Part shown: positions 1 to 64,000 of the stretch, in pieces | Position numbering within the stretch: position 1 is the first letter of the stretch | Layout of the letters: every line of letters begins with the position of its first letter | Source: Desulfotomaculaceae bacterium | GTDB lineage: Bacteria > Bacillota > Desulfotomaculia > Desulfotomaculales > Pelotomaculaceae | Assembly: GCA_041645005.1 (NCBI GenBank) | Contig: JBAZQW010000001.1 | Location: 26,728 to 90,727, forward strand | DNA length: 64,000 nucleotides | Direction of reading: 5' to 3' | The notes under the pieces: model-generated | What the model was told of the DNA's origin: nothing | The model's database searches: none | Seen by the model: only the letters and a program-made list of their open reading frames with translations | Program-made: the position numbers and the translations under genes

Positions 1-1309
1 CGACATTGCGTCCCGACGAGCCGGTCGCCGTCGCGACGCCTCGCAAAGCGATCCCTTCGATCTTTTTCAAGCAGGGAATGATCGTGACATTGGAAAAGAG
101 ACCGGCCCCGATCATGCCAACCACCGGTTCTCCAGGCGCATAGCTGACCGGGGGATTTACAATAACTTTATTTTCATGCTCTTTGGCCGCATCATATTCG
201 AGCAGGACGCCCAGATAATAAGGATGCTCTTTGCCAAGCAAAAGTTCATAGGCACGAAGCGCTTCATCGATCTTATAGCGGTGAGTGATGATCGGACCCA
301 TTTTGACCCGGCCGGAGGCGATCAGGTTCATATATTCTTCCATGTTGCCGGCCTGGGTCCAGCGGACCAGTCCGATCGGATAATTATTACCCTTGAATTC
401 CCAATTGGCGTCATATTTTCCCGGCCCGGTCGCCCTCGATACTATCAGAGAAAGCTCTTTATCAAAAAAGACATTGCGCGGCACATCAAGTTTGACCAAA
501 CCGCAGGCGACGATCTTCCCTTTTTCCCGCGTAATCTCGGCGGAGAGGTTCAGCGGATCATTGCTGCCGGTCGAGGCCATGATGATCGCCGCGTCAAAGC
601 CGTGACCGCCGGTCAGCAGTTTTGTTTTTGTCACCGCTTCGTGCCAATCGGTTGAACCGTCTTTTGCCCCCAGCTTAATCGCCAGATCGACTTTCTTCCT
701 GTCCAGATCATAACCGAAAGCCTCGCAGCCCCAGGCTTTCAATATCTGAACAGAAAGCTGGCCGAGCATGCCCAGGCCGATAACAGCTACCTTGGACCCG
801 AAGGTCAGCTCGGCGCAACGGATGGCGTGGATAGCAATCGCCGCAATATAAGAAAAAGCGGCGTCTTCGCAAGAAACACCATCCGGGATCTTTACGCAAT
901 CATTTTTCGGCACCCAGGTCACTTCGGAATGGGTGGCAAACAGGTCGCTGCCGCAGGCGACGCGGTCGCCGGCCTTGAACTCATCGACCCCTGCCCCAAT
1001 GGCAATGACTTCCCCCGACGAGCTATAGCCGAGCGGCTGGAGGGTTTCCAGGCGGCCTTTAACCGCCTGATAAGTTTCCCTTATCCCTTCGGTCTTGATC
1101 TTATCAATAACTCTGCGCACTAGATCGGGCCGCGACAGCGCTTTTTCGATCAGGTTCTGCTGGGCCAGGTTGACCATCAGCTTTTCCGTCCCGACGGAAA
1201 CAGCGGAATTCAAGGTTCGCACGAGCACCCCCCCCGGCCTGACCAACGGCGCGGGGACTTCGACAACCCTCAACTCTCCTGATTTATAATCCTGAATTAC
1301 TTGTTTCAT
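1..1309 (-). CDS. Bi-domain oxidoreductase, partial. It has an N-terminal Zn-dependent alcohol dehydrogenase/MDR-like domain followed by the start of a Gfo/Idh/MocA-type Rossmann domain. The 3' end runs off the left edge.
   Basis: Absent from the supplied ORF track because it is edge-truncated. Hand translation of the minus strand from ATG 1309..1307 is open to position 1: MKQVIQDYKSGELRVVEVPAPLVRPGGVLVRTLNSAVSVGTEKLMV...GDRVACGS...KVAVIGLGMLGQLSVQILKAWG. A second GxGxxG fold follows: ...GEPVVGMIGAGLFSNVTIIPCLKK. Confidence 0.75.
   Translation of the reverse strand, partial: MKQVIQDYKSGELRVVEVPAPLVRPGGVLVRTLNSAVSVGTEKLMVNLAQQNLIEKALSRPDLVRRVIDKIKTEGIRETYQAVKGRLETLQPLGYSSSGEVIAIGAGVDEFKAGDRVACGSDLFATHSEVTWVPKNDCVKIPDGVSCEDAAFSYIAAIAIHAIRCAELTFGSKVAVIGLGMLGQLSVQILKAWGCEAFGYDLDRKKVDLAIKLGAKDGSTDWHEAVTKTKLLTGGHGFDAAIIMASTGSNDPLNLSAEITREKGKIVACGLVKLDVPRNVFFDKELSLIVSRATGPGKYDANWEFKGNNYPIGLVRWTQAGNMEEYMNLIASGRVKMGPIITHRYKIDEALRAYELLLGKEHPYYLGVLLEYDAAKEHENKVIVNPPVSYAPGEPVVGMIGAGLFSNVTIIPCLKKIEGIALRGVATATGSSGRNV
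1228..1235 (-). repeat. G8 homopolymer on the coding strand, near the 5' end of the bi-domain oxidoreductase gene (codons RPGGV)
   Basis: Plus strand reads cacccccccc ggc, with C at 1228..1235. Confidence 0.9.
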
Positions 1310-1328
1310 ATGACCTTGACCGATCCTT

Positions 1329-2115
1329 TCATTTATTGCCAACACAATACACGGAGGGACGTAATCGAGGGACCAAGTTTTCCAACAGGGAGAGCAGTGA
1401 AAACCCCACTCTTGTCACCGGATTGACCGCTCTTTTGGCCCTGGTTCTGGTTGGTTCCGCTACCAGCGTGACCTCAATCCTCTTGAAGCCGGCCGCCGCC
1501 AACAATGACCGATATTCATCAGCATTATATTCCCTAAAATGCCCATAATAATGACCGGACATCCATTCAGCAAAAGGGATATAGGGGTGCTGTCCCAGCA
1601 TAATTTTCATAACTTTAAAAAAAGAAACGGCGTTCGGCGCGCCGAGAATAAATTCCCCTCCTATTTTAAGGACTCGCTTGATCTCCTTGAGTAGGCCCAC
1701 CGGGTTAACGGGCAGATGTTCAATGGACGTCAAAACAGGTCACGGCATCAAAATAGCCGTCGCTGTATGGGAGTTTACCCGCTAAGAGATTCCCAGTTTC
1801 ACTTTTGATCCCATATTGTTTCAGCAATTTCAGCGCTTGCTCACTGTTCCCCATCCGATTTCCCAACTCTGCGCTATATTCTTCAAAACGGTCGATCAAA
1901 TGAGCTTCAATCTCCTTGTCTAATTTTGCTACCGCGATCAAATTGACTCCCATTCCCCCTCCAACATCAAGTATCCTTCGGCCCTTTGACTTAAGGATCA
2001 GCTTCATCTCCAACAAATGCTTACCCCAGTTCTCCTGGCGAATTGTTTCTTCCGCCGGGTGACCGAATTCGGCGGCAGTCCTGTCGAGAGCGCCAGCTAG
2101 TGCCTGTTCATTCAT
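1329..2115 (-). pseudogene. Class I SAM-dependent methyltransferase split by a frameshift into ORFs 1720..2115 and 1329..1733
   Basis: The N-part carries motif I (ILDVGGGMGVNL) and ends ...FDAVTCFDVH*. The C-part continues in another frame: TSIEHLPVNPVGLLKEIKRVLKIGGEFIL. Deleting one C from GACGTCCATTGAA (minus strand, plus coordinates 1719..1731) restores FDVIEHLP, a canonical methyltransferase core. Confidence 0.6.
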
Positions 2116-3083
2116 TCGCTGATCGGCCTTTTCCTGAAAGTGTACATGATCTTATGCAGCAGATCGGCGGCAAAAGATTCATAAAAGAAGTGGTTGATCC
2201 AGGGATGGAGCCAGGCGGAAAGCGCCAGGTAATTCCAGATATCACGTTTTAAATAGAACTTACCGGAAGCAAACTTTTTGAAATCCTGGTTCAAACTGAT
2301 CTCGGAGATTTTGGGAACCAATTTGTTCTTATAAGGCAAGCGGTAGTGAAGGACCCTTTTTAGATCGACCCCCATCATCTGGCTGACAACCAGGTCAGCC
2401 GCTTCAAAATTATTGGCAACCAAAATGAAACCCCAGGCAAAAACATCGCCAACCATCGGACCGCTGCGGGTCAGGCCGTAAGTACCGTCAATGATCGTAA
2501 ATTTGCTTTTAGGTATTTGATTAATGGCAAAGATCGCTTCGTTAAAGACCGGATGATAGCGCAGGCGCATCGTATTCGGCACGCAGCCCCATTGATTCTT
2601 GTAAGAAAGACTGATGCCGGTCATCGCGTGGACCTTTGGCACCGGGAAAGTAATAAAGTGGTCACAGTCCTCAAGCAAAGCCGGGTATTCGACCTTGAAT
2701 TGCTTGAAATACTTGTTAATAGTCAAATAGCGCCAGGAACTTTTATCCTGGGAGAAATTCACGACTTTAATCCCATATTTCTTTTCGAGATCATATAAGC
2801 CATAATCATGGAAAGCATCTTTGACTTCATACGAATCATAACCGCCGTCTGATTCGCCAACCACGATCCGCGCGCCGAGATCCTTGAGAAGTTTGATGGT
2901 CGCTTCCAGGACCTTGGGTGTCGTGGTAACACCAGGCTTAAATTTTGGATAGGTCAAGTTTGGCTTCAACAACACTGTCATCCCCGGTTTTACCGCTTGG
3001 TCGAGGCCTACCCACTTAAAGCCGGCAGCCAGCTTCTCTAATTCATCATTTTTAAGCGCTTCAATAAATACTTTATGGCTCAT
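2112..3083 (-). CDS. DUF362-family protein (uncharacterised)
   Basis: 323-aa ORF. MTVLLKPNLTYPKFKPGVTTTPKVLEATIKLLKDLGARIVVGESDGG resembles the DUF362 core as I remember it. A GGGGAGGG Shine-Dalgarno lies 6 nt upstream of ATG 3083. Confidence 0.5.
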   Translation of the reverse strand: MSHKVFIEALKNDELEKLAAGFKWVGLDQAVKPGMTVLLKPNLTYPKFKPGVTTTPKVLEATIKLLKDLGARIVVGESDGGYDSYEVKDAFHDYGLYDLEKKYGIKVVNFSQDKSSWRYLTINKYFKQFKVEYPALLEDCDHFITFPVPKVHAMTGISLSYKNQWGCVPNTMRLRYHPVFNEAIFAINQIPKSKFTIIDGTYGLTRSGPMVGDVFAWGFILVANNFEAADLVVSQMMGVDLKRVLHYRLPYKNKLVPKISEISLNQDFKKFASGKFYLKRDIWNYLALSAWLHPWINHFFYESFAADLLHKIMYTFRKRPISE

Positions 3084-3130
3084 GCCGTTCCCTCCCCTGG
3101 TTTGCTAATAGATAGTTTATCATAATAAAC

Positions 3131-4267
3131 TCATTTCCTTTCGTTTCTCGCCATGATCTCAGCAAAGCAAGCTAAGGTTTCTTTGGCCGTCCTTTCCCAG
3201 GTGAACAACTTGGCCCTTTTGATCCCGGCAACCGACATATCCTCCGCAAGTTTTTTATCGGTCAAGATGAGTTCGATCTTGCCGGCCAGGTCAACCGGGT
3301 CATGCGGATCAAATATCAGCCCCGCTTCGCCGGCAATCTCTGGTAGGGCCGTAGCATCGGCGACCAAGACCGGCAGTCCGGCCGCCATGGCCTCGATCAC
3401 CGGTAGTCCGAAAGCCTCCACCAACGACGGCATGACAAAGATCGAAGCCCTTTTATAAATAGCATAAAGCTCGGCAAAAGTAGTTTTGCCCGTAAAGACA
3501 ACCCTTGGTCTGCCCGCCGGGTCGCTGATAAAGTTCTGGAGATACGCCTTTAGTTCTTCGGTTACCTCGCCAACCAGGACGATTTTGTATCTGTCTCTGA
3601 TTTCTCGAGGCAATTTATTATAAGCTTTCATTAAAACCTCATAATTCTTCCTTTTAGAAATGCTGGAGACAGAAAGAATATAAGGGGAATCCGTTTCACG
3701 TTCAGCCTGGCTTTTCACCAGCAAAGCATCAGTATCCGCGCCAAGATATATCGTAACCATGCGGTTGTCAGGCACTTTTAATTTAGCCAGCAGGGATAAT
3801 CGCGAAAAATTGGAGATATGGACCGATAAGTCGCTATGCCTGATCGACAGATCAGTTAGGACCCTCAAGGCTTTAAAGCGCAGCCTGGCAATAAATGACT
3901 CCCCCTTGATATTAAGGATAAAGTAAGGATAAATATTCAAGACCCACAACATTTTTTTGCAGGGGGCAAGAATAGAGCTGATATTGGCCGAACAGACTAA
4001 AAGACCGATCTTCAATCGCCAAACAAGAAAAGGAATGACAAATTGTTCCTGAAATATACGAATAAGAAGATTGTGTTTTTTCATCTTGACCAGCTTGACG
4101 TTTGCCGGCCAAGTTATTAAGTCAAATATCTTAATATAATTCTCTTCGGCCACAAAAAGATAATACTCGTTAGCGCTGTCCAGCTTGGCCAATAATGGCA
4201 CAAGGTTCCGCATGAAAGTCACCCCGCCGCCGATAGTTACCGAGAGGGCGTTAATCCCTATTTTCAT
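3131..4267 (-). CDS. Glycosyltransferase, GT4 family (GT-B fold)
   Basis: 378 aa. C-terminal signature: MPSLVEAFGLPVIEAMAAGLPVLVADATALPEIAGEAGLIFDP. Confidence 0.85.
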   Translation of the reverse strand: MKIGINALSVTIGGGVTFMRNLVPLLAKLDSANEYYLFVAEENYIKIFDLITWPANVKLVKMKKHNLLIRIFQEQFVIPFLVWRLKIGLLVCSANISSILAPCKKMLWVLNIYPYFILNIKGESFIARLRFKALRVLTDLSIRHSDLSVHISNFSRLSLLAKLKVPDNRMVTIYLGADTDALLVKSQAERETDSPYILSVSSISKRKNYEVLMKAYNKLPREIRDRYKIVLVGEVTEELKAYLQNFISDPAGRPRVVFTGKTTFAELYAIYKRASIFVMPSLVEAFGLPVIEAMAAGLPVLVADATALPEIAGEAGLIFDPHDPVDLAGKIELILTDKKLAEDMSVAGIKRAKLFTWERTAKETLACFAEIMARNERK

Positions 4268-5624
4268 ACTGGGCCCTTTCCTGTTTTACAACTTTGTTGA
4301 TCAAAACCAACATTCCCGCCAAAAACCAAAAATAAAAATTGGAAGGGAAAAGGTTCCACAGGTCCGTCACAAACCCAAGAACAATATATGATATAAAAAC
4401 CGAGAGAATGCCCGCGATCAGGCCGGAATAAAAAGGATCCCGGGTTAAACTCGCCGTTAGATTCGATTCTTTAAACAACAGATAGATCAAAACAATAAAC
4501 GTAATGAACGGCACAAGCCCGCTGGTAAAGAAAAGCAGGACATAGTAATTATCCATGCTGATCCCCTGCCCGCTCCATTTCTCATTGCCAGTCGTGTAAT
4601 TATCTTTCTTAAATTCTAAACTATCCGGTCCATTAGCCCAATCCTCAGGCGTTATTCCGGTAATAATCGAGAGGGGCTTATTTGACATTTGTTCCCAACC
4701 TTTTTGGGGTATGGATATGAGCCGGTAAGCGATCTCGTTTTTACCGCCTTCGGAAGAAAACGCCCTGACATATCTGAATAAAATGCCGGGATTATAAATC
4801 GTCACGGCGAAGATGATCAGCAAGCCGGCAATAAATGACAGCATTATCGACCGGTAATATTTTTTTCGGAATAAAAGGAAAATAACCCCCAGCATTAAAG
4901 CCAGGAGTGCGCCGCGAGAAAAAGTAAAAAAAAGGCAAACGGCCAACAAAATCATTGATAAACGCGAAAAGATTTTATTGATAAGATAAACATTATTCAC
5001 ATATAATCCAAAGAACAGCAGCAGGAATGTGACTAAATAAATACCGAGATTGTTCGGATTAAATAAAGTCGAATAGATACGCGCGATCGCTATCCCGGAG
5101 CCCATTTCATTAAACATAAAAACAAAACCCATATAAAAGAAGAGCAATTGGATCAGGCCGAGCAAAGCGACAATAAGACTTAGGGATAACATGATGTTGG
5201 TAAATTTCTTCAGGTCACTAGCGGCAAAAAATGACGGGACGATGAACATTAAGGGGATAAACTCGATCGCATTCCTCATCCCGATCATGAAGGAATAGTT
5301 CTCTTTGGGTAAAGCAAAAAATAATTGAATAATAATTATAGCCAAAAATAATATGGCAACGATCGAGGCATTCATGATTTTCAATTTTGTTTCTTTTCGA
5401 ACAAAGATATATAGCAACCAGATCAGATATATTAGGCCGATAAAAATATCACGAGAGCTCTTTTGCAGGAATGTTCCGGCCTCATATGAATTTGGGGTTA
5501 AATAAGCATAATAATAACTAAGGGGCGCAAAGATAAGAAACCCATATAAAACATATTTTGGCCGACCAAGCACCAAAACAATGACGGCGAACATGAATAA
5601 TATTACAGATATTACTTCAATCAT
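4251..5624 (-). CDS. O-antigen polymerase/ligase-family (Wzy-like) polytopic membrane protein
   Basis: Highly hydrophobic with many helices by eye. It contains the FFTFSRGALLALMLGVIFLLF loop typical of the Wzy_C family. I prefer ATG 5624 to the ORF-track TTG 5630. Confidence 0.7.
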   Translation of the reverse strand: MIEVISVILFMFAVIVLVLGRPKYVLYGFLIFAPLSYYYAYLTPNSYEAGTFLQKSSRDIFIGLIYLIWLLYIFVRKETKLKIMNASIVAILFLAIIIIQLFFALPKENYSFMIGMRNAIEFIPLMFIVPSFFAASDLKKFTNIMLSLSLIVALLGLIQLLFFYMGFVFMFNEMGSGIAIARIYSTLFNPNNLGIYLVTFLLLFFGLYVNNVYLINKIFSRLSMILLAVCLFFTFSRGALLALMLGVIFLLFRKKYYRSIMLSFIAGLLIIFAVTIYNPGILFRYVRAFSSEGGKNEIAYRLISIPQKGWEQMSNKPLSIITGITPEDWANGPDSLEFKKDNYTTGNEKWSGQGISMDNYYVLLFFTSGLVPFITFIVLIYLLFKESNLTASLTRDPFYSGLIAGILSVFISYIVLGFVTDLWNLFPSNFYFWFLAGMLVLINKVVKQERAQYENRD

Positions 5625-6738
5625 GAGCAAATAACCCTTTGATCAAAGCGACATACTCGTTTTGCATTTTTTGCGCGGTGAACAGCTTGGCTCTTTCCCG
5701 TCCGCCGTCAATGATCTTTTCACGGAATACCCGGTCATTTTTCAGCTGTTTTATCGCCGCCACGAAAGCGCCAATGTTTTCCGGCGGGCAAAGGACTCCA
5801 GTCTCGCCATCAGTAACCAGTTCGGGCAGAGCGCCAACATCGGAACAGATCACCGGAACACCAAAATTGTAGGCCTCCAACACGACATAACAGAACCCTT
5901 CGTCTCTTGAGGGAATGATAATCGCATCTAACTCGAAAAAATGACGGTCAATATCTTTCACATAACCGTTATATTTAAAGAAACCGGGTAATTTCACTCC
6001 CATTTCCTTCGCTTCATCGGCCTGAAACCCCCAACCCCCAAAGGCCTCAAATTGATATTCTCGCTGGACAGGAACAAACTCCTTGGCGATCTGTAAGAAG
6101 AGATCAAAGCCCTTTTCATAAGATAATCGTCCAATATAGCCAACTTTCCATTGCGGCGATACAACAGATTTCTTGACCACCGTGCGACCTGGGGTCAGCC
6201 CGCAATAGGCCATAGCGATCCGCTCGCGAGGTATCCCCTCTTTCAAGAGATAATCATTGACCAAATAATTAGAAATACAAATGTATTTATCAACCAAAAA
6301 CCAGGTCAGCCGATTGAGCATCAGCCAGGTGTTGATGTAGAGCGGTGAATTCAGCTTAAAAGCGCGCAGGTTGGAAAGGATGGAAGTCGCGTGCTTAAGC
6401 CGGGGAAAAAAGATCTTAAGATGCCGGCTCATGATACTGGTAATTATTTCCTGCGTGAATAAAACATCGACTTTTTCCCTAAGAATTATGCTGATCAGAT
6501 GAAAAGAGCCAAAAGCCAAATACCACTTTTTTAAGGGTACTTGATAATGCTTGATCGGCCGGCCGCCGTTCAATTCGCTAAAGCCGTTGCTTTCCATAGT
6601 GGAAGCGATCACTATCTCGAATTCTCGTAAAAAAGCCGGCAAGAGAGTTCGTAAGAAAGTGTCCGTCCCGCCATAGTTAGTGCCATAATAAAAGATCAGC
6701 ACCTTCGTCTTTTTGCTTTTGGCTTCGTTGTGGCGCAT
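5617..6738 (-). CDS. Glycosyltransferase, GT4 family
   Basis: 373 aa. Signature: IIIPSRDEGFCYVVLEAYNFGVPVICSDVGALPELVTDGETGVLC. Confidence 0.85.
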   Translation of the reverse strand: MRHNEAKSKKTKVLIFYYGTNYGGTDTFLRTLLPAFLREFEIVIASTMESNGFSELNGGRPIKHYQVPLKKWYLAFGSFHLISIILREKVDVLFTQEIITSIMSRHLKIFFPRLKHATSILSNLRAFKLNSPLYINTWLMLNRLTWFLVDKYICISNYLVNDYLLKEGIPRERIAMAYCGLTPGRTVVKKSVVSPQWKVGYIGRLSYEKGFDLFLQIAKEFVPVQREYQFEAFGGWGFQADEAKEMGVKLPGFFKYNGYVKDIDRHFFELDAIIIPSRDEGFCYVVLEAYNFGVPVICSDVGALPELVTDGETGVLCPPENIGAFVAAIKQLKNDRVFREKIIDGGRERAKLFTAQKMQNEYVALIKGLFAHD

Positions 6739-6754
6739 TGATAATAATAATCAG

Positions 6755-7747
6755 CTAGATCGTATATTCTTCCGGCCGGTAAATATTGAGGTTCTCCCTG
6801 ACGAACTCGATGGTTTCCTTGAGGCCGCTTTCCAGGGAATAGCGTGGTTGGTAGCCAAAGAGGTTTTTGGCCTTGGTATAATCACAAAGCAGTTGTTTGA
6901 CTTCACTCTTCTCCGGCCGAATTCTGACTTCATCGCTGATAATTTTGGCCTGACTGCCGGTCAGCTCCAGTATCTTCTTGGCCAGGTCGCCGATGGTAAT
7001 CCCCTGACCCGAACCAATATTGAAGACCTCCCCCACCGCAGCCTCGCTCTCCGCGATCTGGATATAACCGAGCACCGAATCTTTAACGTAATTCATATCC
7101 CGGACCGGTGAAAGCGAACCCAGTTTGATCTCCGCCTTGCCGGCTAAAGCCTGGCAAATAACGGTCGGGATCACCGCCCTGGCCGACTGCCTCGGTCCAT
7201 AAGTATTGAACGGCCTGATAGTTGCCACCGGCAGATTGAATGAGCAATAAAAGCTCTCCGCCAGCTTATCGGCGCCAATCTTGGTCGCTGAATAAGGCGA
7301 CTGCGCCTGCAGCGGATGTTTTTCATCGATTGGCGTGTAGAGGGCCGTGCCGTAGGTCTCGCTGGTCGAAGTATGGACGATCTTTTTTACACCGTGCTCA
7401 CGGCAGGCCTGAAGCACGTGGAGCGTCCCCAGGACATTGGTCATGACGTACGCTTCGGGCGCCAGGTAAGAATAGGGAATGGCGATCAAAGCCGCCAGAT
7501 GGAAAACGACCTCCTGCCCTTTGACCGCTTCCTTGACGGCGCCAAAGTCGACGATGTCACCGGAAAATATCTTGACCTGGGCGAGGATATCTTTTGGCAG
7601 AAAATCAAGGTTCGCCAATTTATTTTGGGAGTTATAAAGGACGAAGGCTGTTACCTTGGCGCCTCGCCTGACCAATTCCTCGACCAGATGGCTCCCCACA
7701 AACCCCTCCCCTCCGGTGACTAATACTTTTTTCCCTTTTAGATCCAT
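6755..7747 (-). CDS. Extended-SDR NAD-dependent sugar-nucleotide dehydratase/epimerase (4,6-dehydratase or decarboxylase-like)
   Basis: Start moved to ATG 7747, with GGAGGG 9 nt upstream. N-terminus is MDLKGKKVLVTGGEGFVGSHLV (GxxGxxG). Also present: STSETYG, catalytic YSATK and RPFNTYGPRQSARAVIP. Confidence 0.8.
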   Translation of the reverse strand: MDLKGKKVLVTGGEGFVGSHLVEELVRRGAKVTAFVLYNSQNKLANLDFLPKDILAQVKIFSGDIVDFGAVKEAVKGQEVVFHLAALIAIPYSYLAPEAYVMTNVLGTLHVLQACREHGVKKIVHTSTSETYGTALYTPIDEKHPLQAQSPYSATKIGADKLAESFYCSFNLPVATIRPFNTYGPRQSARAVIPTVICQALAGKAEIKLGSLSPVRDMNYVKDSVLGYIQIAESEAAVGEVFNIGSGQGITIGDLAKKILELTGSQAKIISDEVRIRPEKSEVKQLLCDYTKAKNLFGYQPRYSLESGLKETIEFVRENLNIYRPEEYTI

Positions 7748-7748
7748 A

Positions 7749-8492
7749 TTATTTCTCCCTCCGTAATTTTGAGATCCAATCACCCTTTTTCTCGTCATTA
7801 ACCTCTTCCAGATTTTTGATCTGTTCGATCGCCAGCCAATGTTCCTTGATCAAATATCCCTTGACCAGCTGTCCCTGCCGGGCGGCGGATTCGATCAATT
7901 CCGGCATCGTATAACGTTTACTTGGCACCAGCTCAACGCACTTCCCCTTGACCAAGTAGATCCCGGCGCTAGCCCGGTAATTTAAGGTTGGTTTTTCCCT
8001 GATGTCAACGATCCGGTTATCGTCATCCAGGTCGATTATCCCGTAGCTTAGCTGATGAGCAAAGTTGATCATCGCTACGCTGAGATCGGCTCCGGAACGC
8101 TCATGGCAGGAGAGGAAATCGGCAAAAGAAAGGTCGGTCATAATATCACCGTTCATCACCAGGAGCGATTCGTCACGCCCGATCTTGATGCCATTCTTCT
8201 TGAACAGGGAAAGCGGGCCCGCCGTCCCCAGCGGCGAAGATTCTGATAAATAATTTAACTGGAGTTTCTTGAAGTTTTTTTGCGCCAAATACAGTTTGAT
8301 CATGTCCCCATGATAGTTGAGCGAAATGTAGATATCATTAAAACCAAAGCGGCTCAATCTTGAGATAATATAATCAAGTATCGGCCGGCCTCTAACCGGG
8401 ATAAGCGGCTTGGGGACCGCGAAGGTTAGCGGCCTCAAGCGAGTGCCCAATCCCCCGGCCAGGATCAAAGCTTTTTTTGTTTTTTTCCCCAT
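7749..8492 (-). CDS. Sugar-1-phosphate nucleotidyltransferase
   Basis: Signature ALILAGGLGTRLRPLTFAVPKPLIPV. I prefer ATG 8492 to TTG 8507. Confidence 0.8.
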   Translation of the reverse strand: MGKKTKKALILAGGLGTRLRPLTFAVPKPLIPVRGRPILDYIISRLSRFGFNDIYISLNYHGDMIKLYLAQKNFKKLQLNYLSESSPLGTAGPLSLFKKNGIKIGRDESLLVMNGDIMTDLSFADFLSCHERSGADLSVAMINFAHQLSYGIIDLDDDNRIVDIREKPTLNYRASAGIYLVKGKCVELVPSKRYTMPELIESAARQGQLVKGYLIKEHWLAIEQIKNLEEVNDEKKGDWISKLRREK

Positions 8493-10657
8493 AATCCCTT
8501 TGACCAATTATACATTATTTTGAGGTCATTATATATTCCCGACGCCTTTATTTTGAAGGTAAGAAAATCGTCATCTTTCGCGATCGTCGTCCGGTTGAGG
8601 CAGAAAGGGTCGGTTTCTTCCGCATCACTGATCCCCAGGGCGAGCAGAGCGCAATCGTAGTTCGCGTCCTTTACCGCCTGGACAACTTCCGGGGAATAAT
8701 GGTCCCGCCCGCCGTACGGAAAGGCAAAAAGGCCGATCGGCTCGCCAAGTTGAGCTTCGATCTCGGCCTTAGATTCAACTAATTCTTCCCGGTATTTTTC
8801 ACCCGGTAATTTTGAGGCGGTAACGTGGGAAGCGGTATGTCCGCCGATCTCCATCCCCATTGTTCTCATTGCCCTGACCTTGTCCCAATTCAGCACCGCG
8901 GGTAAGTTGGCCGATCTGATTTCTTCTTTAAATCTTGTGGTCAGGTCAGCGGCGATCCGCCGAGCGACAGCTGGCTCCGCCAGCTTGATCGACTTTTCCA
9001 AATATAGTTTCATTTTTGAATAATCTTCAATTTGCGGGAGAACAAGGCCGTTCTTTTCATAGGCCGCGATAAAATCCCGCTGATTGTCCCGGCTCATAAT
9101 ATAATCAATAATGTCCCACCAAAATACGACCGGTCCTCCCTTTTGCGCCATTCCGGCGAATTCAGAACAGATAAAAAATGCGGCTGTAAATCCATATTCT
9201 TTAAGCAGTGGAGCGGCACAACGGTGATGATTATCATAGCCGTCATCAAAAGTGATGGAAATCCCATTGGCGGGAAGTTTCCGCCCCTCCCGCCTGGCCG
9301 CAACGACTTCAGCCAGCGGCAGATTGACATGATACTTTTTTAAATACTCTAATTGCCGCTCAAACATACTGTAATCGACCGTCCCGCATGATATCTTCTC
9401 ATTGGTCCGGTCGGAAACTCCGTGATACAACAAGATTTGCGGGCCTCTTTTCCTGATCATCAGGTAGAGCCTGATAAAAAGGTCAGAAGAAAATAAATAA
9501 CCGGCTAAGACCTTTGCTCTCCGCCTCAACAGATCGCCAAAATCAATCTTGAGCGCTTTGGGCAGCCGGCTTTTTAGCCGCTTTATCCGGCGGGGGATTT
9601 TTGAGATCAGCCAATGGCTCAAAAAGTAAAATACCCCTCTGGGCTTAAAAGGATAGATCCGAGCGCGGTAAAGAGGCAACTCATCCCTCGACCAATCGAA
9701 CTTATACGCTTCATCTCCCCGCAACAGGTCAAAGACCTTGATCTTCCCTTCCGCGTAAAAAGCAATCAATAATTGTTTGATCAGCTGGTTACCGGGAGAA
9801 TATTCCCAGAAATTATGATTATAGGCCGGCGTGTAATAATAGTACTTTCCGTTATAGCTGAAACCGAAGACCAGGGCGACATATTCTTCCCCCAATTTGA
9901 GGCCGGAAAGCTCGACCCAGCCGCGGGGAGCGAACTTAGCGGCGACATTCAGATAATGCTTGAGCGTTAAAGGGGCAACGAATTGGCTGCCGGACCCGGC
10001 CGCCCAACGCAGCGAATGATGTTTAATAAGGTGATCAAATTCCGAGCGGATCCCCGGCAGATCTTTGATACGGTTGAGGACCGGTGCGCCCTGTTCACGG
10101 ACCATTTTCGAATATTTTCTCCTAAGCTCATAACGCAAGCGCCGTTTGCTCGGTAATGTTTTTTCCAGTTCTTCCCAGTTATTTGTCCCCCGATACATCT
10201 GGAGCGGGACAGCCAGGCTGGCCTTTTTTAAGGTCCGGCCGAAAACCGGCAGTTTGGCCAAGCTCTTTTCCCAGTACGGAAGATTCAACGAATCGCCCGG
10301 GAGATAAAGAAATTCGGCCCAGTCCCAGGCCCGCAAATTATCGAGCAGCACCTTAAAGATTAGAGAGAAGCATTTGGCCGGATCACCGACAACGATAAAA
10401 TCCAGATAATCCGAGATCTCCGGCGCGATGAACTGTAGTTTTCTTTGAGCGGTGATCATCAGGGGGGCGATCGCCGCTAGGCTGTTCTCTTCTTCTACCA
10501 CGACAATGAAGAGCTGCTGGCCAGCGCCAAACGTCTCCCACCAAGCGGCGAGCCATTCATAAGTCAAAAAAAGATTATCCGCGCCGCTCTTTTTCAGCAA
10601 CGTATCCCAGTCGTCTTTATTTAATGATTGAAAATCGTTAATTATTCGCGTGCGCAT
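8465..10657 (-). CDS. Fusion protein: N-terminal CelD/FemAB-like GNAT acyltransferase domain plus C-terminal NodB-type (CE4) polysaccharide deacetylase
   Basis: 730 aa. The N-half resembles CelD/BioF2-like acetyltransferases. The C-half has NodB motifs ISITFDDGYDN, GGHTASHV and FAFPYG. Confidence 0.7.
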   Translation of the reverse strand: MRTRIINDFQSLNKDDWDTLLKKSGADNLFLTYEWLAAWWETFGAGQQLFIVVVEEENSLAAIAPLMITAQRKLQFIAPEISDYLDFIVVGDPAKCFSLIFKVLLDNLRAWDWAEFLYLPGDSLNLPYWEKSLAKLPVFGRTLKKASLAVPLQMYRGTNNWEELEKTLPSKRRLRYELRRKYSKMVREQGAPVLNRIKDLPGIRSEFDHLIKHHSLRWAAGSGSQFVAPLTLKHYLNVAAKFAPRGWVELSGLKLGEEYVALVFGFSYNGKYYYYTPAYNHNFWEYSPGNQLIKQLLIAFYAEGKIKVFDLLRGDEAYKFDWSRDELPLYRARIYPFKPRGVFYFLSHWLISKIPRRIKRLKSRLPKALKIDFGDLLRRRAKVLAGYLFSSDLFIRLYLMIRKRGPQILLYHGVSDRTNEKISCGTVDYSMFERQLEYLKKYHVNLPLAEVVAARREGRKLPANGISITFDDGYDNHHRCAAPLLKEYGFTAAFFICSEFAGMAQKGGPVVFWWDIIDYIMSRDNQRDFIAAYEKNGLVLPQIEDYSKMKLYLEKSIKLAEPAVARRIAADLTTRFKEEIRSANLPAVLNWDKVRAMRTMGMEIGGHTASHVTASKLPGEKYREELVESKAEIEAQLGEPIGLFAFPYGGRDHYSPEVVQAVKDANYDCALLALGISDAEETDPFCLNRTTIAKDDDFLTFKIKASGIYNDLKIMYNWSKGLWGKKQKKL

Positions 10658-11624
10658 ATATCCTCAAGCCCAAGCCGATCAAGCTATTGATCAGGCTCCT
10701 TCCGTGGGCCTCGATCTCGCCGACCAGTTGGTAGGGCCTGCCGCCCAAACCGGCCTTAAAGTGAAAGATACCAGGGGGCGTCAGCTTCTCGTCCATCCCC
10801 CCCAGATCAAAAGCCCTTCGTCCCGAGCGTTTCATCTCGCAAATCGCCCGCCAAAGGAGGAAGTAATTCGCGTTGATTTGTTTTCCCGCCGCGCTGACCG
10901 CCCCACAAAGATAGATAACTGATCGCCCATATTGCGCGAGCAAGATGCTGCCCAATCTTTCCCGCCCTCTGATCGCCTCAAAAACCACCAGCTTACTATT
11001 TTCCGGCAAAAGGTCCTGCCAGACTTTTAAGAATTCCGGCGTTAGGCCTGTCCGCAGTCTTTTTTCTTTCAGTAATCGCCGGTAATCCGAAAGAAAACCG
11101 GCAAATAATGGTTCGTCGTTCCCAAATTTACACGTTAAGCCGGCGTGTTCGGCCCGATTCAGGCAATTGCGCCATTTCTGCCGCAATTCCCTCCTGATCG
11201 CTGCCTCGCTGCCAGTCAGATCGATGATCGCTGATGACCAGCTTGGCCGATCGCTAAAGGACGAAAAACCTGTCGCTTTAAGAAGAGCGTCTTTCCTAGC
11301 CCGATCAGCTAGGACTGGAGCGACCAGCAGAAAGGCCTTTTTATTGCCAGCCCAATAACGCTTCAATTCGGTCAGGATCGCTGCCAGCGACGCGTCTTCA
11401 CATAAAGGGCCGCGATTTATGCGGACCAGCCCTCTTTTAAGCAGGCATTGAGCCACTCCGTCGATCCGATCGCCGTTACGGAAAATAGCGCGGGCTACTT
11501 TCCAGCCGCCGGTAATCCTTTTAGCTTCCGCGTATTCCCAGGTCTGGATCGGGCTAAGGCCGTCAAAACGAGCAACTAGCTCATTCCATTCATCCCGAGG
11601 AAAATCCCTGATCTCCAGCTCCAT
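10638..11624 (-). CDS. FemAB-family / GNAT-fold (aminoacyl- or acyl-) transferase
   Basis: Start moved to ATG 11624 (MELEIRDFPRDEWN; TAATG overlap with the upstream stop). Motifs: AIRRELRQKWRNCLNRAEHAGL and ...LLAQYGRSVIYLCGAVSAAGKQINANYFLLWRAI. Confidence 0.6.
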   Translation of the reverse strand: MELEIRDFPRDEWNELVARFDGLSPIQTWEYAEAKRITGGWKVARAIFRNGDRIDGVAQCLLKRGLVRINRGPLCEDASLAAILTELKRYWAGNKKAFLLVAPVLADRARKDALLKATGFSSFSDRPSWSSAIIDLTGSEAAIRRELRQKWRNCLNRAEHAGLTCKFGNDEPLFAGFLSDYRRLLKEKRLRTGLTPEFLKVWQDLLPENSKLVVFEAIRGRERLGSILLAQYGRSVIYLCGAVSAAGKQINANYFLLWRAICEMKRSGRRAFDLGGMDEKLTPPGIFHFKAGLGGRPYQLVGEIEAHGRSLINSLIGLGLRIYAHANN

Positions 11625-12670
11625 TAAGCGGCACCCACTAAGCAAACCGCTTTTCCCAATTCGGACAAAACACAACGCAATTGCCTATCCGCTAAGCCCT
11701 GATAGACCGGTAAAGAGAGTAAATGATCGGCTAGATATTTTGCCCCAGGATCAGAAGACGGTGAGTCGGAAAATGTCGCTTCCAGATAGATCCCTTTTCT
11801 CTTCAGCCGATCAACAACTTGGTCTCGGCCGTTCAATAATACGGGAAAGGCGAACGGATCGACCCCTGCGGGGAGGCTGTTAAAGATCGGGCTAACGCCC
11901 CCAAGATTAGCGATGTTCATAAGATAGAACTGGAAATTCCTTCTGCGGCCGGCAACTAGCCGCGCTTCATCCGTTTGCTCGATCTTTTTGACGGAGGAAA
12001 AGGAGATGAACTTATTGGCCGGGTCCGGGCGCGCCGGTTTCGGCCCGCCGTTTACGATCATCGGGTTGAGCCCCAAACGGAACATGACTTCTTTTAATAA
12101 TAACTTCAAGTGCGGCCAGTTATTGCCGGTGAAGCTGTGAGCGGAGCGGCTCGCGCCCCCTAACCCGGTACCGGACCGTAAAATATACCCGCCGCCGTCA
12201 GGAAGCGGGAGGAATTTGCGCAGGCTAAAAACGGCTCCGTCGCCTATGGTTCCCAGATATTTCCCTGCCGCTTTGCTAAAAAGAGCATGAGCACAATCTT
12301 CGATCAGCAAAATATTTTTAGCTTTGGCCATCGCCTGGAGCTCAAACAATTTATCCGGGAATCCGAAATAATGGACAAGATAAAGCAATTTAGTGCTCTT
12401 ATTTATCCTTGAATTTAACTCGTTTATATTTATCTCAAGGTTTTTATTAACGCTATAATATCGAATTTTTACCTTTTGCCTGTTAAAGGCCTCAATCACC
12501 GCGGCACAGATAAAGGACGGGAGAAGCGCTTCTCCTCCACCGGATAATTTCAAGCGCTCAAGCAGTTCTTCGATCGCGACCCGGCCACTGGCCGTCAAGG
12601 TCATTGCCCGAAAAATCACGGACGTATTGGGCCCGTAAGTATTGGCTACTGCGTAGTTAGGAATGTACAT
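11624..12670 (-). CDS. Divergent DegT/DnrJ/EryC1-like PLP-dependent enzyme
   Basis: Motifs: ASGRVAIEELL...GEALLPSFICAAVIEAF...LLYLVHYFGFPD...LIEDCAHALFS...GDGAVFSLRKFLPLPDGGG. The order and spacing match the DegT core, and the Lys in SLRK is the likely PLP lysine. Confidence 0.6.
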   Translation of the reverse strand: MYIPNYAVANTYGPNTSVIFRAMTLTASGRVAIEELLERLKLSGGGEALLPSFICAAVIEAFNRQKVKIRYYSVNKNLEININELNSRINKSTKLLYLVHYFGFPDKLFELQAMAKAKNILLIEDCAHALFSKAAGKYLGTIGDGAVFSLRKFLPLPDGGGYILRSGTGLGGASRSAHSFTGNNWPHLKLLLKEVMFRLGLNPMIVNGGPKPARPDPANKFISFSSVKKIEQTDEARLVAGRRRNFQFYLMNIANLGGVSPIFNSLPAGVDPFAFPVLLNGRDQVVDRLKRKGIYLEATFSDSPSSDPGAKYLADHLLSLPVYQGLADRQLRCVLSELGKAVCLVGAA

Positions 12671-13571
12671 TGTGCATTTTATTTATTAGTTTTCCCGGAA
12701 GACCGGCCCAGCATAGTGGATCGAGCCAAACGCCGCCAGCCGCATATTGCAGGCCCTTCCCCCAGTTGCCGCTCTTCAAAATCCGAAAAGCCGTGCTTAA
12801 ACAAAGCCGCCCCTTATGACGGTTTATCCTGAACCAATCAAACGATCGCTTCCCGGCGTAATCGGCAAATTGGGAATCCAACACATTCATAGTATGCTTC
12901 AACATCATCTCTTCGTTAAGGGAGGAAAAATTGCCGCTATGGATAAAGTATTTTCCCAGGACTTCGTGAAGAAAATAAAAGCGGCAGCCGCCCTTGGCGG
13001 CCCTAAACCACAGGTCGTAATCTTCCGTAAAATGGACCCGATTTGTCTCTTCGGAAAAAAAACCGACCGCTTCGATCATTTCTTTGCGGAATGAAGTGGC
13101 CGAAGTCGAGAGGCAATTCCCTTTAAAGAGCAGCTCGCGGAAGATATCTTGACTGTTTGGGCCATATCTAGCAACCCTGGGTTTTATGGCCTGCCCGCAA
13201 ACATCTTCATCGTGACACACAAGAGTGATTCCTGGATCGGCAAAGATCTCATTCACCCTGCGCAGTTTTTCCGGATACCAGGCATCGTCCTGGTCAAGCA
13301 AAGAGATGATCCGACCACTGGCGTTCCTGATCGCGGTATTCCTGGCCCCGCCCAGGCCTTTGTTCTTTTGCTTTAGGTAGACAATTTTGATTTCCGGGTG
13401 ATCGCGCCGGTATTGTTCGATCACCGCTTCCGAGCCGTCCGGCGAACCATCGTTAACAATGACTATCTCAAACGAGCGAAAAGTTTGTTCGGCAACGGAG
13501 TCGAGTGCCGCGGCAATAAATTTCTCGCCGTTATATACCGGAATAATTACCGAAAAGGCCGGTTTATCCAT
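12657..13571 (-). CDS. Glycosyltransferase, GT2 family
   Basis: Motifs FSVIIPVYNGEKFIAAALDSVAEQTFRSFEIVIVNDGSPDGS and LLDQDD (DxD). Confidence 0.85.
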   Translation of the reverse strand: MDKPAFSVIIPVYNGEKFIAAALDSVAEQTFRSFEIVIVNDGSPDGSEAVIEQYRRDHPEIKIVYLKQKNKGLGGARNTAIRNASGRIISLLDQDDAWYPEKLRRVNEIFADPGITLVCHDEDVCGQAIKPRVARYGPNSQDIFRELLFKGNCLSTSATSFRKEMIEAVGFFSEETNRVHFTEDYDLWFRAAKGGCRFYFLHEVLGKYFIHSGNFSSLNEEMMLKHTMNVLDSQFADYAGKRSFDWFRINRHKGRLCLSTAFRILKSGNWGKGLQYAAGGVWLDPLCWAGLPGKLINKMHNVHS

Positions 13572-14415
13572 TCTCCTGCCATTCTTTAACGTATTGAGCC
13601 AGCGCGCTTTTCCACTCCGGCATCGGATTGATCCCCAGCAAGTCTAGTTTATAATTTCTCATCGCTTCCGAAGCAGAGCGCGGCGCCGGCAGCGGGAAAC
13701 GATCGGAACCGACCGGTTTGACCTTTGTTTTCGTGCCGAGGACCTTGACGATCTCCAGCGCTATCTCATAACGCGTACAGCACCCGGTATTAACCAGATG
13801 ATAACAACCATAAGCGCCAAGGCCGATAATTTCTTTAATCCCGCCTAAAAAATCGCGGGCGAAAGTCGGGCTGCCGAATTTGTCATTGACAACCTCGATC
13901 TCCGGCCTGGTCCGGCAGAGTTCGATGATCTTCCCCACAAACTTTTTATCTTTGGCCGGTCCGCCGCCGATCATCCAGCCCGCCCGAAAAATATAAAACT
14001 CGGTCAGCAGATCGCGGACGATCAATTCCCCCTGGTATTTTGCTTGGCTGTAAACGTTAAGCGGTTCGGGCCGGTCGAATTCCGTATGGACCTGCCCCTC
14101 CCGCCCGTTGAAAACCCCGCCTGTGCTGATATAGATCATGACCGCTTTATACTTCTGGCAAGCCAGAGCTATATTTTGCGTTCCCATGGTATTGGACCGG
14201 TAAGCGTGGTCGATCTCACTTTCACATTTGTCAACGTCCGTTTCCGCCGCCAGATGGAGCACAACGGCCGGCTTGTGCCTTGAGATCAGGGTAAAGACTT
14301 TGTCACGGTCGGTCACATCCATTTCGGGCAGATCGGTCAGCGCCAATTCCTCATTCCTAAAGACCTCTTGCACGTAGGAACCGACCATTCCGTTCGCGCC
14401 AGTCACTAAGATCAT
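13564..14415 (-). CDS. RmlD-like SDR (dTDP-4-dehydrorhamnose reductase family)
   Basis: Motifs MILVTGANGMVGSYV, HLAAETDVDKCE and YSQAKYQGE. Its 283-aa length is typical of the RmlD substrate-binding family. Confidence 0.7.
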   Translation of the reverse strand: MILVTGANGMVGSYVQEVFRNEELALTDLPEMDVTDRDKVFTLISRHKPAVVLHLAAETDVDKCESEIDHAYRSNTMGTQNIALACQKYKAVMIYISTGGVFNGREGQVHTEFDRPEPLNVYSQAKYQGELIVRDLLTEFYIFRAGWMIGGGPAKDKKFVGKIIELCRTRPEIEVVNDKFGSPTFARDFLGGIKEIIGLGAYGCYHLVNTGCCTRYEIALEIVKVLGTKTKVKPVGSDRFPLPAPRSASEAMRNYKLDLLGINPMPEWKSALAQYVKEWQENG

Positions 14416-15179
14416 TGATTTTTCTCCTTCCTCATGATTTTCTCGACTTTTTTCAAGTCCTCTATGTTATCAACACTATAGGTTTCATGCTCCGACATGA
14501 CCATCTTAACTTGATAGCCATGCTCCAGCACCCGCAACATGTCGACCGATTCGGCGATCTCCAGCGGCGTTGGCGCCAGCTGGTTGAACTTGATCAGAAA
14601 ATCCCGGCGAAACGGGATCACGCAGACCTGTTTCAGCATCAGGAGCGATTTGGCCCCCTTTTTCCACGACGGGATCGGTTCACGGGAAAAATAAAGAGCG
14701 AAGTTATTCCGGTCGACAACCACCTTGACCTCGTTAGGGTCATCATGTTCGGTCCGTTCTTTCAAGGTAGTCATCAAATTAACCACCTGAAGCGAATCAT
14801 CCTCAAGCAGAGGAGTGACAGCGGCATCGATCATCTCCGGCCGGATCATCGGCTCATCCCCCTGGATCATCACCACAATATCAACTTTTTTCTTTGTCTC
14901 GGCTTCGACCTTGAGCAAACATTCGGCGGTCCGGTCGGAAGCCCGTTCATGCTTAGCCGAAGTCATGACCGCCTGGCCGCCGAGCGAGCCGATATAATCA
15001 ACTATCTCCTGGTCACAAGTCGCGACATAAACTTCTTTTAAGGACCGGCTCATTTTACTCCGTTGGAAAACATGGCCCAGCATCGGGACGCCAAGGATCG
15101 GCGCCAGAGGTTTACCGGGAAAACGGGAAGAAGCCATCCGGGCGGGAATAATACCAATAATATCGCGCTCACTATCCAT
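14412..15179 (-). CDS. KdsB-like CMP-ulosonate synthetase (3-deoxy-manno-octulosonate cytidylyltransferase family), copy 1
   Basis: Motifs IGIIPARMASSRFPGKPLAPILGVPML and MIQGDEPMI. A GGAGGA SD precedes the ATG. Confidence 0.75.
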   Translation of the reverse strand: MDSERDIIGIIPARMASSRFPGKPLAPILGVPMLGHVFQRSKMSRSLKEVYVATCDQEIVDYIGSLGGQAVMTSAKHERASDRTAECLLKVEAETKKKVDIVVMIQGDEPMIRPEMIDAAVTPLLEDDSLQVVNLMTTLKERTEHDDPNEVKVVVDRNNFALYFSREPIPSWKKGAKSLLMLKQVCVIPFRRDFLIKFNQLAPTPLEIAESVDMLRVLEHGYQVKMVMSEHETYSVDNIEDLKKVEKIMRKEKNQ

Positions 15180-15187
15180 AAATCCTC

Positions 15188-17071
15188 CTACCCGACTTTA
15201 ATGATCGCTTTGCCGATCGCGCCTTTCAGATGCTTTTCCCAAGCAAGATGGTAATCATCAAGACTGAAAATATTTTGCGTCAAAGCGCTCAGGTCCAGGC
15301 GGCCGTAGACTTTGACCGCTTCGGCAAAATCCTCTTTGGTACTGCCGACCGAACCGATCAAGCTCTTATCGAAACAAACTAACGATTCAAAATCATATTC
15401 CAGTTTCGCGTAAGGCAAACCGAGCAATAAAATCTTTGCCCCGGCTTTGCTTTCGTTAAGTACCCGGTTGAGCGCTTCCGGCCGACCGGTCGCTTCGATC
15501 AAATAATCGTAAGCGTCAAGCCCGGCCAGCTCATTAAAACCCCGGATCTTTTTGTCCCGGATCGCGCCGGTCTTTAATTTGTTCCGGTCAAAAACATCAA
15601 CTTCATAACCGGCCAGGACGATCAGTTGGGCGCAGAGGTTGCCGATCGTTCCAAAGCCGACGACCGCGACCTTCCGGGATCGGCCGGCATCGCCAGCGGT
15701 CAGCTTCCTGACGCCGCGCAGGGATACCGCCAGCGGCTCGATCAGGCAGGCTTTTTCCAGCTGGGCGCCCGGGGAAAGACGGTGGACGAACCGGCTGGCC
15801 AGCTTCAGATACTGCGCGTAGGCGCCGTTAAAGTTAAGGACGCCGACCTCTTTCCTTTCGGCACAGCCAAGCGGATTATTCTCCTGGCAGGGCTGGCAGT
15901 CGCCGCAGCCTAAGATGCACTCACCGACAACTTTATCGCCAACCTCAAAGTCTTTGACGTTTTTCCCTTTCCCAGCCACTAGCCCGGAAAATTCGTGGCC
16001 CGGCACGATCGGATATTTAGCCCAGCCGGACTTGTAATAATCAAGTTTACCGCTAAGAATATCCAGATCGGTCGAACAGACGCCGACATATTTGACATTG
16101 ATGAGCACTTCATCGCCGTCGACAGTAGGGATATCCCTGACCTGGAGCTGATGCCGGTTTGTCCCGGTGATCACTACGCTCCGGTTGCTCTCCGGGAAAT
16201 ACAACTCGGTTTTTAATTCATTAGTCAGCTGGCCGGCACTGTGCTGGCCGTCATAAAGCCCCTTGATCTGAAAGAAGCGGTAAAATGGCGCCTGGGCGAT
16301 CTTGCGCGGCGACTTTCCCCGGGCCAACCCATAATAAAAATCGCGGCAAGTAAGCAAGGCGAACAGCAGCGCCGCCTGCCTTTTATCATAAATAGAGTCA
16401 GGAAAAATCGCCGTGTAAGCGATCGATTCGCGCTTGAAGCGGTTATAGATGCGCCGGTAATTCTCATCGTGGATGTGGACGATCACGGCATCGGCCCGGT
16501 AATAAACGTAAAACCCCTGCTTTTGCACCTTATGCGCCCAGTCAATATCTTCCAAGCCCGGCAGGTTTTCGTCAAAGGGAATTCGTTCCCAAAGCGATCG
16601 TCTGACTGCCGCGTTGGCATTATTGCCGAAAGACTCTTCGACCAGGATCTTTGATTTATCCCCGAAATTGCCGCGCAGATCGCGTTCTTCGGAAAGCTTT
16701 GTGACTTCATTCCCTATCTGCCGGCCATAAACCATAGCGATCTTATCATCCTCAAAAGACTGAATTAGATTATTTAACCAAATATTATCCTGTGGATAAG
16801 CGTGGCCGCTGACAAAGATCAAATAATCGCCGTTCGCGTTCCGGCAGCCCAAATTGAGCGAGCGGCCGAAAGAAAACTCCTCCGACCTTATTTTGACGAT
16901 CTTGACCGGATACCGCCCGGCCACCTCCAAAGTGTTATCGGTTGAGCCGGAATCAACAATTATTATTTCCCAGTTTTTGTAGCTTTGCGACTTAATAGTC
17001 TCAAGTAATCTGGCCAGGTGCGCCCCTTCATTGAACGTCCTGATGATGATCGAGGCTTTAACGTTAGCCAC
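15188..17071 (-). CDS. Fusion protein: N-terminal GT2 glycosyltransferase plus C-terminal Zn-dependent alcohol dehydrogenase (MDR)
   Basis: The N-half reads ASIIIRTFNEGAHLARLLETIKSQSYKNWEIIIVDSGSTDNT...YGRQ. The C-half reads VGVCSTDLDILSG...PGHEFSGLV...GCGDCQPCQ...VAVVGFGTIGN. The likely start is GTG 17071, overlapping the upstream stop. The ORF-track start at 17191 lies inside the upstream gene. Confidence 0.75.
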   Translation of the reverse strand: MANVKASIIIRTFNEGAHLARLLETIKSQSYKNWEIIIVDSGSTDNTLEVAGRYPVKIVKIRSEEFSFGRSLNLGCRNANGDYLIFVSGHAYPQDNIWLNNLIQSFEDDKIAMVYGRQIGNEVTKLSEERDLRGNFGDKSKILVEESFGNNANAAVRRSLWERIPFDENLPGLEDIDWAHKVQKQGFYVYYRADAVIVHIHDENYRRIYNRFKRESIAYTAIFPDSIYDKRQAALLFALLTCRDFYYGLARGKSPRKIAQAPFYRFFQIKGLYDGQHSAGQLTNELKTELYFPESNRSVVITGTNRHQLQVRDIPTVDGDEVLINVKYVGVCSTDLDILSGKLDYYKSGWAKYPIVPGHEFSGLVAGKGKNVKDFEVGDKVVGECILGCGDCQPCQENNPLGCAERKEVGVLNFNGAYAQYLKLASRFVHRLSPGAQLEKACLIEPLAVSLRGVRKLTAGDAGRSRKVAVVGFGTIGNLCAQLIVLAGYEVDVFDRNKLKTGAIRDKKIRGFNELAGLDAYDYLIEATGRPEALNRVLNESKAGAKILLLGLPYAKLEYDFESLVCFDKSLIGSVGSTKEDFAEAVKVYGRLDLSALTQNIFSLDDYHLAWEKHLKGAIGKAIIKVG

Positions 17072-17726
17072 CGGAGACCTCCGCGAAGGCGGTACACGGC
17101 ATGCTGTCAACCTGACTGACAAAAAGCGGAATGGCAAAAAACCGCTTGATCCTGGCCCGGCGGGCGATCGCTCCAAGATTGAGATCTTCAATAATCATCA
17201 GGCGGCTCTTATCTTTTAGCAGCAAGCGGTGCGCTTCTCCCCCCAGCTCAAGATGAGGAAAAGAGGCAATGGAAATAGTGTCAATGCCGATCGCCTTAAG
17301 CCCTTTGAATTTTTCGCGGATAAATCCGGCCGCTTCCGGATGAAGCCAGGGACTATTGCTCACATACTCTTTTTTCTGCCGTTTTTTCCAAAAACCAGTC
17401 CTGAGCAACAATAAATCACAATTTCTGGGACAAGCTTGCAACTCGTCCGCTCCAATGCTCTCCCCTGCCCGTTTTGGCAGATCGATCAGGTGCGGCTTAT
17501 CAAAGATAAAATCGTTAATGGCAAACTCGCCGACCCTTTTGCCCTGCCGGTCAAAATGATACGGGGCGTCAATGTGGGTGCCGTTATGGTTAAAAAGCGT
17601 GATCTTATAAGAATTCCAAGTCGCCCCTTTATTGAACGAATCGATCGCCTCGATCTTGTTTGGCAAATTGTTGGTAAAAACCGGCATTTTGTCTTCTAGG
17701 TCATAGGAAACCCTGATAATCTTCAT
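17064..17726 (-). CDS. Putative cyclase / kynurenine-formamidase-family metal hydrolase
   Basis: The HxGTHxDxPxH motif is present as HNGTHIDAPYH. 220 aa. Confidence 0.7.
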   Translation of the reverse strand: MKIIRVSYDLEDKMPVFTNNLPNKIEAIDSFNKGATWNSYKITLFNHNGTHIDAPYHFDRQGKRVGEFAINDFIFDKPHLIDLPKRAGESIGADELQACPRNCDLLLLRTGFWKKRQKKEYVSNSPWLHPEAAGFIREKFKGLKAIGIDTISIASFPHLELGGEAHRLLLKDKSRLMIIEDLNLGAIARRARIKRFFAIPLFVSQVDSMPCTAFAEVSGG

Positions 17727-18676
17727 TTCTCACCCCTTCGGCTATGTTTCAACCCGACTAGAAGATTATTTAAGGTGTTTTTATGAACGGCTGCCCAGGC
17801 GAGCGGACTGCTGTTAGCATCGTGGGCCGAAAGCAGGCAATTAGTCATTTTCCGGAGCGGACTGTTCTTAGGCAAAGGCTCAGACTCAAAGACATCGAGC
17901 CCGGCGCCGGCGATAAGCTTTTTCTTTAAAGCTTTAACCAGCGCCTTTTCATCGATGATCGGCCCGCGAGCAGTATTGATAATGAACGCATTTGGCTTCA
18001 TCAGCGCGAACTCTTCAGCGCCGATCAAATGGCGGCTGGTTGAGTTAAGCTCGCAATTGAGACTGATAAAATCGGCTTGTGCCAGCAGTTCCCTTTTAGA
18101 CAATATCTTGGTCCCGGTCTCTTGAAGAAAAGCGTCATCGATCTTAACAATATCGGTGCCGATCGTCTTCATGCCAAAAGCGGCGGCCCGCCGGATAACT
18201 GCTTTGCCGATATTGCCGACGCCGATCACCCCCAGCACGCGCTCTTTAAGCGAAACGCCCTGCGTCTTCTGCCATTCGCCCCGGCGCATGGCAGAAGTGT
18301 TCCAGGGAATATTTCTGGCAAAACTAAGCATGTAACCAAGAACGGTATCGGCGACCGGATCGGTGAACGCGTTGGGCGTGTTATAAACACTTATACCGAG
18401 TTTTTCCGCCTCGGCCTTATCGATCGAATCGATCCCTGTCCCCCATTTGGCGATAACCTTGAGCTTTTTCGCTCGATGCAAGACTTTCGCCGTAAACCGG
18501 TCGTCCCCGCAAATCACGCCGTCAAGATCCCCGACCAGCTTAAGCAGGTCCGCTTCTTCCAATCTTTCGCGGACTTTCGGCACAACGATCGCAATCCCGT
18601 TCTCCCGGAAAAAAGATTTGAATTCGCTGATCACCGGCTGCAGATATGGGGCGGAAACCAGCACTTTCCATTTCAT
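17723..18676 (-). CDS. D-isomer-specific 2-hydroxyacid dehydrogenase
   Basis: Motifs GVIGVGNIGKAVIRRAAAFGMK, NTARGPIIDEKAL and GAGLDVFESEP. Confidence 0.85.
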   Translation of the reverse strand: MKWKVLVSAPYLQPVISEFKSFFRENGIAIVVPKVRERLEEADLLKLVGDLDGVICGDDRFTAKVLHRAKKLKVIAKWGTGIDSIDKAEAEKLGISVYNTPNAFTDPVADTVLGYMLSFARNIPWNTSAMRRGEWQKTQGVSLKERVLGVIGVGNIGKAVIRRAAAFGMKTIGTDIVKIDDAFLQETGTKILSKRELLAQADFISLNCELNSTSRHLIGAEEFALMKPNAFIINTARGPIIDEKALVKALKKKLIAGAGLDVFESEPLPKNSPLRKMTNCLLSAHDANSSPLAWAAVHKNTLNNLLVGLKHSRRGEK

Positions 18677-20610
18677 GTTAGCAATTCCTCCAGCTTTTTG
18701 GCAAAGGTCATTTGCGGATCGACCGAGAGATCACCGAATTGATCCGCCAGCGGTTCCAAACCATGCCGTTTCATTTCTGCCGTTTCACCCTCGTCGGCTA
18801 TCTTATCCAGCACCCGCGATAAAGAGGTTACATCATTGACCAGATGAATCGCTTTAGGGTATTCAAGCATCGGATTATGGCTGAATTGGGCCTGACAGCT
18901 ATAAACAATAGGTACGATACCGAGCGCGATCGCTTCCAAGGCGACCGTACCGCCCGTCAACAAAACCGCATGAGAAACCGAAATATAATCATATATTATA
19001 GCAGAATTAGGAACGATTTCGGATTCAGCCGGCACTTGACCAGTCAATTGACCGTTCACCGCCAGATTGGGGTGGAATTTGATGAAACTATGGTAACGGC
19101 TACCGCTCTTCTTTAACGCCGCTGAAAAGTCGCCCAACAGGGAAAGCGTTTCGGGCACCAGCGGAGAAGTGGCCAGAAAAATATTCTTTTGGGCCGCCGG
19201 CAATGAGTATTTGGCCAGCAGCTGGGGCAACGGTGGCCGGCGCAACGCATAATTTACCAAGGATCGTAGCCTCAGCGCGCCTCCGACAACCACCCGGTCA
19301 GAGGGATAACCGGCCCGTTTCATGCATTCGGCCCCTTTTTGACCGCAAGTAATGATGTGATCGGGCAAAGGCATGTTGTTACTATTATCTCGGCCGCGCC
19401 AATACGCCCCCAGCTCGCCGGCCCGAAACACATAGTTTAGGAAATTATTACTTAGCGCGGAATGCTGATAACCGATGCTTTTGGCCTTACCAAGGGTATT
19501 GTAGAGCAACGCCCGTTCCAGCGGCTGAAATTCAAGACGGAAGATGATCGCTTTGAACCGCTCCAGGCCGAGCCGATTAAAAGCGGAATAAAGCCAGAGC
19601 CAGTTGAACAATTGTCCGTTCAACAAAGAAATATTTAATTCTTCACGGATAAAATCAGAAAGATCTATCCCCTTAACCTCCAGCGTCCTCTCTTTGATCA
19701 GCTTGAACAGGCCATGAAGTTTCAGGACCAGACGGGAATTAAACGGAGCCAATAAGTCGTTTATACCGATAAACTGGTCCAGAAAGACCACTTTTTTATT
19801 TTGGCCCAAACTCTTCAGGTCGCGGCGGCTGGTAAACAGGGCGCGCAGGCCGGTAAAAAGCCAGATCAACTGGTAAACAGCGCGCTTTCCCTCCAGCTTA
19901 TCGCCGATATTGCCAAAAAATATATCGCCCTTTTCCACCGCCGGACGGCGCCACCACCCGGGATACAAGCTAAAGAACGCTAGTCCGCCCGGCGCAAACG
20001 TTTTGACTGACCCGATGCATGACAGACGCAAAAAAGATCGCTTAATGACCATGCGCCCTAGTTCGATAATTCCCGTCCAGTAGTAAGAGCGCGTGAACTT
20101 AAAAAGGCCAGGCGCGTATATTGGAGCCGCGCTTGGCGCGTCCTGATCGACGAACTTAATCTTTTTTACCCGCAACAAAGCGCTGACGGCTCGCCTAAGA
20201 TTGTCATCAGCGATAAATAGGCGGAGCTCATCATATGTTTTCTCCTCCAACAAATAATACAAGCGGAGAAAAGCATAAAGCCGGTGGACCGTCTTATCCA
20301 GCCAGATGTTTTTTTCACTGACATTAAGGAACCACCACAAGTTTATCCGGCCATAAGCAAATGCTTCCCTAGGAAAACCGGCGATAAAATTAAGATAGAG
20401 CGCTCTAGCTTCTTTTTCCGCCCTAAGGGAAATATCAGCAGAATCAACGGGCGTTATCCCGGCAAGCGCGCGGGCCTTGAGCGCTTCGGCCGGAGATATC
20501 CCGAACGTTAGAAGATGAATAGCAACTTTCCGATCATCCGCAGGAAGGCCTCCCCATTCACGGCCCAGATCATCCGCCACTATTAAAACATTTTTTCTTG
20601 CTTCAGCCAT
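18673..20610 (-). CDS. Uncharacterised 645-aa protein (U1) with a GT-B-like C-terminal half; putative glycosyl or phospho-sugar transferase
   Basis: No motif I can assign in the N-half. The C-half has SIGYQHSALSN, FIKFHPN (K-x-H-P) and VLLTGGTVALEAIALGIVPIVY. Confidence 0.35.
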   Translation of the reverse strand: MAEARKNVLIVADDLGREWGGLPADDRKVAIHLLTFGISPAEALKARALAGITPVDSADISLRAEKEARALYLNFIAGFPREAFAYGRINLWWFLNVSEKNIWLDKTVHRLYAFLRLYYLLEEKTYDELRLFIADDNLRRAVSALLRVKKIKFVDQDAPSAAPIYAPGLFKFTRSYYWTGIIELGRMVIKRSFLRLSCIGSVKTFAPGGLAFFSLYPGWWRRPAVEKGDIFFGNIGDKLEGKRAVYQLIWLFTGLRALFTSRRDLKSLGQNKKVVFLDQFIGINDLLAPFNSRLVLKLHGLFKLIKERTLEVKGIDLSDFIREELNISLLNGQLFNWLWLYSAFNRLGLERFKAIIFRLEFQPLERALLYNTLGKAKSIGYQHSALSNNFLNYVFRAGELGAYWRGRDNSNNMPLPDHIITCGQKGAECMKRAGYPSDRVVVGGALRLRSLVNYALRRPPLPQLLAKYSLPAAQKNIFLATSPLVPETLSLLGDFSAALKKSGSRYHSFIKFHPNLAVNGQLTGQVPAESEIVPNSAIIYDYISVSHAVLLTGGTVALEAIALGIVPIVYSCQAQFSHNPMLEYPKAIHLVNDVTSLSRVLDKIADEGETAEMKRHGLEPLADQFGDLSVDPQMTFAKKLEELLT

Positions 20611-20616
20611 GATTTA

Positions 20617-22962
20617 TTATTTGCGCTTACTCCTCCGGAACGACCAAATAAAACCTGAGATAATAAAGCAAAGCGTTCCTATACCGGAAAGCCAGAAAGA
20701 ATGAATGAGCATTTTGGGCTGGTACTTCAAGATAACCAGATTTCGCCCTTTATCGACCATAACAGCACGAAAAGCGCCGTAAGCCGGCATTATCTCTGTC
20801 AGCCGGCCGTTAACACTGGCCAGCCAATCAGGGGCAAAATTCTCTGCCAGGATAAGCTGCTGCCTGCCGCTGGAATTCACATCGATCACAATCCGGTTAT
20901 CAGAATAATCGGTGATTGCAAGCGTTCCCCCTGAACCTCTCAATTGTGACAAAGCTTCGATCTGCTGCGGTGAAAGATCCCTCCGATCATAGACCACCTG
21001 GCGCTTAAGTTGCGCCTCCGAATGTTTGTCGATGTAATCAACGATCTCTTTTTCCCCGCTGACCAAAGCATAATTATTGGCGAGAAAAAACCTCGGCGAC
21101 CAGGAGTTTATTTCATAAACGTAATAATCCATCGGCTGAAACAATGTCTTTAAATACCACTTGATCTTTGAGCGTTCAGCCAGCGCGGCAAAATCATCGC
21201 CCTTGTTGATCATTTTCATTCCCCGGCGGCCGGGGTCACTGATCCTGTACAAAGAGAAAACATACCGAACATTATGCAAAGCCAGCAGATCGGGCCGGAA
21301 GGATATTTGATCGATCGGCCCATGCTTATTAGTGCTGTCGATCAGGTAAGCTTTGTAGGGATACGACAGGAATTCATCCCTTTTATCTTTGATGACCGAT
21401 TCCCAATAAACCGCGTAACGACGCGAGTATTGTGAGGCATAGCCCCCGGCCACCTGATAACCATTGTAAAACCCAACCGTCGGATGCCAGTTGAGCCGTT
21501 CGGTCCGGTTAATAAAAGCTATTCGATAATCATATTTGTGCGCCGACCGGTACTTTTCAAACAGCGGCGAGCGGAAAAACGTTTTATAAGACGGCCCATC
21601 AAGCACCCTTAACAGCGCCACATTGGTCAATCTTTCCGCAAAGATCAGCAGGACAACAAAACCGACGAGCCAGGCGCGTTTGATCCGGAACAATTTAAGC
21701 AGATTGATCCCAACGAGAAACAGCAGGGTGAAAGTGATCAATATGAAAAGACCGATATGCCGGTCATAACCTGGTTTATTGAAGTAGTAATACAACAACA
21801 GGAAAACCGAGCTCGCGATCAAGAGAGAATATTTTCGAAAGTGCTCCTGGATCAAAACCATAAAAGCTTCAAAATTCGCGATAATTATCAGCAAAGTAAT
21901 GAAGGGAGACGGCAGAAGAAACCTGGATAACCGATAATCCTTCAAAGGCAAGTGTTGTCTTAAGTTCTGGAACCAGGCCGCTGAATCAACAAAAAACGCA
22001 AAAAAGAGAACCACAAGATAAAAATATAACAGCGCCCGGATCAGCTTGTCCCACTTCTTAAAACGGAGCAGACCGAACAAAAAGATAAAGGTCGAGATCA
22101 CGCCAAAGTTCATGGCCGAAGCGCCAATCGTATAATTGAACAGCCCCTTTAAGCGCTCGATCAAAGCGATCGGCTGGTCCGGTATCCACTTGACCAGACC
22201 ACGGCTGCCGATGCTGGTACTGGAAAATAGGGAAATTATCACTGGCAGGTTCATAACGACAACAAACGACCAAAGCCAAGAAAAAGCAACCAAGAGTTTT
22301 TGGCGCCTGTTCCTGTCCGGAGTAGCAAAGAAAATGAAAAACAATTGGAAGACCGCGATAAAAGGAGCCCCTTTAGCCAGGTAAATATTAGCAGCGGCAA
22401 CCAGCAAGCCTAAAAAGCTTAAAAGCCTTCTTCCTCTCTGCTCCTCAAAGACAAACCTCTCCAGGCAATAAAAAAGGAGCGGTATTGTCGCCAGGTCAAA
22501 GATCCGCCAGTAAGTCAGGCTGAAAGTCCCCAGCGCCCACAACAAACCGCCCGCAAAACTCGCCTGATCATCAGTCTTCAGATAATATTGCAGAAAAAGA
22601 TACCCGCCGTAACCGGCCAGGATAAATTGCATCATCGTAACCGCGACAAACGCCCACGGGTCCCGGAACAAACCGCCCACCAGCATCGGGAGGAATAACC
22701 AATTTATGTCCATATATAAGAATGGCAGCCCGCCCAGATAATCCGGGAACCAGAGCGGCAGGTGGAACGACAGGACGCGCCTGGCCATTTCAACCTGATA
22801 CGGCCAGAAGGAGTCCAATTGGTCATGGAGCTTCAGTAGCATCTGCTCGCCAAAAATGAACCTATCTAAGTGCGCGACAATCGCGGCAAGCAAAAAATAG
22901 AAGAAAAAACGAATCCCCTTTAATTGCCAAAGCCCAAATATTCTTTCCTTTATGTATTGCAT
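20617..22962 (-). CDS. Large polytopic membrane protein, YfhO/GT-C-like (putative extracytoplasmic glycosyltransferase)
   Basis: About 780 aa. It has many N-terminal hydrophobic helices, a soluble domain of roughly 250 aa and a final C-terminal helix (LSGIGTLCFIISGFIWSF). This matches YfhO-type architecture from memory. I prefer ATG 22962. Confidence 0.4.
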   Translation of the reverse strand: MQYIKERIFGLWQLKGIRFFFYFLLAAIVAHLDRFIFGEQMLLKLHDQLDSFWPYQVEMARRVLSFHLPLWFPDYLGGLPFLYMDINWLFLPMLVGGLFRDPWAFVAVTMMQFILAGYGGYLFLQYYLKTDDQASFAGGLLWALGTFSLTYWRIFDLATIPLLFYCLERFVFEEQRGRRLLSFLGLLVAAANIYLAKGAPFIAVFQLFFIFFATPDRNRRQKLLVAFSWLWSFVVVMNLPVIISLFSSTSIGSRGLVKWIPDQPIALIERLKGLFNYTIGASAMNFGVISTFIFLFGLLRFKKWDKLIRALLYFYLVVLFFAFFVDSAAWFQNLRQHLPLKDYRLSRFLLPSPFITLLIIIANFEAFMVLIQEHFRKYSLLIASSVFLLLYYYFNKPGYDRHIGLFILITFTLLFLVGINLLKLFRIKRAWLVGFVVLLIFAERLTNVALLRVLDGPSYKTFFRSPLFEKYRSAHKYDYRIAFINRTERLNWHPTVGFYNGYQVAGGYASQYSRRYAVYWESVIKDKRDEFLSYPYKAYLIDSTNKHGPIDQISFRPDLLALHNVRYVFSLYRISDPGRRGMKMINKGDDFAALAERSKIKWYLKTLFQPMDYYVYEINSWSPRFFLANNYALVSGEKEIVDYIDKHSEAQLKRQVVYDRRDLSPQQIEALSQLRGSGGTLAITDYSDNRIVIDVNSSGRQQLILAENFAPDWLASVNGRLTEIMPAYGAFRAVMVDKGRNLVILKYQPKMLIHSFWLSGIGTLCFIISGFIWSFRRSKRK

Positions 22963-22963
22963 A

Positions 22964-23713
22964 TTATCTATCCGGACGCTCAAGAACCGCCAGGCAACGG
23001 GTCGCCGCCAGGTTAGCCCATAACGGCCTGGTCCGCTCTTCCATTTGATATAATCCGCGAACGATAAACACTGGAAACTGCCAGGGCTGAAAGCCGCCGG
23101 TCAACAGATAACTGAGACCAGCGAAGGGAACGACCTTGCGCAAATGTAAACCGCTTTCAGAATTTCCCCCCTTCAGCGGAGAGTTGCGTTTTACTAAACA
23201 AAGGCGAGGAATTTCAGCGTTGCCGCTCATCGGCTCTTTGTCCTTGGGGAAAGCATTATGCCAAACATCCTCGACGACCACGCAATCCTCATGGTGCAAA
23301 TATTTATAGAACAGCCTGGAGAATATGGTCGTATAAGGTTCGATCATGACCAGGCGCCCGCCGGGACGCAACACTCTAGCGATCTCACGAAAAGCGACCA
23401 ACGGCGACTTCAAATGATGCAATACATCTACAAAAAAAACATTAGCAAAGCTTTGGTCATCGAATGGGAGTCGGTGGGCATCACATACCACTTTTATTCC
23501 CGGATAAGGAAAGATATCAGAAGTTGTAACATCTTCAACGACATCAGACAGGAATCCGGGCCCGCTACCAAGCTCCAATGCTGGCCCGGGGATAAGTTCC
23601 TGCCGTAAAAGATTGGCAAACACTTCGCGATAATAATAACGGAGCGAGCCCTTTGCAAGATATGTCTTGCGATGATCTTCAACCCAATCAAGTTTATGTT
23701 GGTCTTTAAGCAT
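22964..23713 (-). CDS. Class I SAM-dependent methyltransferase
   Basis: Motifs ALELGSGPGFLS and VLRPGGRLVMIEP. An AGGAG SD lies upstream of ATG 23713. Confidence 0.8.
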   Translation of the reverse strand: MLKDQHKLDWVEDHRKTYLAKGSLRYYYREVFANLLRQELIPGPALELGSGPGFLSDVVEDVTTSDIFPYPGIKVVCDAHRLPFDDQSFANVFFVDVLHHLKSPLVAFREIARVLRPGGRLVMIEPYTTIFSRLFYKYLHHEDCVVVEDVWHNAFPKDKEPMSGNAEIPRLCLVKRNSPLKGGNSESGLHLRKVVPFAGLSYLLTGGFQPWQFPVFIVRGLYQMEERTRPLWANLAATRCLAVLERPDR

Positions 23714-23726
23714 TTTTAACTCCTGG

Positions 23727-23742
23727 GTTCATAAGTTCATAA
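23727..23742 (-). repeat. Perfect tandem 8-bp direct repeat (plus strand GTTCATAA x2; coding sense TTATGAAC x2) in a 31-nt intergenic gap
   Basis: Read directly: ...gggttcataagttcataactt... Confidence 0.9.
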
Positions 23743-23744
23743 CT

Positions 23745-25184
23745 TTAAATAAATTTCAGCTTTTTCGCCGCGATACCGCTCATTTTCAGCAACAAGAAGC
23801 CGTCGCGAAAACGGGAAATATTTGTCGTGCCGTAAGTCCTTTCGCCATAACGGACAGGCAGATCAAGAATTTTCAGATTGAGTCTGGCGGCACCGAAAAG
23901 AAGATCAAAATCACCAAAGGGGTCAAAGTCACCGAAATAGTTGCGGTTGGCTGCGATCTTCTCATAATCACTCCGCCACAGGACCTTGGTGCCGCAGAGC
24001 GTGTCACGAACCTTTTGTCCAAGCAGGTAGCTAAAAAGTTTGGCAAAAAATCGGTTGCCCAACAGGTTGAGAAAACGCATCGCTTTTTCATCCATCGGGT
24101 AGATCAGGCGGCAGCCATTGACGAATTCGGCCTTATTGCGCGCCAGCAGGTTAATGAACTTCGGCAAGTCCTCCGGTGCGACTGTAACATCAGCGTCAAG
24201 GATGATCAGGATATCGCCTCTGGCGCTGGCAAAGGCGTGGCGAACCGCATCCCCTTTCCCTTTTCCCGGCTGCTGCAAGAAGCGCCAATTCTTTTCCGGA
24301 TTCCGCTCGATCATCTCCCGGATGCGCTCCGCAGTATCATCCGTGGAATTGCCTTCAATCCATATCACTTCGGAACCGTCCCGCAATGCCGGTAAACGAT
24401 CGGATAGCTGCTGCAGATGACCAGCTTCATTCCGGCAAGGGATCACGATACTGCAGGTCGGCTCTTTTGCCGGAACACTCGCCTGTTTAATTGGTCGGGC
24501 AATGATGCCAAACATCAGGTTCAATTCACTGATCAACGGCAGATTACCGACATAACGATTTATCCACCTCGAAACCGGCCCCAAATTAAAGGGAAAGATT
24601 ATATAATTGGCGCCGCGGATGATGTCATATTCAGCTGTCTGGAGCATTTCCCTGACAATATCCGAACTCAACCAGTTATTAACGGGGTTCTTGACCTTGA
24701 AACCCAGCCACTCCGCGATTTGGAGCGGTATTTGCCAGACCCGGCTGTAGCTGATGACGATTATCCTGGTCCGCGGATGACAGACCGTATGAAGCGCCTC
24801 AAAAACCGCCTGAACATCATGCATCTCCGTGATGCTATTGCATAACAAGACCACGTCAAATTTCTCGTTAAGCCCCGTCAAAAGAGCGGGATCCTGCGCA
24901 TCCCCGACAAAAAAGCTAAGTTCATTATTGGCATGCTTTTTTCGCGCCAGCTCGATCATCCCAGCCGAAATATCGATTCCCACACCCCGGGCGACATCAA
25001 GCGAGGCCAGCATGTCGCCGTTGCCGCAGCCGATATCTAAAACTTTTTGGCCGGGAATGATGACCGAGGAGAGAAAACGCTTTAATTCGTTGTAATAACC
25101 TTTAGTTCGCCGTTTGCTCTCATCAATTTTTAATGAATTATTATTGTAATAATCCCTGACCTTGGCAACTGTTTTATTTACCAC
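23745..25184 (-). CDS. Fusion protein: N-terminal SAM methyltransferase plus C-terminal GT2 (DPM1/GtrB-like polyprenyl-phosphate glycosyltransferase-like)
   Basis: The N-half has VLDIGCGNGDMLASL. The C-half has CSIVIPCRNEAGHL, GKGKGDAVRHAF and ILDADVTV (DxD). GTG start at 25184. Confidence 0.7.
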   Translation of the reverse strand: MVNKTVAKVRDYYNNNSLKIDESKRRTKGYYNELKRFLSSVIIPGQKVLDIGCGNGDMLASLDVARGVGIDISAGMIELARKKHANNELSFFVGDAQDPALLTGLNEKFDVVLLCNSITEMHDVQAVFEALHTVCHPRTRIIVISYSRVWQIPLQIAEWLGFKVKNPVNNWLSSDIVREMLQTAEYDIIRGANYIIFPFNLGPVSRWINRYVGNLPLISELNLMFGIIARPIKQASVPAKEPTCSIVIPCRNEAGHLQQLSDRLPALRDGSEVIWIEGNSTDDTAERIREMIERNPEKNWRFLQQPGKGKGDAVRHAFASARGDILIILDADVTVAPEDLPKFINLLARNKAEFVNGCRLIYPMDEKAMRFLNLLGNRFFAKLFSYLLGQKVRDTLCGTKVLWRSDYEKIAANRNYFGDFDPFGDFDLLFGAARLNLKILDLPVRYGERTYGTTNISRFRDGFLLLKMSGIAAKKLKFI

Positions 25185-25977
25185 TATTTGTCGCTCCTTT
25201 TACGCTTTGGCTTGAATATCGACTTTGCCAATAAGGGTCGTTCTTCAATAGTGCGATCACCCGCCCGATGTCTTCCGGCGTATCAACCGGCTGGGTGATA
25301 TATTCCGACACGCCGGAAGCGATCGGCAAATCATGCTCGATCGCCCGGAGCATATCTATCCCTTCGATCAGTTCGAGCGGCGTCCGCTCCAGCCGCGTAA
25401 ATTCCTGAAGAAAGTCACCGCGAAAACCGATGACGCAAGTCTGCCGATAGAAGACCGCTCTTTTTTTGACATCAAAGACCGAAGCCGGTATCGCCTGCCT
25501 GGTCAGGTAGATCAGCCGGTTATGGCGGGAAATGACCGCTTTGATCCGGTGATGATTTTGCAGATCGGCCTCATCTGTAATTCTTTCAATCAGATTAGCA
25601 CACCTGGCCGACGGGTCGTTTTTTAGCTTTTCGATCGTCAGCTCGATCACCGGCGGCGGCATGGCCGGCTCATCCCCCTGGACATTAAGGACCAGATCAT
25701 TGCCGGAAACATAACCAAGCTGTCTGGCCGCTTCAGCGACCCGATCCACCGCCGAAGGGCACTGGGTTGAGGTCATAACGATTTTAGCGCCAAATTTCTC
25801 ACAAGCCTGAAGAACTCGGTCTTCACAGACAGCCATGACCACCTCCTCGACCCCTTTGGCCAGCAAAGATCGCCGATAAACGTGCTCGATCATCGGCATC
25901 CCATCGATGATAGTCAACGGCTTTTCGGGGAATCGCCAGGAGCCAAGCCTGGCTGGAATAACTATTAATGTGCGCAT
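25174..25977 (-). CDS. KdsB-like CMP-ulosonate synthetase, copy 2
   Basis: Motifs MRTLIVIPARLGSWRFPEKPLTIIDGMPMI and VQGDEPAMPP. Confidence 0.75.
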   Translation of the reverse strand: MRTLIVIPARLGSWRFPEKPLTIIDGMPMIEHVYRRSLLAKGVEEVVMAVCEDRVLQACEKFGAKIVMTSTQCPSAVDRVAEAARQLGYVSGNDLVLNVQGDEPAMPPPVIELTIEKLKNDPSARCANLIERITDEADLQNHHRIKAVISRHNRLIYLTRQAIPASVFDVKKRAVFYRQTCVIGFRGDFLQEFTRLERTPLELIEGIDMLRAIEHDLPIASGVSEYITQPVDTPEDIGRVIALLKNDPYWQSRYSSQSVKGATNSGK

Positions 25978-27791
25978 CAGTTGTTCTCCATTGCGATAAT
26001 TTTATCTGCTCCCCATTGAGACGTGTATTCTTTATTTGCTCGCTTTAAGACCGCTGCTCTGCTTTCTCCCGCCGCTAAGCCATCTAGGCAGGAGCGCAAA
26101 TAAGAACCCATTCTCTCTCCCGCCCGGCCGTCCCGATAAGGATCGAGCTTATCACAATACTTTGTCCAATCGCCCAGATCGGGTAAGTCGCCGCGATTAT
26201 TTTTGTACTTTTTAAGAGCAGCGATCAATTTGTCAACATCATCGAATATTAATCTCCCCTCTCCCCATTTGTAGAACTCGTGGGAACGGAATTTTGTCAG
26301 GTCGCAATGAATGCCCCGACAACCGGCTATGGCCGATTCAATGACCGCGGTCGAGATGCCGATCCCAACTGCCATGTCGCCGGCCGCCGCAGCGTCAACA
26401 GGCAAACGGCCTATTTCTTTGTTAAAGCGGAAACATCTGCCTGTTGCCATTAATTTATTTAAAGCCGGCAAAACCTGGCCAAGATCAGCCAGAAATTGCG
26501 GTTTTTTTGTTTTGATTATTATTCCGATGCTCTCATCTTTCAGTGCCCAGTTGATAAATGCCAGATAATATTTTTCCATCATTTCTTTTGAAAATTGATA
26601 TTGCGGCCCAAAAACATTGTCGAATAAAGCGATCACGAACGCCGCGCCTTTCGCTCGCAGCTTTTCACGTACCGGCCGGGATCTTTTGAGTATTTCCTTA
26701 AAAACCAGATCATTTGGATAACCGGTCACGACATTTGTCGTGATCTTATTAAGGTTGGGCGACAAATAACAATTGGAGCGCGGCGTCCAGCTAAAAAAGA
26801 CATCTTTCACATGATACCCAAAATACGTTTCTACGTTTAGAAATAACTCTGAGCGCTGCTTGCCAACAGCCAGACCAAGCTGGCCGGCAGCAAAAGCAAT
26901 TGTTTTAGGGATATGATCGATCCCGCCTTCCCCAATTATGAAATTGATCTTAACGTTAAAGTCTTGATAAAAGGCTCGCCAGTAATTAACTGCTAGGAGC
27001 AGCTCTTTTCCCTTGGCCATGATCCATTTATCAACACTATTACCGGGCCTGATCGCTGAAGGGGAGAGTTCCAACCTCTTCGCCGAGCCAGGCCGCCAGA
27101 CTGGGGCGTTTTTTCTGGCAACCGATCCGCGATTCAACGACACCCAACGCATCCCCATTTTTTCGATCTGATCTAAGACGTTTTCGGCAACCGGCCTACC
27201 AGTGACATTGTCCGCCCCTTCAAAATAGACCAGAACCTGGCCCGGATCGATCCGGCTCTTGGCCAACCAGACAAAATCAGACCGCCGCTCGAGATTTAAC
27301 CCCTCGGCATAAGCGACCGCGAGCACCGGCTTATTGACCGAAGAAAGAGCAGGCCGGTCAGCAGGCTTTATTTCACGAAGAAACCTTAATAACGATCGGC
27401 CGATCGCTATTAGGATCGATTGACCGGATTTACGTTCTTTAAAAGTTATTAAATACTCCTGATCGTCCCAGACCCGCCGAAACAGGGCGAAAATCCCCTG
27501 ATCAGTTGTGAAAACCAGTTCCCGGGCACTTGACGTGGGCTTGTTCCTCTTTTGCCATTTAGCAACGCAAAGATCGCGCGCGATCTGATATATCTCGGTC
27601 TTTAACGATTTTTGGAAGAAGACGATTGTTTTATCGCTGGGCAAGACTTGCTCGATCTTTTGATAGATCGGTAATTCAGATAACAGCTTGGACATTTTTA
27701 AAGCTAATTCTGAAGCCAGCGTCTCCACTTCATATTTTAATGAAGCGCCGGATTCGCTTTTCATCTCGCCCAGGTCATAAGCCAAAGTCAT
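25977..27791 (-). CDS. Uncharacterised 604-aa protein (U2) with a possible GT-B-like C-terminal half
   Basis: Only weak features: IGIIIKTKKPQF and GDMAVGIGISTAVIESAIAGCRGI. It is flanked by two cytidylyltransferase genes. Confidence 0.3.
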   Translation of the reverse strand: MTLAYDLGEMKSESGASLKYEVETLASELALKMSKLLSELPIYQKIEQVLPSDKTIVFFQKSLKTEIYQIARDLCVAKWQKRNKPTSSARELVFTTDQGIFALFRRVWDDQEYLITFKERKSGQSILIAIGRSLLRFLREIKPADRPALSSVNKPVLAVAYAEGLNLERRSDFVWLAKSRIDPGQVLVYFEGADNVTGRPVAENVLDQIEKMGMRWVSLNRGSVARKNAPVWRPGSAKRLELSPSAIRPGNSVDKWIMAKGKELLLAVNYWRAFYQDFNVKINFIIGEGGIDHIPKTIAFAAGQLGLAVGKQRSELFLNVETYFGYHVKDVFFSWTPRSNCYLSPNLNKITTNVVTGYPNDLVFKEILKRSRPVREKLRAKGAAFVIALFDNVFGPQYQFSKEMMEKYYLAFINWALKDESIGIIIKTKKPQFLADLGQVLPALNKLMATGRCFRFNKEIGRLPVDAAAAGDMAVGIGISTAVIESAIAGCRGIHCDLTKFRSHEFYKWGEGRLIFDDVDKLIAALKKYKNNRGDLPDLGDWTKYCDKLDPYRDGRAGERMGSYLRSCLDGLAAGESRAAVLKRANKEYTSQWGADKIIAMENN

Positions 27792-28474
27792 CTGATTTTA
27801 TCCCCTAACAAGGCTTCAGCCACTTTAAGGTCGTATTCGGAATCTATATCGAGCGATCTTTCAGCCGGCATCACATACGCCATGGTTTCTTCGGTAACGA
27901 ACGCTTTCTTTTCCAGCAGCCAATCGACGCGCGCGCAATAAACGGCGCCATTGAGAGTATACGCTTTCGGCAAATCCTGGCGGCGCAGGATAAATTTCTC
28001 TGTTGAGATCAAGGGGCGCAAATGATTCTCACGGTCAACGGAAAATGTCCAGTAAAGGCTTTTCCCCGCTTCGACTACCGAGACGCATGAATTTGCTTTT
28101 GTTTTAAGGCACATTTCAATGCAACCATCAATATCCGCCGCTGCTCTCAGCGGTGAAGTCGGCTGCAATAAAACAACATAATCGTATTTGTCTTTTAGGA
28201 TCTTTAAAGCATGTAGTACGACCTCAATCGTCAAAGTGCCATCCCCGGCTAATTCAATCGGGCGCACAAAAGGAACCTCGCAACCGTTATTTCGTGCTAC
28301 AGCTATAATTTCCTGGTCTTCCGAAGACAGGATCAAACGATCAAGCTGTTTTGACTTTTTTGCCTGCTCGATCGTCCAGACGATGAGCGGTTGCCCGGCG
28401 ACCTGCTTCAGGTTTTTACCGGGAACCCCTTTGGACCCGCCCCGCGCCGTGATGATGCCGAGAATTTTACTCAT
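27788..28474 (-). CDS. neuA: N-acylneuraminate (nonulosonate) cytidylyltransferase
   Basis: N-terminus MSKILGIITARGGSKGVPGKNLKQVAGQPLIVWTI. 228 aa. Confidence 0.85.
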   Translation of the reverse strand: MSKILGIITARGGSKGVPGKNLKQVAGQPLIVWTIEQAKKSKQLDRLILSSEDQEIIAVARNNGCEVPFVRPIELAGDGTLTIEVVLHALKILKDKYDYVVLLQPTSPLRAAADIDGCIEMCLKTKANSCVSVVEAGKSLYWTFSVDRENHLRPLISTEKFILRRQDLPKAYTLNGAVYCARVDWLLEKKAFVTEETMAYVMPAERSLDIDSEYDLKVAEALLGDKIR

Positions 28475-29859
28475 GATTGCCTAAAACCCCGGAAAGATTG
28501 ATCTTTTTCCAGATATAATTTTTTAGCGGTCTCTCTGGCCTTGATCCTTTGATGGGAGTAATAATTCTCGATCAGTTGGATGTTGGCGTCATGGAGCGCC
28601 CGCAATACTTCATCCTCGGTCATCTCGGTAAAATTAACCGACAACAGATCGGAATTAGTGTGTTTATTTTCATAGAAGTCGGCGCAATCCTTGAGCAGCC
28701 CTTTTTCGATCGCGTAATAGTACAACGGAGAGCCCGGGTAAGGCGTGACTGGTCTGATCGTCCGCAGCTGCGAATGGTCGTCGTATTTCAATAAAAACTC
28801 CATCCCCAGGCGCAGCGACTCGGCATTCTCGCCGATATTACCAAAAATAATATTATAGCCCGGGCTGATCCCGGCCGCCAAAGTGTTTTCTATCCCTGTA
28901 ATAATTTGCTTGACGGTCAGAGCCTTATTCATCGCCCGCAACGCTTTTTCATCCATTGATTCAATTCCATAATTAATAAAAACACACCCGGCTTCCTTCA
29001 TCAGCTTTAGAAGATCGGGCTTGGCGTAATTCAATCTGCCGTTGCAATCCCATTTAATGTTCAACTGCGCTTTTATGAATGCCCGGCAAAGCTCTTCCGT
29101 CCTGGCGACCGAGGACATCAGCAGCTCATCGCCAAAGGCGATATAAGTAATGCCGAATTTCCTTTTCAGCAATTCGATCTCCTCGATGATGCTGTCGCTC
29201 CGTCGCGGCCGGAAACCCTTGTCCATCCGGTAGCAGAAATTGCATTCAAAAGTACAGCCCCGCCCGGAAAGGATCGGCATGACAAAGTCGGCATTGGTCG
29301 CGTGGGGCATCCGCAGCAGCCGATAATATTCTATTGGGAAGAGCTCATAAGCCGGGAACGGGATGGAATCTATATCTTCGATCAGGGGCCGGCGTTCGTT
29401 AACAACAACCTTGTCGCCCTCCCGGGAAGCGATCCCTTTGACCTCCTTCAGCGGCAATCGCTGCGCCACCGCTTCTAACAATTCGATTATCGTTCTTTCG
29501 CCTTCGCCGATGACCACCGCGTCAGCGCCGGTCTTTTTCAAGAAGTACTCCGGCTCCGGTGAAGGACCGTGGCCGCCGATGATGTAAAAAGGCCGGTTCT
29601 TAGCGCGGTTGATCGCCTCGGATATTTTCAGCAATTTCCTGTATTGGTAATAGCCGCCGACCACGCTGACACCGATAAAATCATACCGGTTCTTATCAAG
29701 ATGGGCCTGAAGATGCGATTCGGGATAATGATGCTGATCCTGGCTATAAATCTCTACTTCGTGGCCGGCTTTAAGCAACACGGCGGCAATATACCCCAAA
29801 CCCTGGGGGAACCAGTGAATATAGGAGTCGTTATCATAAACTACCAGTAAAACTCTCAA
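28471..29859 (-). CDS. B12-binding-domain radical SAM enzyme (class B)
   Basis: An N-terminal cobalamin-binding-like domain (FYIIGGHGPSPEPEYF) is followed by CxxxCxxC as SGRGCTFECNFCY. TTG start at 29859 with GAGGGAG upstream. Confidence 0.8.
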   Translation of the reverse strand: MRVLLVVYDNDSYIHWFPQGLGYIAAVLLKAGHEVEIYSQDQHHYPESHLQAHLDKNRYDFIGVSVVGGYYQYRKLLKISEAINRAKNRPFYIIGGHGPSPEPEYFLKKTGADAVVIGEGERTIIELLEAVAQRLPLKEVKGIASREGDKVVVNERRPLIEDIDSIPFPAYELFPIEYYRLLRMPHATNADFVMPILSGRGCTFECNFCYRMDKGFRPRRSDSIIEEIELLKRKFGITYIAFGDELLMSSVARTEELCRAFIKAQLNIKWDCNGRLNYAKPDLLKLMKEAGCVFINYGIESMDEKALRAMNKALTVKQIITGIENTLAAGISPGYNIIFGNIGENAESLRLGMEFLLKYDDHSQLRTIRPVTPYPGSPLYYYAIEKGLLKDCADFYENKHTNSDLLSVNFTEMTEDEVLRALHDANIQLIENYYSHQRIKARETAKKLYLEKDQSFRGFRQS

Positions 29860-29872
29860 GCCATTATCTCCC

Positions 29873-30868
29873 TCATGCCGGAAGCAAGTCTCCCAGCGTC
29901 TTTATTATTTCCGACTTATTTAGCTGTTCGGCGCTGGCTGAATTGTAATCGGCTGACGGGCTGCTTGACTTCTTGTCAAGCATCCCGGGCAAAATTGTGT
30001 ACATTTTACCGTCATCAACGGCATTGGTCATTTCAATGTGCGTCATCAACTCTTCGTGGAACTTTTCTCCCGAACGCATACCGATCTCCTTAATTTCGAT
30101 CTTTTTGGGGTCATGACCATACCTGCCAGCCAGCATTTCGATCATCGCCTCCGCCAAAACTCCGACTTTGACCGCCGGCATTTTAAGGATAAAGATCTCT
30201 CCACCTTTGGAGCCGACCGCGGCGTTCAAGATCAGTTCTACCGATTGCGCTATGCTCATGATAAACCGGGTCATGTTGGGATCGGTTACCGTCACCGGCC
30301 CACCCCGTTTGATCTGATCCAAAAATATCGGGACGACTGACCCGCGGGAAGCCAGCACATTGCCGAAGCGGACGCAGGCAAAAGCCGTTCGGCCCAAACC
30401 CTTATAATTATTGGAGGAGATGGTGATCCTTTCGGCCAGTAATTTGGTGGCCCCCATGACATTGATCGGATTGACTGCCTTATCAGTGCTTATATTAATG
30501 ACCTTCCCGACGTTCTGGAATAAGGCCTCTTTGATCACATTCTGTGTTCCGATAACATTTGTTTTCACAGCTTCAAATGGATCAAATTCACAAGCGGGCA
30601 CATGCTTGAGCGCGGCAGCGTGAAAAACTATATCAATTGAGTCCATCGCCCATTTTAAACGCTCTTCATCACGGATATCGCCGAACAAGAAACGCACTTT
30701 GCCTTTGCTGCCGTATTTCTGAGACAAATTAAATTGGGCATCCTCATCATTGCTGAATACTCTGATAACGGAAGGTTCATATTTAATGACCTGCCGGACG
30801 ATCTCGCTGCCGATCGAACCCGTTCCCCCCGTCACCAGGATCTTTTTGCCGGAAAAGTAATCCTTCAT
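29873..30868 (-). CDS. PseB/LgaA/CapD-type UDP-N-acetylglucosamine 4,6-dehydratase
   Basis: Motifs KKILVTGGTGSIGSEIV, HAAALKHVPACEFDPFEAVKTNVIGTQNV and STDKAVNPINVMGATK. Confidence 0.85.
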   Translation of the reverse strand: MKDYFSGKKILVTGGTGSIGSEIVRQVIKYEPSVIRVFSNDEDAQFNLSQKYGSKGKVRFLFGDIRDEERLKWAMDSIDIVFHAAALKHVPACEFDPFEAVKTNVIGTQNVIKEALFQNVGKVINISTDKAVNPINVMGATKLLAERITISSNNYKGLGRTAFACVRFGNVLASRGSVVPIFLDQIKRGGPVTVTDPNMTRFIMSIAQSVELILNAAVGSKGGEIFILKMPAVKVGVLAEAMIEMLAGRYGHDPKKIEIKEIGMRSGEKFHEELMTHIEMTNAVDDGKMYTILPGMLDKKSSSPSADYNSASAEQLNKSEIIKTLGDLLPA

Positions 30869-31992
30869 TTTTTCACTCCTTGCAGCGCCGCTTTAAGCGC
30901 TTTGACGACTTGATCGATCTGACTTTCTGATAAACGGTTAAAAAACGGCAGCGCGATCGTCCGATCAGCGACCGCTTCAGTGATCGGGAAATCACCTCTT
31001 TTAAAACCGAATTCTTTTTTGTAAAATGGCTGTAAATGGATCGGCGGGAAATAGGCGCTGCAGCCGATCCCCTTGGCCCGCAATTCCAAGATTATCCGGT
31101 CGCGCTGGGCAGAAGAGAATTCATCGGCCAACCGCACGACATAGACAAACCAGCTTCGTTTAATGCCAGCAGTTTCTCTCGGCGGCAGGATCAACCCCTG
31201 AATACCTCTCAATTTTGCCTCATAAAGATCCGCCGCTCTTTGGCGACGTTTTAACAGTTCAGCGATCCTTTTCAACTGGGCGATCCCGAGCGCGCAGTTA
31301 ATGTCGCTTAAGCGGTAGTTATAACCCAGCCGGCTGTGCGCCAACCAACCCATACCATCATCCCGCCCCTGATTACGCATGCTTCTCGCCAACAATGCGA
31401 TCTTTGCGCTGTTAGTCGCGATCAAGCCGCCTTCGCCGGTGGTCATCTGTTTGTTGGGATAAAAAGCGATAACAGAACAGTCGCCGAACGTTCCGGCTTT
31501 CCGGCCGTCAATCTCTGCCCCCACCGCCTCACAGGCATCTTCGATCACCGACAAACTATGTTTATTGGCGATCGCCATGATCTTTTTCATGTCGCAGGGA
31601 TAACCGAAAACATGGACCGGCAGGATCGCTTTGGTCTTTTTGTTTATCTTGCCAACGATCTTCTTGACATCGATATTGAGAGTGTCGGGATCGATATCGA
31701 CAAAGACAGGCCTGACCCGTTCAAACAGCAGACAGTTAGCGGAAGCGATAAAACTAAAAGGGGTAGTAATGACCTCATCATCATCTTTTAGACCCAGCGC
31801 TCTGACGCAAAGATGGAGGCCGCTGGTCCCGCTGTTGACGGCGACCGCATGTTTAACACCCAAATAGGCCGCGAATTTATTTTCAAATTCCGGCAGTTTC
31901 GGCCCCAGGCTTAAGTTCGGTGTCCTTAAAACAGCCAGAACAGCTTCTCTTTCGCTGTCAGTAATATCCGGATTTGATAATGGTATTTTCAT
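30865..31992 (-). CDS. DegT/PseC/LegC-type sugar-nucleotide aminotransferase
   Basis: Start moved to ATG 31992 (MKIPLSNPDITDSEREAV). Motifs AVNSGTSGLHL and IEDACEAVGA. Confidence 0.85.
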   Translation of the reverse strand: MKIPLSNPDITDSEREAVLAVLRTPNLSLGPKLPEFENKFAAYLGVKHAVAVNSGTSGLHLCVRALGLKDDDEVITTPFSFIASANCLLFERVRPVFVDIDPDTLNIDVKKIVGKINKKTKAILPVHVFGYPCDMKKIMAIANKHSLSVIEDACEAVGAEIDGRKAGTFGDCSVIAFYPNKQMTTGEGGLIATNSAKIALLARSMRNQGRDDGMGWLAHSRLGYNYRLSDINCALGIAQLKRIAELLKRRQRAADLYEAKLRGIQGLILPPRETAGIKRSWFVYVVRLADEFSSAQRDRIILELRAKGIGCSAYFPPIHLQPFYKKEFGFKRGDFPITEAVADRTIALPFFNRLSESQIDQVVKALKAALQGVKK

Positions 31993-32393
31993 TTCTTTCC
32001 CAGCTTTTTGACAACTTTGGCCGGCACGCCGAAAGCCACGCAATTGTCCGGTATATCCTTATTGACGAAAGAAAAAGCGCCGACAATTGAATTCTTGCCA
32101 ACTGTAACCCCCGGCATAACTACGCAGTGACTGCCGAGACAACTGTCTTTCTTAAGCCAGACTTTCCCATTTTTGCCGTCGATCGTGGAAACAGAATAGA
32201 TAGAACAATGCGAGCCGACCTGGACTCCGGCCTCGATAACTACTCCGTTCTTGGCGTTGATATATGTAAATGCCCCGATATCAGTCTTGTTGCCAAGCAC
32301 CAAGTTATTCGCATGCTGGATCAGCCAGTTATATTTGGTTAATTTACCCTCTTTAATCGCAGGCAAACGCCATTTCTTAAATCTTTCCGCCAT
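31989..32393 (-). CDS. Left-handed beta-helix (hexapeptide-repeat) N-acetyltransferase
   Basis: Hexapeptide periodicity: IGAFTYINAKNGVVIEAGVQVGSHCSI...LGSHCVVMPGVTVGKNSIVGAFSFV. ATG 32393 has AGGAG 6 nt upstream. Confidence 0.75.
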   Translation of the reverse strand: MAERFKKWRLPAIKEGKLTKYNWLIQHANNLVLGNKTDIGAFTYINAKNGVVIEAGVQVGSHCSIYSVSTIDGKNGKVWLKKDSCLGSHCVVMPGVTVGKNSIVGAFSFVNKDIPDNCVAFGVPAKVVKKLGKK

Positions 32394-32402
32394 GATCATC
32401 TC

Positions 32403-33560
32403 CTAATAGGTTATTTGTTTTTGTAAAAAATCACGGTCTATCCCGATCTTGCTTAAAACTGCCGCGATCTTTTCACCGGCGCGGCCACTACCGTATGGAT
32501 TGACGCAATGATCGATCTGCCGGTGAAACTTATCATCAAATAAGGCTCGTTTGATTGCCTTTATTATTGCTGATTGCTTATGCGGCACATCGATAACATT
32601 CTTCCCCCGCTCTCGCCCCGCTTGCCTGATCCCGATATTAACCACCGGCAGTTTAAATAAGGGGGTTTCGATGATCCCGCCGCTGGAATTGCCGACCAGA
32701 ACTGAAGTATATTTTAACAGACTCAGGTAGACTCTGCGCGGCAGATTTTTAAAGAGCCGGATATTGTCGACAGTTCTTAGTTTTTCGATCTCTCTGATTA
32801 TGGTCCTGCCGCCTGCGTCAGAATTAGGATAGATCACTACCGTTGGCAGATTAAACTGTCTAACCGCAGCGATCGTCCCCTTGATCTGTTCCCCGGCTTG
32901 TTCTATTTGGGTCGTGACCGAATGCTGCAGCAGCACCAGGACTGGTTGAGTAAAATCAAAACCTATTTCAGCCGCTAACGCTTTTTTTGATAATAATGGC
33001 TCATGCAAAACCGTATCCAATCCGGGGGCACCAACCAAAAAAACACGCTTTGGCTCTTCCCCCAGCTTAATTATCCTCTCCTTACTTTCTTTTGATGCCG
33101 GAAAATGGATATGAGCCAGTTTGGTGATCGCGTGCCTGGCCGACTCATCAAGGCCGGCCATGCTGATATCCCCACCATGGATATGGGCAACGGCAATATT
33201 CATATAAGCGCTAGCGATCGACGCCGCCAAGGCCTCGGTCCGGTCACCCAAAACCAAAGTGACATCCGGCCTTATCGAGCTCAGGGCGGCCGCCAGCCCC
33301 GTAATGCCACGGCCGATCGCTTTAGCCATGGCTGCTCCGTCATTGTTAGCCGGGTCCATTTTCACTTGCTGATCGATCCGGAAGCCATCTTGTTGGATCA
33401 AGCCGGCCGTCCGGCCAAATTGAGAGGAAAGGTGCATGCCGGTCGCGATCAATGATAGTTTGAGCTCAGGCCGGGCCCTGATCGCCAACATAACCGGCTT
33501 TAACAGGCCGTATTCGGCCCGGCTACCGGTCACCACGCAAATCTTTCTTCTCTGTTTCAT
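32403..33560 (-). CDS. neuC: UDP-N-acetylglucosamine 2-epimerase, hydrolysing (NeuC/LegG type)
   Basis: Motifs KICVVTGSRAEYGLLKPVM and VAHIHGGD. Start moved to ATG 33560 (ATGA overlap). Confidence 0.85.
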   Translation of the reverse strand: MKQRRKICVVTGSRAEYGLLKPVMLAIRARPELKLSLIATGMHLSSQFGRTAGLIQQDGFRIDQQVKMDPANNDGAAMAKAIGRGITGLAAALSSIRPDVTLVLGDRTEALAASIASAYMNIAVAHIHGGDISMAGLDESARHAITKLAHIHFPASKESKERIIKLGEEPKRVFLVGAPGLDTVLHEPLLSKKALAAEIGFDFTQPVLVLLQHSVTTQIEQAGEQIKGTIAAVRQFNLPTVVIYPNSDAGGRTIIREIEKLRTVDNIRLFKNLPRRVYLSLLKYTSVLVGNSSGGIIETPLFKLPVVNIGIRQAGRERGKNVIDVPHKQSAIIKAIKRALFDDKFHRQIDHCVNPYGSGRAGEKIAAVLSKIGIDRDFLQKQITY

Positions 33561-34309
33561 GTTGTCAACAATTCCGCCTGCCAAATGATCAACTTTTTCC
33601 CGTCTTTTTCAAGGTAAGCGCCCTTGTACGGTTTCGAAAGGGCTTTGATCTTAGCGTAAATATCGTTGAGACTTTCTTTTTCCAAATCGATCCTGTTGTC
33701 AGCCAATTTCGGTTTTTTGAAAACCACCGCTTCCCTTCCATCTTGGGGGGTTCGCGACGCCTGGCCGGCGATAATTAACGGCAAATATTGCCTGATAATC
33801 TTTTTACCGGCTCTGATCACTTTTTTATAAACAGTCGCCGCATCATCAACCTCACCAATCTTGAATTTTTCTTGAGCGATAATATCGCCGTCATCAAGCC
33901 CGGTCCCGGGATAAAACATGGTCAGCCCTGACTCCCTGACGCCTGTCAGGATGGAATTAATGATCGGCGCCGGGCCCCGGCCAAAAGGGAGCAGCGTCGG
34001 ATGAAAACCAATCACGCCTCGCGGCGGTATTTTCAGCACTTCGCCGTCAACGACCTGGCGCCAGCCGCACATCACGACCAGATCAGGCGCCAATTCTTTA
34101 AGCAGCGCTTTTTCTTTGTTGATCTCGGAAACTTGATGGACTTTAACGCCAAAATTTTGCCAGCTTTTGGCCGGTACACCGTCATACATGATCGTGGCCG
34201 CGGTCTGGTCAAGGGTGATGACCGCGTTTAGGTCAAAGCCTTTGACCTTAATCGCTTCTTTCAACAACTCCAAACCCAGTTTATTGGCTGACAACCAGAC
34301 AGTTTTCAT
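33557..34309 (-). CDS. Formyltransferase-like protein (Fmt/PurN N-domain fold), copy 1
   Basis: Motifs VMCGWRQVV, GVIGFHPTLLPFGRGPAPI and LDDGDII. His and Asp are retained, but the canonical Asn of N-x-H is Gly. Confidence 0.65.
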   Translation of the reverse strand: MKTVWLSANKLGLELLKEAIKVKGFDLNAVITLDQTAATIMYDGVPAKSWQNFGVKVHQVSEINKEKALLKELAPDLVVMCGWRQVVDGEVLKIPPRGVIGFHPTLLPFGRGPAPIINSILTGVRESGLTMFYPGTGLDDGDIIAQEKFKIGEVDDAATVYKKVIRAGKKIIRQYLPLIIAGQASRTPQDGREAVVFKKPKLADNRIDLEKESLNDIYAKIKALSKPYKGAYLEKDGKKLIIWQAELLTT

Positions 34310-34313
34310 TTTC

Positions 34314-34961
34314 CTATCTCTGGATCTCCCTGATCAGCATAAAGGCCTCGGCATAATCAGCGCAAATCTCCAAGCCCCGCTTCTTGGCCAGCGTGATCAG
34401 GCCTTCGGCATTGCGCGGGTGCGGCGGCGCTTTAACCTCCGAGGCATAAATCTCGAAGGCTTTGATCTTTTGCTCGATCTGCCGTTCGATCCCGACCCAA
34501 ACGTTCGGGACAAAAGCCCGGTTATTCCATTCGGTTTCGGAGAGGGTCTCGTAACATAACAATTTAATGGTCTTCGGCGGCCGGGTCCCAACGGCGCAAG
34601 CCCGATAAATCAAAGTATGGTCATAATTAAGATCACCTTCAAAATGGGTATAAACGATCGACGGCTTAACCTGGTCGATCACAACCGCGATCTTATTGTT
34701 CAATTCGCCGTGCGGCAGCGTATTGAGCTTGACCGTTGGCTGATCGAGATTAAAACGGCCGGCGATCCCTAATAGCTTGTCCACTTGCGCCTGTTCGACG
34801 ATCTTCTGCTCGATATAGTCCTTCGACCATTCCGGCTCATAGGCACTAGTCACCAGGCAAACATAAACTTTATCTCCGGCGGCAACATGTTTCAAAACCG
34901 TACCGCCGACGCCCAATACTTCGTCATCGGGATGGGCCGCTACCACCAGGACATTTTTCAT
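34314..34961 (-). CDS. PIG-L/LmbE-family N-deacetylase, copy 1
   Basis: Motif VLVVAAHPDDEVLGVGGTV. Start moved to ATG 34961 (ATGA overlap). Confidence 0.8.
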   Translation of the reverse strand: MKNVLVVAAHPDDEVLGVGGTVLKHVAAGDKVYVCLVTSAYEPEWSKDYIEQKIVEQAQVDKLLGIAGRFNLDQPTVKLNTLPHGELNNKIAVVIDQVKPSIVYTHFEGDLNYDHTLIYRACAVGTRPPKTIKLLCYETLSETEWNNRAFVPNVWVGIERQIEQKIKAFEIYASEVKAPPHPRNAEGLITLAKKRGLEICADYAEAFMLIREIQR

Positions 34962-36001
34962 GTCGCCACCTGCTTCCAATTTAATAACGAATCTTTTCTG
35001 ATGTTGCGCCGGGCGGTCCGGCCGATCATTTTTGGCAGATCTTTCGGTTTGATCCCGGTTCCCGGCCGTTTGATGGCTAGCAGTTCCCTGGTCAGCTTAG
35101 TCCCGCCGGGAATATCGCGGGCGGCAACTAGGCTTTTTCGGGTGACTTTTGCGACCGCCCGCTCTGACCGCCGCGGTTCTTTTTTCCCGTTCCCCAGGGC
35201 CGCCTCAACTTGCCGGACCGCCGAAATTAGGGCGGCTAATTCTTTCGGTTCCAGCGAAGCCTGGTGGTCCGGCCCCGGCAGAGTTTTATCGAGCGTAAAG
35301 TGTTTCTCGATGATGGCGGCGCCAAGCGCCACAGCCGCCACGGCAATCCCGATCCCTTCGGTATGATCGGAGTAGCCAACCGGGACATTAAACTCTTTGC
35401 TCATCGTCGCCATCGCCCGCAGATTGACATCAACCGGCCTGGTCGGGTAATTGGAAGTACAGTGCAGCAAGGCCAATTGATAGCTTCCCGCTGATCTCAC
35501 GCACTCAACCGCCGACCGGACCTCCGCCAAAGTCGCCATCCCGGTTGAGAGAAGCAACGGTTTTCGATAAGAAGCGATCTGCCGGAGAAAAGGGAGGTTG
35601 GTCAAGTCACCGGAACTGATCTTGAAAGCCGACAGACCTAAGCGGTTAAGCAGGTCGGCGCTTTCCAGGTCGAACGGCGTCGAGAGGAACATTATCCCCC
35701 GCCGCCGGCAATAGGCGGACAACTTGCGAAAATCAGCGCCGGACAGCTCCAGTTTTTTAAGCATCTCCTGCTGGGAGCCGCCCGCGGTCGTTCTTTTCTG
35801 ATAACCGGCCTTAGGCGCGGTCATCGTCGCCAGCGCCGCCGCCCGGAAGGTCTGGAACTTAACGGCATCGGCCCCGGCCGCTTTGGCCGTGTCGATCAGT
35901 TTTTTGGCCGCGTTAAGGCTCCCGTCATGGTTGACCCCGGCCTCCGCGATGATAAAGACCGGTTGATCGAACCCGATCTTCCGATCGCCGATCTTGATCA
36001 T
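34958..36001 (-). CDS. neuB: Nonulosonic acid synthase (NeuB/LegI family) with C-terminal SAF domain
   Basis: Motifs MIKIGDRKIGFDQPVFIIAEAGVNHDGSL, DAVKFQTF, GYSDHTEG and a C-terminal KRPGTGI SAF-like region. Confidence 0.9.
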   Translation of the reverse strand: MIKIGDRKIGFDQPVFIIAEAGVNHDGSLNAAKKLIDTAKAAGADAVKFQTFRAAALATMTAPKAGYQKRTTAGGSQQEMLKKLELSGADFRKLSAYCRRRGIMFLSTPFDLESADLLNRLGLSAFKISSGDLTNLPFLRQIASYRKPLLLSTGMATLAEVRSAVECVRSAGSYQLALLHCTSNYPTRPVDVNLRAMATMSKEFNVPVGYSDHTEGIGIAVAAVALGAAIIEKHFTLDKTLPGPDHQASLEPKELAALISAVRQVEAALGNGKKEPRRSERAVAKVTRKSLVAARDIPGGTKLTRELLAIKRPGTGIKPKDLPKMIGRTARRNIRKDSLLNWKQVAT

Positions 36002-36014
36002 TTTGACGCCCGAT

Positions 36015-37793
36015 TTAGCTTTCACTTTTGATCAGTTCTCCGATCGTCTCGGGGTTCACCGCCTCGATTATTTGGCCGTCCCGCAGCTCGATAATGCGGT
36101 CCGCGTCCTTAATCGCGCTTTTCCGGTGGGTGACAAAAATGACCGTCTTCCCCTCTTTCCGGACCAGCCGCAAAACCGTCTGCATGACATTTTCTTCCGT
36201 CTGGTGATCGAGCGCGCTGGTCGCTTCGTCCAAAAACAAGATTTCGGGATCGCGCAGAACCGCCCGGGCGATGCTGATCCGCTGTCGCTGGCCGCCGGAG
36301 ATCTTCATCCCGTCGTCCGCCAGGATATAATCCAGGCCGCCCGGCAGGGATTCGGTAAACTCCAGCATGTCCGCCTTGGCCAGCGCTTTTTTGATCGCCC
36401 CGTCGTCAAATTCTTTCCGGCCAAAAAGAATGTTGGCGCGGATCGTGTCGTTGAACAAGAAAGTCTCCTGCCCGACGTAGCCGATATGTTCGCTAAGGGA
36501 GCGGGCCGAATATGACTGGAGATCTTTCCCTTCCACCAAGATCTTACCGGCGGTAGGGCTTAATAAGCCGGCCAGCAGATCAAGTAAAGTGGTCTTGCCG
36601 GAACCTGAAGGGCCGATTATCCCGATAAATTCTCCGCGCGCGATAGAACAATTAAGGCTTTTAACCGCGGGTTTCTTGGAATTAACGTAAGAGAAAGTCA
36701 GATCTTTCAAATCAATGCTGGTTGAAAATTTGTCCAGCCGCTCGATCCCATCAAAAGGCTTCCTTTGCTCCGCTTCCTGGATCGCAATATAAGCCGCCTC
36801 CGCGTTCGGCAGCATCCCCATCAAGGTCATGCCGTATGTGCTCAATTGCTTTAAAGAAGGCATGATCTTTAAAAGAGAATAAGCAAAAACGCCCAACATC
36901 GGAATACTGCCGATGATCCCGCCCTTAGTGCCGGAATAATATAGGACCATGACGCACAAAAAAGAAATGTAAACCAACTCCAGCAGGCTGCTGGGAATGC
37001 TGCCGATCAGTGTATCTTTTAGCGCGTATTGATAAAATTTCCTGACCTCTTTGCTGAACAATTCCACCCAATGCCCAACGGCGCCGTGCAATCTGATGCT
37101 TTTGATCCCTTTTAAGGCGTTCATGGCGTGGATCGTTTGGTTCGAAGCGCTGATCGCCCGGCCGCTGCCGGTGCCATAGGAGACATTTTGCGCGACACTT
37201 TTTGTGATCAAATAATAAACGTAAGAAGTGACCAATAAGATGCCCGTAATCAGCGGGGAAACCACGAAAAGAACAGCCATCATCATAAGTATTTTTAATA
37301 ATTCCACGAGCATCAGGGGTATTGTGTTAACAACTTTGCTGACGTAGCCAGGGGCGGTTAAAAGACGGAAAGCCAGATCACCCTTTTCGGTGTTCACCAA
37401 AAACTGATAATCGGCTGTCAGCAAAGCGGACATCATCTTGATCTGTGTTTCTTGGAAGATATTATTGGCCACAACCCAGGCCAACAATGAATTGCCGTAA
37501 TTTAAGGCGATTTTAATAATGGTCACGGCCAAGAGAAAAATGATCGTTACGTATAAGGGGGTTAAGGAAGAATGGGCGGTCGCCCAAGCTATCGCGGCAT
37601 CCACATATTTATTGCTCCCCCCCTCCACCGCAGAAGCCGGCATAATGACCAACAAGACCGGATAGATCGCGACGGCCGAAAGACTCTCAAAAAAAGCGGC
37701 AAAAAAGCTCAGGATTGCGACAACCGTCAACACTTTCCATTTCTTGGCCATGAAATATTTTAGGGTCTCTACCGATCTGCCGGTGATTTCCAA
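36015..37793 (-). CDS. ABC exporter, fused permease + ATPase (MsbA/PglK-like half-transporter)
   Basis: Walker A is GPSGSGKTT, the signature is SGGQRQRISIARA and Walker B is ILFLDEATSALD. The N-terminal 300 aa are hydrophobic. TTG start with AGGAG 6 nt upstream. Confidence 0.85.
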   Translation of the reverse strand: MEITGRSVETLKYFMAKKWKVLTVVAILSFFAAFFESLSAVAIYPVLLVIMPASAVEGGSNKYVDAAIAWATAHSSLTPLYVTIIFLLAVTIIKIALNYGNSLLAWVVANNIFQETQIKMMSALLTADYQFLVNTEKGDLAFRLLTAPGYVSKVVNTIPLMLVELLKILMMMAVLFVVSPLITGILLVTSYVYYLITKSVAQNVSYGTGSGRAISASNQTIHAMNALKGIKSIRLHGAVGHWVELFSKEVRKFYQYALKDTLIGSIPSSLLELVYISFLCVMVLYYSGTKGGIIGSIPMLGVFAYSLLKIMPSLKQLSTYGMTLMGMLPNAEAAYIAIQEAEQRKPFDGIERLDKFSTSIDLKDLTFSYVNSKKPAVKSLNCSIARGEFIGIIGPSGSGKTTLLDLLAGLLSPTAGKILVEGKDLQSYSARSLSEHIGYVGQETFLFNDTIRANILFGRKEFDDGAIKKALAKADMLEFTESLPGGLDYILADDGMKISGGQRQRISIARAVLRDPEILFLDEATSALDHQTEENVMQTVLRLVRKEGKTVIFVTHRKSAIKDADRIIELRDGQIIEAVNPETIGELIKSES

Positions 37794-37840
37794 TTGATTC
37801 TCCTAAAAAAATAATTGAGGTTGACGCTAAGCATTTCCGG

Positions 37841-38074
37841 TCATTTTTTCTTCTCTAATTCCAGGATCACTTTCTTGTAGGCCCGTTTCACTTTTTCCGG
37901 CAAGGTCGGGCTTAACACGCGGAGGATCTCCCGGCCCATCACCCGGTATTGCCCGCCGATCTTGGCTACCCGAAGCACTCCCTGCCTGATCAGGCGGCGA
38001 AAAGTGGAATCGGAGATCTTTAAAATAGAGATAGTTTCTTGCGGCGTATAGACACTATTTTCATCAACAACCAT
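37841..38074 (-). CDS. Small helix-turn-helix DNA-binding protein (excisionase/MerR-like HTH_17 type)
   Basis: 77 aa. YTPQETISILKISDSTFRRLIRQGVLRVAKIGGQYRV matches the excisionase-family HTH pattern. Confidence 0.7.
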   Translation of the reverse strand: MVVDENSVYTPQETISILKISDSTFRRLIRQGVLRVAKIGGQYRVMGREILRVLSPTLPEKVKRAYKKVILELEKKK

Positions 38075-38141
38075 AATATATTAAGTATAGCAAATAAGCA
38101 GAGTTTGTCAAGAGGTCAAATATCTAGTCAAAACTTGTCAA
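38075..38141 (-). promoter_or_regulatory. Sigma70-like promoter with extended -10 and an array of TTGAC(A) motifs directly upstream of the HTH gene; likely leaderless or near-leaderless
   Basis: Minus-strand reading: TTGACAAgttTTGACTagataTTTGACCtcTTGACAaactctgcttattTGcTATACTtaatatattATG. The -35 TTGACA is at 38111..38106, followed by a 16-nt spacer and TGn + TATACT at 38089..38084. Only 9 nt separate the -10 from the ATG, and there is no Shine-Dalgarno. Identical heptamers TTGACAA (palindromic TTGnCAA) lie at 38105..38111 and 38135..38141, 30 bp apart. Confidence 0.5.
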
Positions 38142-39170
38142 TTGGTGTTTTTCGGCCAAAGTTATTAATTCCTTTGCCAGTATTTCCGGAACAGGAATCC
38201 CCTTCAAGGAGCGCTCCGCAAAACAGCGCTTTTCCGGATCACCCGGAGCCATGACCGGAAAATTCTTGTCCTTCGCCGGTTCCCGGCGGAGTTCATCCAT
38301 CATTGTTTTTAGCCGCTTTTTGAAGACTTTCGGCTCCTCAAAAGCATCGATCCTGATCGCCATAAAAAAGTGACCCAGCCGTCGTTTATCACTTAGCGGC
38401 GTGCCGAACATCCGGCTGACGTTTTGGCCATAGGGAGCGCCGGTCAAAAGGCCGCAGAGGATCTCGACCATCATGCTCAAGCCGAACCCTTTATACCCGC
38501 CGATCGGCAGGAGACTGCTTAGTTTGTTCGGATCAGTTGTCTCGTCACCATTTTCATCCACTCCCCAGCCGGGCGGCATTTGCTTTCCTTGTTCCTTATA
38601 TTGCTGGACCTTATTGAAGTTTGTTACTGTTGTCGCCATGTCCAGACAAAACGGCTCTTCCCCCTCGCACGGCGCGACCAGGCAGATCGGATTATTCCCC
38701 AGGAACGGCCGCAAGCCGCCGTAAGGAAGGACATGGGCGGTCGCGTGGGTAAAACTTAAGCCGATCATCTCTTCCCGGGCCGCCAGGTGGGCATAATAGG
38801 CCGCCGCGCCAAAATGGCTGGAATTGTGGACGGCGACCGCGCCGATCCCGTTCGTCCGGGCGATCCCAATCGCTTTCAACATTCCTTCGGCCCCGGCCGC
38901 GTGGCCGGGGGCATGATCGCCGTCAAGTTTGCCGGTTGAAGGGGCGGTCAGTTTAAAATCATATTTCGGCTCTCTGTTCAACCGGCCGTGGATAAAGCCT
39001 TGCAGATAATGAGGGAACAATCTGATCCCATGAGAATCGACCCCCCGCAAGGAAGCCTGGACTATCCCTTCAACTAAAAACCCGGCAACATCAGCCCGGA
39101 CATTTTCTTTCGCTAAAATGCTCAAAAACAATTCTTTAATTTTTTTATCGGGAACCAGTCTTTCTTTCAT
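38124..39170 (-). CDS. Ldh_2-family (malate/L-lactate/sulfolactate dehydrogenase type 2) oxidoreductase
   Basis: Motifs GVDSHGIRLFPHYL and NSSHFGAAAYYA. Start moved to ATG 39170 (ATGA overlap). Confidence 0.75.
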   Translation of the reverse strand: MKERLVPDKKIKELFLSILAKENVRADVAGFLVEGIVQASLRGVDSHGIRLFPHYLQGFIHGRLNREPKYDFKLTAPSTGKLDGDHAPGHAAGAEGMLKAIGIARTNGIGAVAVHNSSHFGAAAYYAHLAAREEMIGLSFTHATAHVLPYGGLRPFLGNNPICLVAPCEGEEPFCLDMATTVTNFNKVQQYKEQGKQMPPGWGVDENGDETTDPNKLSSLLPIGGYKGFGLSMMVEILCGLLTGAPYGQNVSRMFGTPLSDKRRLGHFFMAIRIDAFEEPKVFKKRLKTMMDELRREPAKDKNFPVMAPGDPEKRCFAERSLKGIPVPEILAKELITLAEKHQLTSFD

Positions 39171-40534
39171 TGGTTTTTCCTTTCCGACCAATTTTTTACC
39201 AACTGTTCGGCCAACCGCAACCCTGCCTCATCCCGGACCTCGAGCGGAGCATAGGGGTCATTGACTTCAACAATACCGACCTTTTCTCCCAGGAGCCGCC
39301 CTTCTCTTAAAAACAGCGGATGGGTCGCGCAGGCCAGACCTTTGATGCTGATATAGACGGGCTCCTTGAATTTTCTCGGAACAAAACCGGCATCAACCTG
39401 CTTCAAACCATCAGCTTCCTTGACCCAACAGGAACCAAATTCCGTTCTGGCCGCGACCACGCTGTCCAACCCCTCTTTAACCAACCGCATGATCAACTGG
39501 TCAAGAAACCCTTTGGGACGGAAAGGGAAAGTGACCTCTAAGGTGACAATAATATCCGCCATTATCCCCTTGTTCTCCATGGCCATGACCGCGTGTTGAA
39601 AAACGCTTTCGAGGCCCACATGCTCCGCGGAGAGGGAGCTGTCCCTCATAAAGGGGACGCTGGCGCCTAATTTCTTCGCCAGGTCGGCGTGTTCTTCTGA
39701 ATCGGTGTACACGATTGTCTGTTTGACAAATTGGGACTCTTTAGCGCTGTTAACCGTGTATTCCAGCAATGGCCGGCCTCCCAGTGAAAAACTTTCACCT
39801 TTGACCGGGACCAAGGCAACAATATTAAGGTCTTTGAGTTGCAGGTGATTGAAGCGGCGGCCATCCTCGCCATTTAGATTCTCGATGATCTTGACCACGT
39901 TGGTACAACGTTCTTTGTTCTGGTTCTGGTGGATCCCATGCCAATGATAGACACTCGCTTCCGGCTCATAGATGATCTTATAGCCGGCTTTGAGGATATC
40001 CCTCGCCCAAAGCCGATCTTCAATATTGGAAATCTTCTCATCGAACGGTATTTTTTCCCAGATATCCCGGCGGATCATGCTGTTAGCGTTGTGGAAAAAA
40101 CTGTCTTTGAGCTGAACCTTCTTGTCCAGACCGAAAACCGTTATCAGGTCGCGCTTATCGGTGTCTGGGGTAAAAGACATCGGCTCCTGCCGCCCGTAAA
40201 CTCCGGCCACTGTATCGTCGCTAAAGTTGCGGAGGAGGTTCCCCAGCCAGCGGCTGTCGACCGGGATGCAATGGGCGGAGAGGCAGACGATATAGTTGCC
40301 GCTCGAATTTTTTATCCCGATATTGATCGCCTTGCCCGGCAGGAAGTCGTCGATCGAGACGATTTTGACCGGGAAGGCCTGGGCTTTTTTAACGGTCTGA
40401 TCACTGCTCTTATTGTCGACCAGGATCACCTCGAAGTCCTGATAATCCTGCTTGAAGACCGCCTGCAGGCAGGCGCCGATCCATTTTTCCTCGTTATAGG
40501 AACGGATAATTATCGAAATATTTTTGTTGTTCAT
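39167..40534 (-). CDS. Fusion protein: N-terminal GT2 (paralogue of the GT2 domain at 15188..17071) plus C-terminal NeuA-like cytidylyltransferase domain
   Basis: The N-half reads ISIIIRSYNEEKWIGACLQAVFKQDYQDFEVILVDNKSSDQT...YGRQ. The C-half reads NIVALVPVKGES...GRPLLEYTVNSAKES...VYTDSEEHADLAKKLGASVPFMRDSSLS. Start moved to ATG 40534 (ATGA overlap). Confidence 0.7.
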   Translation of the reverse strand: MNNKNISIIIRSYNEEKWIGACLQAVFKQDYQDFEVILVDNKSSDQTVKKAQAFPVKIVSIDDFLPGKAINIGIKNSSGNYIVCLSAHCIPVDSRWLGNLLRNFSDDTVAGVYGRQEPMSFTPDTDKRDLITVFGLDKKVQLKDSFFHNANSMIRRDIWEKIPFDEKISNIEDRLWARDILKAGYKIIYEPEASVYHWHGIHQNQNKERCTNVVKIIENLNGEDGRRFNHLQLKDLNIVALVPVKGESFSLGGRPLLEYTVNSAKESQFVKQTIVYTDSEEHADLAKKLGASVPFMRDSSLSAEHVGLESVFQHAVMAMENKGIMADIIVTLEVTFPFRPKGFLDQLIMRLVKEGLDSVVAARTEFGSCWVKEADGLKQVDAGFVPRKFKEPVYISIKGLACATHPLFLREGRLLGEKVGIVEVNDPYAPLEVRDEAGLRLAEQLVKNWSERKNQ

Positions 40535-41535
40535 AACAGCCCCTTTTCCTTTAATGATTTTGACAAAACTTCGGAAAAAAGGCAACAACCCAACTCGGTA
40601 AAATGCATTTTATCCAAAAAATACTTTTCGTTGAACGGCAATGCTCCATTTAGATCGACAAAGAACGAATGAGGGTGCTTTGCCACAACCAACTTCATTA
40701 TCACATGCAGTTTCCTCATGTATGCATAATATGGCCCACCCTGGATAATTTCCGGAACGAAAACTACTTTTGCCCCCAATATATTGCCAACGTTACAGAT
40801 GCCTTCATAACGCATCTCAATAGCCGCTTCATAATCGCGGTTGCAGCGAGCCAAACCTTTTTCTGGGAAGGTCACCTTGTTGCCGTAAACTGAAGTTAGT
40901 CCGCCATTCGCCTGCCAGCAGCGCCTTGAGTCGAATACTCCCCGCTTGAAGACCGCGCTTGAGAACTGACCCATCAAATTGGCATAATCAGGAAAAGCCC
41001 ACTCTTCCGAAGGTTCCCCATTATAAAGCGGCGTCAGGTCATTCTTCGACTGATAGACAATTATAAGATTCGGCTTAAGCAGAGGCGCCCAGCTGATCAG
41101 CCTGGTCAAACTTTGGAGCGTATTCCAGCCACCGACACCCGCATTGGCAACAACACAATCATTAGATATTGCCAGCCGGCTTGGCCATGGGCTGTTTAAT
41201 TCATACAGGCCTGTGCAATAAGTTGTGCTGCCACCAAAGCAATATATTTTCTGTTTTCCGGCGGCCACCGCAAAAGATTTGATGACCGAGTCAGCCTCAT
41301 CAGTTTTCCTGAACCCTTCGACCGTATGCAGTTTCATTCCCGACCTGTTCTCATAGCCAGGGTTCAAGGCCCAATTTGTCATCGGATGGGGAGCGTAAAT
41401 ATAATGTTTGCCGATACCAGATTGGTCATGGCCGGAATAAACGATCAATTTCTTGAGGTTAGGCGCCCGCAAGAGCCTGATCTCTCTTTTCACGACCGAA
41501 ACAAACCAACTAAGCCAACGGATAAATGTCTTCAT
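40531..41535 (-). CDS. SGNH/GDSL-like hydrolase or O-acyltransferase-like protein
   Basis: Blocks occur in the correct order: IYCFGGSTT (block I Ser), NAGVGGWNT (II), YQSKNDL (III) and DKMHFTELG (V, DxxH). GGAGGA lies 7 nt upstream of ATG 41535. Confidence 0.5.
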   Translation of the reverse strand: MKTFIRWLSWFVSVVKREIRLLRAPNLKKLIVYSGHDQSGIGKHYIYAPHPMTNWALNPGYENRSGMKLHTVEGFRKTDEADSVIKSFAVAAGKQKIYCFGGSTTYCTGLYELNSPWPSRLAISNDCVVANAGVGGWNTLQSLTRLISWAPLLKPNLIIVYQSKNDLTPLYNGEPSEEWAFPDYANLMGQFSSAVFKRGVFDSRRCWQANGGLTSVYGNKVTFPEKGLARCNRDYEAAIEMRYEGICNVGNILGAKVVFVPEIIQGGPYYAYMRKLHVIMKLVVAKHPHSFFVDLNGALPFNEKYFLDKMHFTELGCCLFSEVLSKSLKEKGLL

Positions 41536-41762
41536 CGACAGCTCCTCCGGTTTCGATCAAAACGTTCTTATCGCTTATTCTCGGCCTGGTTAGCCTGAAC
41601 GTGTCTTTATCAAAGGGCTCTTTCCAACCGGAAGCAAAGAGCTTATTCCGCTGCTGCCGTGAAATAAGACTGATGATCCCGGCTAAACCCAACCACCAAA
41701 GCAAGCCGGCCCTTCCCCATTTAGCATGAACCTGCTCCGCTTTTACCCCCAGGAACGATTTG

Positions 41763-43589
41763 TTAATCAAATGACAATCCTGCCTTGAATTCACTTTCGA
41801 TCAATTGCTTTTTCTGCTTTTGTTTGTCTAAAATGAACCGTTCCAAGACCAAATAATCCATCTCGGTGTTCATAAAACAACGCAAAGCATCGATTGGCGC
41901 GCCAACGATCGGCTCGCCGCGGACATTAAAAGAGGTATTGACCATAACAGGACACCCGGTCTTTCCCTTAAATGCCTCCAAAAGTCTATGCAAATATGGC
42001 CCCCTTTGCCTGTCGACTGTTTGGACCCTAGCCGAACAATCAACATGGGTCACTGCCGGGATTATCGACCTGACTTTGTTTATTGAGCCGATACCGGATC
42101 GGTCATTATCATATCCAGGAACCAGCTTTGCCGCAGCCACCTGAGCCGTAATAAGCATATAAGGGCTTTCTGTCTTGATCTCAAACCACTCTGCCGCTTC
42201 TTCCGCCAGAACAACCGGGGCAAACGGTCGAAATGATTCCCGGTATTTTATCTTCAAATTCATCTTTTTTTGCATGTCAGGATCGCGCGCGTCGCCGATT
42301 ATGCTCCGGGCACCCAGCGCCCGCGGTCCAAATTCCATCTTTCCTTGGAAGATGCCGATCACCTTGCCGCCAGCAATTAAATTGCAGAGGCGAGCCGGCA
42401 ATTCACTTTCGCCGACTTCATCATAAACAAAACCGTGCAGATCAAGAATTTTTTTGATCGTTTCTCCGGAAAAAGCCGGCCCCAAAAATGATCCCTTCTG
42501 CGAGTCATTTTTCCCATCGGCCTTTCGTTCTCTGCCAAACAGATTATAATGAGCCAACAGGGCGGCGCCTAGCGCTCCTCCGGCATCGCCGGCAGCGGGC
42601 TGTATCCATAGATCCTCAACAATATCAGATTTCAATAATTTACCATTAACAACACAATTCAAGGCAACACCACCAGCCATGGCCACTTTTTTCTGCCCGG
42701 TAAGCCTGACCGCCTGCCTGACGATCTTTCCCATTATCTCTTCAACCACTTTTTGAATCGAACTCGCAACATCGGCATCCCGTTCCGTCAGCGGCCCTTC
42801 CGGCCGTCTCTCAGGCGCGTTAAACAACCGCTGGAAATTTCGGCTGATCATCCTTCGTCCGGTCATAAAATCAAAATATTCCGTATTCAGCTTTATCGAA
42901 CCATCATCATTTATCTCAACCAATTTGTCTTTGATCAAATTGGCGTATTTTGGCGTGCCATACGGGGCGAGTCCCATCACCTTATATTCACCGGAGTTCA
43001 CCTTAAAACCCAGGAATTGGGTAAAGGCACTATAAAGAAGGCCGACGGAATGGGGGAAACGCTGTTCTTTGAGCAGTTCTATCTTAGCCCCTTCGCCCAG
43101 GCCAATGCTTGAGCAAGACCATTCACCCATCGCATCTACCACAATGATAGCCGCTTTCTCGAATGGTGACGGGTAAAAGGCCGAAGCAGCATGGCTGAGA
43201 TGGTGACGGGAAACAAAAATCTCGCCCTTGAAAGCCGGCAGCTTAGTGGCGATGATCTCTTCGAGAAAATATTTCCTGGCCAGGAAATCACGAACTTTCC
43301 CCGCATTAGCTTTAACTCTTAACGGTGCGAAAGCGGTCAGCGTTTCAATTAACCGATCCAGTTTAAGTTGTGGTTCATCATAAAAGGCAATTGTATCGAT
43401 CTCTGCCGCTCCCACGCCTCGTTGTTCAAAACAAAAATTAATGGCGTTCACCGGGAAGGAACTGTCAAATTTAGTTCGGGTAAAGCGCTCTTCCTGGACG
43501 GCCGAGATTATTTCACCGTCTTCAACAAGCACCGCCGCTGAATCATGAAAAAACGCCGATATCCCTAGGACTAATGGTTTTTTATTCAT
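41763..43589 (-). CDS. NodU/CmcH-family carbamoyltransferase
   Basis: 608 aa. The N-terminus LGISAFFHDSAAVLVEDGEIISAVQEERFTRTKFDSSFP is characteristic. Confidence 0.85.
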   Translation of the reverse strand: MNKKPLVLGISAFFHDSAAVLVEDGEIISAVQEERFTRTKFDSSFPVNAINFCFEQRGVGAAEIDTIAFYDEPQLKLDRLIETLTAFAPLRVKANAGKVRDFLARKYFLEEIIATKLPAFKGEIFVSRHHLSHAASAFYPSPFEKAAIIVVDAMGEWSCSSIGLGEGAKIELLKEQRFPHSVGLLYSAFTQFLGFKVNSGEYKVMGLAPYGTPKYANLIKDKLVEINDDGSIKLNTEYFDFMTGRRMISRNFQRLFNAPERRPEGPLTERDADVASSIQKVVEEIMGKIVRQAVRLTGQKKVAMAGGVALNCVVNGKLLKSDIVEDLWIQPAAGDAGGALGAALLAHYNLFGRERKADGKNDSQKGSFLGPAFSGETIKKILDLHGFVYDEVGESELPARLCNLIAGGKVIGIFQGKMEFGPRALGARSIIGDARDPDMQKKMNLKIKYRESFRPFAPVVLAEEAAEWFEIKTESPYMLITAQVAAAKLVPGYDNDRSGIGSINKVRSIIPAVTHVDCSARVQTVDRQRGPYLHRLLEAFKGKTGCPVMVNTSFNVRGEPIVGAPIDALRCFMNTEMDYLVLERFILDKQKQKKQLIESEFKAGLSFD

Positions 43590-44647
43590 CTAAAACCCCT
43601 TAATAACGTACGAAGAATTCTTAACCAAACAGGATTACTCCTTCGCCAATCCCTCTCGACTGCTATTAAATAATCCTGGGTTTCTTCTCCCCGGTTGACC
43701 TTGCCGGGAGTTTCGCTCGCGAGCTCATCGTTTCTTTTGAATATAGCACGAATAAATTCATCAGCTTTAACCGCGGTCAGGCCATTCCGCTTGGTGAATT
43801 CCTTTAATGTCCTCAATTCAAAACAAAAATTATGTTCGAGCTGTAAAAACGACAAGAAATCGTTGCCGCTGACCAGCCATTCGTCGGATATTTTATCAGC
43901 CCGCGTTCGGCTCCAATGTTTTACCCCCGGGACTTCAATATAAATGCTGCCGGTCGGAGTGATCAGTTCTTTCGCCTGCTGCAAAGCCAGATCAACATCC
44001 GGCATATGCTCAAGACAGTGGGAAAAGATCAGCAGATCGGCCTTCAACGACAGCTTCTGGAGCGATTCGATCCCACCGGATAAAAGCTCCATTCCGGCCG
44101 CTCTCCCCGCTCCCAGCCTGTCTTCGTCAAAGTCGCAACCGTAAACCTGACAGCCGGCCTGATGGAAAGGATAAAGATTACAGCCATCGTTGCAGCCAAC
44201 CTCCATGACGACACCTGTCTTTTTAAAACCTTCGCCCAGCGCGTCTTTTATCCATTGAAATCTTTTCCAGGCATACGCCCCCGGAGCGGTACGATCGGCA
44301 AACATCCGGGCAGCGCTCCGCCCGTCATTCTTCAGTTGATTGCAATATTTAGCGTAATAGCGATCTGCCCCCTTATCACTGAAATAGGCGGAGGAGAAAA
44401 CTAGCCCGCAGTTGTCGCAGATCACGGTTTCCAGGGGCAAACCGAGCCGGTCTTTTAAAGCGACAACCGTTACTTTTGTTGCTTGACATAAGGGACAGGC
44501 GGCAAAAGCCAGCCGTTCGATCTCCCCATTTTTTAGCGCTTCCCCGACCACCCCAGCCGCCGCTCTGGTGATCCGACTTTCCCGGTAGAGCGGACGTCCG
44601 TTAGCCTTAAATCGGTTCGACAGCAAGGCGAGTTTCTTTTCAAGCAT
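43586..44647 (-). CDS. SAM-dependent methyltransferase with N-terminal Cys4 zinc-ribbon
   Basis: Motifs CPLCQ...CDNCGLVF, then VMEVGCNDGCNL and LIFSHCLEHMPD. I prefer ATG 44647 (ATGCTTGA overlap). Confidence 0.75.
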   Translation of the reverse strand: MLEKKLALLSNRFKANGRPLYRESRITRAAAGVVGEALKNGEIERLAFAACPLCQATKVTVVALKDRLGLPLETVICDNCGLVFSSAYFSDKGADRYYAKYCNQLKNDGRSAARMFADRTAPGAYAWKRFQWIKDALGEGFKKTGVVMEVGCNDGCNLYPFHQAGCQVYGCDFDEDRLGAGRAAGMELLSGGIESLQKLSLKADLLIFSHCLEHMPDVDLALQQAKELITPTGSIYIEVPGVKHWSRTRADKISDEWLVSGNDFLSFLQLEHNFCFELRTLKEFTKRNGLTAVKADEFIRAIFKRNDELASETPGKVNRGEETQDYLIAVERDWRRSNPVWLRILRTLLRGFR

Positions 44648-45365
44648 CCCCAGCAACCTCGTCATAGCGCAGATCATAATTACCAAGTTTTTCTTTACCG
44701 ACCAGAAGCGCCTCCACCATTTTCAGATCGTCTTCGGTCTTAATAATCAGAGCTGACTCTTTACTAACCGGATAATAACCCATTTTGCCGCAAAACAGGG
44801 CATAGCCTTTTTCTTTATATGTCTTTTGAAAAGTCTTATTGCGCCACATCATCACGGAATAAACAAAACGCTGGACCGGTATTAAATCCTGAGTCCTGGC
44901 AAATAGACCGTCTTCCTGGAAATTGAGCGGCTGTCCGTCATACAGACAATGCACCTGCTCCTCCCGCACCGTGATCAGACCATCCAGTTTCTTTTCTTGA
45001 AAATAACGGACGACAGCACGGACCTCTTCCCCGCTCTGCAGCGGCGAAGTTGAATTAACCCAGACAGTGATGTCGGCCGGATGATGTTCCATAAAATCAA
45101 AAACAACATCGTCGGACTTGGCCTCGGAGCTCCCCAACTTTTCCGGGCGGTGGTAAAATTCTACCCCGTACCTTTCAGCAATCCCGGCAAAAACCTCGTT
45201 TTCCGAATTCAATATTATTTTATCAAATACACCGGATTTTTTGGCCGCCGCGATCGGGTAATAGATCATCGGTTGCCCGTTGATCAGGGCTAAGTTCTTT
45301 TTGGCCAGACGGGTACTCCCCATTCTGGCCGGGATCATCGCGACTATTTTTTCCTTGCCGGTCAT
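44640..45365 (-). CDS. NeuA-like acylneuraminate cytidylyltransferase-family protein
   Basis: Motif KIVAMIPARMGSTRLAKKNLALINGQPMIYY. 241 aa. Confidence 0.75.
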   Translation of the reverse strand: MTGKEKIVAMIPARMGSTRLAKKNLALINGQPMIYYPIAAAKKSGVFDKIILNSENEVFAGIAERYGVEFYHRPEKLGSSEAKSDDVVFDFMEHHPADITVWVNSTSPLQSGEEVRAVVRYFQEKKLDGLITVREEQVHCLYDGQPLNFQEDGLFARTQDLIPVQRFVYSVMMWRNKTFQKTYKEKGYALFCGKMGYYPVSKESALIIKTEDDLKMVEALLVGKEKLGNYDLRYDEVAGDA

Positions 45366-46543
45366 AAATTTACCCAGGCTCCATTACGTTTCAGGCTCTG
45401 ATTGGCCGCTTCGACCACCGCGGTCGAAACCAGCGCTTCCGAGAAAGTCGGCCTTTTCCCTTCCAATTTCTCCGGCGAAGTTTCTCCATCAATAATTCCG
45501 CGAACATCGCTTACGAACTGGAGAATACTCTCAACCCCATAACCGCGAAAGGTCGTTTCGCCCTCCCCATTCGCGTAAAAAGCCGAGAAATCAGGATTCG
45601 GTTCTTCGATCCCGGCCGCGTCGGTCACCAGACAGATCCCCCGTTTTTTCTGGTCCGCTTCATAGCGCCCTTTTGTCCCGATCACTTTGATCTTCTGATC
45701 GGACATCGCCGATGTCCCCTCGGGATCGATCCAATTGACCAGGATCGCGCTGGTGAACCGGCGACCGTTCGAACTTTTCCATTCGATCAAACATTGGATC
45801 GAATCGTAAGTATCGACCCCTTTGGCCCGAAGAAAATTCTTCTGGCCGACGGCCATGACCCGTTGCGGCAGAGCCCGGGTGGCGAAATAGATAATATCGA
45901 CGTAATGGACGCCGAGATATTGGAAAATATTACTCTTGGTCGCCCAGCTTTTAAAGACCCCCAGCGGGATGTTTTTTCGCTGGCTGTATTCGACAATAAA
46001 GTAAAGCGGATCGCCGATCTTCCCTGAGCCGATCGCTTCTTTCAGCTTTAAATTCGAACGGTCATAGCGCTTGTGGAACTCGACCGCGCCATAAACATTT
46101 TTGGCGCGCTGAAGCTTGACGAGTTCCTTGGCCTCACGCAGCGTCGGAGCGAGCGGTTTAACGACCAGGCAGGGGATACTCCTCCTCAGCAAGTTAGCCG
46201 TGATCGCAAAATGGAGATGATCCGGCACCGAAACAATGGCACAATCGGGCCACCAACCGTCCTTGAGCGGCTGCTGGTAAGCCTGTGGGTCCCGGCTCTT
46301 CCCTTTTGGAAAACATTCCACATCCAGCCCAAAACCAAAGATCTTCCGTAAGGCGGCGAGTTTTGCTCTTAGCGCTTTGACACTGCCCGCACTTGTCGCC
46401 GCGACCTTCACCTCAAGCTCCCAGCCATCCTTTTGAGCCTGAAAAAGAGCGGGCAAGATCGTTCCGTAGCCGGTTGTCCCCCGACCGCAGACGTACATGC
46501 CGGCCCCAACGATCAGCACCTTTAAACTTTTATTTTTTTCCAT
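45362..46543 (-). CDS. Gfo/Idh/MocA-family NAD(P)-dependent oxidoreductase
   Basis: Motifs LKVLIVGAGMYV and VSVPDHLHFAITANLLRRSIPCLVVKPLA. AGGAG SD upstream. Confidence 0.7.
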   Translation of the reverse strand: MEKNKSLKVLIVGAGMYVCGRGTTGYGTILPALFQAQKDGWELEVKVAATSAGSVKALRAKLAALRKIFGFGLDVECFPKGKSRDPQAYQQPLKDGWWPDCAIVSVPDHLHFAITANLLRRSIPCLVVKPLAPTLREAKELVKLQRAKNVYGAVEFHKRYDRSNLKLKEAIGSGKIGDPLYFIVEYSQRKNIPLGVFKSWATKSNIFQYLGVHYVDIIYFATRALPQRVMAVGQKNFLRAKGVDTYDSIQCLIEWKSSNGRRFTSAILVNWIDPEGTSAMSDQKIKVIGTKGRYEADQKKRGICLVTDAAGIEEPNPDFSAFYANGEGETTFRGYGVESILQFVSDVRGIIDGETSPEKLEGKRPTFSEALVSTAVVEAANQSLKRNGAWVNL

Positions 46544-46553
46544 TTTACCGCTC

Positions 46554-48470
46554 CTATTTTTGTTTTAATAACCAGGCGGGAAAGTCGACCGTCTCGTTCG
46601 CGCCAAAACGATGCCGCTGGAATTCCTTTGCCGGCACTTTAAAATCCAGGCCGGCTTCGTCCAGCCGGTCAAAGTATTGCTGGAGCGCTATCCGGTCCGG
46701 GACAAAGAGGACCGCTTTTCCGATCTCGCCGCTGAAAGGCTCACCGGGAATGTGGGCGTATCTCCCTTCCCCGCCATAAAGGAGGACTGGGACTTTATTG
46801 CTTAAGGCCTCTTCGATCGTAGTCGAGGAAAAACTAACGATCAGGTCGGCCTCCGCCAGGACGTCAAGAAAGGATCTTTCTGTTTCAATTATGACATTAT
46901 CCGCTGGGGGGAGATAGCGCTTCAACGCTTCGAGCGTCAGCTCGTAATCATTTTGCCGGAACTTGACGATCAGCTTGATCCTTGGCCGCCCCGCAACGGC
47001 CGCGGCCAACTCCTGAAGAGCTTTGACGTATTCATCGGCAGTTTCGTAAATATAGCGGCGGTTATGCCGCATCTTAAAGGTCCCGGCGTGAACGACCGTC
47101 AGTTGCGACCGTTCAGCTGGGTTCGCTTTTTCAATCCGCCTTCCCCAGAGGGTCGGCTGGATATTTACCAGGCGGTCGGGATCAGCGAGCATTTTAAGAG
47201 CCAGCGTCCCGGCATGAGGCGACTGAACTGCCGAATATCGGTAATGTCCGACCAAAATGTTTTTCGCCAGCTGCTCATGCTCTCTAGCCGCGTATTTTTC
47301 AGTGTGCAAAACATGTGAGCCATGGCTGATCAGCACAGAGGGGATATTAAATTTTTTCGTTATCTCTCCCAAAGCGCCATAAACTTCCAAGTTCATTTGC
47401 GAGATCACGTATGTCGGTCTGATCGCCTCCAGCGCTTTCTCCAAGCCGAAAGCCAGATAATGCACTCCCAGCAGATACGGCGCGAGGTCGGATCTGATCT
47501 TTTCCGTTAAGATCCCGGATATATTCACTCCCATATAAGTCAAGACGTCATTATTCTTCCCGAAGAAACCCATAATATTCTCAGAATATTCTTTTGGCGC
47601 TTCTTTCTCATACGAACCGATGTTCGCCCGGGCAAACGTCTTAATGGGAAAAATAAAATCGAGCGGATAACCGGTCGCGCGATCTTTGATCTTTCGTTTA
47701 ACCAAGACGGAAACCAATATCCCCAAGGCCTGGACAACTTCCATCAAGCCCTCGCGCCCGTTATAGAATCCGCCGACCGCCAATCCGTTTTCCTCCTTGC
47801 GCAGATCGTCACAGACACGGTCAAGGTTATATTTAAAACTTGGCACCAACAGGGTCCTTCTCCTTTTTAGGAGCGCGGCCGCCAATTTCAGCACTTGCGA
47901 ACTAACCCAATTGCAGGCCAAATTGAATCGACTTTGGCCAAACTTTTCAGCCATAGGTTGGACTGTCCAGGGCGACAGTTTTAGCGGCACAAAGCCGATC
48001 GCTCTCATAGTACACATTTTTTCCGCTAGCCGTCCCAGATAAAGCTGGTTGTCTTCGACCCAGGGGGAAAGAGTCACTTCCGATTTATGTTTGAAAGCCG
48101 CAATTTGTGAATAGCTATTTTGGGCTAAACACTTATCTAATAATTCGATATTCCAAAGGAGGTGCCGCCAGATCAGAACCAGATAGTAAAAACTGGCATT
48201 AACAAACCAATCTTCTGGTCGCCTCCCCTTGCTTTTGTCTAGCTCTCCCCTTAGGGACGACTCGATCTCAGCGCACTTTTCCATCACCAGTTGAAAGGAA
48301 GCCGTGTCAATAATATCCGATGTATCAAGACTGATAATATTATTCTGCGCCAAAAATGACCTGATATTCGGGTTAAGCGCCAAGACCGACCAATCGTTCA
48401 GTTCAAGCTCCCGGAGCGCCTGTTTTGCTTCGTTCATATCCTCGATGATCAATAATTGGTTTTTATTCAC
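46554..48470 (-). CDS. Uncharacterised protein of about 638 aa (U3) with a GT-B-like C-terminal half (capsule-synthesis / TagF-like flavour)
   Basis: Motifs SVLISHGSHV, KLIVKFRQND and ADLIVSFSSTTIEEALSNKVPVLLYGG. Likely GTG start at 48470 (GTGA overlap). Confidence 0.35.
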   Translation of the reverse strand: MNKNQLLIIEDMNEAKQALRELELNDWSVLALNPNIRSFLAQNNIISLDTSDIIDTASFQLVMEKCAEIESSLRGELDKSKGRRPEDWFVNASFYYLVLIWRHLLWNIELLDKCLAQNSYSQIAAFKHKSEVTLSPWVEDNQLYLGRLAEKMCTMRAIGFVPLKLSPWTVQPMAEKFGQSRFNLACNWVSSQVLKLAAALLKRRRTLLVPSFKYNLDRVCDDLRKEENGLAVGGFYNGREGLMEVVQALGILVSVLVKRKIKDRATGYPLDFIFPIKTFARANIGSYEKEAPKEYSENIMGFFGKNNDVLTYMGVNISGILTEKIRSDLAPYLLGVHYLAFGLEKALEAIRPTYVISQMNLEVYGALGEITKKFNIPSVLISHGSHVLHTEKYAAREHEQLAKNILVGHYRYSAVQSPHAGTLALKMLADPDRLVNIQPTLWGRRIEKANPAERSQLTVVHAGTFKMRHNRRYIYETADEYVKALQELAAAVAGRPRIKLIVKFRQNDYELTLEALKRYLPPADNVIIETERSFLDVLAEADLIVSFSSTTIEEALSNKVPVLLYGGEGRYAHIPGEPFSGEIGKAVLFVPDRIALQQYFDRLDEAGLDFKVPAKEFQRHRFGANETVDFPAWLLKQK

Positions 48471-49432
48471 GGTTTGATAAACTCCAATTTTTTGGCAATA
48501 TCTTCGACTAGCCCATGAACTGGAAAGGCCAAACACTTTTCATAGGCTGGGTTCAAAGGATCGCCGGACCAATTAAAATGATAAAGACTGGTCTCGACCC
48601 CATGTTCCGAAAGCAGAACGGCCTGCTTCCCTTTGATGACCGGTTCTGGAGCCCCTCTTAACAAAGGAGCAATGCCAGGCCCGGCACCAGCTTCCACCGC
48701 CCTTTTCATCCAAACCGGCCACTCACTGCTCAGCGGAGATTTTAATAATGCCGCTAGATTGCGCTGACGAGCGGCAAGTTCGATCTTGACCGCGGCCGTA
48801 ACGTCATTCTCGGACAACCATTTTGTGAGATGAGGATCAAGCGCCTTGACCTGGCTTTTAAGGATCGTGTTAATTTGACCGTAAGGATCTTCGCCCACTA
48901 AACCTTGTTTTACCAAGGCAGCCATGAGCTTGACCGAGCCCTCTTCGGGCTCAAAAGCCAGTGGTCGATCGTTCACGGTCGCCAGCCCTCCCCCAGTAAC
49001 ACCAAGCAATTTCGACAAGCTTAGTACCCGGATAATAGTTTTAAAGTTTTTGGCCGCATTGAGCTTGTCCGCAAAATAATGAGCCGAGTCAACCATGTCT
49101 TTGATGAAGACCGCGCCGGTAAAACGGGCTTCCAATTCCCCCAATACCCCCGCCGACAACGGCCACCCCCATTGTTCATACACCAAAACACCAGCACATT
49201 TGATCTCCCCGGCGATCACCTCGTTAATGGGAATAGGCATGGCATACGCCCCCACCGCGTTGATCACGCATTGGGAGCTCCACTCCGGGATGGCAACGCG
49301 ATCGCCGCGGTCAAGCCCCGCTTCAGTGAGCGCTTGGCTAAGCGCCTGCCGGCCGCTGGGAAAAATATTCCTAAGCGGGAAATTTCCCAGTCCCGGATTT
49401 TGTACGGCCATATCTCTCCACAATTTGATCAT
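48467..49432 (-). CDS. Divergent DegT-like / fold-type-I PLP-enzyme-like protein
   Basis: Motifs FPSGRQALSQAL...GDRVAIPEWSSQCVINAV...VLVYEQWGWP...KDMVDSAHYF...VLSLSKLLGVTGGGL. The block order is the same as in 11624..12670. Confidence 0.4.
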   Translation of the reverse strand: MIKLWRDMAVQNPGLGNFPLRNIFPSGRQALSQALTEAGLDRGDRVAIPEWSSQCVINAVGAYAMPIPINEVIAGEIKCAGVLVYEQWGWPLSAGVLGELEARFTGAVFIKDMVDSAHYFADKLNAAKNFKTIIRVLSLSKLLGVTGGGLATVNDRPLAFEPEEGSVKLMAALVKQGLVGEDPYGQINTILKSQVKALDPHLTKWLSENDVTAAVKIELAARQRNLAALLKSPLSSEWPVWMKRAVEAGAGPGIAPLLRGAPEPVIKGKQAVLLSEHGVETSLYHFNWSGDPLNPAYEKCLAFPVHGLVEDIAKKLEFIKP

Positions 49433-51141
49433 AATATGGCCTTTGCCTGCTCAAAAAATTCTTGGCGGCTAACCGGCCAGGCGACTTCCGCCTGGAACTT
49501 TCTGATCGGCAGACGACCTTTGTTTAGGAATTCGCGGTTATCATCAACGATCATCTTGAACGACCTTAAGCCGGCCGACGCTTCATAAAAAATAATCCCC
49601 GCCGCGGCCAATTCACGGTCGATCTCCTTCCCGCGCACGGTAGCCTGCAGGCATTCCCATTCATTATGGAAAACCAAAGTTGGCACTCCCGCCTGGACAG
49701 ATTCAGCAAAACCAGTACTCACCGTATCCCACAAAACCAGATCAACCATGGCAAACAGCTCATGCGGTTTTTGACTGACAATCCCAACACTCCCGGCTTT
49801 CAGTTCATCGGCAAACACTTCCTTGATCGGGTCATTAGCGTAGGTTCCGGGAAAAGGCTTGTACAAAACCCTTAGTCCCGGATACAGTCGCTTTAACTCT
49901 TTAAGATATTGGAGCACCTGCAAGCGGTGAACCCGGTTTTTTTCAGGGGAAATTTCTTCGAGATCGGTCATAAAATCCATCAGCGGTCCGGAGGGATAAA
50001 AAAGAGTAAGCTCCTGCCCGTTGATCACCGGCTTATTCCATTTCGGGATTGCGGTTAGGTATGTGCTGCCGAAACTAATCGTTTTTAACCTCGGAAGAAG
50101 GACCTCGCCTTTAAGCCAGTCACTATCATTCTTCCCCCAGGCGAAATAATAATCAAGAAAAGCCAACTCATTGGCCGCTTGTTTGCGGGAACTGATCATG
50201 TTTGATGCTCCGTGCTGATGGCCGATCAACAAGGCTTTCTTTCGCTTGGCCAGCAAGGCAAAGATCTTAAAATTGTCATTACGATAATAACCGGTTGCGG
50301 AGTGGACCTGTTTTATATCCCAGCCGATTAGGAGCCGCGAATAATAAGCTAACGTCTCAGGCAGGCCTTCAACCACCGCCACCGGCAGAGCCCGATCAAC
50401 AAAATCGGCAAAGAGAATGGCTAATGAATCACGGGTTGAATTATTAAGATTCGGCAAGATATTATTGATCCATGCGATAAATACTTTCTCAAAGACGTCA
50501 CGCATATTGAACCGAAGGGTCAAATTGATCGTCACGGAAGGTAGCTGATAATTAAAAATCATCATCTCCCGATCTTCAAGCAGATATTTCATCTTTTCCG
50601 TCTTATCAGCGAGCTTGCGCGGTTTGCTTCTTCTGATCCTGGCAAGCTCAGATCGATCAAGAAAACGCCTGATGATCTTTTTGGGGTTAAAAAGCTCGCC
50701 AACACTCCACCGGTTGAACAATTTCGCCTTGGCGCTCGAGCCTGTCCGGGCGATTGCTTCCCCGCGAAGTGCCTTGGCCAGCCGGCCAAGCAACTGCCGG
50801 TTGATATCCTGATCGTAGTAATATCTTTCAAGAGAAATAAAGCTGTTCAAGTAATAGTATCGATCAGCGGAAATATTCACAGTTTCACCACTCTCGTTGT
50901 TCTTTTCGCTCACTACCGTCCGCAGAAGTCTCTCCACGAAGAAATTGCAGGCCACATGGACCGGAAAACGGTAGAGCAAACGAAATTCTTCGCCGGCCAG
51001 GTCACCGGACGTCACGATTCTGGCCGCATAGAGTTCGGTCAGCAATTCGTCAACCAAGCGGCCAGTTTGGCTGGCTATTTCGCGCTGGTCATATTCACCG
51101 GTCCAGTCCGACCTATTGTAATCTAGCAAAGGCCTCTGCAT
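49429..51141 (-). CDS. Uncharacterised protein of about 570 aa (U4), paralogue of 52553..54235; putative GT-B-type transferase
   Basis: Shared blocks with U5: RFPVHVACNFFVERLLR, KIFALLAKRKKALLIGHQHG, YPSGPLMDFMTDLEEISPEKNRVHRLQVL, YKPFPGTYANDPIK and VDLVLWDTVSTGFAESVQAGVPTLVFH. Start moved to ATG 51141 by alignment to the paralogue. Confidence 0.4.
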   Translation of the reverse strand: MQRPLLDYNRSDWTGEYDQREIASQTGRLVDELLTELYAARIVTSGDLAGEEFRLLYRFPVHVACNFFVERLLRTVVSEKNNESGETVNISADRYYYLNSFISLERYYYDQDINRQLLGRLAKALRGEAIARTGSSAKAKLFNRWSVGELFNPKKIIRRFLDRSELARIRRSKPRKLADKTEKMKYLLEDREMMIFNYQLPSVTINLTLRFNMRDVFEKVFIAWINNILPNLNNSTRDSLAILFADFVDRALPVAVVEGLPETLAYYSRLLIGWDIKQVHSATGYYRNDNFKIFALLAKRKKALLIGHQHGASNMISSRKQAANELAFLDYYFAWGKNDSDWLKGEVLLPRLKTISFGSTYLTAIPKWNKPVINGQELTLFYPSGPLMDFMTDLEEISPEKNRVHRLQVLQYLKELKRLYPGLRVLYKPFPGTYANDPIKEVFADELKAGSVGIVSQKPHELFAMVDLVLWDTVSTGFAESVQAGVPTLVFHNEWECLQATVRGKEIDRELAAAGIIFYEASAGLRSFKMIVDDNREFLNKGRLPIRKFQAEVAWPVSRQEFFEQAKAIL

Positions 51142-51832
51142 ACCCGTATTTATTCTCCTTGCCTCTTTGCCGGCAATTATCAACCACCGCTCTGAGCGAG
51201 AGCGGGCTGGGAAACTCTTTGAGTTCTTCCTTATAAGTTCTGATGGCCGCTTTTTTACTTTGGATATAAGAAGAGATATTAACAACATTGTCTGGCTTGA
51301 ATTTATTAATTTCAATCGGCGGCAAACAATCCATGTTCCCAGGGATCTCAAAACAAAACACCGCTCTTTTTTTTACCGGCTCCTTACTTGGTCTGAAAGC
51401 GGTCAGGACAGCCTCGCAACAAACCCGATGGTCACGGTTAATATCTCCCCAGTGATGGGTATAAATAATGTCGGGATCTGTCCCGGCCACGATCCGCTCG
51501 ATCTCCTTAACGATATCCAACAAAGATATGCTGTCAAGCCGCTGATCGGCCAGTCCAAGCGCGTAGCAATTTTTCCTTTTGATCCCCAAGATAGCGGCCG
51601 ACCGAAAAAGTTCTCTTTTTCTCTTTAAAATGAGCTTAGAGTATTTCTTTATCTCACTCTCTCTGGACACGCCGTGGCGGTAAACTCTCGAAGTCACCCC
51701 ATCAGCCAGAGCGATGAGCCTAACCTCCGCACCCGCCTGAACGTGTTTGAGGATCGTTCCCCCGCAACCGAAGGCCTCGTCGTCGGGATGAGCAACAACG
51801 ACCAGAACGTTCTTAGCGCTAAAAAACATCAT
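51113..51832 (-). CDS. PIG-L/LmbE-family N-deacetylase, copy 2
   Basis: Motif VLVVVAHPDDEAFGCGGTI. Start moved to ATG 51832. Confidence 0.8.
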   Translation of the reverse strand: MMFFSAKNVLVVVAHPDDEAFGCGGTILKHVQAGAEVRLIALADGVTSRVYRHGVSRESEIKKYSKLILKRKRELFRSAAILGIKRKNCYALGLADQRLDSISLLDIVKEIERIVAGTDPDIIYTHHWGDINRDHRVCCEAVLTAFRPSKEPVKKRAVFCFEIPGNMDCLPPIEINKFKPDNVVNISSYIQSKKAAIRTYKEELKEFPSPLSLRAVVDNCRQRGKENKYGYAEAFARLQ

Positions 51833-51845
51833 CCACCCCCCGAAT

Positions 51846-52556
51846 TCATGATTTATCAACCTCACCATCCGCAACCATCATTTTAATCTTTACCCTTGCC
51901 TTAACCATATTGCCAACCATCTCGGCCCCGGAAAATTCATATCTCGCCCCTCCCGATTCCAAAAAGGCCGACGGGTATCCGTCAGCATCAAGCATCCGGA
52001 TATGGTCATAAATACTCGCCAATCCCTTTATTTTCGAAATATCACTTTCCGAAGGCTGGCGTCGCTTAAAATATTTTACGGGCCCTCTTTGCGGTTGTGG
52101 CACCGGCCGTTTTTTGATTATATGAGGGATCATTTCATTGAAAATAATTTCTGCCGCCCTAGTGAATATTTCTTGGGCGGTTCCTTTTAACCGCAAATCA
52201 GCTTTTAAATAAACGGGCCCTGCATCATAATCCCCAGTTACTCTGAAAGCAGATATTTTAGTTTTATATATTCCCCTCGAAATTAAGTTCTGCAATGGGC
52301 TGCCACCTCGGCCAAAGGGCAGATCGGTCATATGAAAGGCAATGCATTCCCATTTTTTATATATCGCTTCCGGTATTTTCCACGACCAATGCGGAAAAAA
52401 AATCAATTCTGGATCAACATGATTGATCTTCTGATAGGTTAATTCATCATAGCGACTGATAATCCGCATTGGATCCGCACTCTTTTTGGCAAAAGCGGCG
52501 GCCAGCTTGATGTTCCAGGGCTTAACCGTCGCCACAATATAGTTCCTCCTTTTCAT
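51846..52556 (-). CDS. Formyltransferase-like protein, copy 2
   Basis: Motifs IFFPHWSWKIP, CIAFHMTDLPFGRGGSPLQ and YDAGPVY. The Asn of N-x-H is replaced by Ala. Confidence 0.6.
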   Translation of the reverse strand: MKRRNYIVATVKPWNIKLAAAFAKKSADPMRIISRYDELTYQKINHVDPELIFFPHWSWKIPEAIYKKWECIAFHMTDLPFGRGGSPLQNLISRGIYKTKISAFRVTGDYDAGPVYLKADLRLKGTAQEIFTRAAEIIFNEMIPHIIKKRPVPQPQRGPVKYFKRRQPSESDISKIKGLASIYDHIRMLDADGYPSAFLESGGARYEFSGAEMVGNMVKARVKIKMMVADGEVDKS

Positions 52557-54235
52557 CCCTGCATCCTAATGTTAAGAGCTTTCTCGACCTGGCCAACAAA
52601 CTCAGTGCGCTTGACTGGATAAGCCAGCGCCTCTTGGAATACTTTGACTGCGTTACTCTCAGAACGAGAAATAGCGGACCGGTCATTTATAATTCGTTTA
52701 AATGCATTCAAACCAGATTCGATATCGTAAAATACGATCCCTGCTTTTTCTAGTTCACCGTCGACCATCTTACCAAGCGGAAGAGCCTGTTGCTTTTCCC
52801 CGTTAGAATGGAAAACCATCGTCGGCACGCCAGCCGCCATTGATTCGGCAAAGCCGGTGCTGATCGTGTCCCAGAGCACCAGATCAACCTGATTGAAATA
52901 ATGAATCGGCTTATCATAAACAATCTTAACCAGGCCCCGCCCTAATTCTTCAGCAAGGACGTCCTTAATTGGATCTTTGGCAAAGGTACCAGGAAATGGC
53001 TTATAAAGAATCTGCGCGGACGGAAATAGCTTTAGTACTGCCCTTAACATCATCAACACCTTTAAACGATGCTGTCGATTCTTTTCCGGTGACGCTCCCT
53101 CAAGATCATCCATAAAATCCAACAAAGGGCCGGAAGGATACAAAATGGTAAAAACCGGTGGACTCACGGCCTTCCTTTCCCATTTTTTTATTTCGCCAAG
53201 ATAAGGACTGCCAAAATTAAATATTTTTAAATTGGCAAGAGGCGCGCCCTTGGCCAGCCAATCGCTATTCTTCACCCCCCACGAAAAAAAATAATCGAGA
53301 AAGACCAACTCATTGCTAAAACCACGATGGTCAACAATAAAATTTGTTATCCCATGCTCATAGCCGACCAAAATTGCTTTTTCTCTTTTTGCCAAAACGG
53401 CAAATATCTTGAGATTGTCATTGTATTGAAACCCGGTAAAAGAATGTAGTTGCCTGACCGGCCAGTCCTTGAGGAGCACCCGATAATAAGAAAATCTCGG
53501 CCGCAAACCCTCGACAAGACTAGTCGGCAAAATATGCTCGGCAAATTCCGCATATATCAGGGCCAGGAATTGTTTTTCTTGATCATGAAGTCCGGATAAT
53601 ATTCCATCAATTTCAATTAAAAATAATTCGGTCAATACGGCGCGAATCTGCCGCCGAGTAATCCGATCGACCTCTTTTACCCGGGGGTTAAAATCAAAGG
53701 CAAAAATATGCGAAGCGGGCATGAACATTCTCATCCAATTAGAATAATCACAAATATAAACTGGCTTCATTAATTTCATAAAAATATTGGACCGGAGGCC
53801 GAGTAAATATTTTTTCACGTTCCTAAGTTTAAGCAATATGAAACTCGATTGATCGATTTTGACCGTTATTGGCATTATGACGTCTTTGGCCCGCTCTTCC
53901 GCGCCAAATACTGAAGCGATCTGATTAAGCAACGTATAATTGACGGAAAAATCATAATAATAACTCTGAACTGCTTCGACCGTATTGTTATAATATTTGT
54001 TCTCCTTGGTAGCCGGCGGATAAATCTCTCGGTTCAAATATTGGCGCAACAGCCGCTCGACAAAAATATTGGTGGCTACATGCACCGGAAAACGGATGAC
54101 CAGCGCTAATTCATCGCGGGTTAAGCCGGAAAATACTTCGATTTTACTCTGGTGCAGCCGGTCGATCACTTGATCGATAAATTTATTCGTTTTTTCAACG
54201 ATCGCAGGCTGATCATATTTATCCGTCCAATCCAC
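52553..54235 (-). CDS. Uncharacterised 560-aa protein (U5), paralogue of 49429..51141
   Basis: Motifs RFPVHVATNIFVERLLR, KIFAVLAKREKAILVGYEHG, YKPFPGTFAKDPIK and VDLVLWDTISTGFAESMAAGVPTMVFH. GTG start at 54235. Confidence 0.4.
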   Translation of the reverse strand: MDWTDKYDQPAIVEKTNKFIDQVIDRLHQSKIEVFSGLTRDELALVIRFPVHVATNIFVERLLRQYLNREIYPPATKENKYYNNTVEAVQSYYYDFSVNYTLLNQIASVFGAEERAKDVIMPITVKIDQSSFILLKLRNVKKYLLGLRSNIFMKLMKPVYICDYSNWMRMFMPASHIFAFDFNPRVKEVDRITRRQIRAVLTELFLIEIDGILSGLHDQEKQFLALIYAEFAEHILPTSLVEGLRPRFSYYRVLLKDWPVRQLHSFTGFQYNDNLKIFAVLAKREKAILVGYEHGITNFIVDHRGFSNELVFLDYFFSWGVKNSDWLAKGAPLANLKIFNFGSPYLGEIKKWERKAVSPPVFTILYPSGPLLDFMDDLEGASPEKNRQHRLKVLMMLRAVLKLFPSAQILYKPFPGTFAKDPIKDVLAEELGRGLVKIVYDKPIHYFNQVDLVLWDTISTGFAESMAAGVPTMVFHSNGEKQQALPLGKMVDGELEKAGIVFYDIESGLNAFKRIINDRSAISRSESNAVKVFQEALAYPVKRTEFVGQVEKALNIRMQG

Positions 54236-55302
54236 TATCTGCCTCCGATCTGATAATCAAGGGTGAGCTGGTTTAGCTTGGTCGACAATTCTTTCTGCAT
54301 ATATTCTTTGTCAAAATATTTCACTCCCCGATAATATGTGACCGTTTCACCGCCAAACCCACGTTTAAAATTAGAAATGCTAACTTCTTTATCGCTCGGC
54401 AAATCGTTGAACTGCGGGCCAAATTGCTGAACGCCGATCTCATAGGTCTTGAAGCCCAGGTTCTTGAGATACTTGATCGTTTCCCACTGAATGACATGGG
54501 AAATAGGCACGTCATCTTTAAAATCAGGATCATCACTGGCCGAGGCGTAATAGGCAGCGCTTTTATAGATGCAAACATAAGAAAAGCCGACAAATCGTCC
54601 CTCGAAGCTCAGGCCACAAAGCAACCCTTCGCCATCTTTGATCCAGCGATACATCATTTCAAAAGTCTCAACCGGACGGGTCACCCGGCCCGCCGCTTTA
54701 TGATGCAATAACCGATATTGGTCAAAAATGGTTTTGTCCGCGTTATGGCGATCAATGAAATCCACTTTATAGTGTTTCGATCCGCGGTTAATATCGTACT
54801 TATGCCCTTTCCTGACCGCCGCCCAGATATCATCGATGGGCCGGTCAAGCTGAATCAATTCCGTATTAAGAGAATCATCAAGATAGCCGAGTTTGACCAG
54901 CCAGTTGAATTTCATCGTGGTCTTCGCCAGCGGACTGGAACGAAAATATATTTTTTTAATCGACCCCCCCCCGGCCAGCTCATCGATTTTTTCAAAAATG
55001 TATTTAATTACTTTTTCCCGCCGGCTACCGGACAGGCCATTGGCTAGCGCGGGAAGCGCCCCATATCGACCGCCACCTCTGGCGGCAAAAAGATCTTTTT
55101 CACAGAGCAGCGGACAGATGGCGATTAGGCCGGTGTCATCTTTAACAAGGAAAGAGAGGTTGTTCGTCCCAAAATTTTCCTGGCCGTAGACGACACAGTA
55201 ATCAAGCCATTTTATCGTATGCCAAAACCAAGCATCGTCTGATTGGCAACAAAAGTTGTCCCAGTCAGTCCGGTTGTTTTCAGTCAACGGCACTACTTGC
55301 AT
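54235..55302 (-). CDS. FemAB-family / GNAT-fold transferase
   Basis: 355 aa. It has the FemAB-like two-lobe layout (DIWAAVRKGHKYDINRG; FEGRFVGFSYVCIYKSAAYYASAS) and contains a G9 tract. Confidence 0.55.
   Translation of the reverse strand: MQVVPLTENNRTDWDNFCCQSDDAWFWHTIKWLDYCVVYGQENFGTNNLSFLVKDDTGLIAICPLLCEKDLFAARGGGRYGALPALANGLSGSRREKVIKYIFEKIDELAGGGSIKKIYFRSSPLAKTTMKFNWLVKLGYLDDSLNTELIQLDRPIDDIWAAVRKGHKYDINRGSKHYKVDFIDRHNADKTIFDQYRLLHHKAAGRVTRPVETFEMMYRWIKDGEGLLCGLSFEGRFVGFSYVCIYKSAAYYASASDDPDFKDDVPISHVIQWETIKYLKNLGFKTYEIGVQQFGPQFNDLPSDKEVSISNFKRGFGGETVTYYRGVKYFDKEYMQKELSTKLNQLTLDYQIGGR
54964..54972 (-). repeat. G9 homopolymer on the coding strand inside the FemAB-like gene (codons AGGGS)
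   Basis: Plus strand reads cga ccccccccc gg, with C at 54964..54972. This is the longest G/C run I found in the window. Confidence 0.9.
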
Positions 55303-56273
55303 TCCGGCCTCGATTTTAATTCAAAAAAAACACTGCCAATGGTGCGGACAGCCACGCCAGAGCTGAATTGGGGGGAATATTCCACGGTTTTACCATGATT
55401 AATGTCCAACCACCATTTAACATCATGAAAACCGAATCGATGCCGAAAAAATACCGTGCTGGAAATACGCGGATTTATCTCAAAAGGGAAAAAACCGGCC
55501 TTCGTCTTGCGCATCTGGACATTCATCGGCCCGACCAAACGACATAACCTGGCGAGCCTGGTCACTAGCCTGGTGATCCGCGGGTCCTCCGCCAATCGGG
55601 CGAATTTCGTCATGCTGCCATAACCAAGCTGACGTTTAAAGGCCATGGAAAGAACCTTTTTCCCATCGGAAAACACGGCAACCGTATATTCCTCGTCCTC
55701 CGTTCCAACCAACTCCTGAATGATCGATCTCGGATTTCTCCGGAGATAAAAATCCATCGCCGCCTGGTCCTCGACGCGGACCAAGCCTTTCCCGCCGCAA
55801 CTATGCCGATCTTTTAGCAACAAGGGAAATGATAAGTTGCCCCGATAATCTTCGGGCAGATAGGTCCGCGGCGCCTTAAAACCATGGGCCTTCAAATATT
55901 CGATGGTCAGGTATTTATCCAGGAATTTATCAATAATCTTCCTGTTCAACACCAGGACCTTAACACCTAATTTCTCAAAACGCCTCTTTTCCAGCGAGAA
56001 ATAATCGATCTCACCTTCAGTCAGCGGAATAATATGGCTAAGATTCAATTCTGCGATAGACCTTAAGATGAACTTTTCGTACCTTTGCCGGTCAGAGACA
56101 GAGGGAGCAGTTTTAAAGACATCCAGCAGGGCCCGCCCGGCCGCGTAGCGATCAAGATCGCAACCACAGAGTCGTTCCGCATACTCTGTTTCCAGCAAAC
56201 AGCCTGTCACCGATTGTCCAATATCACCACCAACCCCGGTCAATAATATTCGGCCCGCTTTATCTATTTTCAT
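55293..56273 (-). CDS. ATP-grasp ligase
   Basis: Motifs FPLLLKDRHSCGGKGLVRV, IIQELV and FFPFEINPRISS (E-x-N Mg site). Confidence 0.7.
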   Translation of the reverse strand: MKIDKAGRILLTGVGGDIGQSVTGCLLETEYAERLCGCDLDRYAAGRALLDVFKTAPSVSDRQRYEKFILRSIAELNLSHIIPLTEGEIDYFSLEKRRFEKLGVKVLVLNRKIIDKFLDKYLTIEYLKAHGFKAPRTYLPEDYRGNLSFPLLLKDRHSCGGKGLVRVEDQAAMDFYLRRNPRSIIQELVGTEDEEYTVAVFSDGKKVLSMAFKRQLGYGSMTKFARLAEDPRITRLVTRLARLCRLVGPMNVQMRKTKAGFFPFEINPRISSTVFFRHRFGFHDVKWWLDINHGKTVEYSPQFSSGVAVRTIGSVFFELKSRPECK

Positions 56274-56979
56274 CTTGCCCTTTCATCAACACTTGAGACA
56301 GATACGGCAATTCCGGGTCGTTTCGGCGCGCTTCCGCCGCGACCGCCCCAACGTCATATTGGGTCAGCCTGAATTCGACCGCCAATCCGGTCGTGTTTAG
56401 GATCGCCCAGCTCGCACCCGGCCGGCCGTCACGCGGCTGACCGACCGAACCAGGGTTCAAGAATGTTACGCCCTTGTTTTTTTTCAACAATGGATAATGG
56501 GTATGCCCCATGATCACCAGGTCATATTCCCCTTGAGCAACAGACCGATCAAAAACGTTTTCTGGCGCATCTGGATAAATATATTCGTCACGATCAAGCG
56601 GTGAACCGTGGCAAAGGATGATTTTTTTTCCCTCGATAACAAGTTCCCGCCGCCAGGGAAGAGCTTGCAACACGTTTATCTGCTCGTTGCTCAACTGTTC
56701 CGCCGCTTTCTTCAACGCCGATCCGTACTTGCTATTGTACTTAGCTCTTTGCCGGTCATCCCAAACCGAATGAGCCGCCAGCATCTCGTCATGATTCCCC
56801 TGGACCATTTCATAATCAAAATCGGACAAAACCACGAAAACCTCATCGGGATGATAATAATAACCAACCAGATCACCGGCAATAAGTAGCCGATCAATCC
56901 CCTCATTCCTGATCTCGTTCAACACCGCCTTCAAGGCCAGACTATTTCCGTGAATATCCCCCAGCACGGCAATTTTCAC
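56260..56979 (-). CDS. Calcineurin-like metallophosphoesterase (YfcE/MJ0936-like)
   Basis: Motifs VLGDIHGN, IAGDLV, GNHD, LCHGSP and MGHTH. GTG start (GTGA overlap). Confidence 0.8.
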   Translation of the reverse strand: MKIAVLGDIHGNSLALKAVLNEIRNEGIDRLLIAGDLVGYYYHPDEVFVVLSDFDYEMVQGNHDEMLAAHSVWDDRQRAKYNSKYGSALKKAAEQLSNEQINVLQALPWRRELVIEGKKIILCHGSPLDRDEYIYPDAPENVFDRSVAQGEYDLVIMGHTHYPLLKKNKGVTFLNPGSVGQPRDGRPGASWAILNTTGLAVEFRLTQYDVGAVAAEARRNDPELPYLSQVLMKGQDENR

Positions 56980-57818
56980 GCCATCCCCCCACTCTTGATT
57001 ATTTCTAAAACTTGCTTAAAACTTCGGCCAGCCAACAATTCGGACGACGGCTCAACAATCTGATCGCTCCCCGTCTCCCCCGGCAACCCGATCGGGCTTT
57101 GACCAGGCAAAAAAACGGCGCAAATTTCCTTCAGCATGTCGGCGATGGTTACCGGCACTGGGCCAGCCGCAAAATGTGTCCCGATAATTTTACGATCTAT
57201 CGCGTTAACAATCGTCGCGGCCAGATCATCGACATAAACATAATTACGCTTCGCTTTTCCATCTCCAACCAACGTCGGAAGGTTCCCGAGCATCGCCTGG
57301 TCGATCGCCCGGTTCAAAGCAAGATGCCCCGGCCCATTATGACCATAGATCCCAGAGATCCGGAGAATCAGGTGCTCAAGGCCGGCGGCCCGGACCAGCT
57401 CTTCCCCCAGCCATTTGCTACGGGCGTAGGCCGTATCTGGAGCGATCCCGGTCGCCTGGTTGATCAACGCCGTTCTCAATCCATGCACAGTTATTGACGA
57501 AGCGAAAACAAAATACGCCCCCGTCGCTTTTGCCCAACGAGCCAGTTCGGCCGTTGCCACAACATTGGGAACGAACAAATCGTCCATTATATTTTCAAAA
57601 TTAACCACCGCCGCCAAATGAACAATAACGTCGGCCTTTGGTAGGCGTGAAATTTTAGCGAAAAAATCGTTATCCGCCAGATCGACAACAAACTCCTCAT
57701 TTTCACCGGTTGCCACCCGATCAATCGATCTGACATGAAAGCCATGTTTCTTGAGCCGTCGGCTGACCGCTTTCCCGAGAAAACCAGCCGCGCCGGTCAC
57801 GACAACTGTTCTCTTCAT
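56976..57818 (-). CDS. NAD-dependent epimerase/dehydratase (SDR)
   Basis: Motifs VVVTGAAGFLGKAV and YARSK. Confidence 0.8.
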   Translation of the reverse strand: MKRTVVVTGAAGFLGKAVSRRLKKHGFHVRSIDRVATGENEEFVVDLADNDFFAKISRLPKADVIVHLAAVVNFENIMDDLFVPNVVATAELARWAKATGAYFVFASSITVHGLRTALINQATGIAPDTAYARSKWLGEELVRAAGLEHLILRISGIYGHNGPGHLALNRAIDQAMLGNLPTLVGDGKAKRNYVYVDDLAATIVNAIDRKIIGTHFAAGPVPVTIADMLKEICAVFLPGQSPIGLPGETGSDQIVEPSSELLAGRSFKQVLEIIKSGGMA

Positions 57819-57819
57819 T

Positions 57820-58869
57820 TCAGATCATGTCCTTCGTAATCCATTGATCCGCCTTAATATCTCTCCGGGCAACCCGACCAATAACCTTGCGCTCGTCTCT
57901 CGATTTAATCCCCAAACCCGGTCGTTTGACTGTCAACATTTCCGACGTTATCATCGTTCCGCTTTTTATATCATGAACAGCGTGCAAACTGCGACGAGCC
58001 AGGCGAAAATTTTCTCTTTCAGAATCAAGAACAACCTTTTTCCCGTCCCCAAGCAGTAACTCCGTATTCCTGAGATCGGCCACAAATGACCTTAGTTCAT
58101 CTGGCTCCAGAGAAAATGGGTGATCGGGACCGGTCTGTTTCTTATCCAAGGTGATATGCTTTTCGATCACACAAGCCCCCAGGGCGACCGCGGCAATCGA
58201 AGAGATCGGGGTTAAGGTGTGATCAGAAAAGCCAATCGGCAATTTGAACGTTTCTTTTAACGTATTGATTGCGCGTAAATTAATGTCCCGGTAAACGGCC
58301 GGATACTGGCTAACACAATGAAGCAGAATAATATCCCGGCTACCCGACCTCCTTAAAACAGTCAACGCTTCCCTAATCAATTTTAAGTCGCTATTGCCGG
58401 TCGAGATAATGACTGGTTTGCCAGTCTGACCGATCGCTTTGAGCAATCGGAAATCATCCGTCTCATAGCTGGCAATCTTGAAGAAAGGAACATTCAAGCG
58501 ATCCAGTTCTTTGACCGCCGCCAGGTCAAAAGGCGATGAGGCAAACAAGACGGCCCGTTCGCGACATCTCCGCCTAAGAACCTTATGCCATTCTCTCGGC
58601 ATTTCCAGTCTTTTTATCAGCTCGTATGGCCCTTCGCCCGCTCTTGAGCGGCCCTCCATTTCGGAAAGCCGCGGAGTGAATTTTGAATAAAGCGTGTCAG
58701 CACTGTAAGTCTGAAATTTGACCGCATCGACCCCAGCCTCAGCCGCAAGATCGATCATCCGCAACGCCGTCTTCAAATCTCGATTATGGTTAGAGCCTAT
58801 TTCGGCAATGATCAAAACCGGTTCGCCCTGGCCGACCAATCGGCCCCCGATCTTAACTTTATTTTTCAT
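57820..58869 (-). CDS. Nonulosonic acid synthase, PseI/SpsE-like NeuB-family member with SAF domain
   Basis: Motifs PVLIIAEIGSNHN, DAVKFQTY, GFSDHT and KRPGLGI. Confidence 0.85.
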   Translation of the reverse strand: MKNKVKIGGRLVGQGEPVLIIAEIGSNHNRDLKTALRMIDLAAEAGVDAVKFQTYSADTLYSKFTPRLSEMEGRSRAGEGPYELIKRLEMPREWHKVLRRRCRERAVLFASSPFDLAAVKELDRLNVPFFKIASYETDDFRLLKAIGQTGKPVIISTGNSDLKLIREALTVLRRSGSRDIILLHCVSQYPAVYRDINLRAINTLKETFKLPIGFSDHTLTPISSIAAVALGACVIEKHITLDKKQTGPDHPFSLEPDELRSFVADLRNTELLLGDGKKVVLDSERENFRLARRSLHAVHDIKSGTMITSEMLTVKRPGLGIKSRDERKVIGRVARRDIKADQWITKDMI

Positions 58870-59648
58870 CTCACTCCCGCTCCCCTAAGTAATTTTCTTA
58901 ATATCACGGAATTCTTCTTGAACGCTTCTAGCGTTTTGTATGACCGCTCCGGTATCTCCAGAGTAATTTTAGCGGACCGTCTTTTTTGAACCATGATCAT
59001 GAACAGCCTCTTAAGGTCGATATTCCCATCCCCGAGCGCCAGATGCTGATCAAAACAACCAGTCGTATTGGCGTCACAAATATGGATGATCCCGGGCTTT
59101 AAGGCTAAATAACGCTCGGCATATTCCAGGTAATCCTGACCAAGAGCGAAAGCCGCTTTGACCGCGTGCGCGACATCAAAGCAAAAACCGACCCCCGCCA
59201 CCCGCTGGATCTCTCTGATCTCCGCCGGCGTGCTGCCGACCCCCTTGGTCTCGAGCAGGGAAATAAACGGCATATTCTCAACCAACAGCCGATCGTCCTT
59301 CAGCGCTTTAAGCTGTTTCGCCGTTTCCCGGCAATCTCCCTTTAAGCCGGGGTGAATGATAATTTCCCGCGCCTTTAATTTATCGGCAAAGGCAACCGCC
59401 TCGGCAAGCAACTGATGATTACCTTTTCGTCGATCTTTGTCAGCCAGATTAAGCCCGTACATTTCATGTGGCGCGTGGATCACGTACGGGACATTTAGCC
59501 CCAGCCAATTTGAAATTGTTCCCCGAAAACTGCCCGGCACAGCGAAAAGCTCGACGTAATCACAATCACCACGAGCGAAAAGCTCGCCAGCCGTTTTAAT
59601 CGCGGAAATATTCCTTGAAAACAATTTTAAGCCAACCTGATATCTCAT
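58866..59648 (-). CDS. Xylose-isomerase-like TIM-barrel protein (sugar-phosphate isomerase/epimerase family)
   Basis: 260 aa. Motifs IIHPG, LVENMPF and FDVAHA...ICDAN...HLALGDGNID. Confidence 0.6.
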   Translation of the reverse strand: MRYQVGLKLFSRNISAIKTAGELFARGDCDYVELFAVPGSFRGTISNWLGLNVPYVIHAPHEMYGLNLADKDRRKGNHQLLAEAVAFADKLKAREIIIHPGLKGDCRETAKQLKALKDDRLLVENMPFISLLETKGVGSTPAEIREIQRVAGVGFCFDVAHAVKAAFALGQDYLEYAERYLALKPGIIHICDANTTGCFDQHLALGDGNIDLKRLFMIMVQKRRSAKITLEIPERSYKTLEAFKKNSVILRKLLRGAGVR

Positions 59649-59649
59649 T

Positions 59650-60537
59650 TTATTTATTTTTGACCGGCATGAAAAACCCAGAGATCTCTCGTCCTAGCCC
59701 AAGCTCGCTTAGCGCGCGGTAATAATTATTGGTCTTATCTACCGAGATGGAGTGCATCAGATTCTCGACCGCCACTCTTTCCTTATGGCATGACTTGCCT
59801 TTTGTCTTATCCCTAACATAATTCGTGTTCTCATTCATCAACCTTAGATCGATGGGATAATCAGAAATCATATCGACAGTTTTCCAGCCGCTCCGCAGGC
59901 AAATATTCCTGAGACCTTCATTATTGAAATAATGAAGATGATCGGGTAAGCAAACCCAAAACTCATCGTCAATATAGCCGTTACGAAGCAGAAACGTCTG
60001 GAGGCTGGAAAAATCATTTGGCACTTCGATAACGCACACTCCCTGGTCCGAGATAATTGATCGACAATCCTTAAGCAATTTATAAGGATCAAGCACATGC
60101 TCAAGAACATTATCAAGCCAGATCACGTCATATCTGTTCTCCTTGGCTATTATCGCGGATAGATTTTCATAGATATCACCGACAATCAGGTCATCGGCAC
60201 ATTCCGGATTGTTTTTTTTACATCCATATTCGCTGTAATCCAGGCCAACAACCTGCCACCCTTTACTCTTAAAGAATTTGAGTGCCCAACCCTCGCCGCA
60301 CCCAACATCGAGAAAAGTTTTCTTATTACCGCCCAAATGTTCTTTTATTACCTGATATCTTTGTTCGATCTTATTTTGGAAATATTCGACCTCGGCCCTA
60401 GAATAAACGCTTTCATAAGACCCTTTATTTTCCTGAAAATAATTTTCCTTATAATAGTCTGTTAACTTTTCTTTTGAGGGCATATCGATCGCGCTGAAGA
60501 AGCCGTATTCGTTTTTCCGAACCTTATCGGTCATCAT
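59650..60537 (-). CDS. Class I SAM-dependent methyltransferase
   Basis: Motifs FLDVGCGEGWALKFF and VIWLDNVLEHVLDP. Confidence 0.8.
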   Translation of the reverse strand: MMTDKVRKNEYGFFSAIDMPSKEKLTDYYKENYFQENKGSYESVYSRAEVEYFQNKIEQRYQVIKEHLGGNKKTFLDVGCGEGWALKFFKSKGWQVVGLDYSEYGCKKNNPECADDLIVGDIYENLSAIIAKENRYDVIWLDNVLEHVLDPYKLLKDCRSIISDQGVCVIEVPNDFSSLQTFLLRNGYIDDEFWVCLPDHLHYFNNEGLRNICLRSGWKTVDMISDYPIDLRLMNENTNYVRDKTKGKSCHKERVAVENLMHSISVDKTNNYYRALSELGLGREISGFFMPVKNK

Positions 60538-61844
60538 TCCAACCTCCTAAATCCGGCGTGGCAAACCGGGCCTTTAAGACAAGCTTCAACCCGCTTATCT
60601 TTTACCGCTTGGGCAATAAAAGCAAAAGATTCATCCGCCGCTTTAAAATAACCGGCGACATGTTCTGGTTTGTGGGCATAAGACGAATAAAAGGCGTTGC
60701 AAGCGAGATACCCCTTATCCAGCATTACCTGGGTGAATAGGGTTTTGAGCGCCAGGTGATTGTCGTAATCAAAGGAAAAATGGCCGAGCGGCGCGATGCC
60801 GGATACCGTTACCTTGAGGCCGTGCTTCTGCGCTTTTTCGGCCCAGCCGGCCTGGACTTCTTTACCGGTCTTGACCAGATGTTCCGGGACATTCTTCTCT
60901 TTCATCTTCTTTATCGTGGCGATTGCCGCGGTCGGCCCGACCCGCTCCGTCCAATAAGTACTGCTGATAAAAGTCTCCTGGGCGGCGGACATCGCGTCGC
61001 CCGTACCGATCACCGCTCCGATCGGAAAACCATTCCCCAACGCCTTGCCAAAGACCGCCAGGTCAGGCTTAAGACCGTATAACAGATGAGCCCCACCAAG
61101 ATTTAAGCGCCAGCCGGAGCTGACCTCGTCGCAGATCATGACCACACCGGCTTGTTTAGTCGCCTGCCTGATCTCATCAAGAAAGCCGTCTTTTGGCTCG
61201 TAATTTCTGATCGTTTCCACCACGACCGCGGCGATCTTACCCTTATGTTTCTCCATCAACGACCGAAAACCTTTGATATCATTGTAAATAAACGGCTTAG
61301 CGGTCCCGATGAGACCGCGCGGAACACCTTTAGGAGAAAGCCCAGCTATCAAATGACCGTCCAGCGCTTGGTCATCGGCTAAATTGGCGGAAAGATACCA
61401 GTCATGCCAGCCATGATAGCCGCAAAAAAGAATGAGGTCTTTTCCTGTCCTGGCCCTGGCGATCCGAACGGCAACAGCCAACGCTTCTCCGCCGGTTCTC
61501 ACGTACCTGACCATTCCTGCCCAGGGGTGCAGATCGCACAAAAGCTCGGCCAGTTCGACCTCTTCGGGACAGTTCAACGTCGTCATCGAACCTTTGTCGA
61601 CCGCCTGTTTGACCGCTTTGTTCACGTCTGGGTCGGCATAGCCAAGAACGCAGGCACCGATACCCATATAGCTCATATCAATATATTTATTACCGTCCAG
61701 GTCCCAGACCTCGCACCCTGCGGCCCGCTCATAATAAGCCGGCCAGCGGTCTGGGAGGAACATTTCCGGCCGCTTGGACAGAAGCTGGGTCCCGCCCGGA
61801 ATGATCTGCTTGGCTTTTTTATATAGATCTTGTGATTTTCCCAT
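60534..61844 (-). CDS. Class III aminotransferase (glutamate-1-semialdehyde aminomutase-like)
   Basis: Motifs IIPGGTQLLSKRP, DEVSSGWRL and FGKALGNGFPIGAV. Confidence 0.8.
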   Translation of the reverse strand: MGKSQDLYKKAKQIIPGGTQLLSKRPEMFLPDRWPAYYERAAGCEVWDLDGNKYIDMSYMGIGACVLGYADPDVNKAVKQAVDKGSMTTLNCPEEVELAELLCDLHPWAGMVRYVRTGGEALAVAVRIARARTGKDLILFCGYHGWHDWYLSANLADDQALDGHLIAGLSPKGVPRGLIGTAKPFIYNDIKGFRSLMEKHKGKIAAVVVETIRNYEPKDGFLDEIRQATKQAGVVMICDEVSSGWRLNLGGAHLLYGLKPDLAVFGKALGNGFPIGAVIGTGDAMSAAQETFISSTYWTERVGPTAAIATIKKMKEKNVPEHLVKTGKEVQAGWAEKAQKHGLKVTVSGIAPLGHFSFDYDNHLALKTLFTQVMLDKGYLACNAFYSSYAHKPEHVAGYFKAADESFAFIAQAVKDKRVEACLKGPVCHAGFRRLE

Positions 61845-61847
61845 AAT

Positions 61848-62618
61848 TTATTTTCTCTCCTTCACAATCTTGTCTTCGCGCAAAGATTTTTGATAACCTT
61901 CATTTCTGGTTATATGGGAATTTATCTGCTCAAGCTCCGGATATTTCGCCAAATATTCAAGAATATCATCCATAGAAAATAAATTGTTTTTTTGATAAAG
62001 CGCGCTGTAGATCTTGCCGACAAATTCCAGGTCTTCCTGATTATCCAATGTCCAACGCTTCTCCTTAAGGTTCGTCTTATATTCAACTCCCGCCAGCTTA
62101 AAAAACGCCGGATTCTTCCTGATATAAGCGGTCACATGTTCGCGTTCCGAAGAAAGTTTCGCCTCTATCCAGGCTTTTTCTAAAGCCGCGGCGCTGAAGA
62201 CTTCGACATCTTCTCCATCCGGAAAAGTTTCATTGATGGTATTCGAAGTGTAATCAGCTCGATCCTTGATATGCTTGCGCAAAACCGTTTCGATCACCTG
62301 TGGGTCCATGAGCGGGCAATCGGCCGTTATCCTGATCACCGTTTTGGCCTTGAACAACTTTGCCGCTTGATAATACCTGTCCAACACATCATCTTCGGAC
62401 CCGCAATAAACGCTTATCCCCTGCTCCGCGCAAAGCTTAATGATCGGCAGATCGCCTTTCGATACGGTGGTGGCGACTACCACCTCGTTGACCAGGCGGC
62501 AGGCCTGGACCCTTCGAATCACGTGCTCCAACACTGTTTTATCTGCAATCTTTATCAGTGCCTTACCCGGCAATCTGGTCGAACCCATTCGCGCTTGAAT
62601 TATGGCGACTATTTTCAT
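61848..62618 (-). CDS. SpsF/PseF-like cytidylyltransferase
   Basis: Motifs MKIVAIIQARMGSTRLPGKALIKI and RITADCPLMDP. Confidence 0.8.
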   Translation of the reverse strand: MKIVAIIQARMGSTRLPGKALIKIADKTVLEHVIRRVQACRLVNEVVVATTVSKGDLPIIKLCAEQGISVYCGSEDDVLDRYYQAAKLFKAKTVIRITADCPLMDPQVIETVLRKHIKDRADYTSNTINETFPDGEDVEVFSAAALEKAWIEAKLSSEREHVTAYIRKNPAFFKLAGVEYKTNLKEKRWTLDNQEDLEFVGKIYSALYQKNNLFSMDDILEYLAKYPELEQINSHITRNEGYQKSLREDKIVKERK

Positions 62619-63497
62619 TTATGCGCCAACTTTCTTCCCGGCCCAATTAAACGGCAAAAGAATCTCTTCATTTTGTTCTTTTAACTGGTCTAATTCTGGT
62701 AACAGGCCGGCCACTTCCGAGGAGCGACCGGCCGCGAGGATCAGTTCTTTCAAGTTTTCCGGACTATCCACCCCAACAATCACCTGGTCCACCTGATCAT
62801 TTAAAACAGCATAATTTAAACAGATCGCCTGGATCGATATGTTATTCAGGGAAGCAAGGGAGCGCAGACTGGTTATTTTATCCTTGATAGCATTAAATGA
62901 CGGGTCAAGCTCTGCCGGATTTTTGAATGCCAATCCCTGTAAAAACACCGACCGGACATGGACCTCGATTCCTTTCCGCTTAAGGGTCGGTAAATAATCT
63001 TCGAAACGGCGGTCAAAAATACTATACGGAAACTGAACAAGATCAAAAGGGACTTCATTGGTCAGCAGCTCATCAAGCTCTTTTGGATAATAAAGAGAAA
63101 ATCCGATCTTGGCGATTTTACCAGAGCGCTTTTGTTCCACAAGCCAATCATAGATAACTGGTTGAAAACGGTAAGTCTCAAAATCATGGAAAATATATCC
63201 GTATAAAGAAGTCCGCCCCAACCTCTGAAGTGTTTCCGCCAGATAATTTGGCGCTTCCGCAACCTGGCATTTTGGCAACTTTGAAACCAGTTGAAAATAA
63301 TTCTTTTTGAAACGTAAATATTCACCAATAACTGTTTCGCTTTCGCCGTAACCATAGGCCGTATCCAAAAGATCAACTCCGGCCGCCGCTGCTTCGTCCA
63401 GGATCGCAAATACCTCTTCTCGCGGAACTTTACCCCGTTGGTTGTTGACGCCGTAATCCAATCCGAATTGAACCGTCCCCAAAGTAAGCTTGTTCAT
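62619..63497 (-). CDS. Aldo/keto reductase
   Basis: Motif LGTVQFGLDYGVNNQRGKVPREEVFAILDEAAAAGVDLLDTAYGYGESE. Confidence 0.8.
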   Translation of the reverse strand: MNKLTLGTVQFGLDYGVNNQRGKVPREEVFAILDEAAAAGVDLLDTAYGYGESETVIGEYLRFKKNYFQLVSKLPKCQVAEAPNYLAETLQRLGRTSLYGYIFHDFETYRFQPVIYDWLVEQKRSGKIAKIGFSLYYPKELDELLTNEVPFDLVQFPYSIFDRRFEDYLPTLKRKGIEVHVRSVFLQGLAFKNPAELDPSFNAIKDKITSLRSLASLNNISIQAICLNYAVLNDQVDQVIVGVDSPENLKELILAAGRSSEVAGLLPELDQLKEQNEEILLPFNWAGKKVGA

Positions 63498-64000
63498 GGC
63501 AAACCTGCTTCCGAAATAACTTGTTTAAATGTGTCGATCACATAAGTGACATCTTCATCGTTCATTTTAGGGAATAGCGGCAAAGTGATGGCTCCGTGAT
63601 AATAAGCTTCCGCGTTGGGGCATAAGCCGGGCTGATAGCCCAGCTGGCGATAATAAGGCTGAAGATAGACCGGAAAATAATGAACATTAACTCCAATTCC
63701 TTTACTCCTAAGTTGTTCGAATATCTCTTTCCTCTTGTCCGAAACAACGACCGGATAGATATGCCAGGCAGAAGCTCGCCCTGGTTTAACTTTAATGGTC
63801 TTGACACCAGCCAAGCCGGCCAAGGCCCGCTCGTATTGAATAACGATCTCTTGCCGTCGTTTGATAAACTTATCCAGTTTTTCCAGCTGTTTTATCCCCA
63901 AAGCTGCCTGGAAGTCGGTCAGGCGGTAATTGAAGCCGAGGTGATGCAGCTCGTAATACCAAGCTCCTTCGTCCGGCCTGGTCAAGACACTCTGTTCGCG
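63494..64000 (-). CDS. DegT/PseC-type aminotransferase, C-terminal part only; the 5' end runs off the right edge
   Basis: The frame stays open from 63985 to the window edge. YELHHLGFNYRLTDFQAALGIKQLEKLDKFIKRRQEI is a typical DegT C-domain. Confidence 0.8.
   Translation of the reverse strand, partial: REQSVLTRPDEGAWYYELHHLGFNYRLTDFQAALGIKQLEKLDKFIKRRQEIVIQYERALAGLAGVKTIKVKPGRASAWHIYPVVVSDKRKEIFEQLRSKGIGVNVHYFPVYLQPYYRQLGYQPGLCPNAEAYYHGAITLPLFPKMNDEDVTYVIDTFKQVISEAGLP

What the first reader, a model, noticed from the sequence alone, without database searches (positions are those of the whole stretch)
54235..64000. PseI-type nonulosonate module coupled to ATP-grasp, FemAB-like, class-III aminotransferase and methyltransferase genes: candidate amino-acid-decorated nonulosonic acid
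In transcription order the block starts with a DegT/PseC-like gene (partial), an aldo/keto reductase and an SpsF/PseF-like cytidylyltransferase. A GSA-aminomutase-like aminotransferase, a methyltransferase and a TIM-barrel isomerase follow. Then come a PseI-like synthase, an SDR, a metallophosphoesterase, an ATP-grasp ligase and a FemAB-like transferase. ATP-grasp and FemAB-type enzymes ligate amino acids. Nonulosonates N-acylated with amino acids are known chemically, for example glutamyl- or alanyl-substituted Leg/Pse derivatives. The enzymes that attach those groups are poorly defined. This block could encode such a route. The phosphoesterase and TIM-barrel genes hint at a phosphorylated intermediate.
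Basis: inference. Interest (0 to 1): 0.65.

Follow-up and report, generated by a model that had tools for sequence, protein, structure and literature searches.

The report
Decorated pseudaminic-acid sugar operon, non-canonical
This is a real operon for a pseudaminic-acid-type surface sugar that lacks two standard enzymes and instead carries a widespread, uncharacterised enzyme cassette (phosphoesterase plus ATP-grasp ligase) and a FemX-like transferase that probably attach unusual acyl or amino-acid groups to the sugar.

Summary
The gene list is correct: eleven co-directional, overlapping minus-strand genes with the stated domains. The source contig continues upstream with true PseB and full-length PseC, and with Wza and Wzz, so this is a polysaccharide locus and not a flagellin island. 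The window has no PseH, PseG or canonical PseF. Across 80 related loci the metallophosphoesterase sits directly upstream of the ATP-grasp gene in 73 of 82 cases, and fused versions of the two exist. ATP-grasp fused to a GNAT acetyltransferase also exists. The pair usually neighbours a Pse-type NeuB, PseB/PseC, a reductase and often the methyltransferase. The "TIM-barrel isomerase" keeps all endonuclease-IV metal ligands and never co-occurs with PseG, so it probably replaces PseG. The FemAB-like protein models as a FemX fold; its nearest structures are all aminoacyl-tRNA-dependent transferases. It is a rare accessory, sitting where relatives carry a GNAT. The amino-acid reading is therefore plausible and has a precedent in the C. 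difficile type B flagellin locus, but it is unproven. The acid could be a non-amino acid, and the phosphoesterase coupling is unexplained. I found no paper characterising the cassette. Verdict: a new variant of a known kind, of moderate to high interest.

The parts
63494..64000 (-). PseC aminotransferase, C-terminal 168 aa only. The gene runs off the window; the full gene is 382 aa on the source contig.
   Evidence: Pfam DegT. TIGR03588 PseC scores 187.9 bits on the fragment and 519.6 bits on the full gene, against a cut-off of 423.5. A PseB equivalog lies immediately upstream on contig L001.
62619..63497 (-). Aldo/keto reductase; partner of the class III aminotransferase; role unknown.
   Evidence: PF00248. 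The catalytic tetrad D45/Y50/K73/H104 is conserved in 22 homologues. It co-occurs with the aminotransferase: 19 loci have both, 6 have only the aminotransferase and 2 only the reductase, p=1.6e-11. It is fused to an SpsF-like cytidylyltransferase in Vibrio B9-25K2 (PMC7371886).
61848..62618 (-). SpsF-type cytidylyltransferase; probable CMP-nonulosonate synthetase standing in for PseF.
   Evidence: PF02348. It is not a PseF equivalog (25.6 bits against a cut-off of 205.7). It tends not to co-occur with canonical PseF in related loci (2 loci have both, 26 only the SpsF type, 18 only PseF). It is the only cytidylyltransferase in the minimal islands L004 and L019. SpsF is needed for Leg transfer in B. 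subtilis (PMC7439481).
60534..61844 (-). Class III (GSA-aminomutase-like) aminotransferase; role unknown.
   Evidence: PF00202. NF004856 scores 277.6 bits, below its cut-off of 486. The PLP lysine K267 and D239 are conserved. PDB relatives are GSAM and aminoglycoside C-6' aminotransferases.
59650..60537 (-). SAM-dependent methyltransferase; an optional member of the tailoring cassette.
   Evidence: Methyltransf_23 and related families. It is present in 35 of 80 loci and directly precedes the phosphoesterase in 21 of them.
58866..59648 (-). Endonuclease-IV/CbiR-like TIM-barrel metalloenzyme; proposed UDP-sugar hydrolase replacing PseG.
   Evidence: PF01261 and a weak CbiR/Nfo match. Family-invariant residues H58/H61, H99, E124, D158, H161, H189, D200, H202 and E231 align with the EndoIV ligand motifs. 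It never co-occurs with PseG: 0 loci have both, 12 have only the TIM barrel and 38 only PseG (p=3e-4, or 2e-5 in loci with PseC and NeuB). It sits in the same slot upstream of NeuB. L085-L087 are consistent.
57820..58869 (-). NeuB-family nonulosonate synthase, Pse-like.
   Evidence: NeuB + SAF. PseI scores 335.5 against a cut-off of 340.25 and NeuB_NnaB 364 against 399.65. The best PDB match is pseudaminic acid synthase 8h2c. The KIASYE / HCVSQYP signature matches the Pse type (PMC7371886).
56976..57818 (-). Extended SDR (RmlD-like) of the tailoring cassette.
   Evidence: PF01370 and PF04321. The catalytic S107/Y131/K135 are conserved. It rarely co-occurs with a classical SDR that otherwise precedes the phosphoesterase (3 loci have both, 26 only this SDR, 26 only the classical one; p=6e-4).
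56260..56979 (-). Metallophosphoesterase (YfcE/ApaH-like); obligate partner of the ATP-grasp enzyme.
   Evidence: Metallophos_2. Metal ligands D8, H10, D36, N62, H63, H124 and H161 are at least 95% conserved in 76 members. It lies directly upstream of the ATP-grasp gene in 73 of 82 cases, with a median 4-nt overlap. Fused Metallophos-ATP-grasp proteins P0354 and P0357 exist.
55293..56273 (-). ATP-grasp carboxylate-amine ligase ('carbamoyl-phosphate-synthase-like', PRK12767).
   Evidence: PF02655, PF15632 and PF21360. The AF2 model has pLDDT 92.6. Foldseek neighbours are 2pn1, PylC, an L-amino-acid ligase, PurK, PurT and PurD. K120, K154, E265 and N267 are conserved. There are 445 relatives among genome species representatives and 192 clusters at E<=1e-30. 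GRASP-GNAT fusions exist.
54235..55302 (-). FemX-like tandem-GNAT transferase; probable aminoacyl-tRNA-dependent N-acyltransferase.
   Evidence: Acetyltransf_6. TIGR04421 scores 99 bits, below its cut-off of 250. The AF2 model has pLDDT 94.7. Top Foldseek hits are FemX 1NE9 (TM 0.69/0.72), FemA, Sbb17/Sba18 and MprF. Its R209 aligns with FemX R211. It occupies the slot held by a PseH-like GNAT in the closest syntenic loci. Orthologues lie in '...MPH GRASP Fem LIC12162'.
52553..54235 (-). LIC12162-family protein; candidate transferase for the activated sugar and recurrent neighbour of the Fem gene.
   Evidence: PF27859 in the precomputed annotation and a weak TIGR04331 match. The Fem-LIC12162 pair recurs in L006 (twice), L085 and L087.
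51113..52556 (-). Formyltransferase (51846-52556) plus PIG-L de-N-acetylase (51113-51874); probable N-acetyl to N-formyl exchange module.
   Evidence: Pfam and NCBIfam. The same pair follows the ATP-grasp gene in L013, L050, L053, L056, L060 and L069.

Best explanation
The block is the central part of one operon that makes a CMP-activated, heavily tailored pseudaminic-acid-type nonulosonate for a Wza/Wzz/Wzy surface polysaccharide.

**Shown by sequence**
- Canonical PseB and PseC start the pathway and would give UDP-4-amino-4,6-dideoxy-L-AltNAc.
- A Pse-like NeuB synthase is present.
- PseH, PseG and canonical PseF are absent from the 64-kb window and from the 10 kb upstream.

**Inferred**
1. 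The EndoIV/CbiR-like TIM-barrel enzyme removes UDP in place of PseG.
2. The SpsF-type cytidylyltransferase makes the CMP-sugar in place of PseF.
3. The free 4-amino group (later N7), or an amine exposed by the PIG-L deacetylase, is acylated by non-acetyl-CoA chemistry. The ATP-grasp ligase, working as a unit with its fused-or-adjacent metallophosphoesterase and helped by the SDR and the methyltransferase, couples a carboxylic acid to a sugar amine. The acid may be an amino acid or a phosphorylated hydroxy acid.
4. The FemX-like enzyme takes the place of the usual small GNAT and adds an aminoacyl group from aminoacyl-tRNA. It acts either on the sugar amine or on the alpha-amine of the first residue, which would give an aminoacyl or dipeptidyl substituent.
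5. The formyltransferase/PIG-L pair swaps the other N-acetyl for N-formyl.
6. The LIC12162-family proteins transfer the finished sugar.
For: - Gene content and order.
- PseB and PseC equivalogs, and Wza/Wzz upstream.
- No PseG, PseH-like GNAT or classical SDR anywhere in the window.
- Conserved synteny in 80 loci from many phyla.
- Phosphoesterase directly upstream of the ATP-grasp gene in 73 of 82 cases, with a 4-nt median overlap.
- Metallophos-ATP-grasp fusions and four independent ATP-grasp-GNAT fusion clusters.
- TIM barrel and PseG never co-occur, and the TIM barrel keeps the EndoIV ligands.
- Catalytic residues of all cassette enzymes are conserved.
- 12 of 44 loci with PseC, NeuB and the ATP-grasp gene have no recognisable N-acyltransferase within 10 kb. 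This fits the ATP-grasp enzyme doing an N-acylation.
- FemX-like fold, with aminoacyl-tRNA-dependent enzymes as nearest structures.
- Fem orthologues lie at the same operon position.
- Precedents: C. difficile CDR20291_0244/0245 (PMC5207246); N-methyl-glutamyl Leg on C. botulinum flagellin (PMC2674064, PMC13317340).
Against: - No biochemical data exist for any cassette member.
- Structural neighbours of the ATP-grasp enzyme include enzymes that are not amino-acid ligases (PurK, PurT, biotin carboxylase).
- An ATP-grasp ligation leaves no phosphate on its product, so the obligate phosphoesterase is unexplained by simple amino-acid ligation.
- In many loci PseG and PseH-like GNATs coexist with the cassette, so the cassette is an add-on and not a strict replacement.
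- In L086 Fem coexists with a GNAT and occurs without the cassette.
- Fem could act on the polymer together with the LIC12162 proteins.
- The co-occurrence statistics are not corrected for phylogeny.
- PseG or PseH could be encoded elsewhere in the genome.
Confidence: 0.5

Rival explanations
1. The ATP-grasp/phosphoesterase cassette installs a non-amino-acid acyl group. The ATP-grasp enzyme ligates a phosphorylated hydroxy or keto acid (for example 3-phosphoglycerate or KDPG) to the sugar amine. The phosphoesterase then removes the phosphate, while the SDR reduces and the methyltransferase O-methylates the side chain. Products would resemble N-glyceroyl or 2-methoxy-trihydroxyhexanoyl Pse. Fem alone would supply any amino acid.
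For: - Tight phosphoesterase/ATP-grasp coupling and fusions.
- A reductase almost always sits directly upstream, and a UbiG-like methyltransferase often does.
- Such acyl groups are known on Pse: Pse5Am7Gra in T. forsythia, whose tailoring enzymes are explicitly unknown (PMC5378307, PMC6388019), and the 2-methoxy-4,5,6-trihydroxyhexanoyl nonulosonate on T. denticola FlaB (PMC13439194).
- T. forsythia has six unassigned ORFs inside its pse locus (PMC6120980).
Against: - No homologue was shown in T. forsythia or T. denticola.
- The ATP-grasp-GNAT fusions, with RimJ/RimL-like Acetyltransf_3 domains, fit N-acetylation of an aminoacyl alpha-amine better.
- The Firmicute flagellin islands carry the pair without any reductase.
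Confidence: 0.22
2. The cassette does core-pathway work only. The ATP-grasp enzyme is an ATP-dependent substitute for PseH, using acetate or formate as PurT does. The phosphoesterase and/or the TIM barrel are nucleotide-sugar hydrolases. The product is essentially ordinary Pse5Ac7Ac or a formyl variant, and Fem acts elsewhere.
For: - 12 of 44 loci lack any N-acyltransferase.
- PurT and PurK are among the structural neighbours.
- Metallophosphoesterases such as LpxH hydrolyse UDP-sugars (established knowledge), and the nearest PDB relative, 3qfm, I recall as a nucleotide-polyphosphate hydrolase (for the hit; the function is from my own knowledge).
- Bacteroidota loci have neither PseG nor the TIM barrel.
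Against: - More than half of the loci carry PseH-like GNATs and/or PseG as well as the cassette.
- This reading gives no reason for the linked reductase and methyltransferase.
- The ATP-grasp-GNAT fusions would be redundant.
Confidence: 0.13
3. The FemX-like protein does not act on the nucleotide sugar. It aminoacylates the finished or growing polysaccharide, or a lipid-linked unit, together with the LIC12162-family transferase. It is functionally separate from the ATP-grasp cassette.
For: - The Fem-LIC12162 pairing recurs in the window, L006 (twice), L085 and L087.
- Fem occurs without the cassette in L086.
- Two further FemAB-like genes lie in other parts of the island.
- NCBIfam pairs FemAB_IMCC1989 with a PLP enzyme family, and a weak relative of that family lies at 48467-49432.
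Against: - Fem sits exactly where the closest relatives have the PseH-like GNAT, and these loci then lack that GNAT.
- Its R209 aligns with FemX R211. From my own knowledge, not tested here, FemX R211 contacts the UDP-diphosphate of the acceptor, which would point to a nucleotide-linked acceptor.
Confidence: 0.15

Closest known systems
Canonical CMP-pseudaminic acid pathway (PseB, PseC, PseH, PseG, PseI, PseF of Campylobacter/Helicobacter)
   Same: PseB and PseC are true equivalogs. A NeuB-family synthase carries Pse-type signature residues. A cytidylyltransferase is present.
   Different: There is no PseH, no PseG and no PseF equivalog. Their places are taken by a FemX-like protein or the ATP-grasp enzyme, an EndoIV-like TIM barrel, and an SpsF-type cytidylyltransferase. 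Seven extra tailoring genes are present.
C. difficile type B flagellin modification locus (CDR20291_0244 FemAB-like, 0245 ATP-grasp, 0246, 0247), which makes a sulfonated peptidylamido-sugar (PMC5207246)
   Same: A FemAB-like gene and an ATP-grasp 'carbamoyl-phosphate-synthetase-like' gene lie side by side next to an amino-sugar aminotransferase. The ATP-grasp mutant loses the peptidylamido sugar.
   Different: The sugar there is a 3-amino-6-deoxyhexose, not a nonulosonate. No phosphoesterase partner is reported. That ATP-grasp protein was assigned to a different Pfam family (PF13535).
FemX of Weissella viridescens and the aminoacyl-tRNA-dependent peptide synthases Sbb17/Sba18
   Same: These are the best structural matches to the window's Fem protein (TM 0.62-0.72). 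FemX acts on a UDP-linked acceptor, and Sbb17/Sba18 act on an amino sugar.
   Different: Sequence identity is only 15-17%. The Pfam FemAB model is not matched. The donor and acceptor are unknown.
B. subtilis sps legionaminic acid pathway (SpsC, D, E, F, G, M; PMC7439481) and Gram-positive flagellin glycosylation islands (C. botulinum, Exiguobacterium)
   Same: They use an SpsF-type cytidylyltransferase and an SpsE-like synthase. The islands L003, L004 and L019 carry the same phosphoesterase/ATP-grasp pair next to PseI.
   Different: Those islands have Maf transferases and flagellins, and usually PseG. The window has Wza/Wzz/Wzy, a TIM barrel, Fem, and the reductase/aminotransferase pair.
Endonuclease IV / CbiR phosphodiesterases (AP_endonuc_2 TIM barrels)
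   Same: All endonuclease-IV metal-ligand positions (the nine-ligand list is from my own knowledge) are conserved in the window's TIM-barrel family. There is a weak NCBIfam match to CbiR and Nfo.
   Different: The context is a sugar pathway in the PseG slot. The closest structure, MJ1311, is itself uncharacterised. No nucleotide-sugar hydrolase of this fold is known to me.

Membership tests
Canonical Pse pathway | PseB inverting 4,6-dehydratase | tested here: met
   TIGR03589 scores 550.6 bits against a cut-off of 407.75, on the source contig just outside the window.
Canonical Pse pathway | PseC aminotransferase | tested here: met
   TIGR03588 scores 519.6 bits against a cut-off of 423.5 for the full gene. 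The window holds its C-terminal 168 aa.
Canonical Pse pathway | PseH GNAT N-acetyltransferase | tested here: not met
   tblastn with all members of the f10/f27 PseH-like families finds nothing in the window, and none lies in the 10 kb upstream.
Canonical Pse pathway | PseG UDP-sugar hydrolase (GT-B fold) | tested here: not met
   No PseG-like sequence is present in the window; the only hits come from the cytidylyltransferase part of a fusion protein. No Glyco_tran_28_C match appears in any Pfam scan.
Canonical Pse pathway | PseI synthase | tested here: inconclusive
   TIGR03586 scores 335.5 bits against a cut-off of 340.25, and NeuB_NnaB 364 against 399.65. The diagnostic residues are Tyr/Ser, against Phe/Ser in Pse enzymes.
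Canonical Pse pathway | PseF CMP-Pse synthetase | tested here: not met
   TIGR03584 scores 25.6 bits against a cut-off of 205.7. An SpsF-type CTP_transf_3 is present instead.
ATP-grasp carboxylate-amine ligases | ATP-grasp fold with conserved ATP-binding lysines and the E-x-N Mg ligands | tested here: met
   Pfam families PF02655 and PF15632. The AF2 model has pLDDT 92.6, and Foldseek matches PylC, PurK and L-amino-acid ligase at E about 1e-16. K120, K154, E265 and N267 are at least 95% conserved.
ATP-grasp amino-acid ligases specifically | An amino acid as the carboxylate substrate | not testable with these tools
   No specificity signature is available. The neighbours include both amino-acid ligases and other ligases.
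FemABX aminoacyl-tRNA-dependent transferases | Tandem GNAT fold of FemX type | tested here: met
   The AF2 model has pLDDT 94.7. The top 11 PDB hits are FemX, FemA and Sbb17/Sba18, with TM up to 0.72.
FemABX aminoacyl-tRNA-dependent transferases | Match to the Pfam FemAB model (PF02388) or an NCBIfam model above its cut-off | tested here: not met
   Only Acetyltransf_6 is matched (E=1e-7). TIGR04421 scores 99 bits against a cut-off of 250. A PDB sequence search gives FemA at E=0.25.
FemABX aminoacyl-tRNA-dependent transferases | Conserved acceptor-binding Arg and catalytic Lys (FemX R211 and K305) | tested here: inconclusive
   The invariant R209 aligns with FemX R211. The invariant F312-K313 plausibly matches F304-K305, but that region was not aligned. 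The residue roles come from my own knowledge.
FemABX aminoacyl-tRNA-dependent transferases | Use of aminoacyl-tRNA as donor | not testable with these tools
   This needs an enzyme assay.
Calcineurin-like metallophosphoesterases | The D-x-H, GD, GNH, H and GH metal-binding motifs | tested here: met
   Metallophos_2 scores 103.9 bits. D8, H10, D36, N62, H63, H124 and H161 are conserved in 76 members.
Endonuclease IV-type AP_endonuc_2 enzymes | TIM barrel with the nine trinuclear-metal ligands | tested here: met
   PF01261. The invariant His/Glu/Asp pattern aligns with the EndoIV motifs. The ligand list comes from my own knowledge of E. coli Nfo.
Flagellin glycosylation island | Flagellin and Maf (MptE-like) transferase genes nearby | tested here: not met
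   No flagellin or MptE-like domain occurs in any ORF of at least 150 aa in the window or in the 10 kb upstream. Wza, Wzz and Wzy_C are present instead.

The most novel reading that the evidence does not exclude
The reductase / metallophosphoesterase / ATP-grasp cassette, with a GNAT or FemX-like enzyme attached, is the long-sought general machinery that diversifies the N-acyl groups of pseudaminic-acid-type sugars across bacteria and archaea. In the same pathway variant, an endonuclease-IV-like TIM-barrel phosphodiesterase is a previously unrecognised non-orthologous replacement for PseG. The window's version would then make a peptidyl- or aminoacyl-pseudaminic acid, using both ATP-dependent and tRNA-dependent amide-bond formation on one sugar.
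Probability: 0.3. Interest if true: 0.78.

Novelty: new variant of a known kind. Interest (0 to 1): 0.6.

Why it matters
Nonulosonic acids on flagella, capsules, S-layers and O-antigens carry many N-acyl groups, including glyceroyl, hydroxybutyryl, N-methylglutamyl, acetylalanyl and hexanoyl derivatives. These groups shape immune recognition, phage and lectin binding, and motility.

Reviews of the Tannerella system state that the enzymes installing the groups are essentially unknown (PMC5378307, PMC6388019).

This locus belongs to a very widespread gene cassette: 445 or more species representatives, including cultivable Exiguobacterium, Flavobacterium, Clostridium and Helicobacter relatives. 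Its gene order, fusions and intact active sites make it a concrete, testable candidate for that chemistry.

It also points to a possible new enzyme class for the PseG step, and to tRNA-dependent aminoacylation of a nucleotide sugar. If confirmed, it would improve structure prediction from gene clusters and give enzymes for chemoenzymatic synthesis of modified pseudaminic acids.

Tried and rejected
1. **Flagellin-island reading: rejected.** The window and its upstream flank have Wza/Wzz/Wzy and no flagellin or Maf.
2. **Link to the chemically defined C. botulinum Leg5GluNMe7Ac: not established.** The C. botulinum locus that carries the pair (L003) is Pse-type: it has a PseB-like dehydratase and an F/S-type synthase. 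The papers do not name a glutamyl ligase.
3. **Link to T. forsythia Pse5Am7Gra and the T. denticola hexanoyl-Pse: not testable here.** The T. denticola paper is not held. The T. forsythia papers dismiss the intervening ORFs without annotating them, and the supplement has nothing.
4. **Literature searches** for ATP-grasp or metallophosphoesterase together with pseudaminic, legionaminic or nonulosonic acids gave no characterisation of the cassette.
5. **Sequence-only PDB searches** of Fem and of the ATP-grasp protein were uninformative: FemA at E=0.25, and only the structural-genomics entry 2pn1. Structure prediction was needed.
6. **'TIM-barrel isomerase': rejected** in favour of a phosphodiesterase, because all EndoIV ligands are kept and PseG is always absent when it is present.
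7. **Phosphoesterase as the PseG replacement: considered but not favoured.** It coexists with PseG in many loci.
8. **One search call failed** on term syntax.

Full report
**Observation**

| Coordinates | Gene |
|---|---|
| 63494-64000+ | PseC-type DegT, partial |
| 62619-63497 | aldo/keto reductase |
| 61848-62618 | SpsF/KdsB-like CTP_transf_3 |
| 60534-61844 | GSA-aminomutase-like class III aminotransferase |
| 59650-60537 | Methyltransf_23 |
| 58866-59648 | AP_endonuc_2 TIM barrel |
| 57820-58869 | NeuB + SAF |
| 56976-57818 | extended SDR |
| 56260-56979 | Metallophos_2 |
| 55293-56273 | ATP-grasp |
| 54235-55302 | Acetyltransf_6 (FemAB-like) |

Adjacent genes overlap or are separated by at most 3 nt, so this is one translationally coupled operon. 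The whole 64-kb window is a single minus-strand glycan island.

**Context outside the window**

An exact-protein look-up found the source, an 87.7-kb metagenome contig.
- Upstream of the window edge lie UDP-glucose dehydrogenase, Wza, Wzz, Gmd, a fucose-synthase-like SDR and a GalE-like SDR.
- Then come a true PseB (TIGR03589, 550.6 bits against a cut-off of 407.75) and the full PseC (TIGR03588, 519.6 bits against 423.5).
- Downstream, the operon continues with a LIC12162-family protein, a formyltransferase and a PIG-L deacetylase.
- With Wzy_C at 4251-5630 and no flagellin or Maf gene anywhere, this is a surface-polysaccharide locus and not a flagellin island.
- The nearest relatives of its proteins are in Margulisiibacteriota, Saganbacteria, Omnitrophota and similar uncultured lineages.

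**What is missing**

The pathway entry is canonical Pse chemistry, but the window has no PseH-like GNAT, no PseG and no PseF equivalog.

The synthase is borderline between the PseI and NeuB models. Its best PDB match is a pseudaminic acid synthase. It carries Tyr and Ser at the two positions reported to distinguish Pse enzymes (Phe, Ser) from Neu/Leg enzymes (Gly) (PMC7371886). The window's second NeuB (34958-36025) has Gly and scores above the NeuB_NnaB cut-off.

**Comparative genomics of the ATP-grasp gene**

The ATP-grasp protein has 152 word-index homologues. It has 192 50%-identity clusters at E<=1e-30 and 445 relatives among GTDB species representatives.

I fetched 80 loci and clustered all their ORFs locally.
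- The metallophosphoesterase is the gene directly upstream of the ATP-grasp gene in 73 of 82 cases, with a median 4-nt overlap.
- NeuB is present in 63 of 80 loci and is the next gene downstream in 33.
- PseC is present in 46 loci and PseB in 33.
- Directly upstream of the phosphoesterase is a classical SDR (28 cases), the methyltransferase (21, usually preceded by the extended SDR), or the extended SDR (12).
- The two SDR types rarely co-occur (3 loci with both; p=6e-4).
- The pair occurs in flagellin glycosylation islands of Clostridium botulinum, Exiguobacterium and Jeotgalibacillus. It also occurs in polysaccharide loci of Bacteroidota, Desulfobacterota, Planctomycetota, Omnitrophota and archaea.

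**Fusion proteins**

- Two independent clusters fuse Metallophos_2 to the ATP-grasp domain, in the same order as the genes (P0354, P0357).
- Four clusters fuse the ATP-grasp domain to a C-terminal RimJ/RimL/PseH-like GNAT (P0245, P0248, P0261, P0285, plus the L048 protein).
- One protein is a tandem double ATP-grasp.

The phosphoesterase, the ligase and a small acetyltransferase therefore act as one functional unit. All catalytic residues are conserved across the families: the metallophosphoesterase ligands, the ATP-grasp lysines and E-x-N motif, the SDR triad, the aldo/keto reductase tetrad and the PLP lysine.

**The TIM barrel**

In the related loci this protein and PseG never co-occur: 0 loci have both, 12 have only the TIM barrel and 38 have only PseG. 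Fisher p is 3e-4 overall, and 2e-5 among loci that have PseC and NeuB. The two occupy the same slot just upstream of the synthase. Three further loci agree.

The family keeps invariant His, Glu and Asp residues that align with the metal-ligand motifs of endonuclease IV. Its best structural relatives by sequence are MJ1311 and endonuclease IV, and NCBIfam gives weak matches to CbiR phosphodiesterase and Nfo.

I therefore read it as a metal-dependent phosphodiesterase that releases the 6-deoxy-hexose from UDP, not as an isomerase. This is an inference from exclusivity and active-site conservation. It is not shown, and the statistics are not corrected for phylogeny.

**The cytidylyltransferase and its neighbours**

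The SpsF-type cytidylyltransferase and canonical PseF tend not to co-occur. The SpsF type is the only cytidylyltransferase in the minimal islands. SpsF is required for transfer of legionaminic acid in B. subtilis (PMC7439481). It is therefore the likely CMP-sugar synthetase.

The aldo/keto reductase and the class III aminotransferase are tightly coupled to each other (p=1.6e-11) and to the SpsF type. An AKR-SpsF fusion was noted in a Vibrio Pse cluster (PMC7371886). The same trio appears in Legionella pneumophila serogroup 6/12 O-antigen loci (PMC3694923). Their role remains unknown.

**The FemAB-like protein**

Sequence evidence is weak: Acetyltransf_6 at E=1e-7, TIGR04421 at 99 bits against a cut-off of 250, and FemA at E=0.25.

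Structural evidence is stronger.
- An AlphaFold model built on 31 homologues is confident (pLDDT 94.7).
- Its top structural matches are Weissella FemX (TM 0.69/0.72), a second FemX (PDB 6snr), S. aureus FemA and the aminoacyl-tRNA-dependent peptide synthases Sbb17/Sba18, which were solved with an amino sugar. MprF aminoacyl-phosphatidylglycerol synthases follow.
- A profile alignment puts the invariant Arg209 on FemX Arg211.

Position in the operon:
- The gene is rare among ATP-grasp loci (4 of 80).
- Its orthologues sit at the same place, '...phosphoesterase, ATP-grasp, Fem, LIC12162', in Syntrophaceae and other contigs.
- In the closest syntenic loci that slot holds the PseH-like GNAT (L005, L015, L029, L032, L040, L047).
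- One Saganbacteria locus has Fem with a GNAT and without the cassette.

**Mechanistic reading**

Shown by sequence: the PseB/PseC entry, a Pse-like synthase, and intact active sites.

Inferred:
- The TIM barrel replaces PseG, and the SpsF-type enzyme replaces PseF.
- The ATP-grasp unit acylates a sugar amine with a carboxylic acid.
- A capping enzyme then acts on that substituent or on the remaining amine. In most relatives this is a GNAT; here it is the FemX-like aminoacyl transferase.
- The formyltransferase/PIG-L pair, a recurrent add-on after the ATP-grasp gene in six other loci, exchanges an N-acetyl for an N-formyl group.
- LIC12162-family proteins transfer the sugar.

The RimJ/RimL-like nature of the fused GNAT fits acetylation of an aminoacyl alpha-amine. 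So do the C. difficile precedent, where a FemAB-like and an ATP-grasp gene are adjacent and the ATP-grasp gene is required for a peptidylamido-sugar (PMC5207246), and the known N-methyl-glutamyl legionaminic acid of C. botulinum (PMC2674064). Together these make an aminoacyl or peptidyl substituent the leading guess.

The guess is not secure. The ATP-grasp fold is equally close to PurK, PurT, PurD and biotin carboxylases. Simple amino-acid ligation does not explain an obligate phosphoesterase. The main rival is ligation of a phosphorylated hydroxy acid followed by dephosphorylation, reduction and O-methylation. That would account for the N-glyceroyl group in T. forsythia or the methoxy-trihydroxyhexanoyl group in T. 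denticola (PMC5378307, PMC13439194). I could not test whether those organisms carry the cassette.

**Novelty**

I found no paper that characterises the phosphoesterase/ATP-grasp cassette in nonulosonate loci. Reviews state that nonulosonate-modifying enzymes are largely unknown (PMC5378307, PMC6388019). A distant relative was solved by structural genomics without a function (2pn1).

The window is one member of a large, unstudied but recognisable variant of a known kind of gene cluster. The locus itself is not unique. Its interest lies in the combination of a missing PseH/PseG, the EndoIV-like replacement, and both ATP-dependent and probably tRNA-dependent amide-forming enzymes on one sugar.

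Noticed in passing
window 29873-37793 (- strand): A second, separate nonulosonate module. It comprises a Polysacc_synt_2 dehydratase, DegT, a NeuC/LegG-type 2-epimerase, a formyltransferase, PIG-L and NeuB2, followed by an ABC exporter. NeuB2 scores 468 bits on TIGR03569, above its cut-off, and has Gly at the Neu/Leg-diagnostic position. It probably makes an N-formylated Leg- or Neu-type sugar.
   Followed up: partly
window 44640-45365, 39167-40588, 27788-28474, 25174-25977, 14412-15179: Five further CTP_transf_3 cytidylyltransferase genes, one of them fused to a GT2. This implies that several different CMP-activated sugars are made by one island.
   Followed up: no
window 52553-54235, 49429-51351, 46554-48536; also 18673-20610 and 25977-27791: Three tandem LIC12162-family proteins, one TIGR04326 protein and one protein with only a faint PFTS-motif (TIGR04417) match, each 560-660 aa, none with a hit at E<=0.001 above the gathering cut-off in the local Pfam-A copy (46554-48536 has one sub-threshold OLD-like TOPRIM match). 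They are candidate ulosonate transferases or polymerases of unknown mechanism.
   Followed up: partly
window 10638-11675 and 8465-10657: Two more FemAB-like genes. One matches Pfam FemAB itself. The other is fused to a polysaccharide deacetylase domain. They sit next to a DegT-like gene and suggest further aminoacylated amino sugars in the same glycan.
   Followed up: no
L048:10004-11596 and proteins P0245, P0248, P0261, P0285, P0354, P0357, P0379: Natural fusion proteins: ATP-grasp fused to a GNAT, metallophosphoesterase fused to ATP-grasp, and a tandem double ATP-grasp.
   Followed up: yes
L079:5200-7000 region, L081:5217-6992: In Flavobacterium and Mucilaginibacter loci, a 591-aa protein fuses a divergent NeuB-like domain to an SpsF-like cytidylyltransferase. 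It lies upstream of PseG, a NeuD-type acetyltransferase and the cassette.
   Followed up: partly
window 28471-29859; family f14 in L005, L008, L009, L011, L016, L085, L087: B12-binding radical SAM enzymes recur next to PseC in these loci, and there is one in the window. They may carry out C-methylation or another radical modification of the sugar or its acyl group.
   Followed up: no
L086:7190-7960: A WbqC-family protein sits between a GNAT and NeuB in the Saganbacteria locus that has Fem but lacks the phosphoesterase/ATP-grasp pair. It may be an alternative to the cassette.
   Followed up: no
window 48467-49432: A 321-aa ORF with a weak match to TIGR04422 (PLP_IMCC1989), the family that NCBIfam pairs with FemAB_IMCC1989. 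A clear PLP_IMCC1989 gene follows Fem-LIC12162 in L085.
   Followed up: partly
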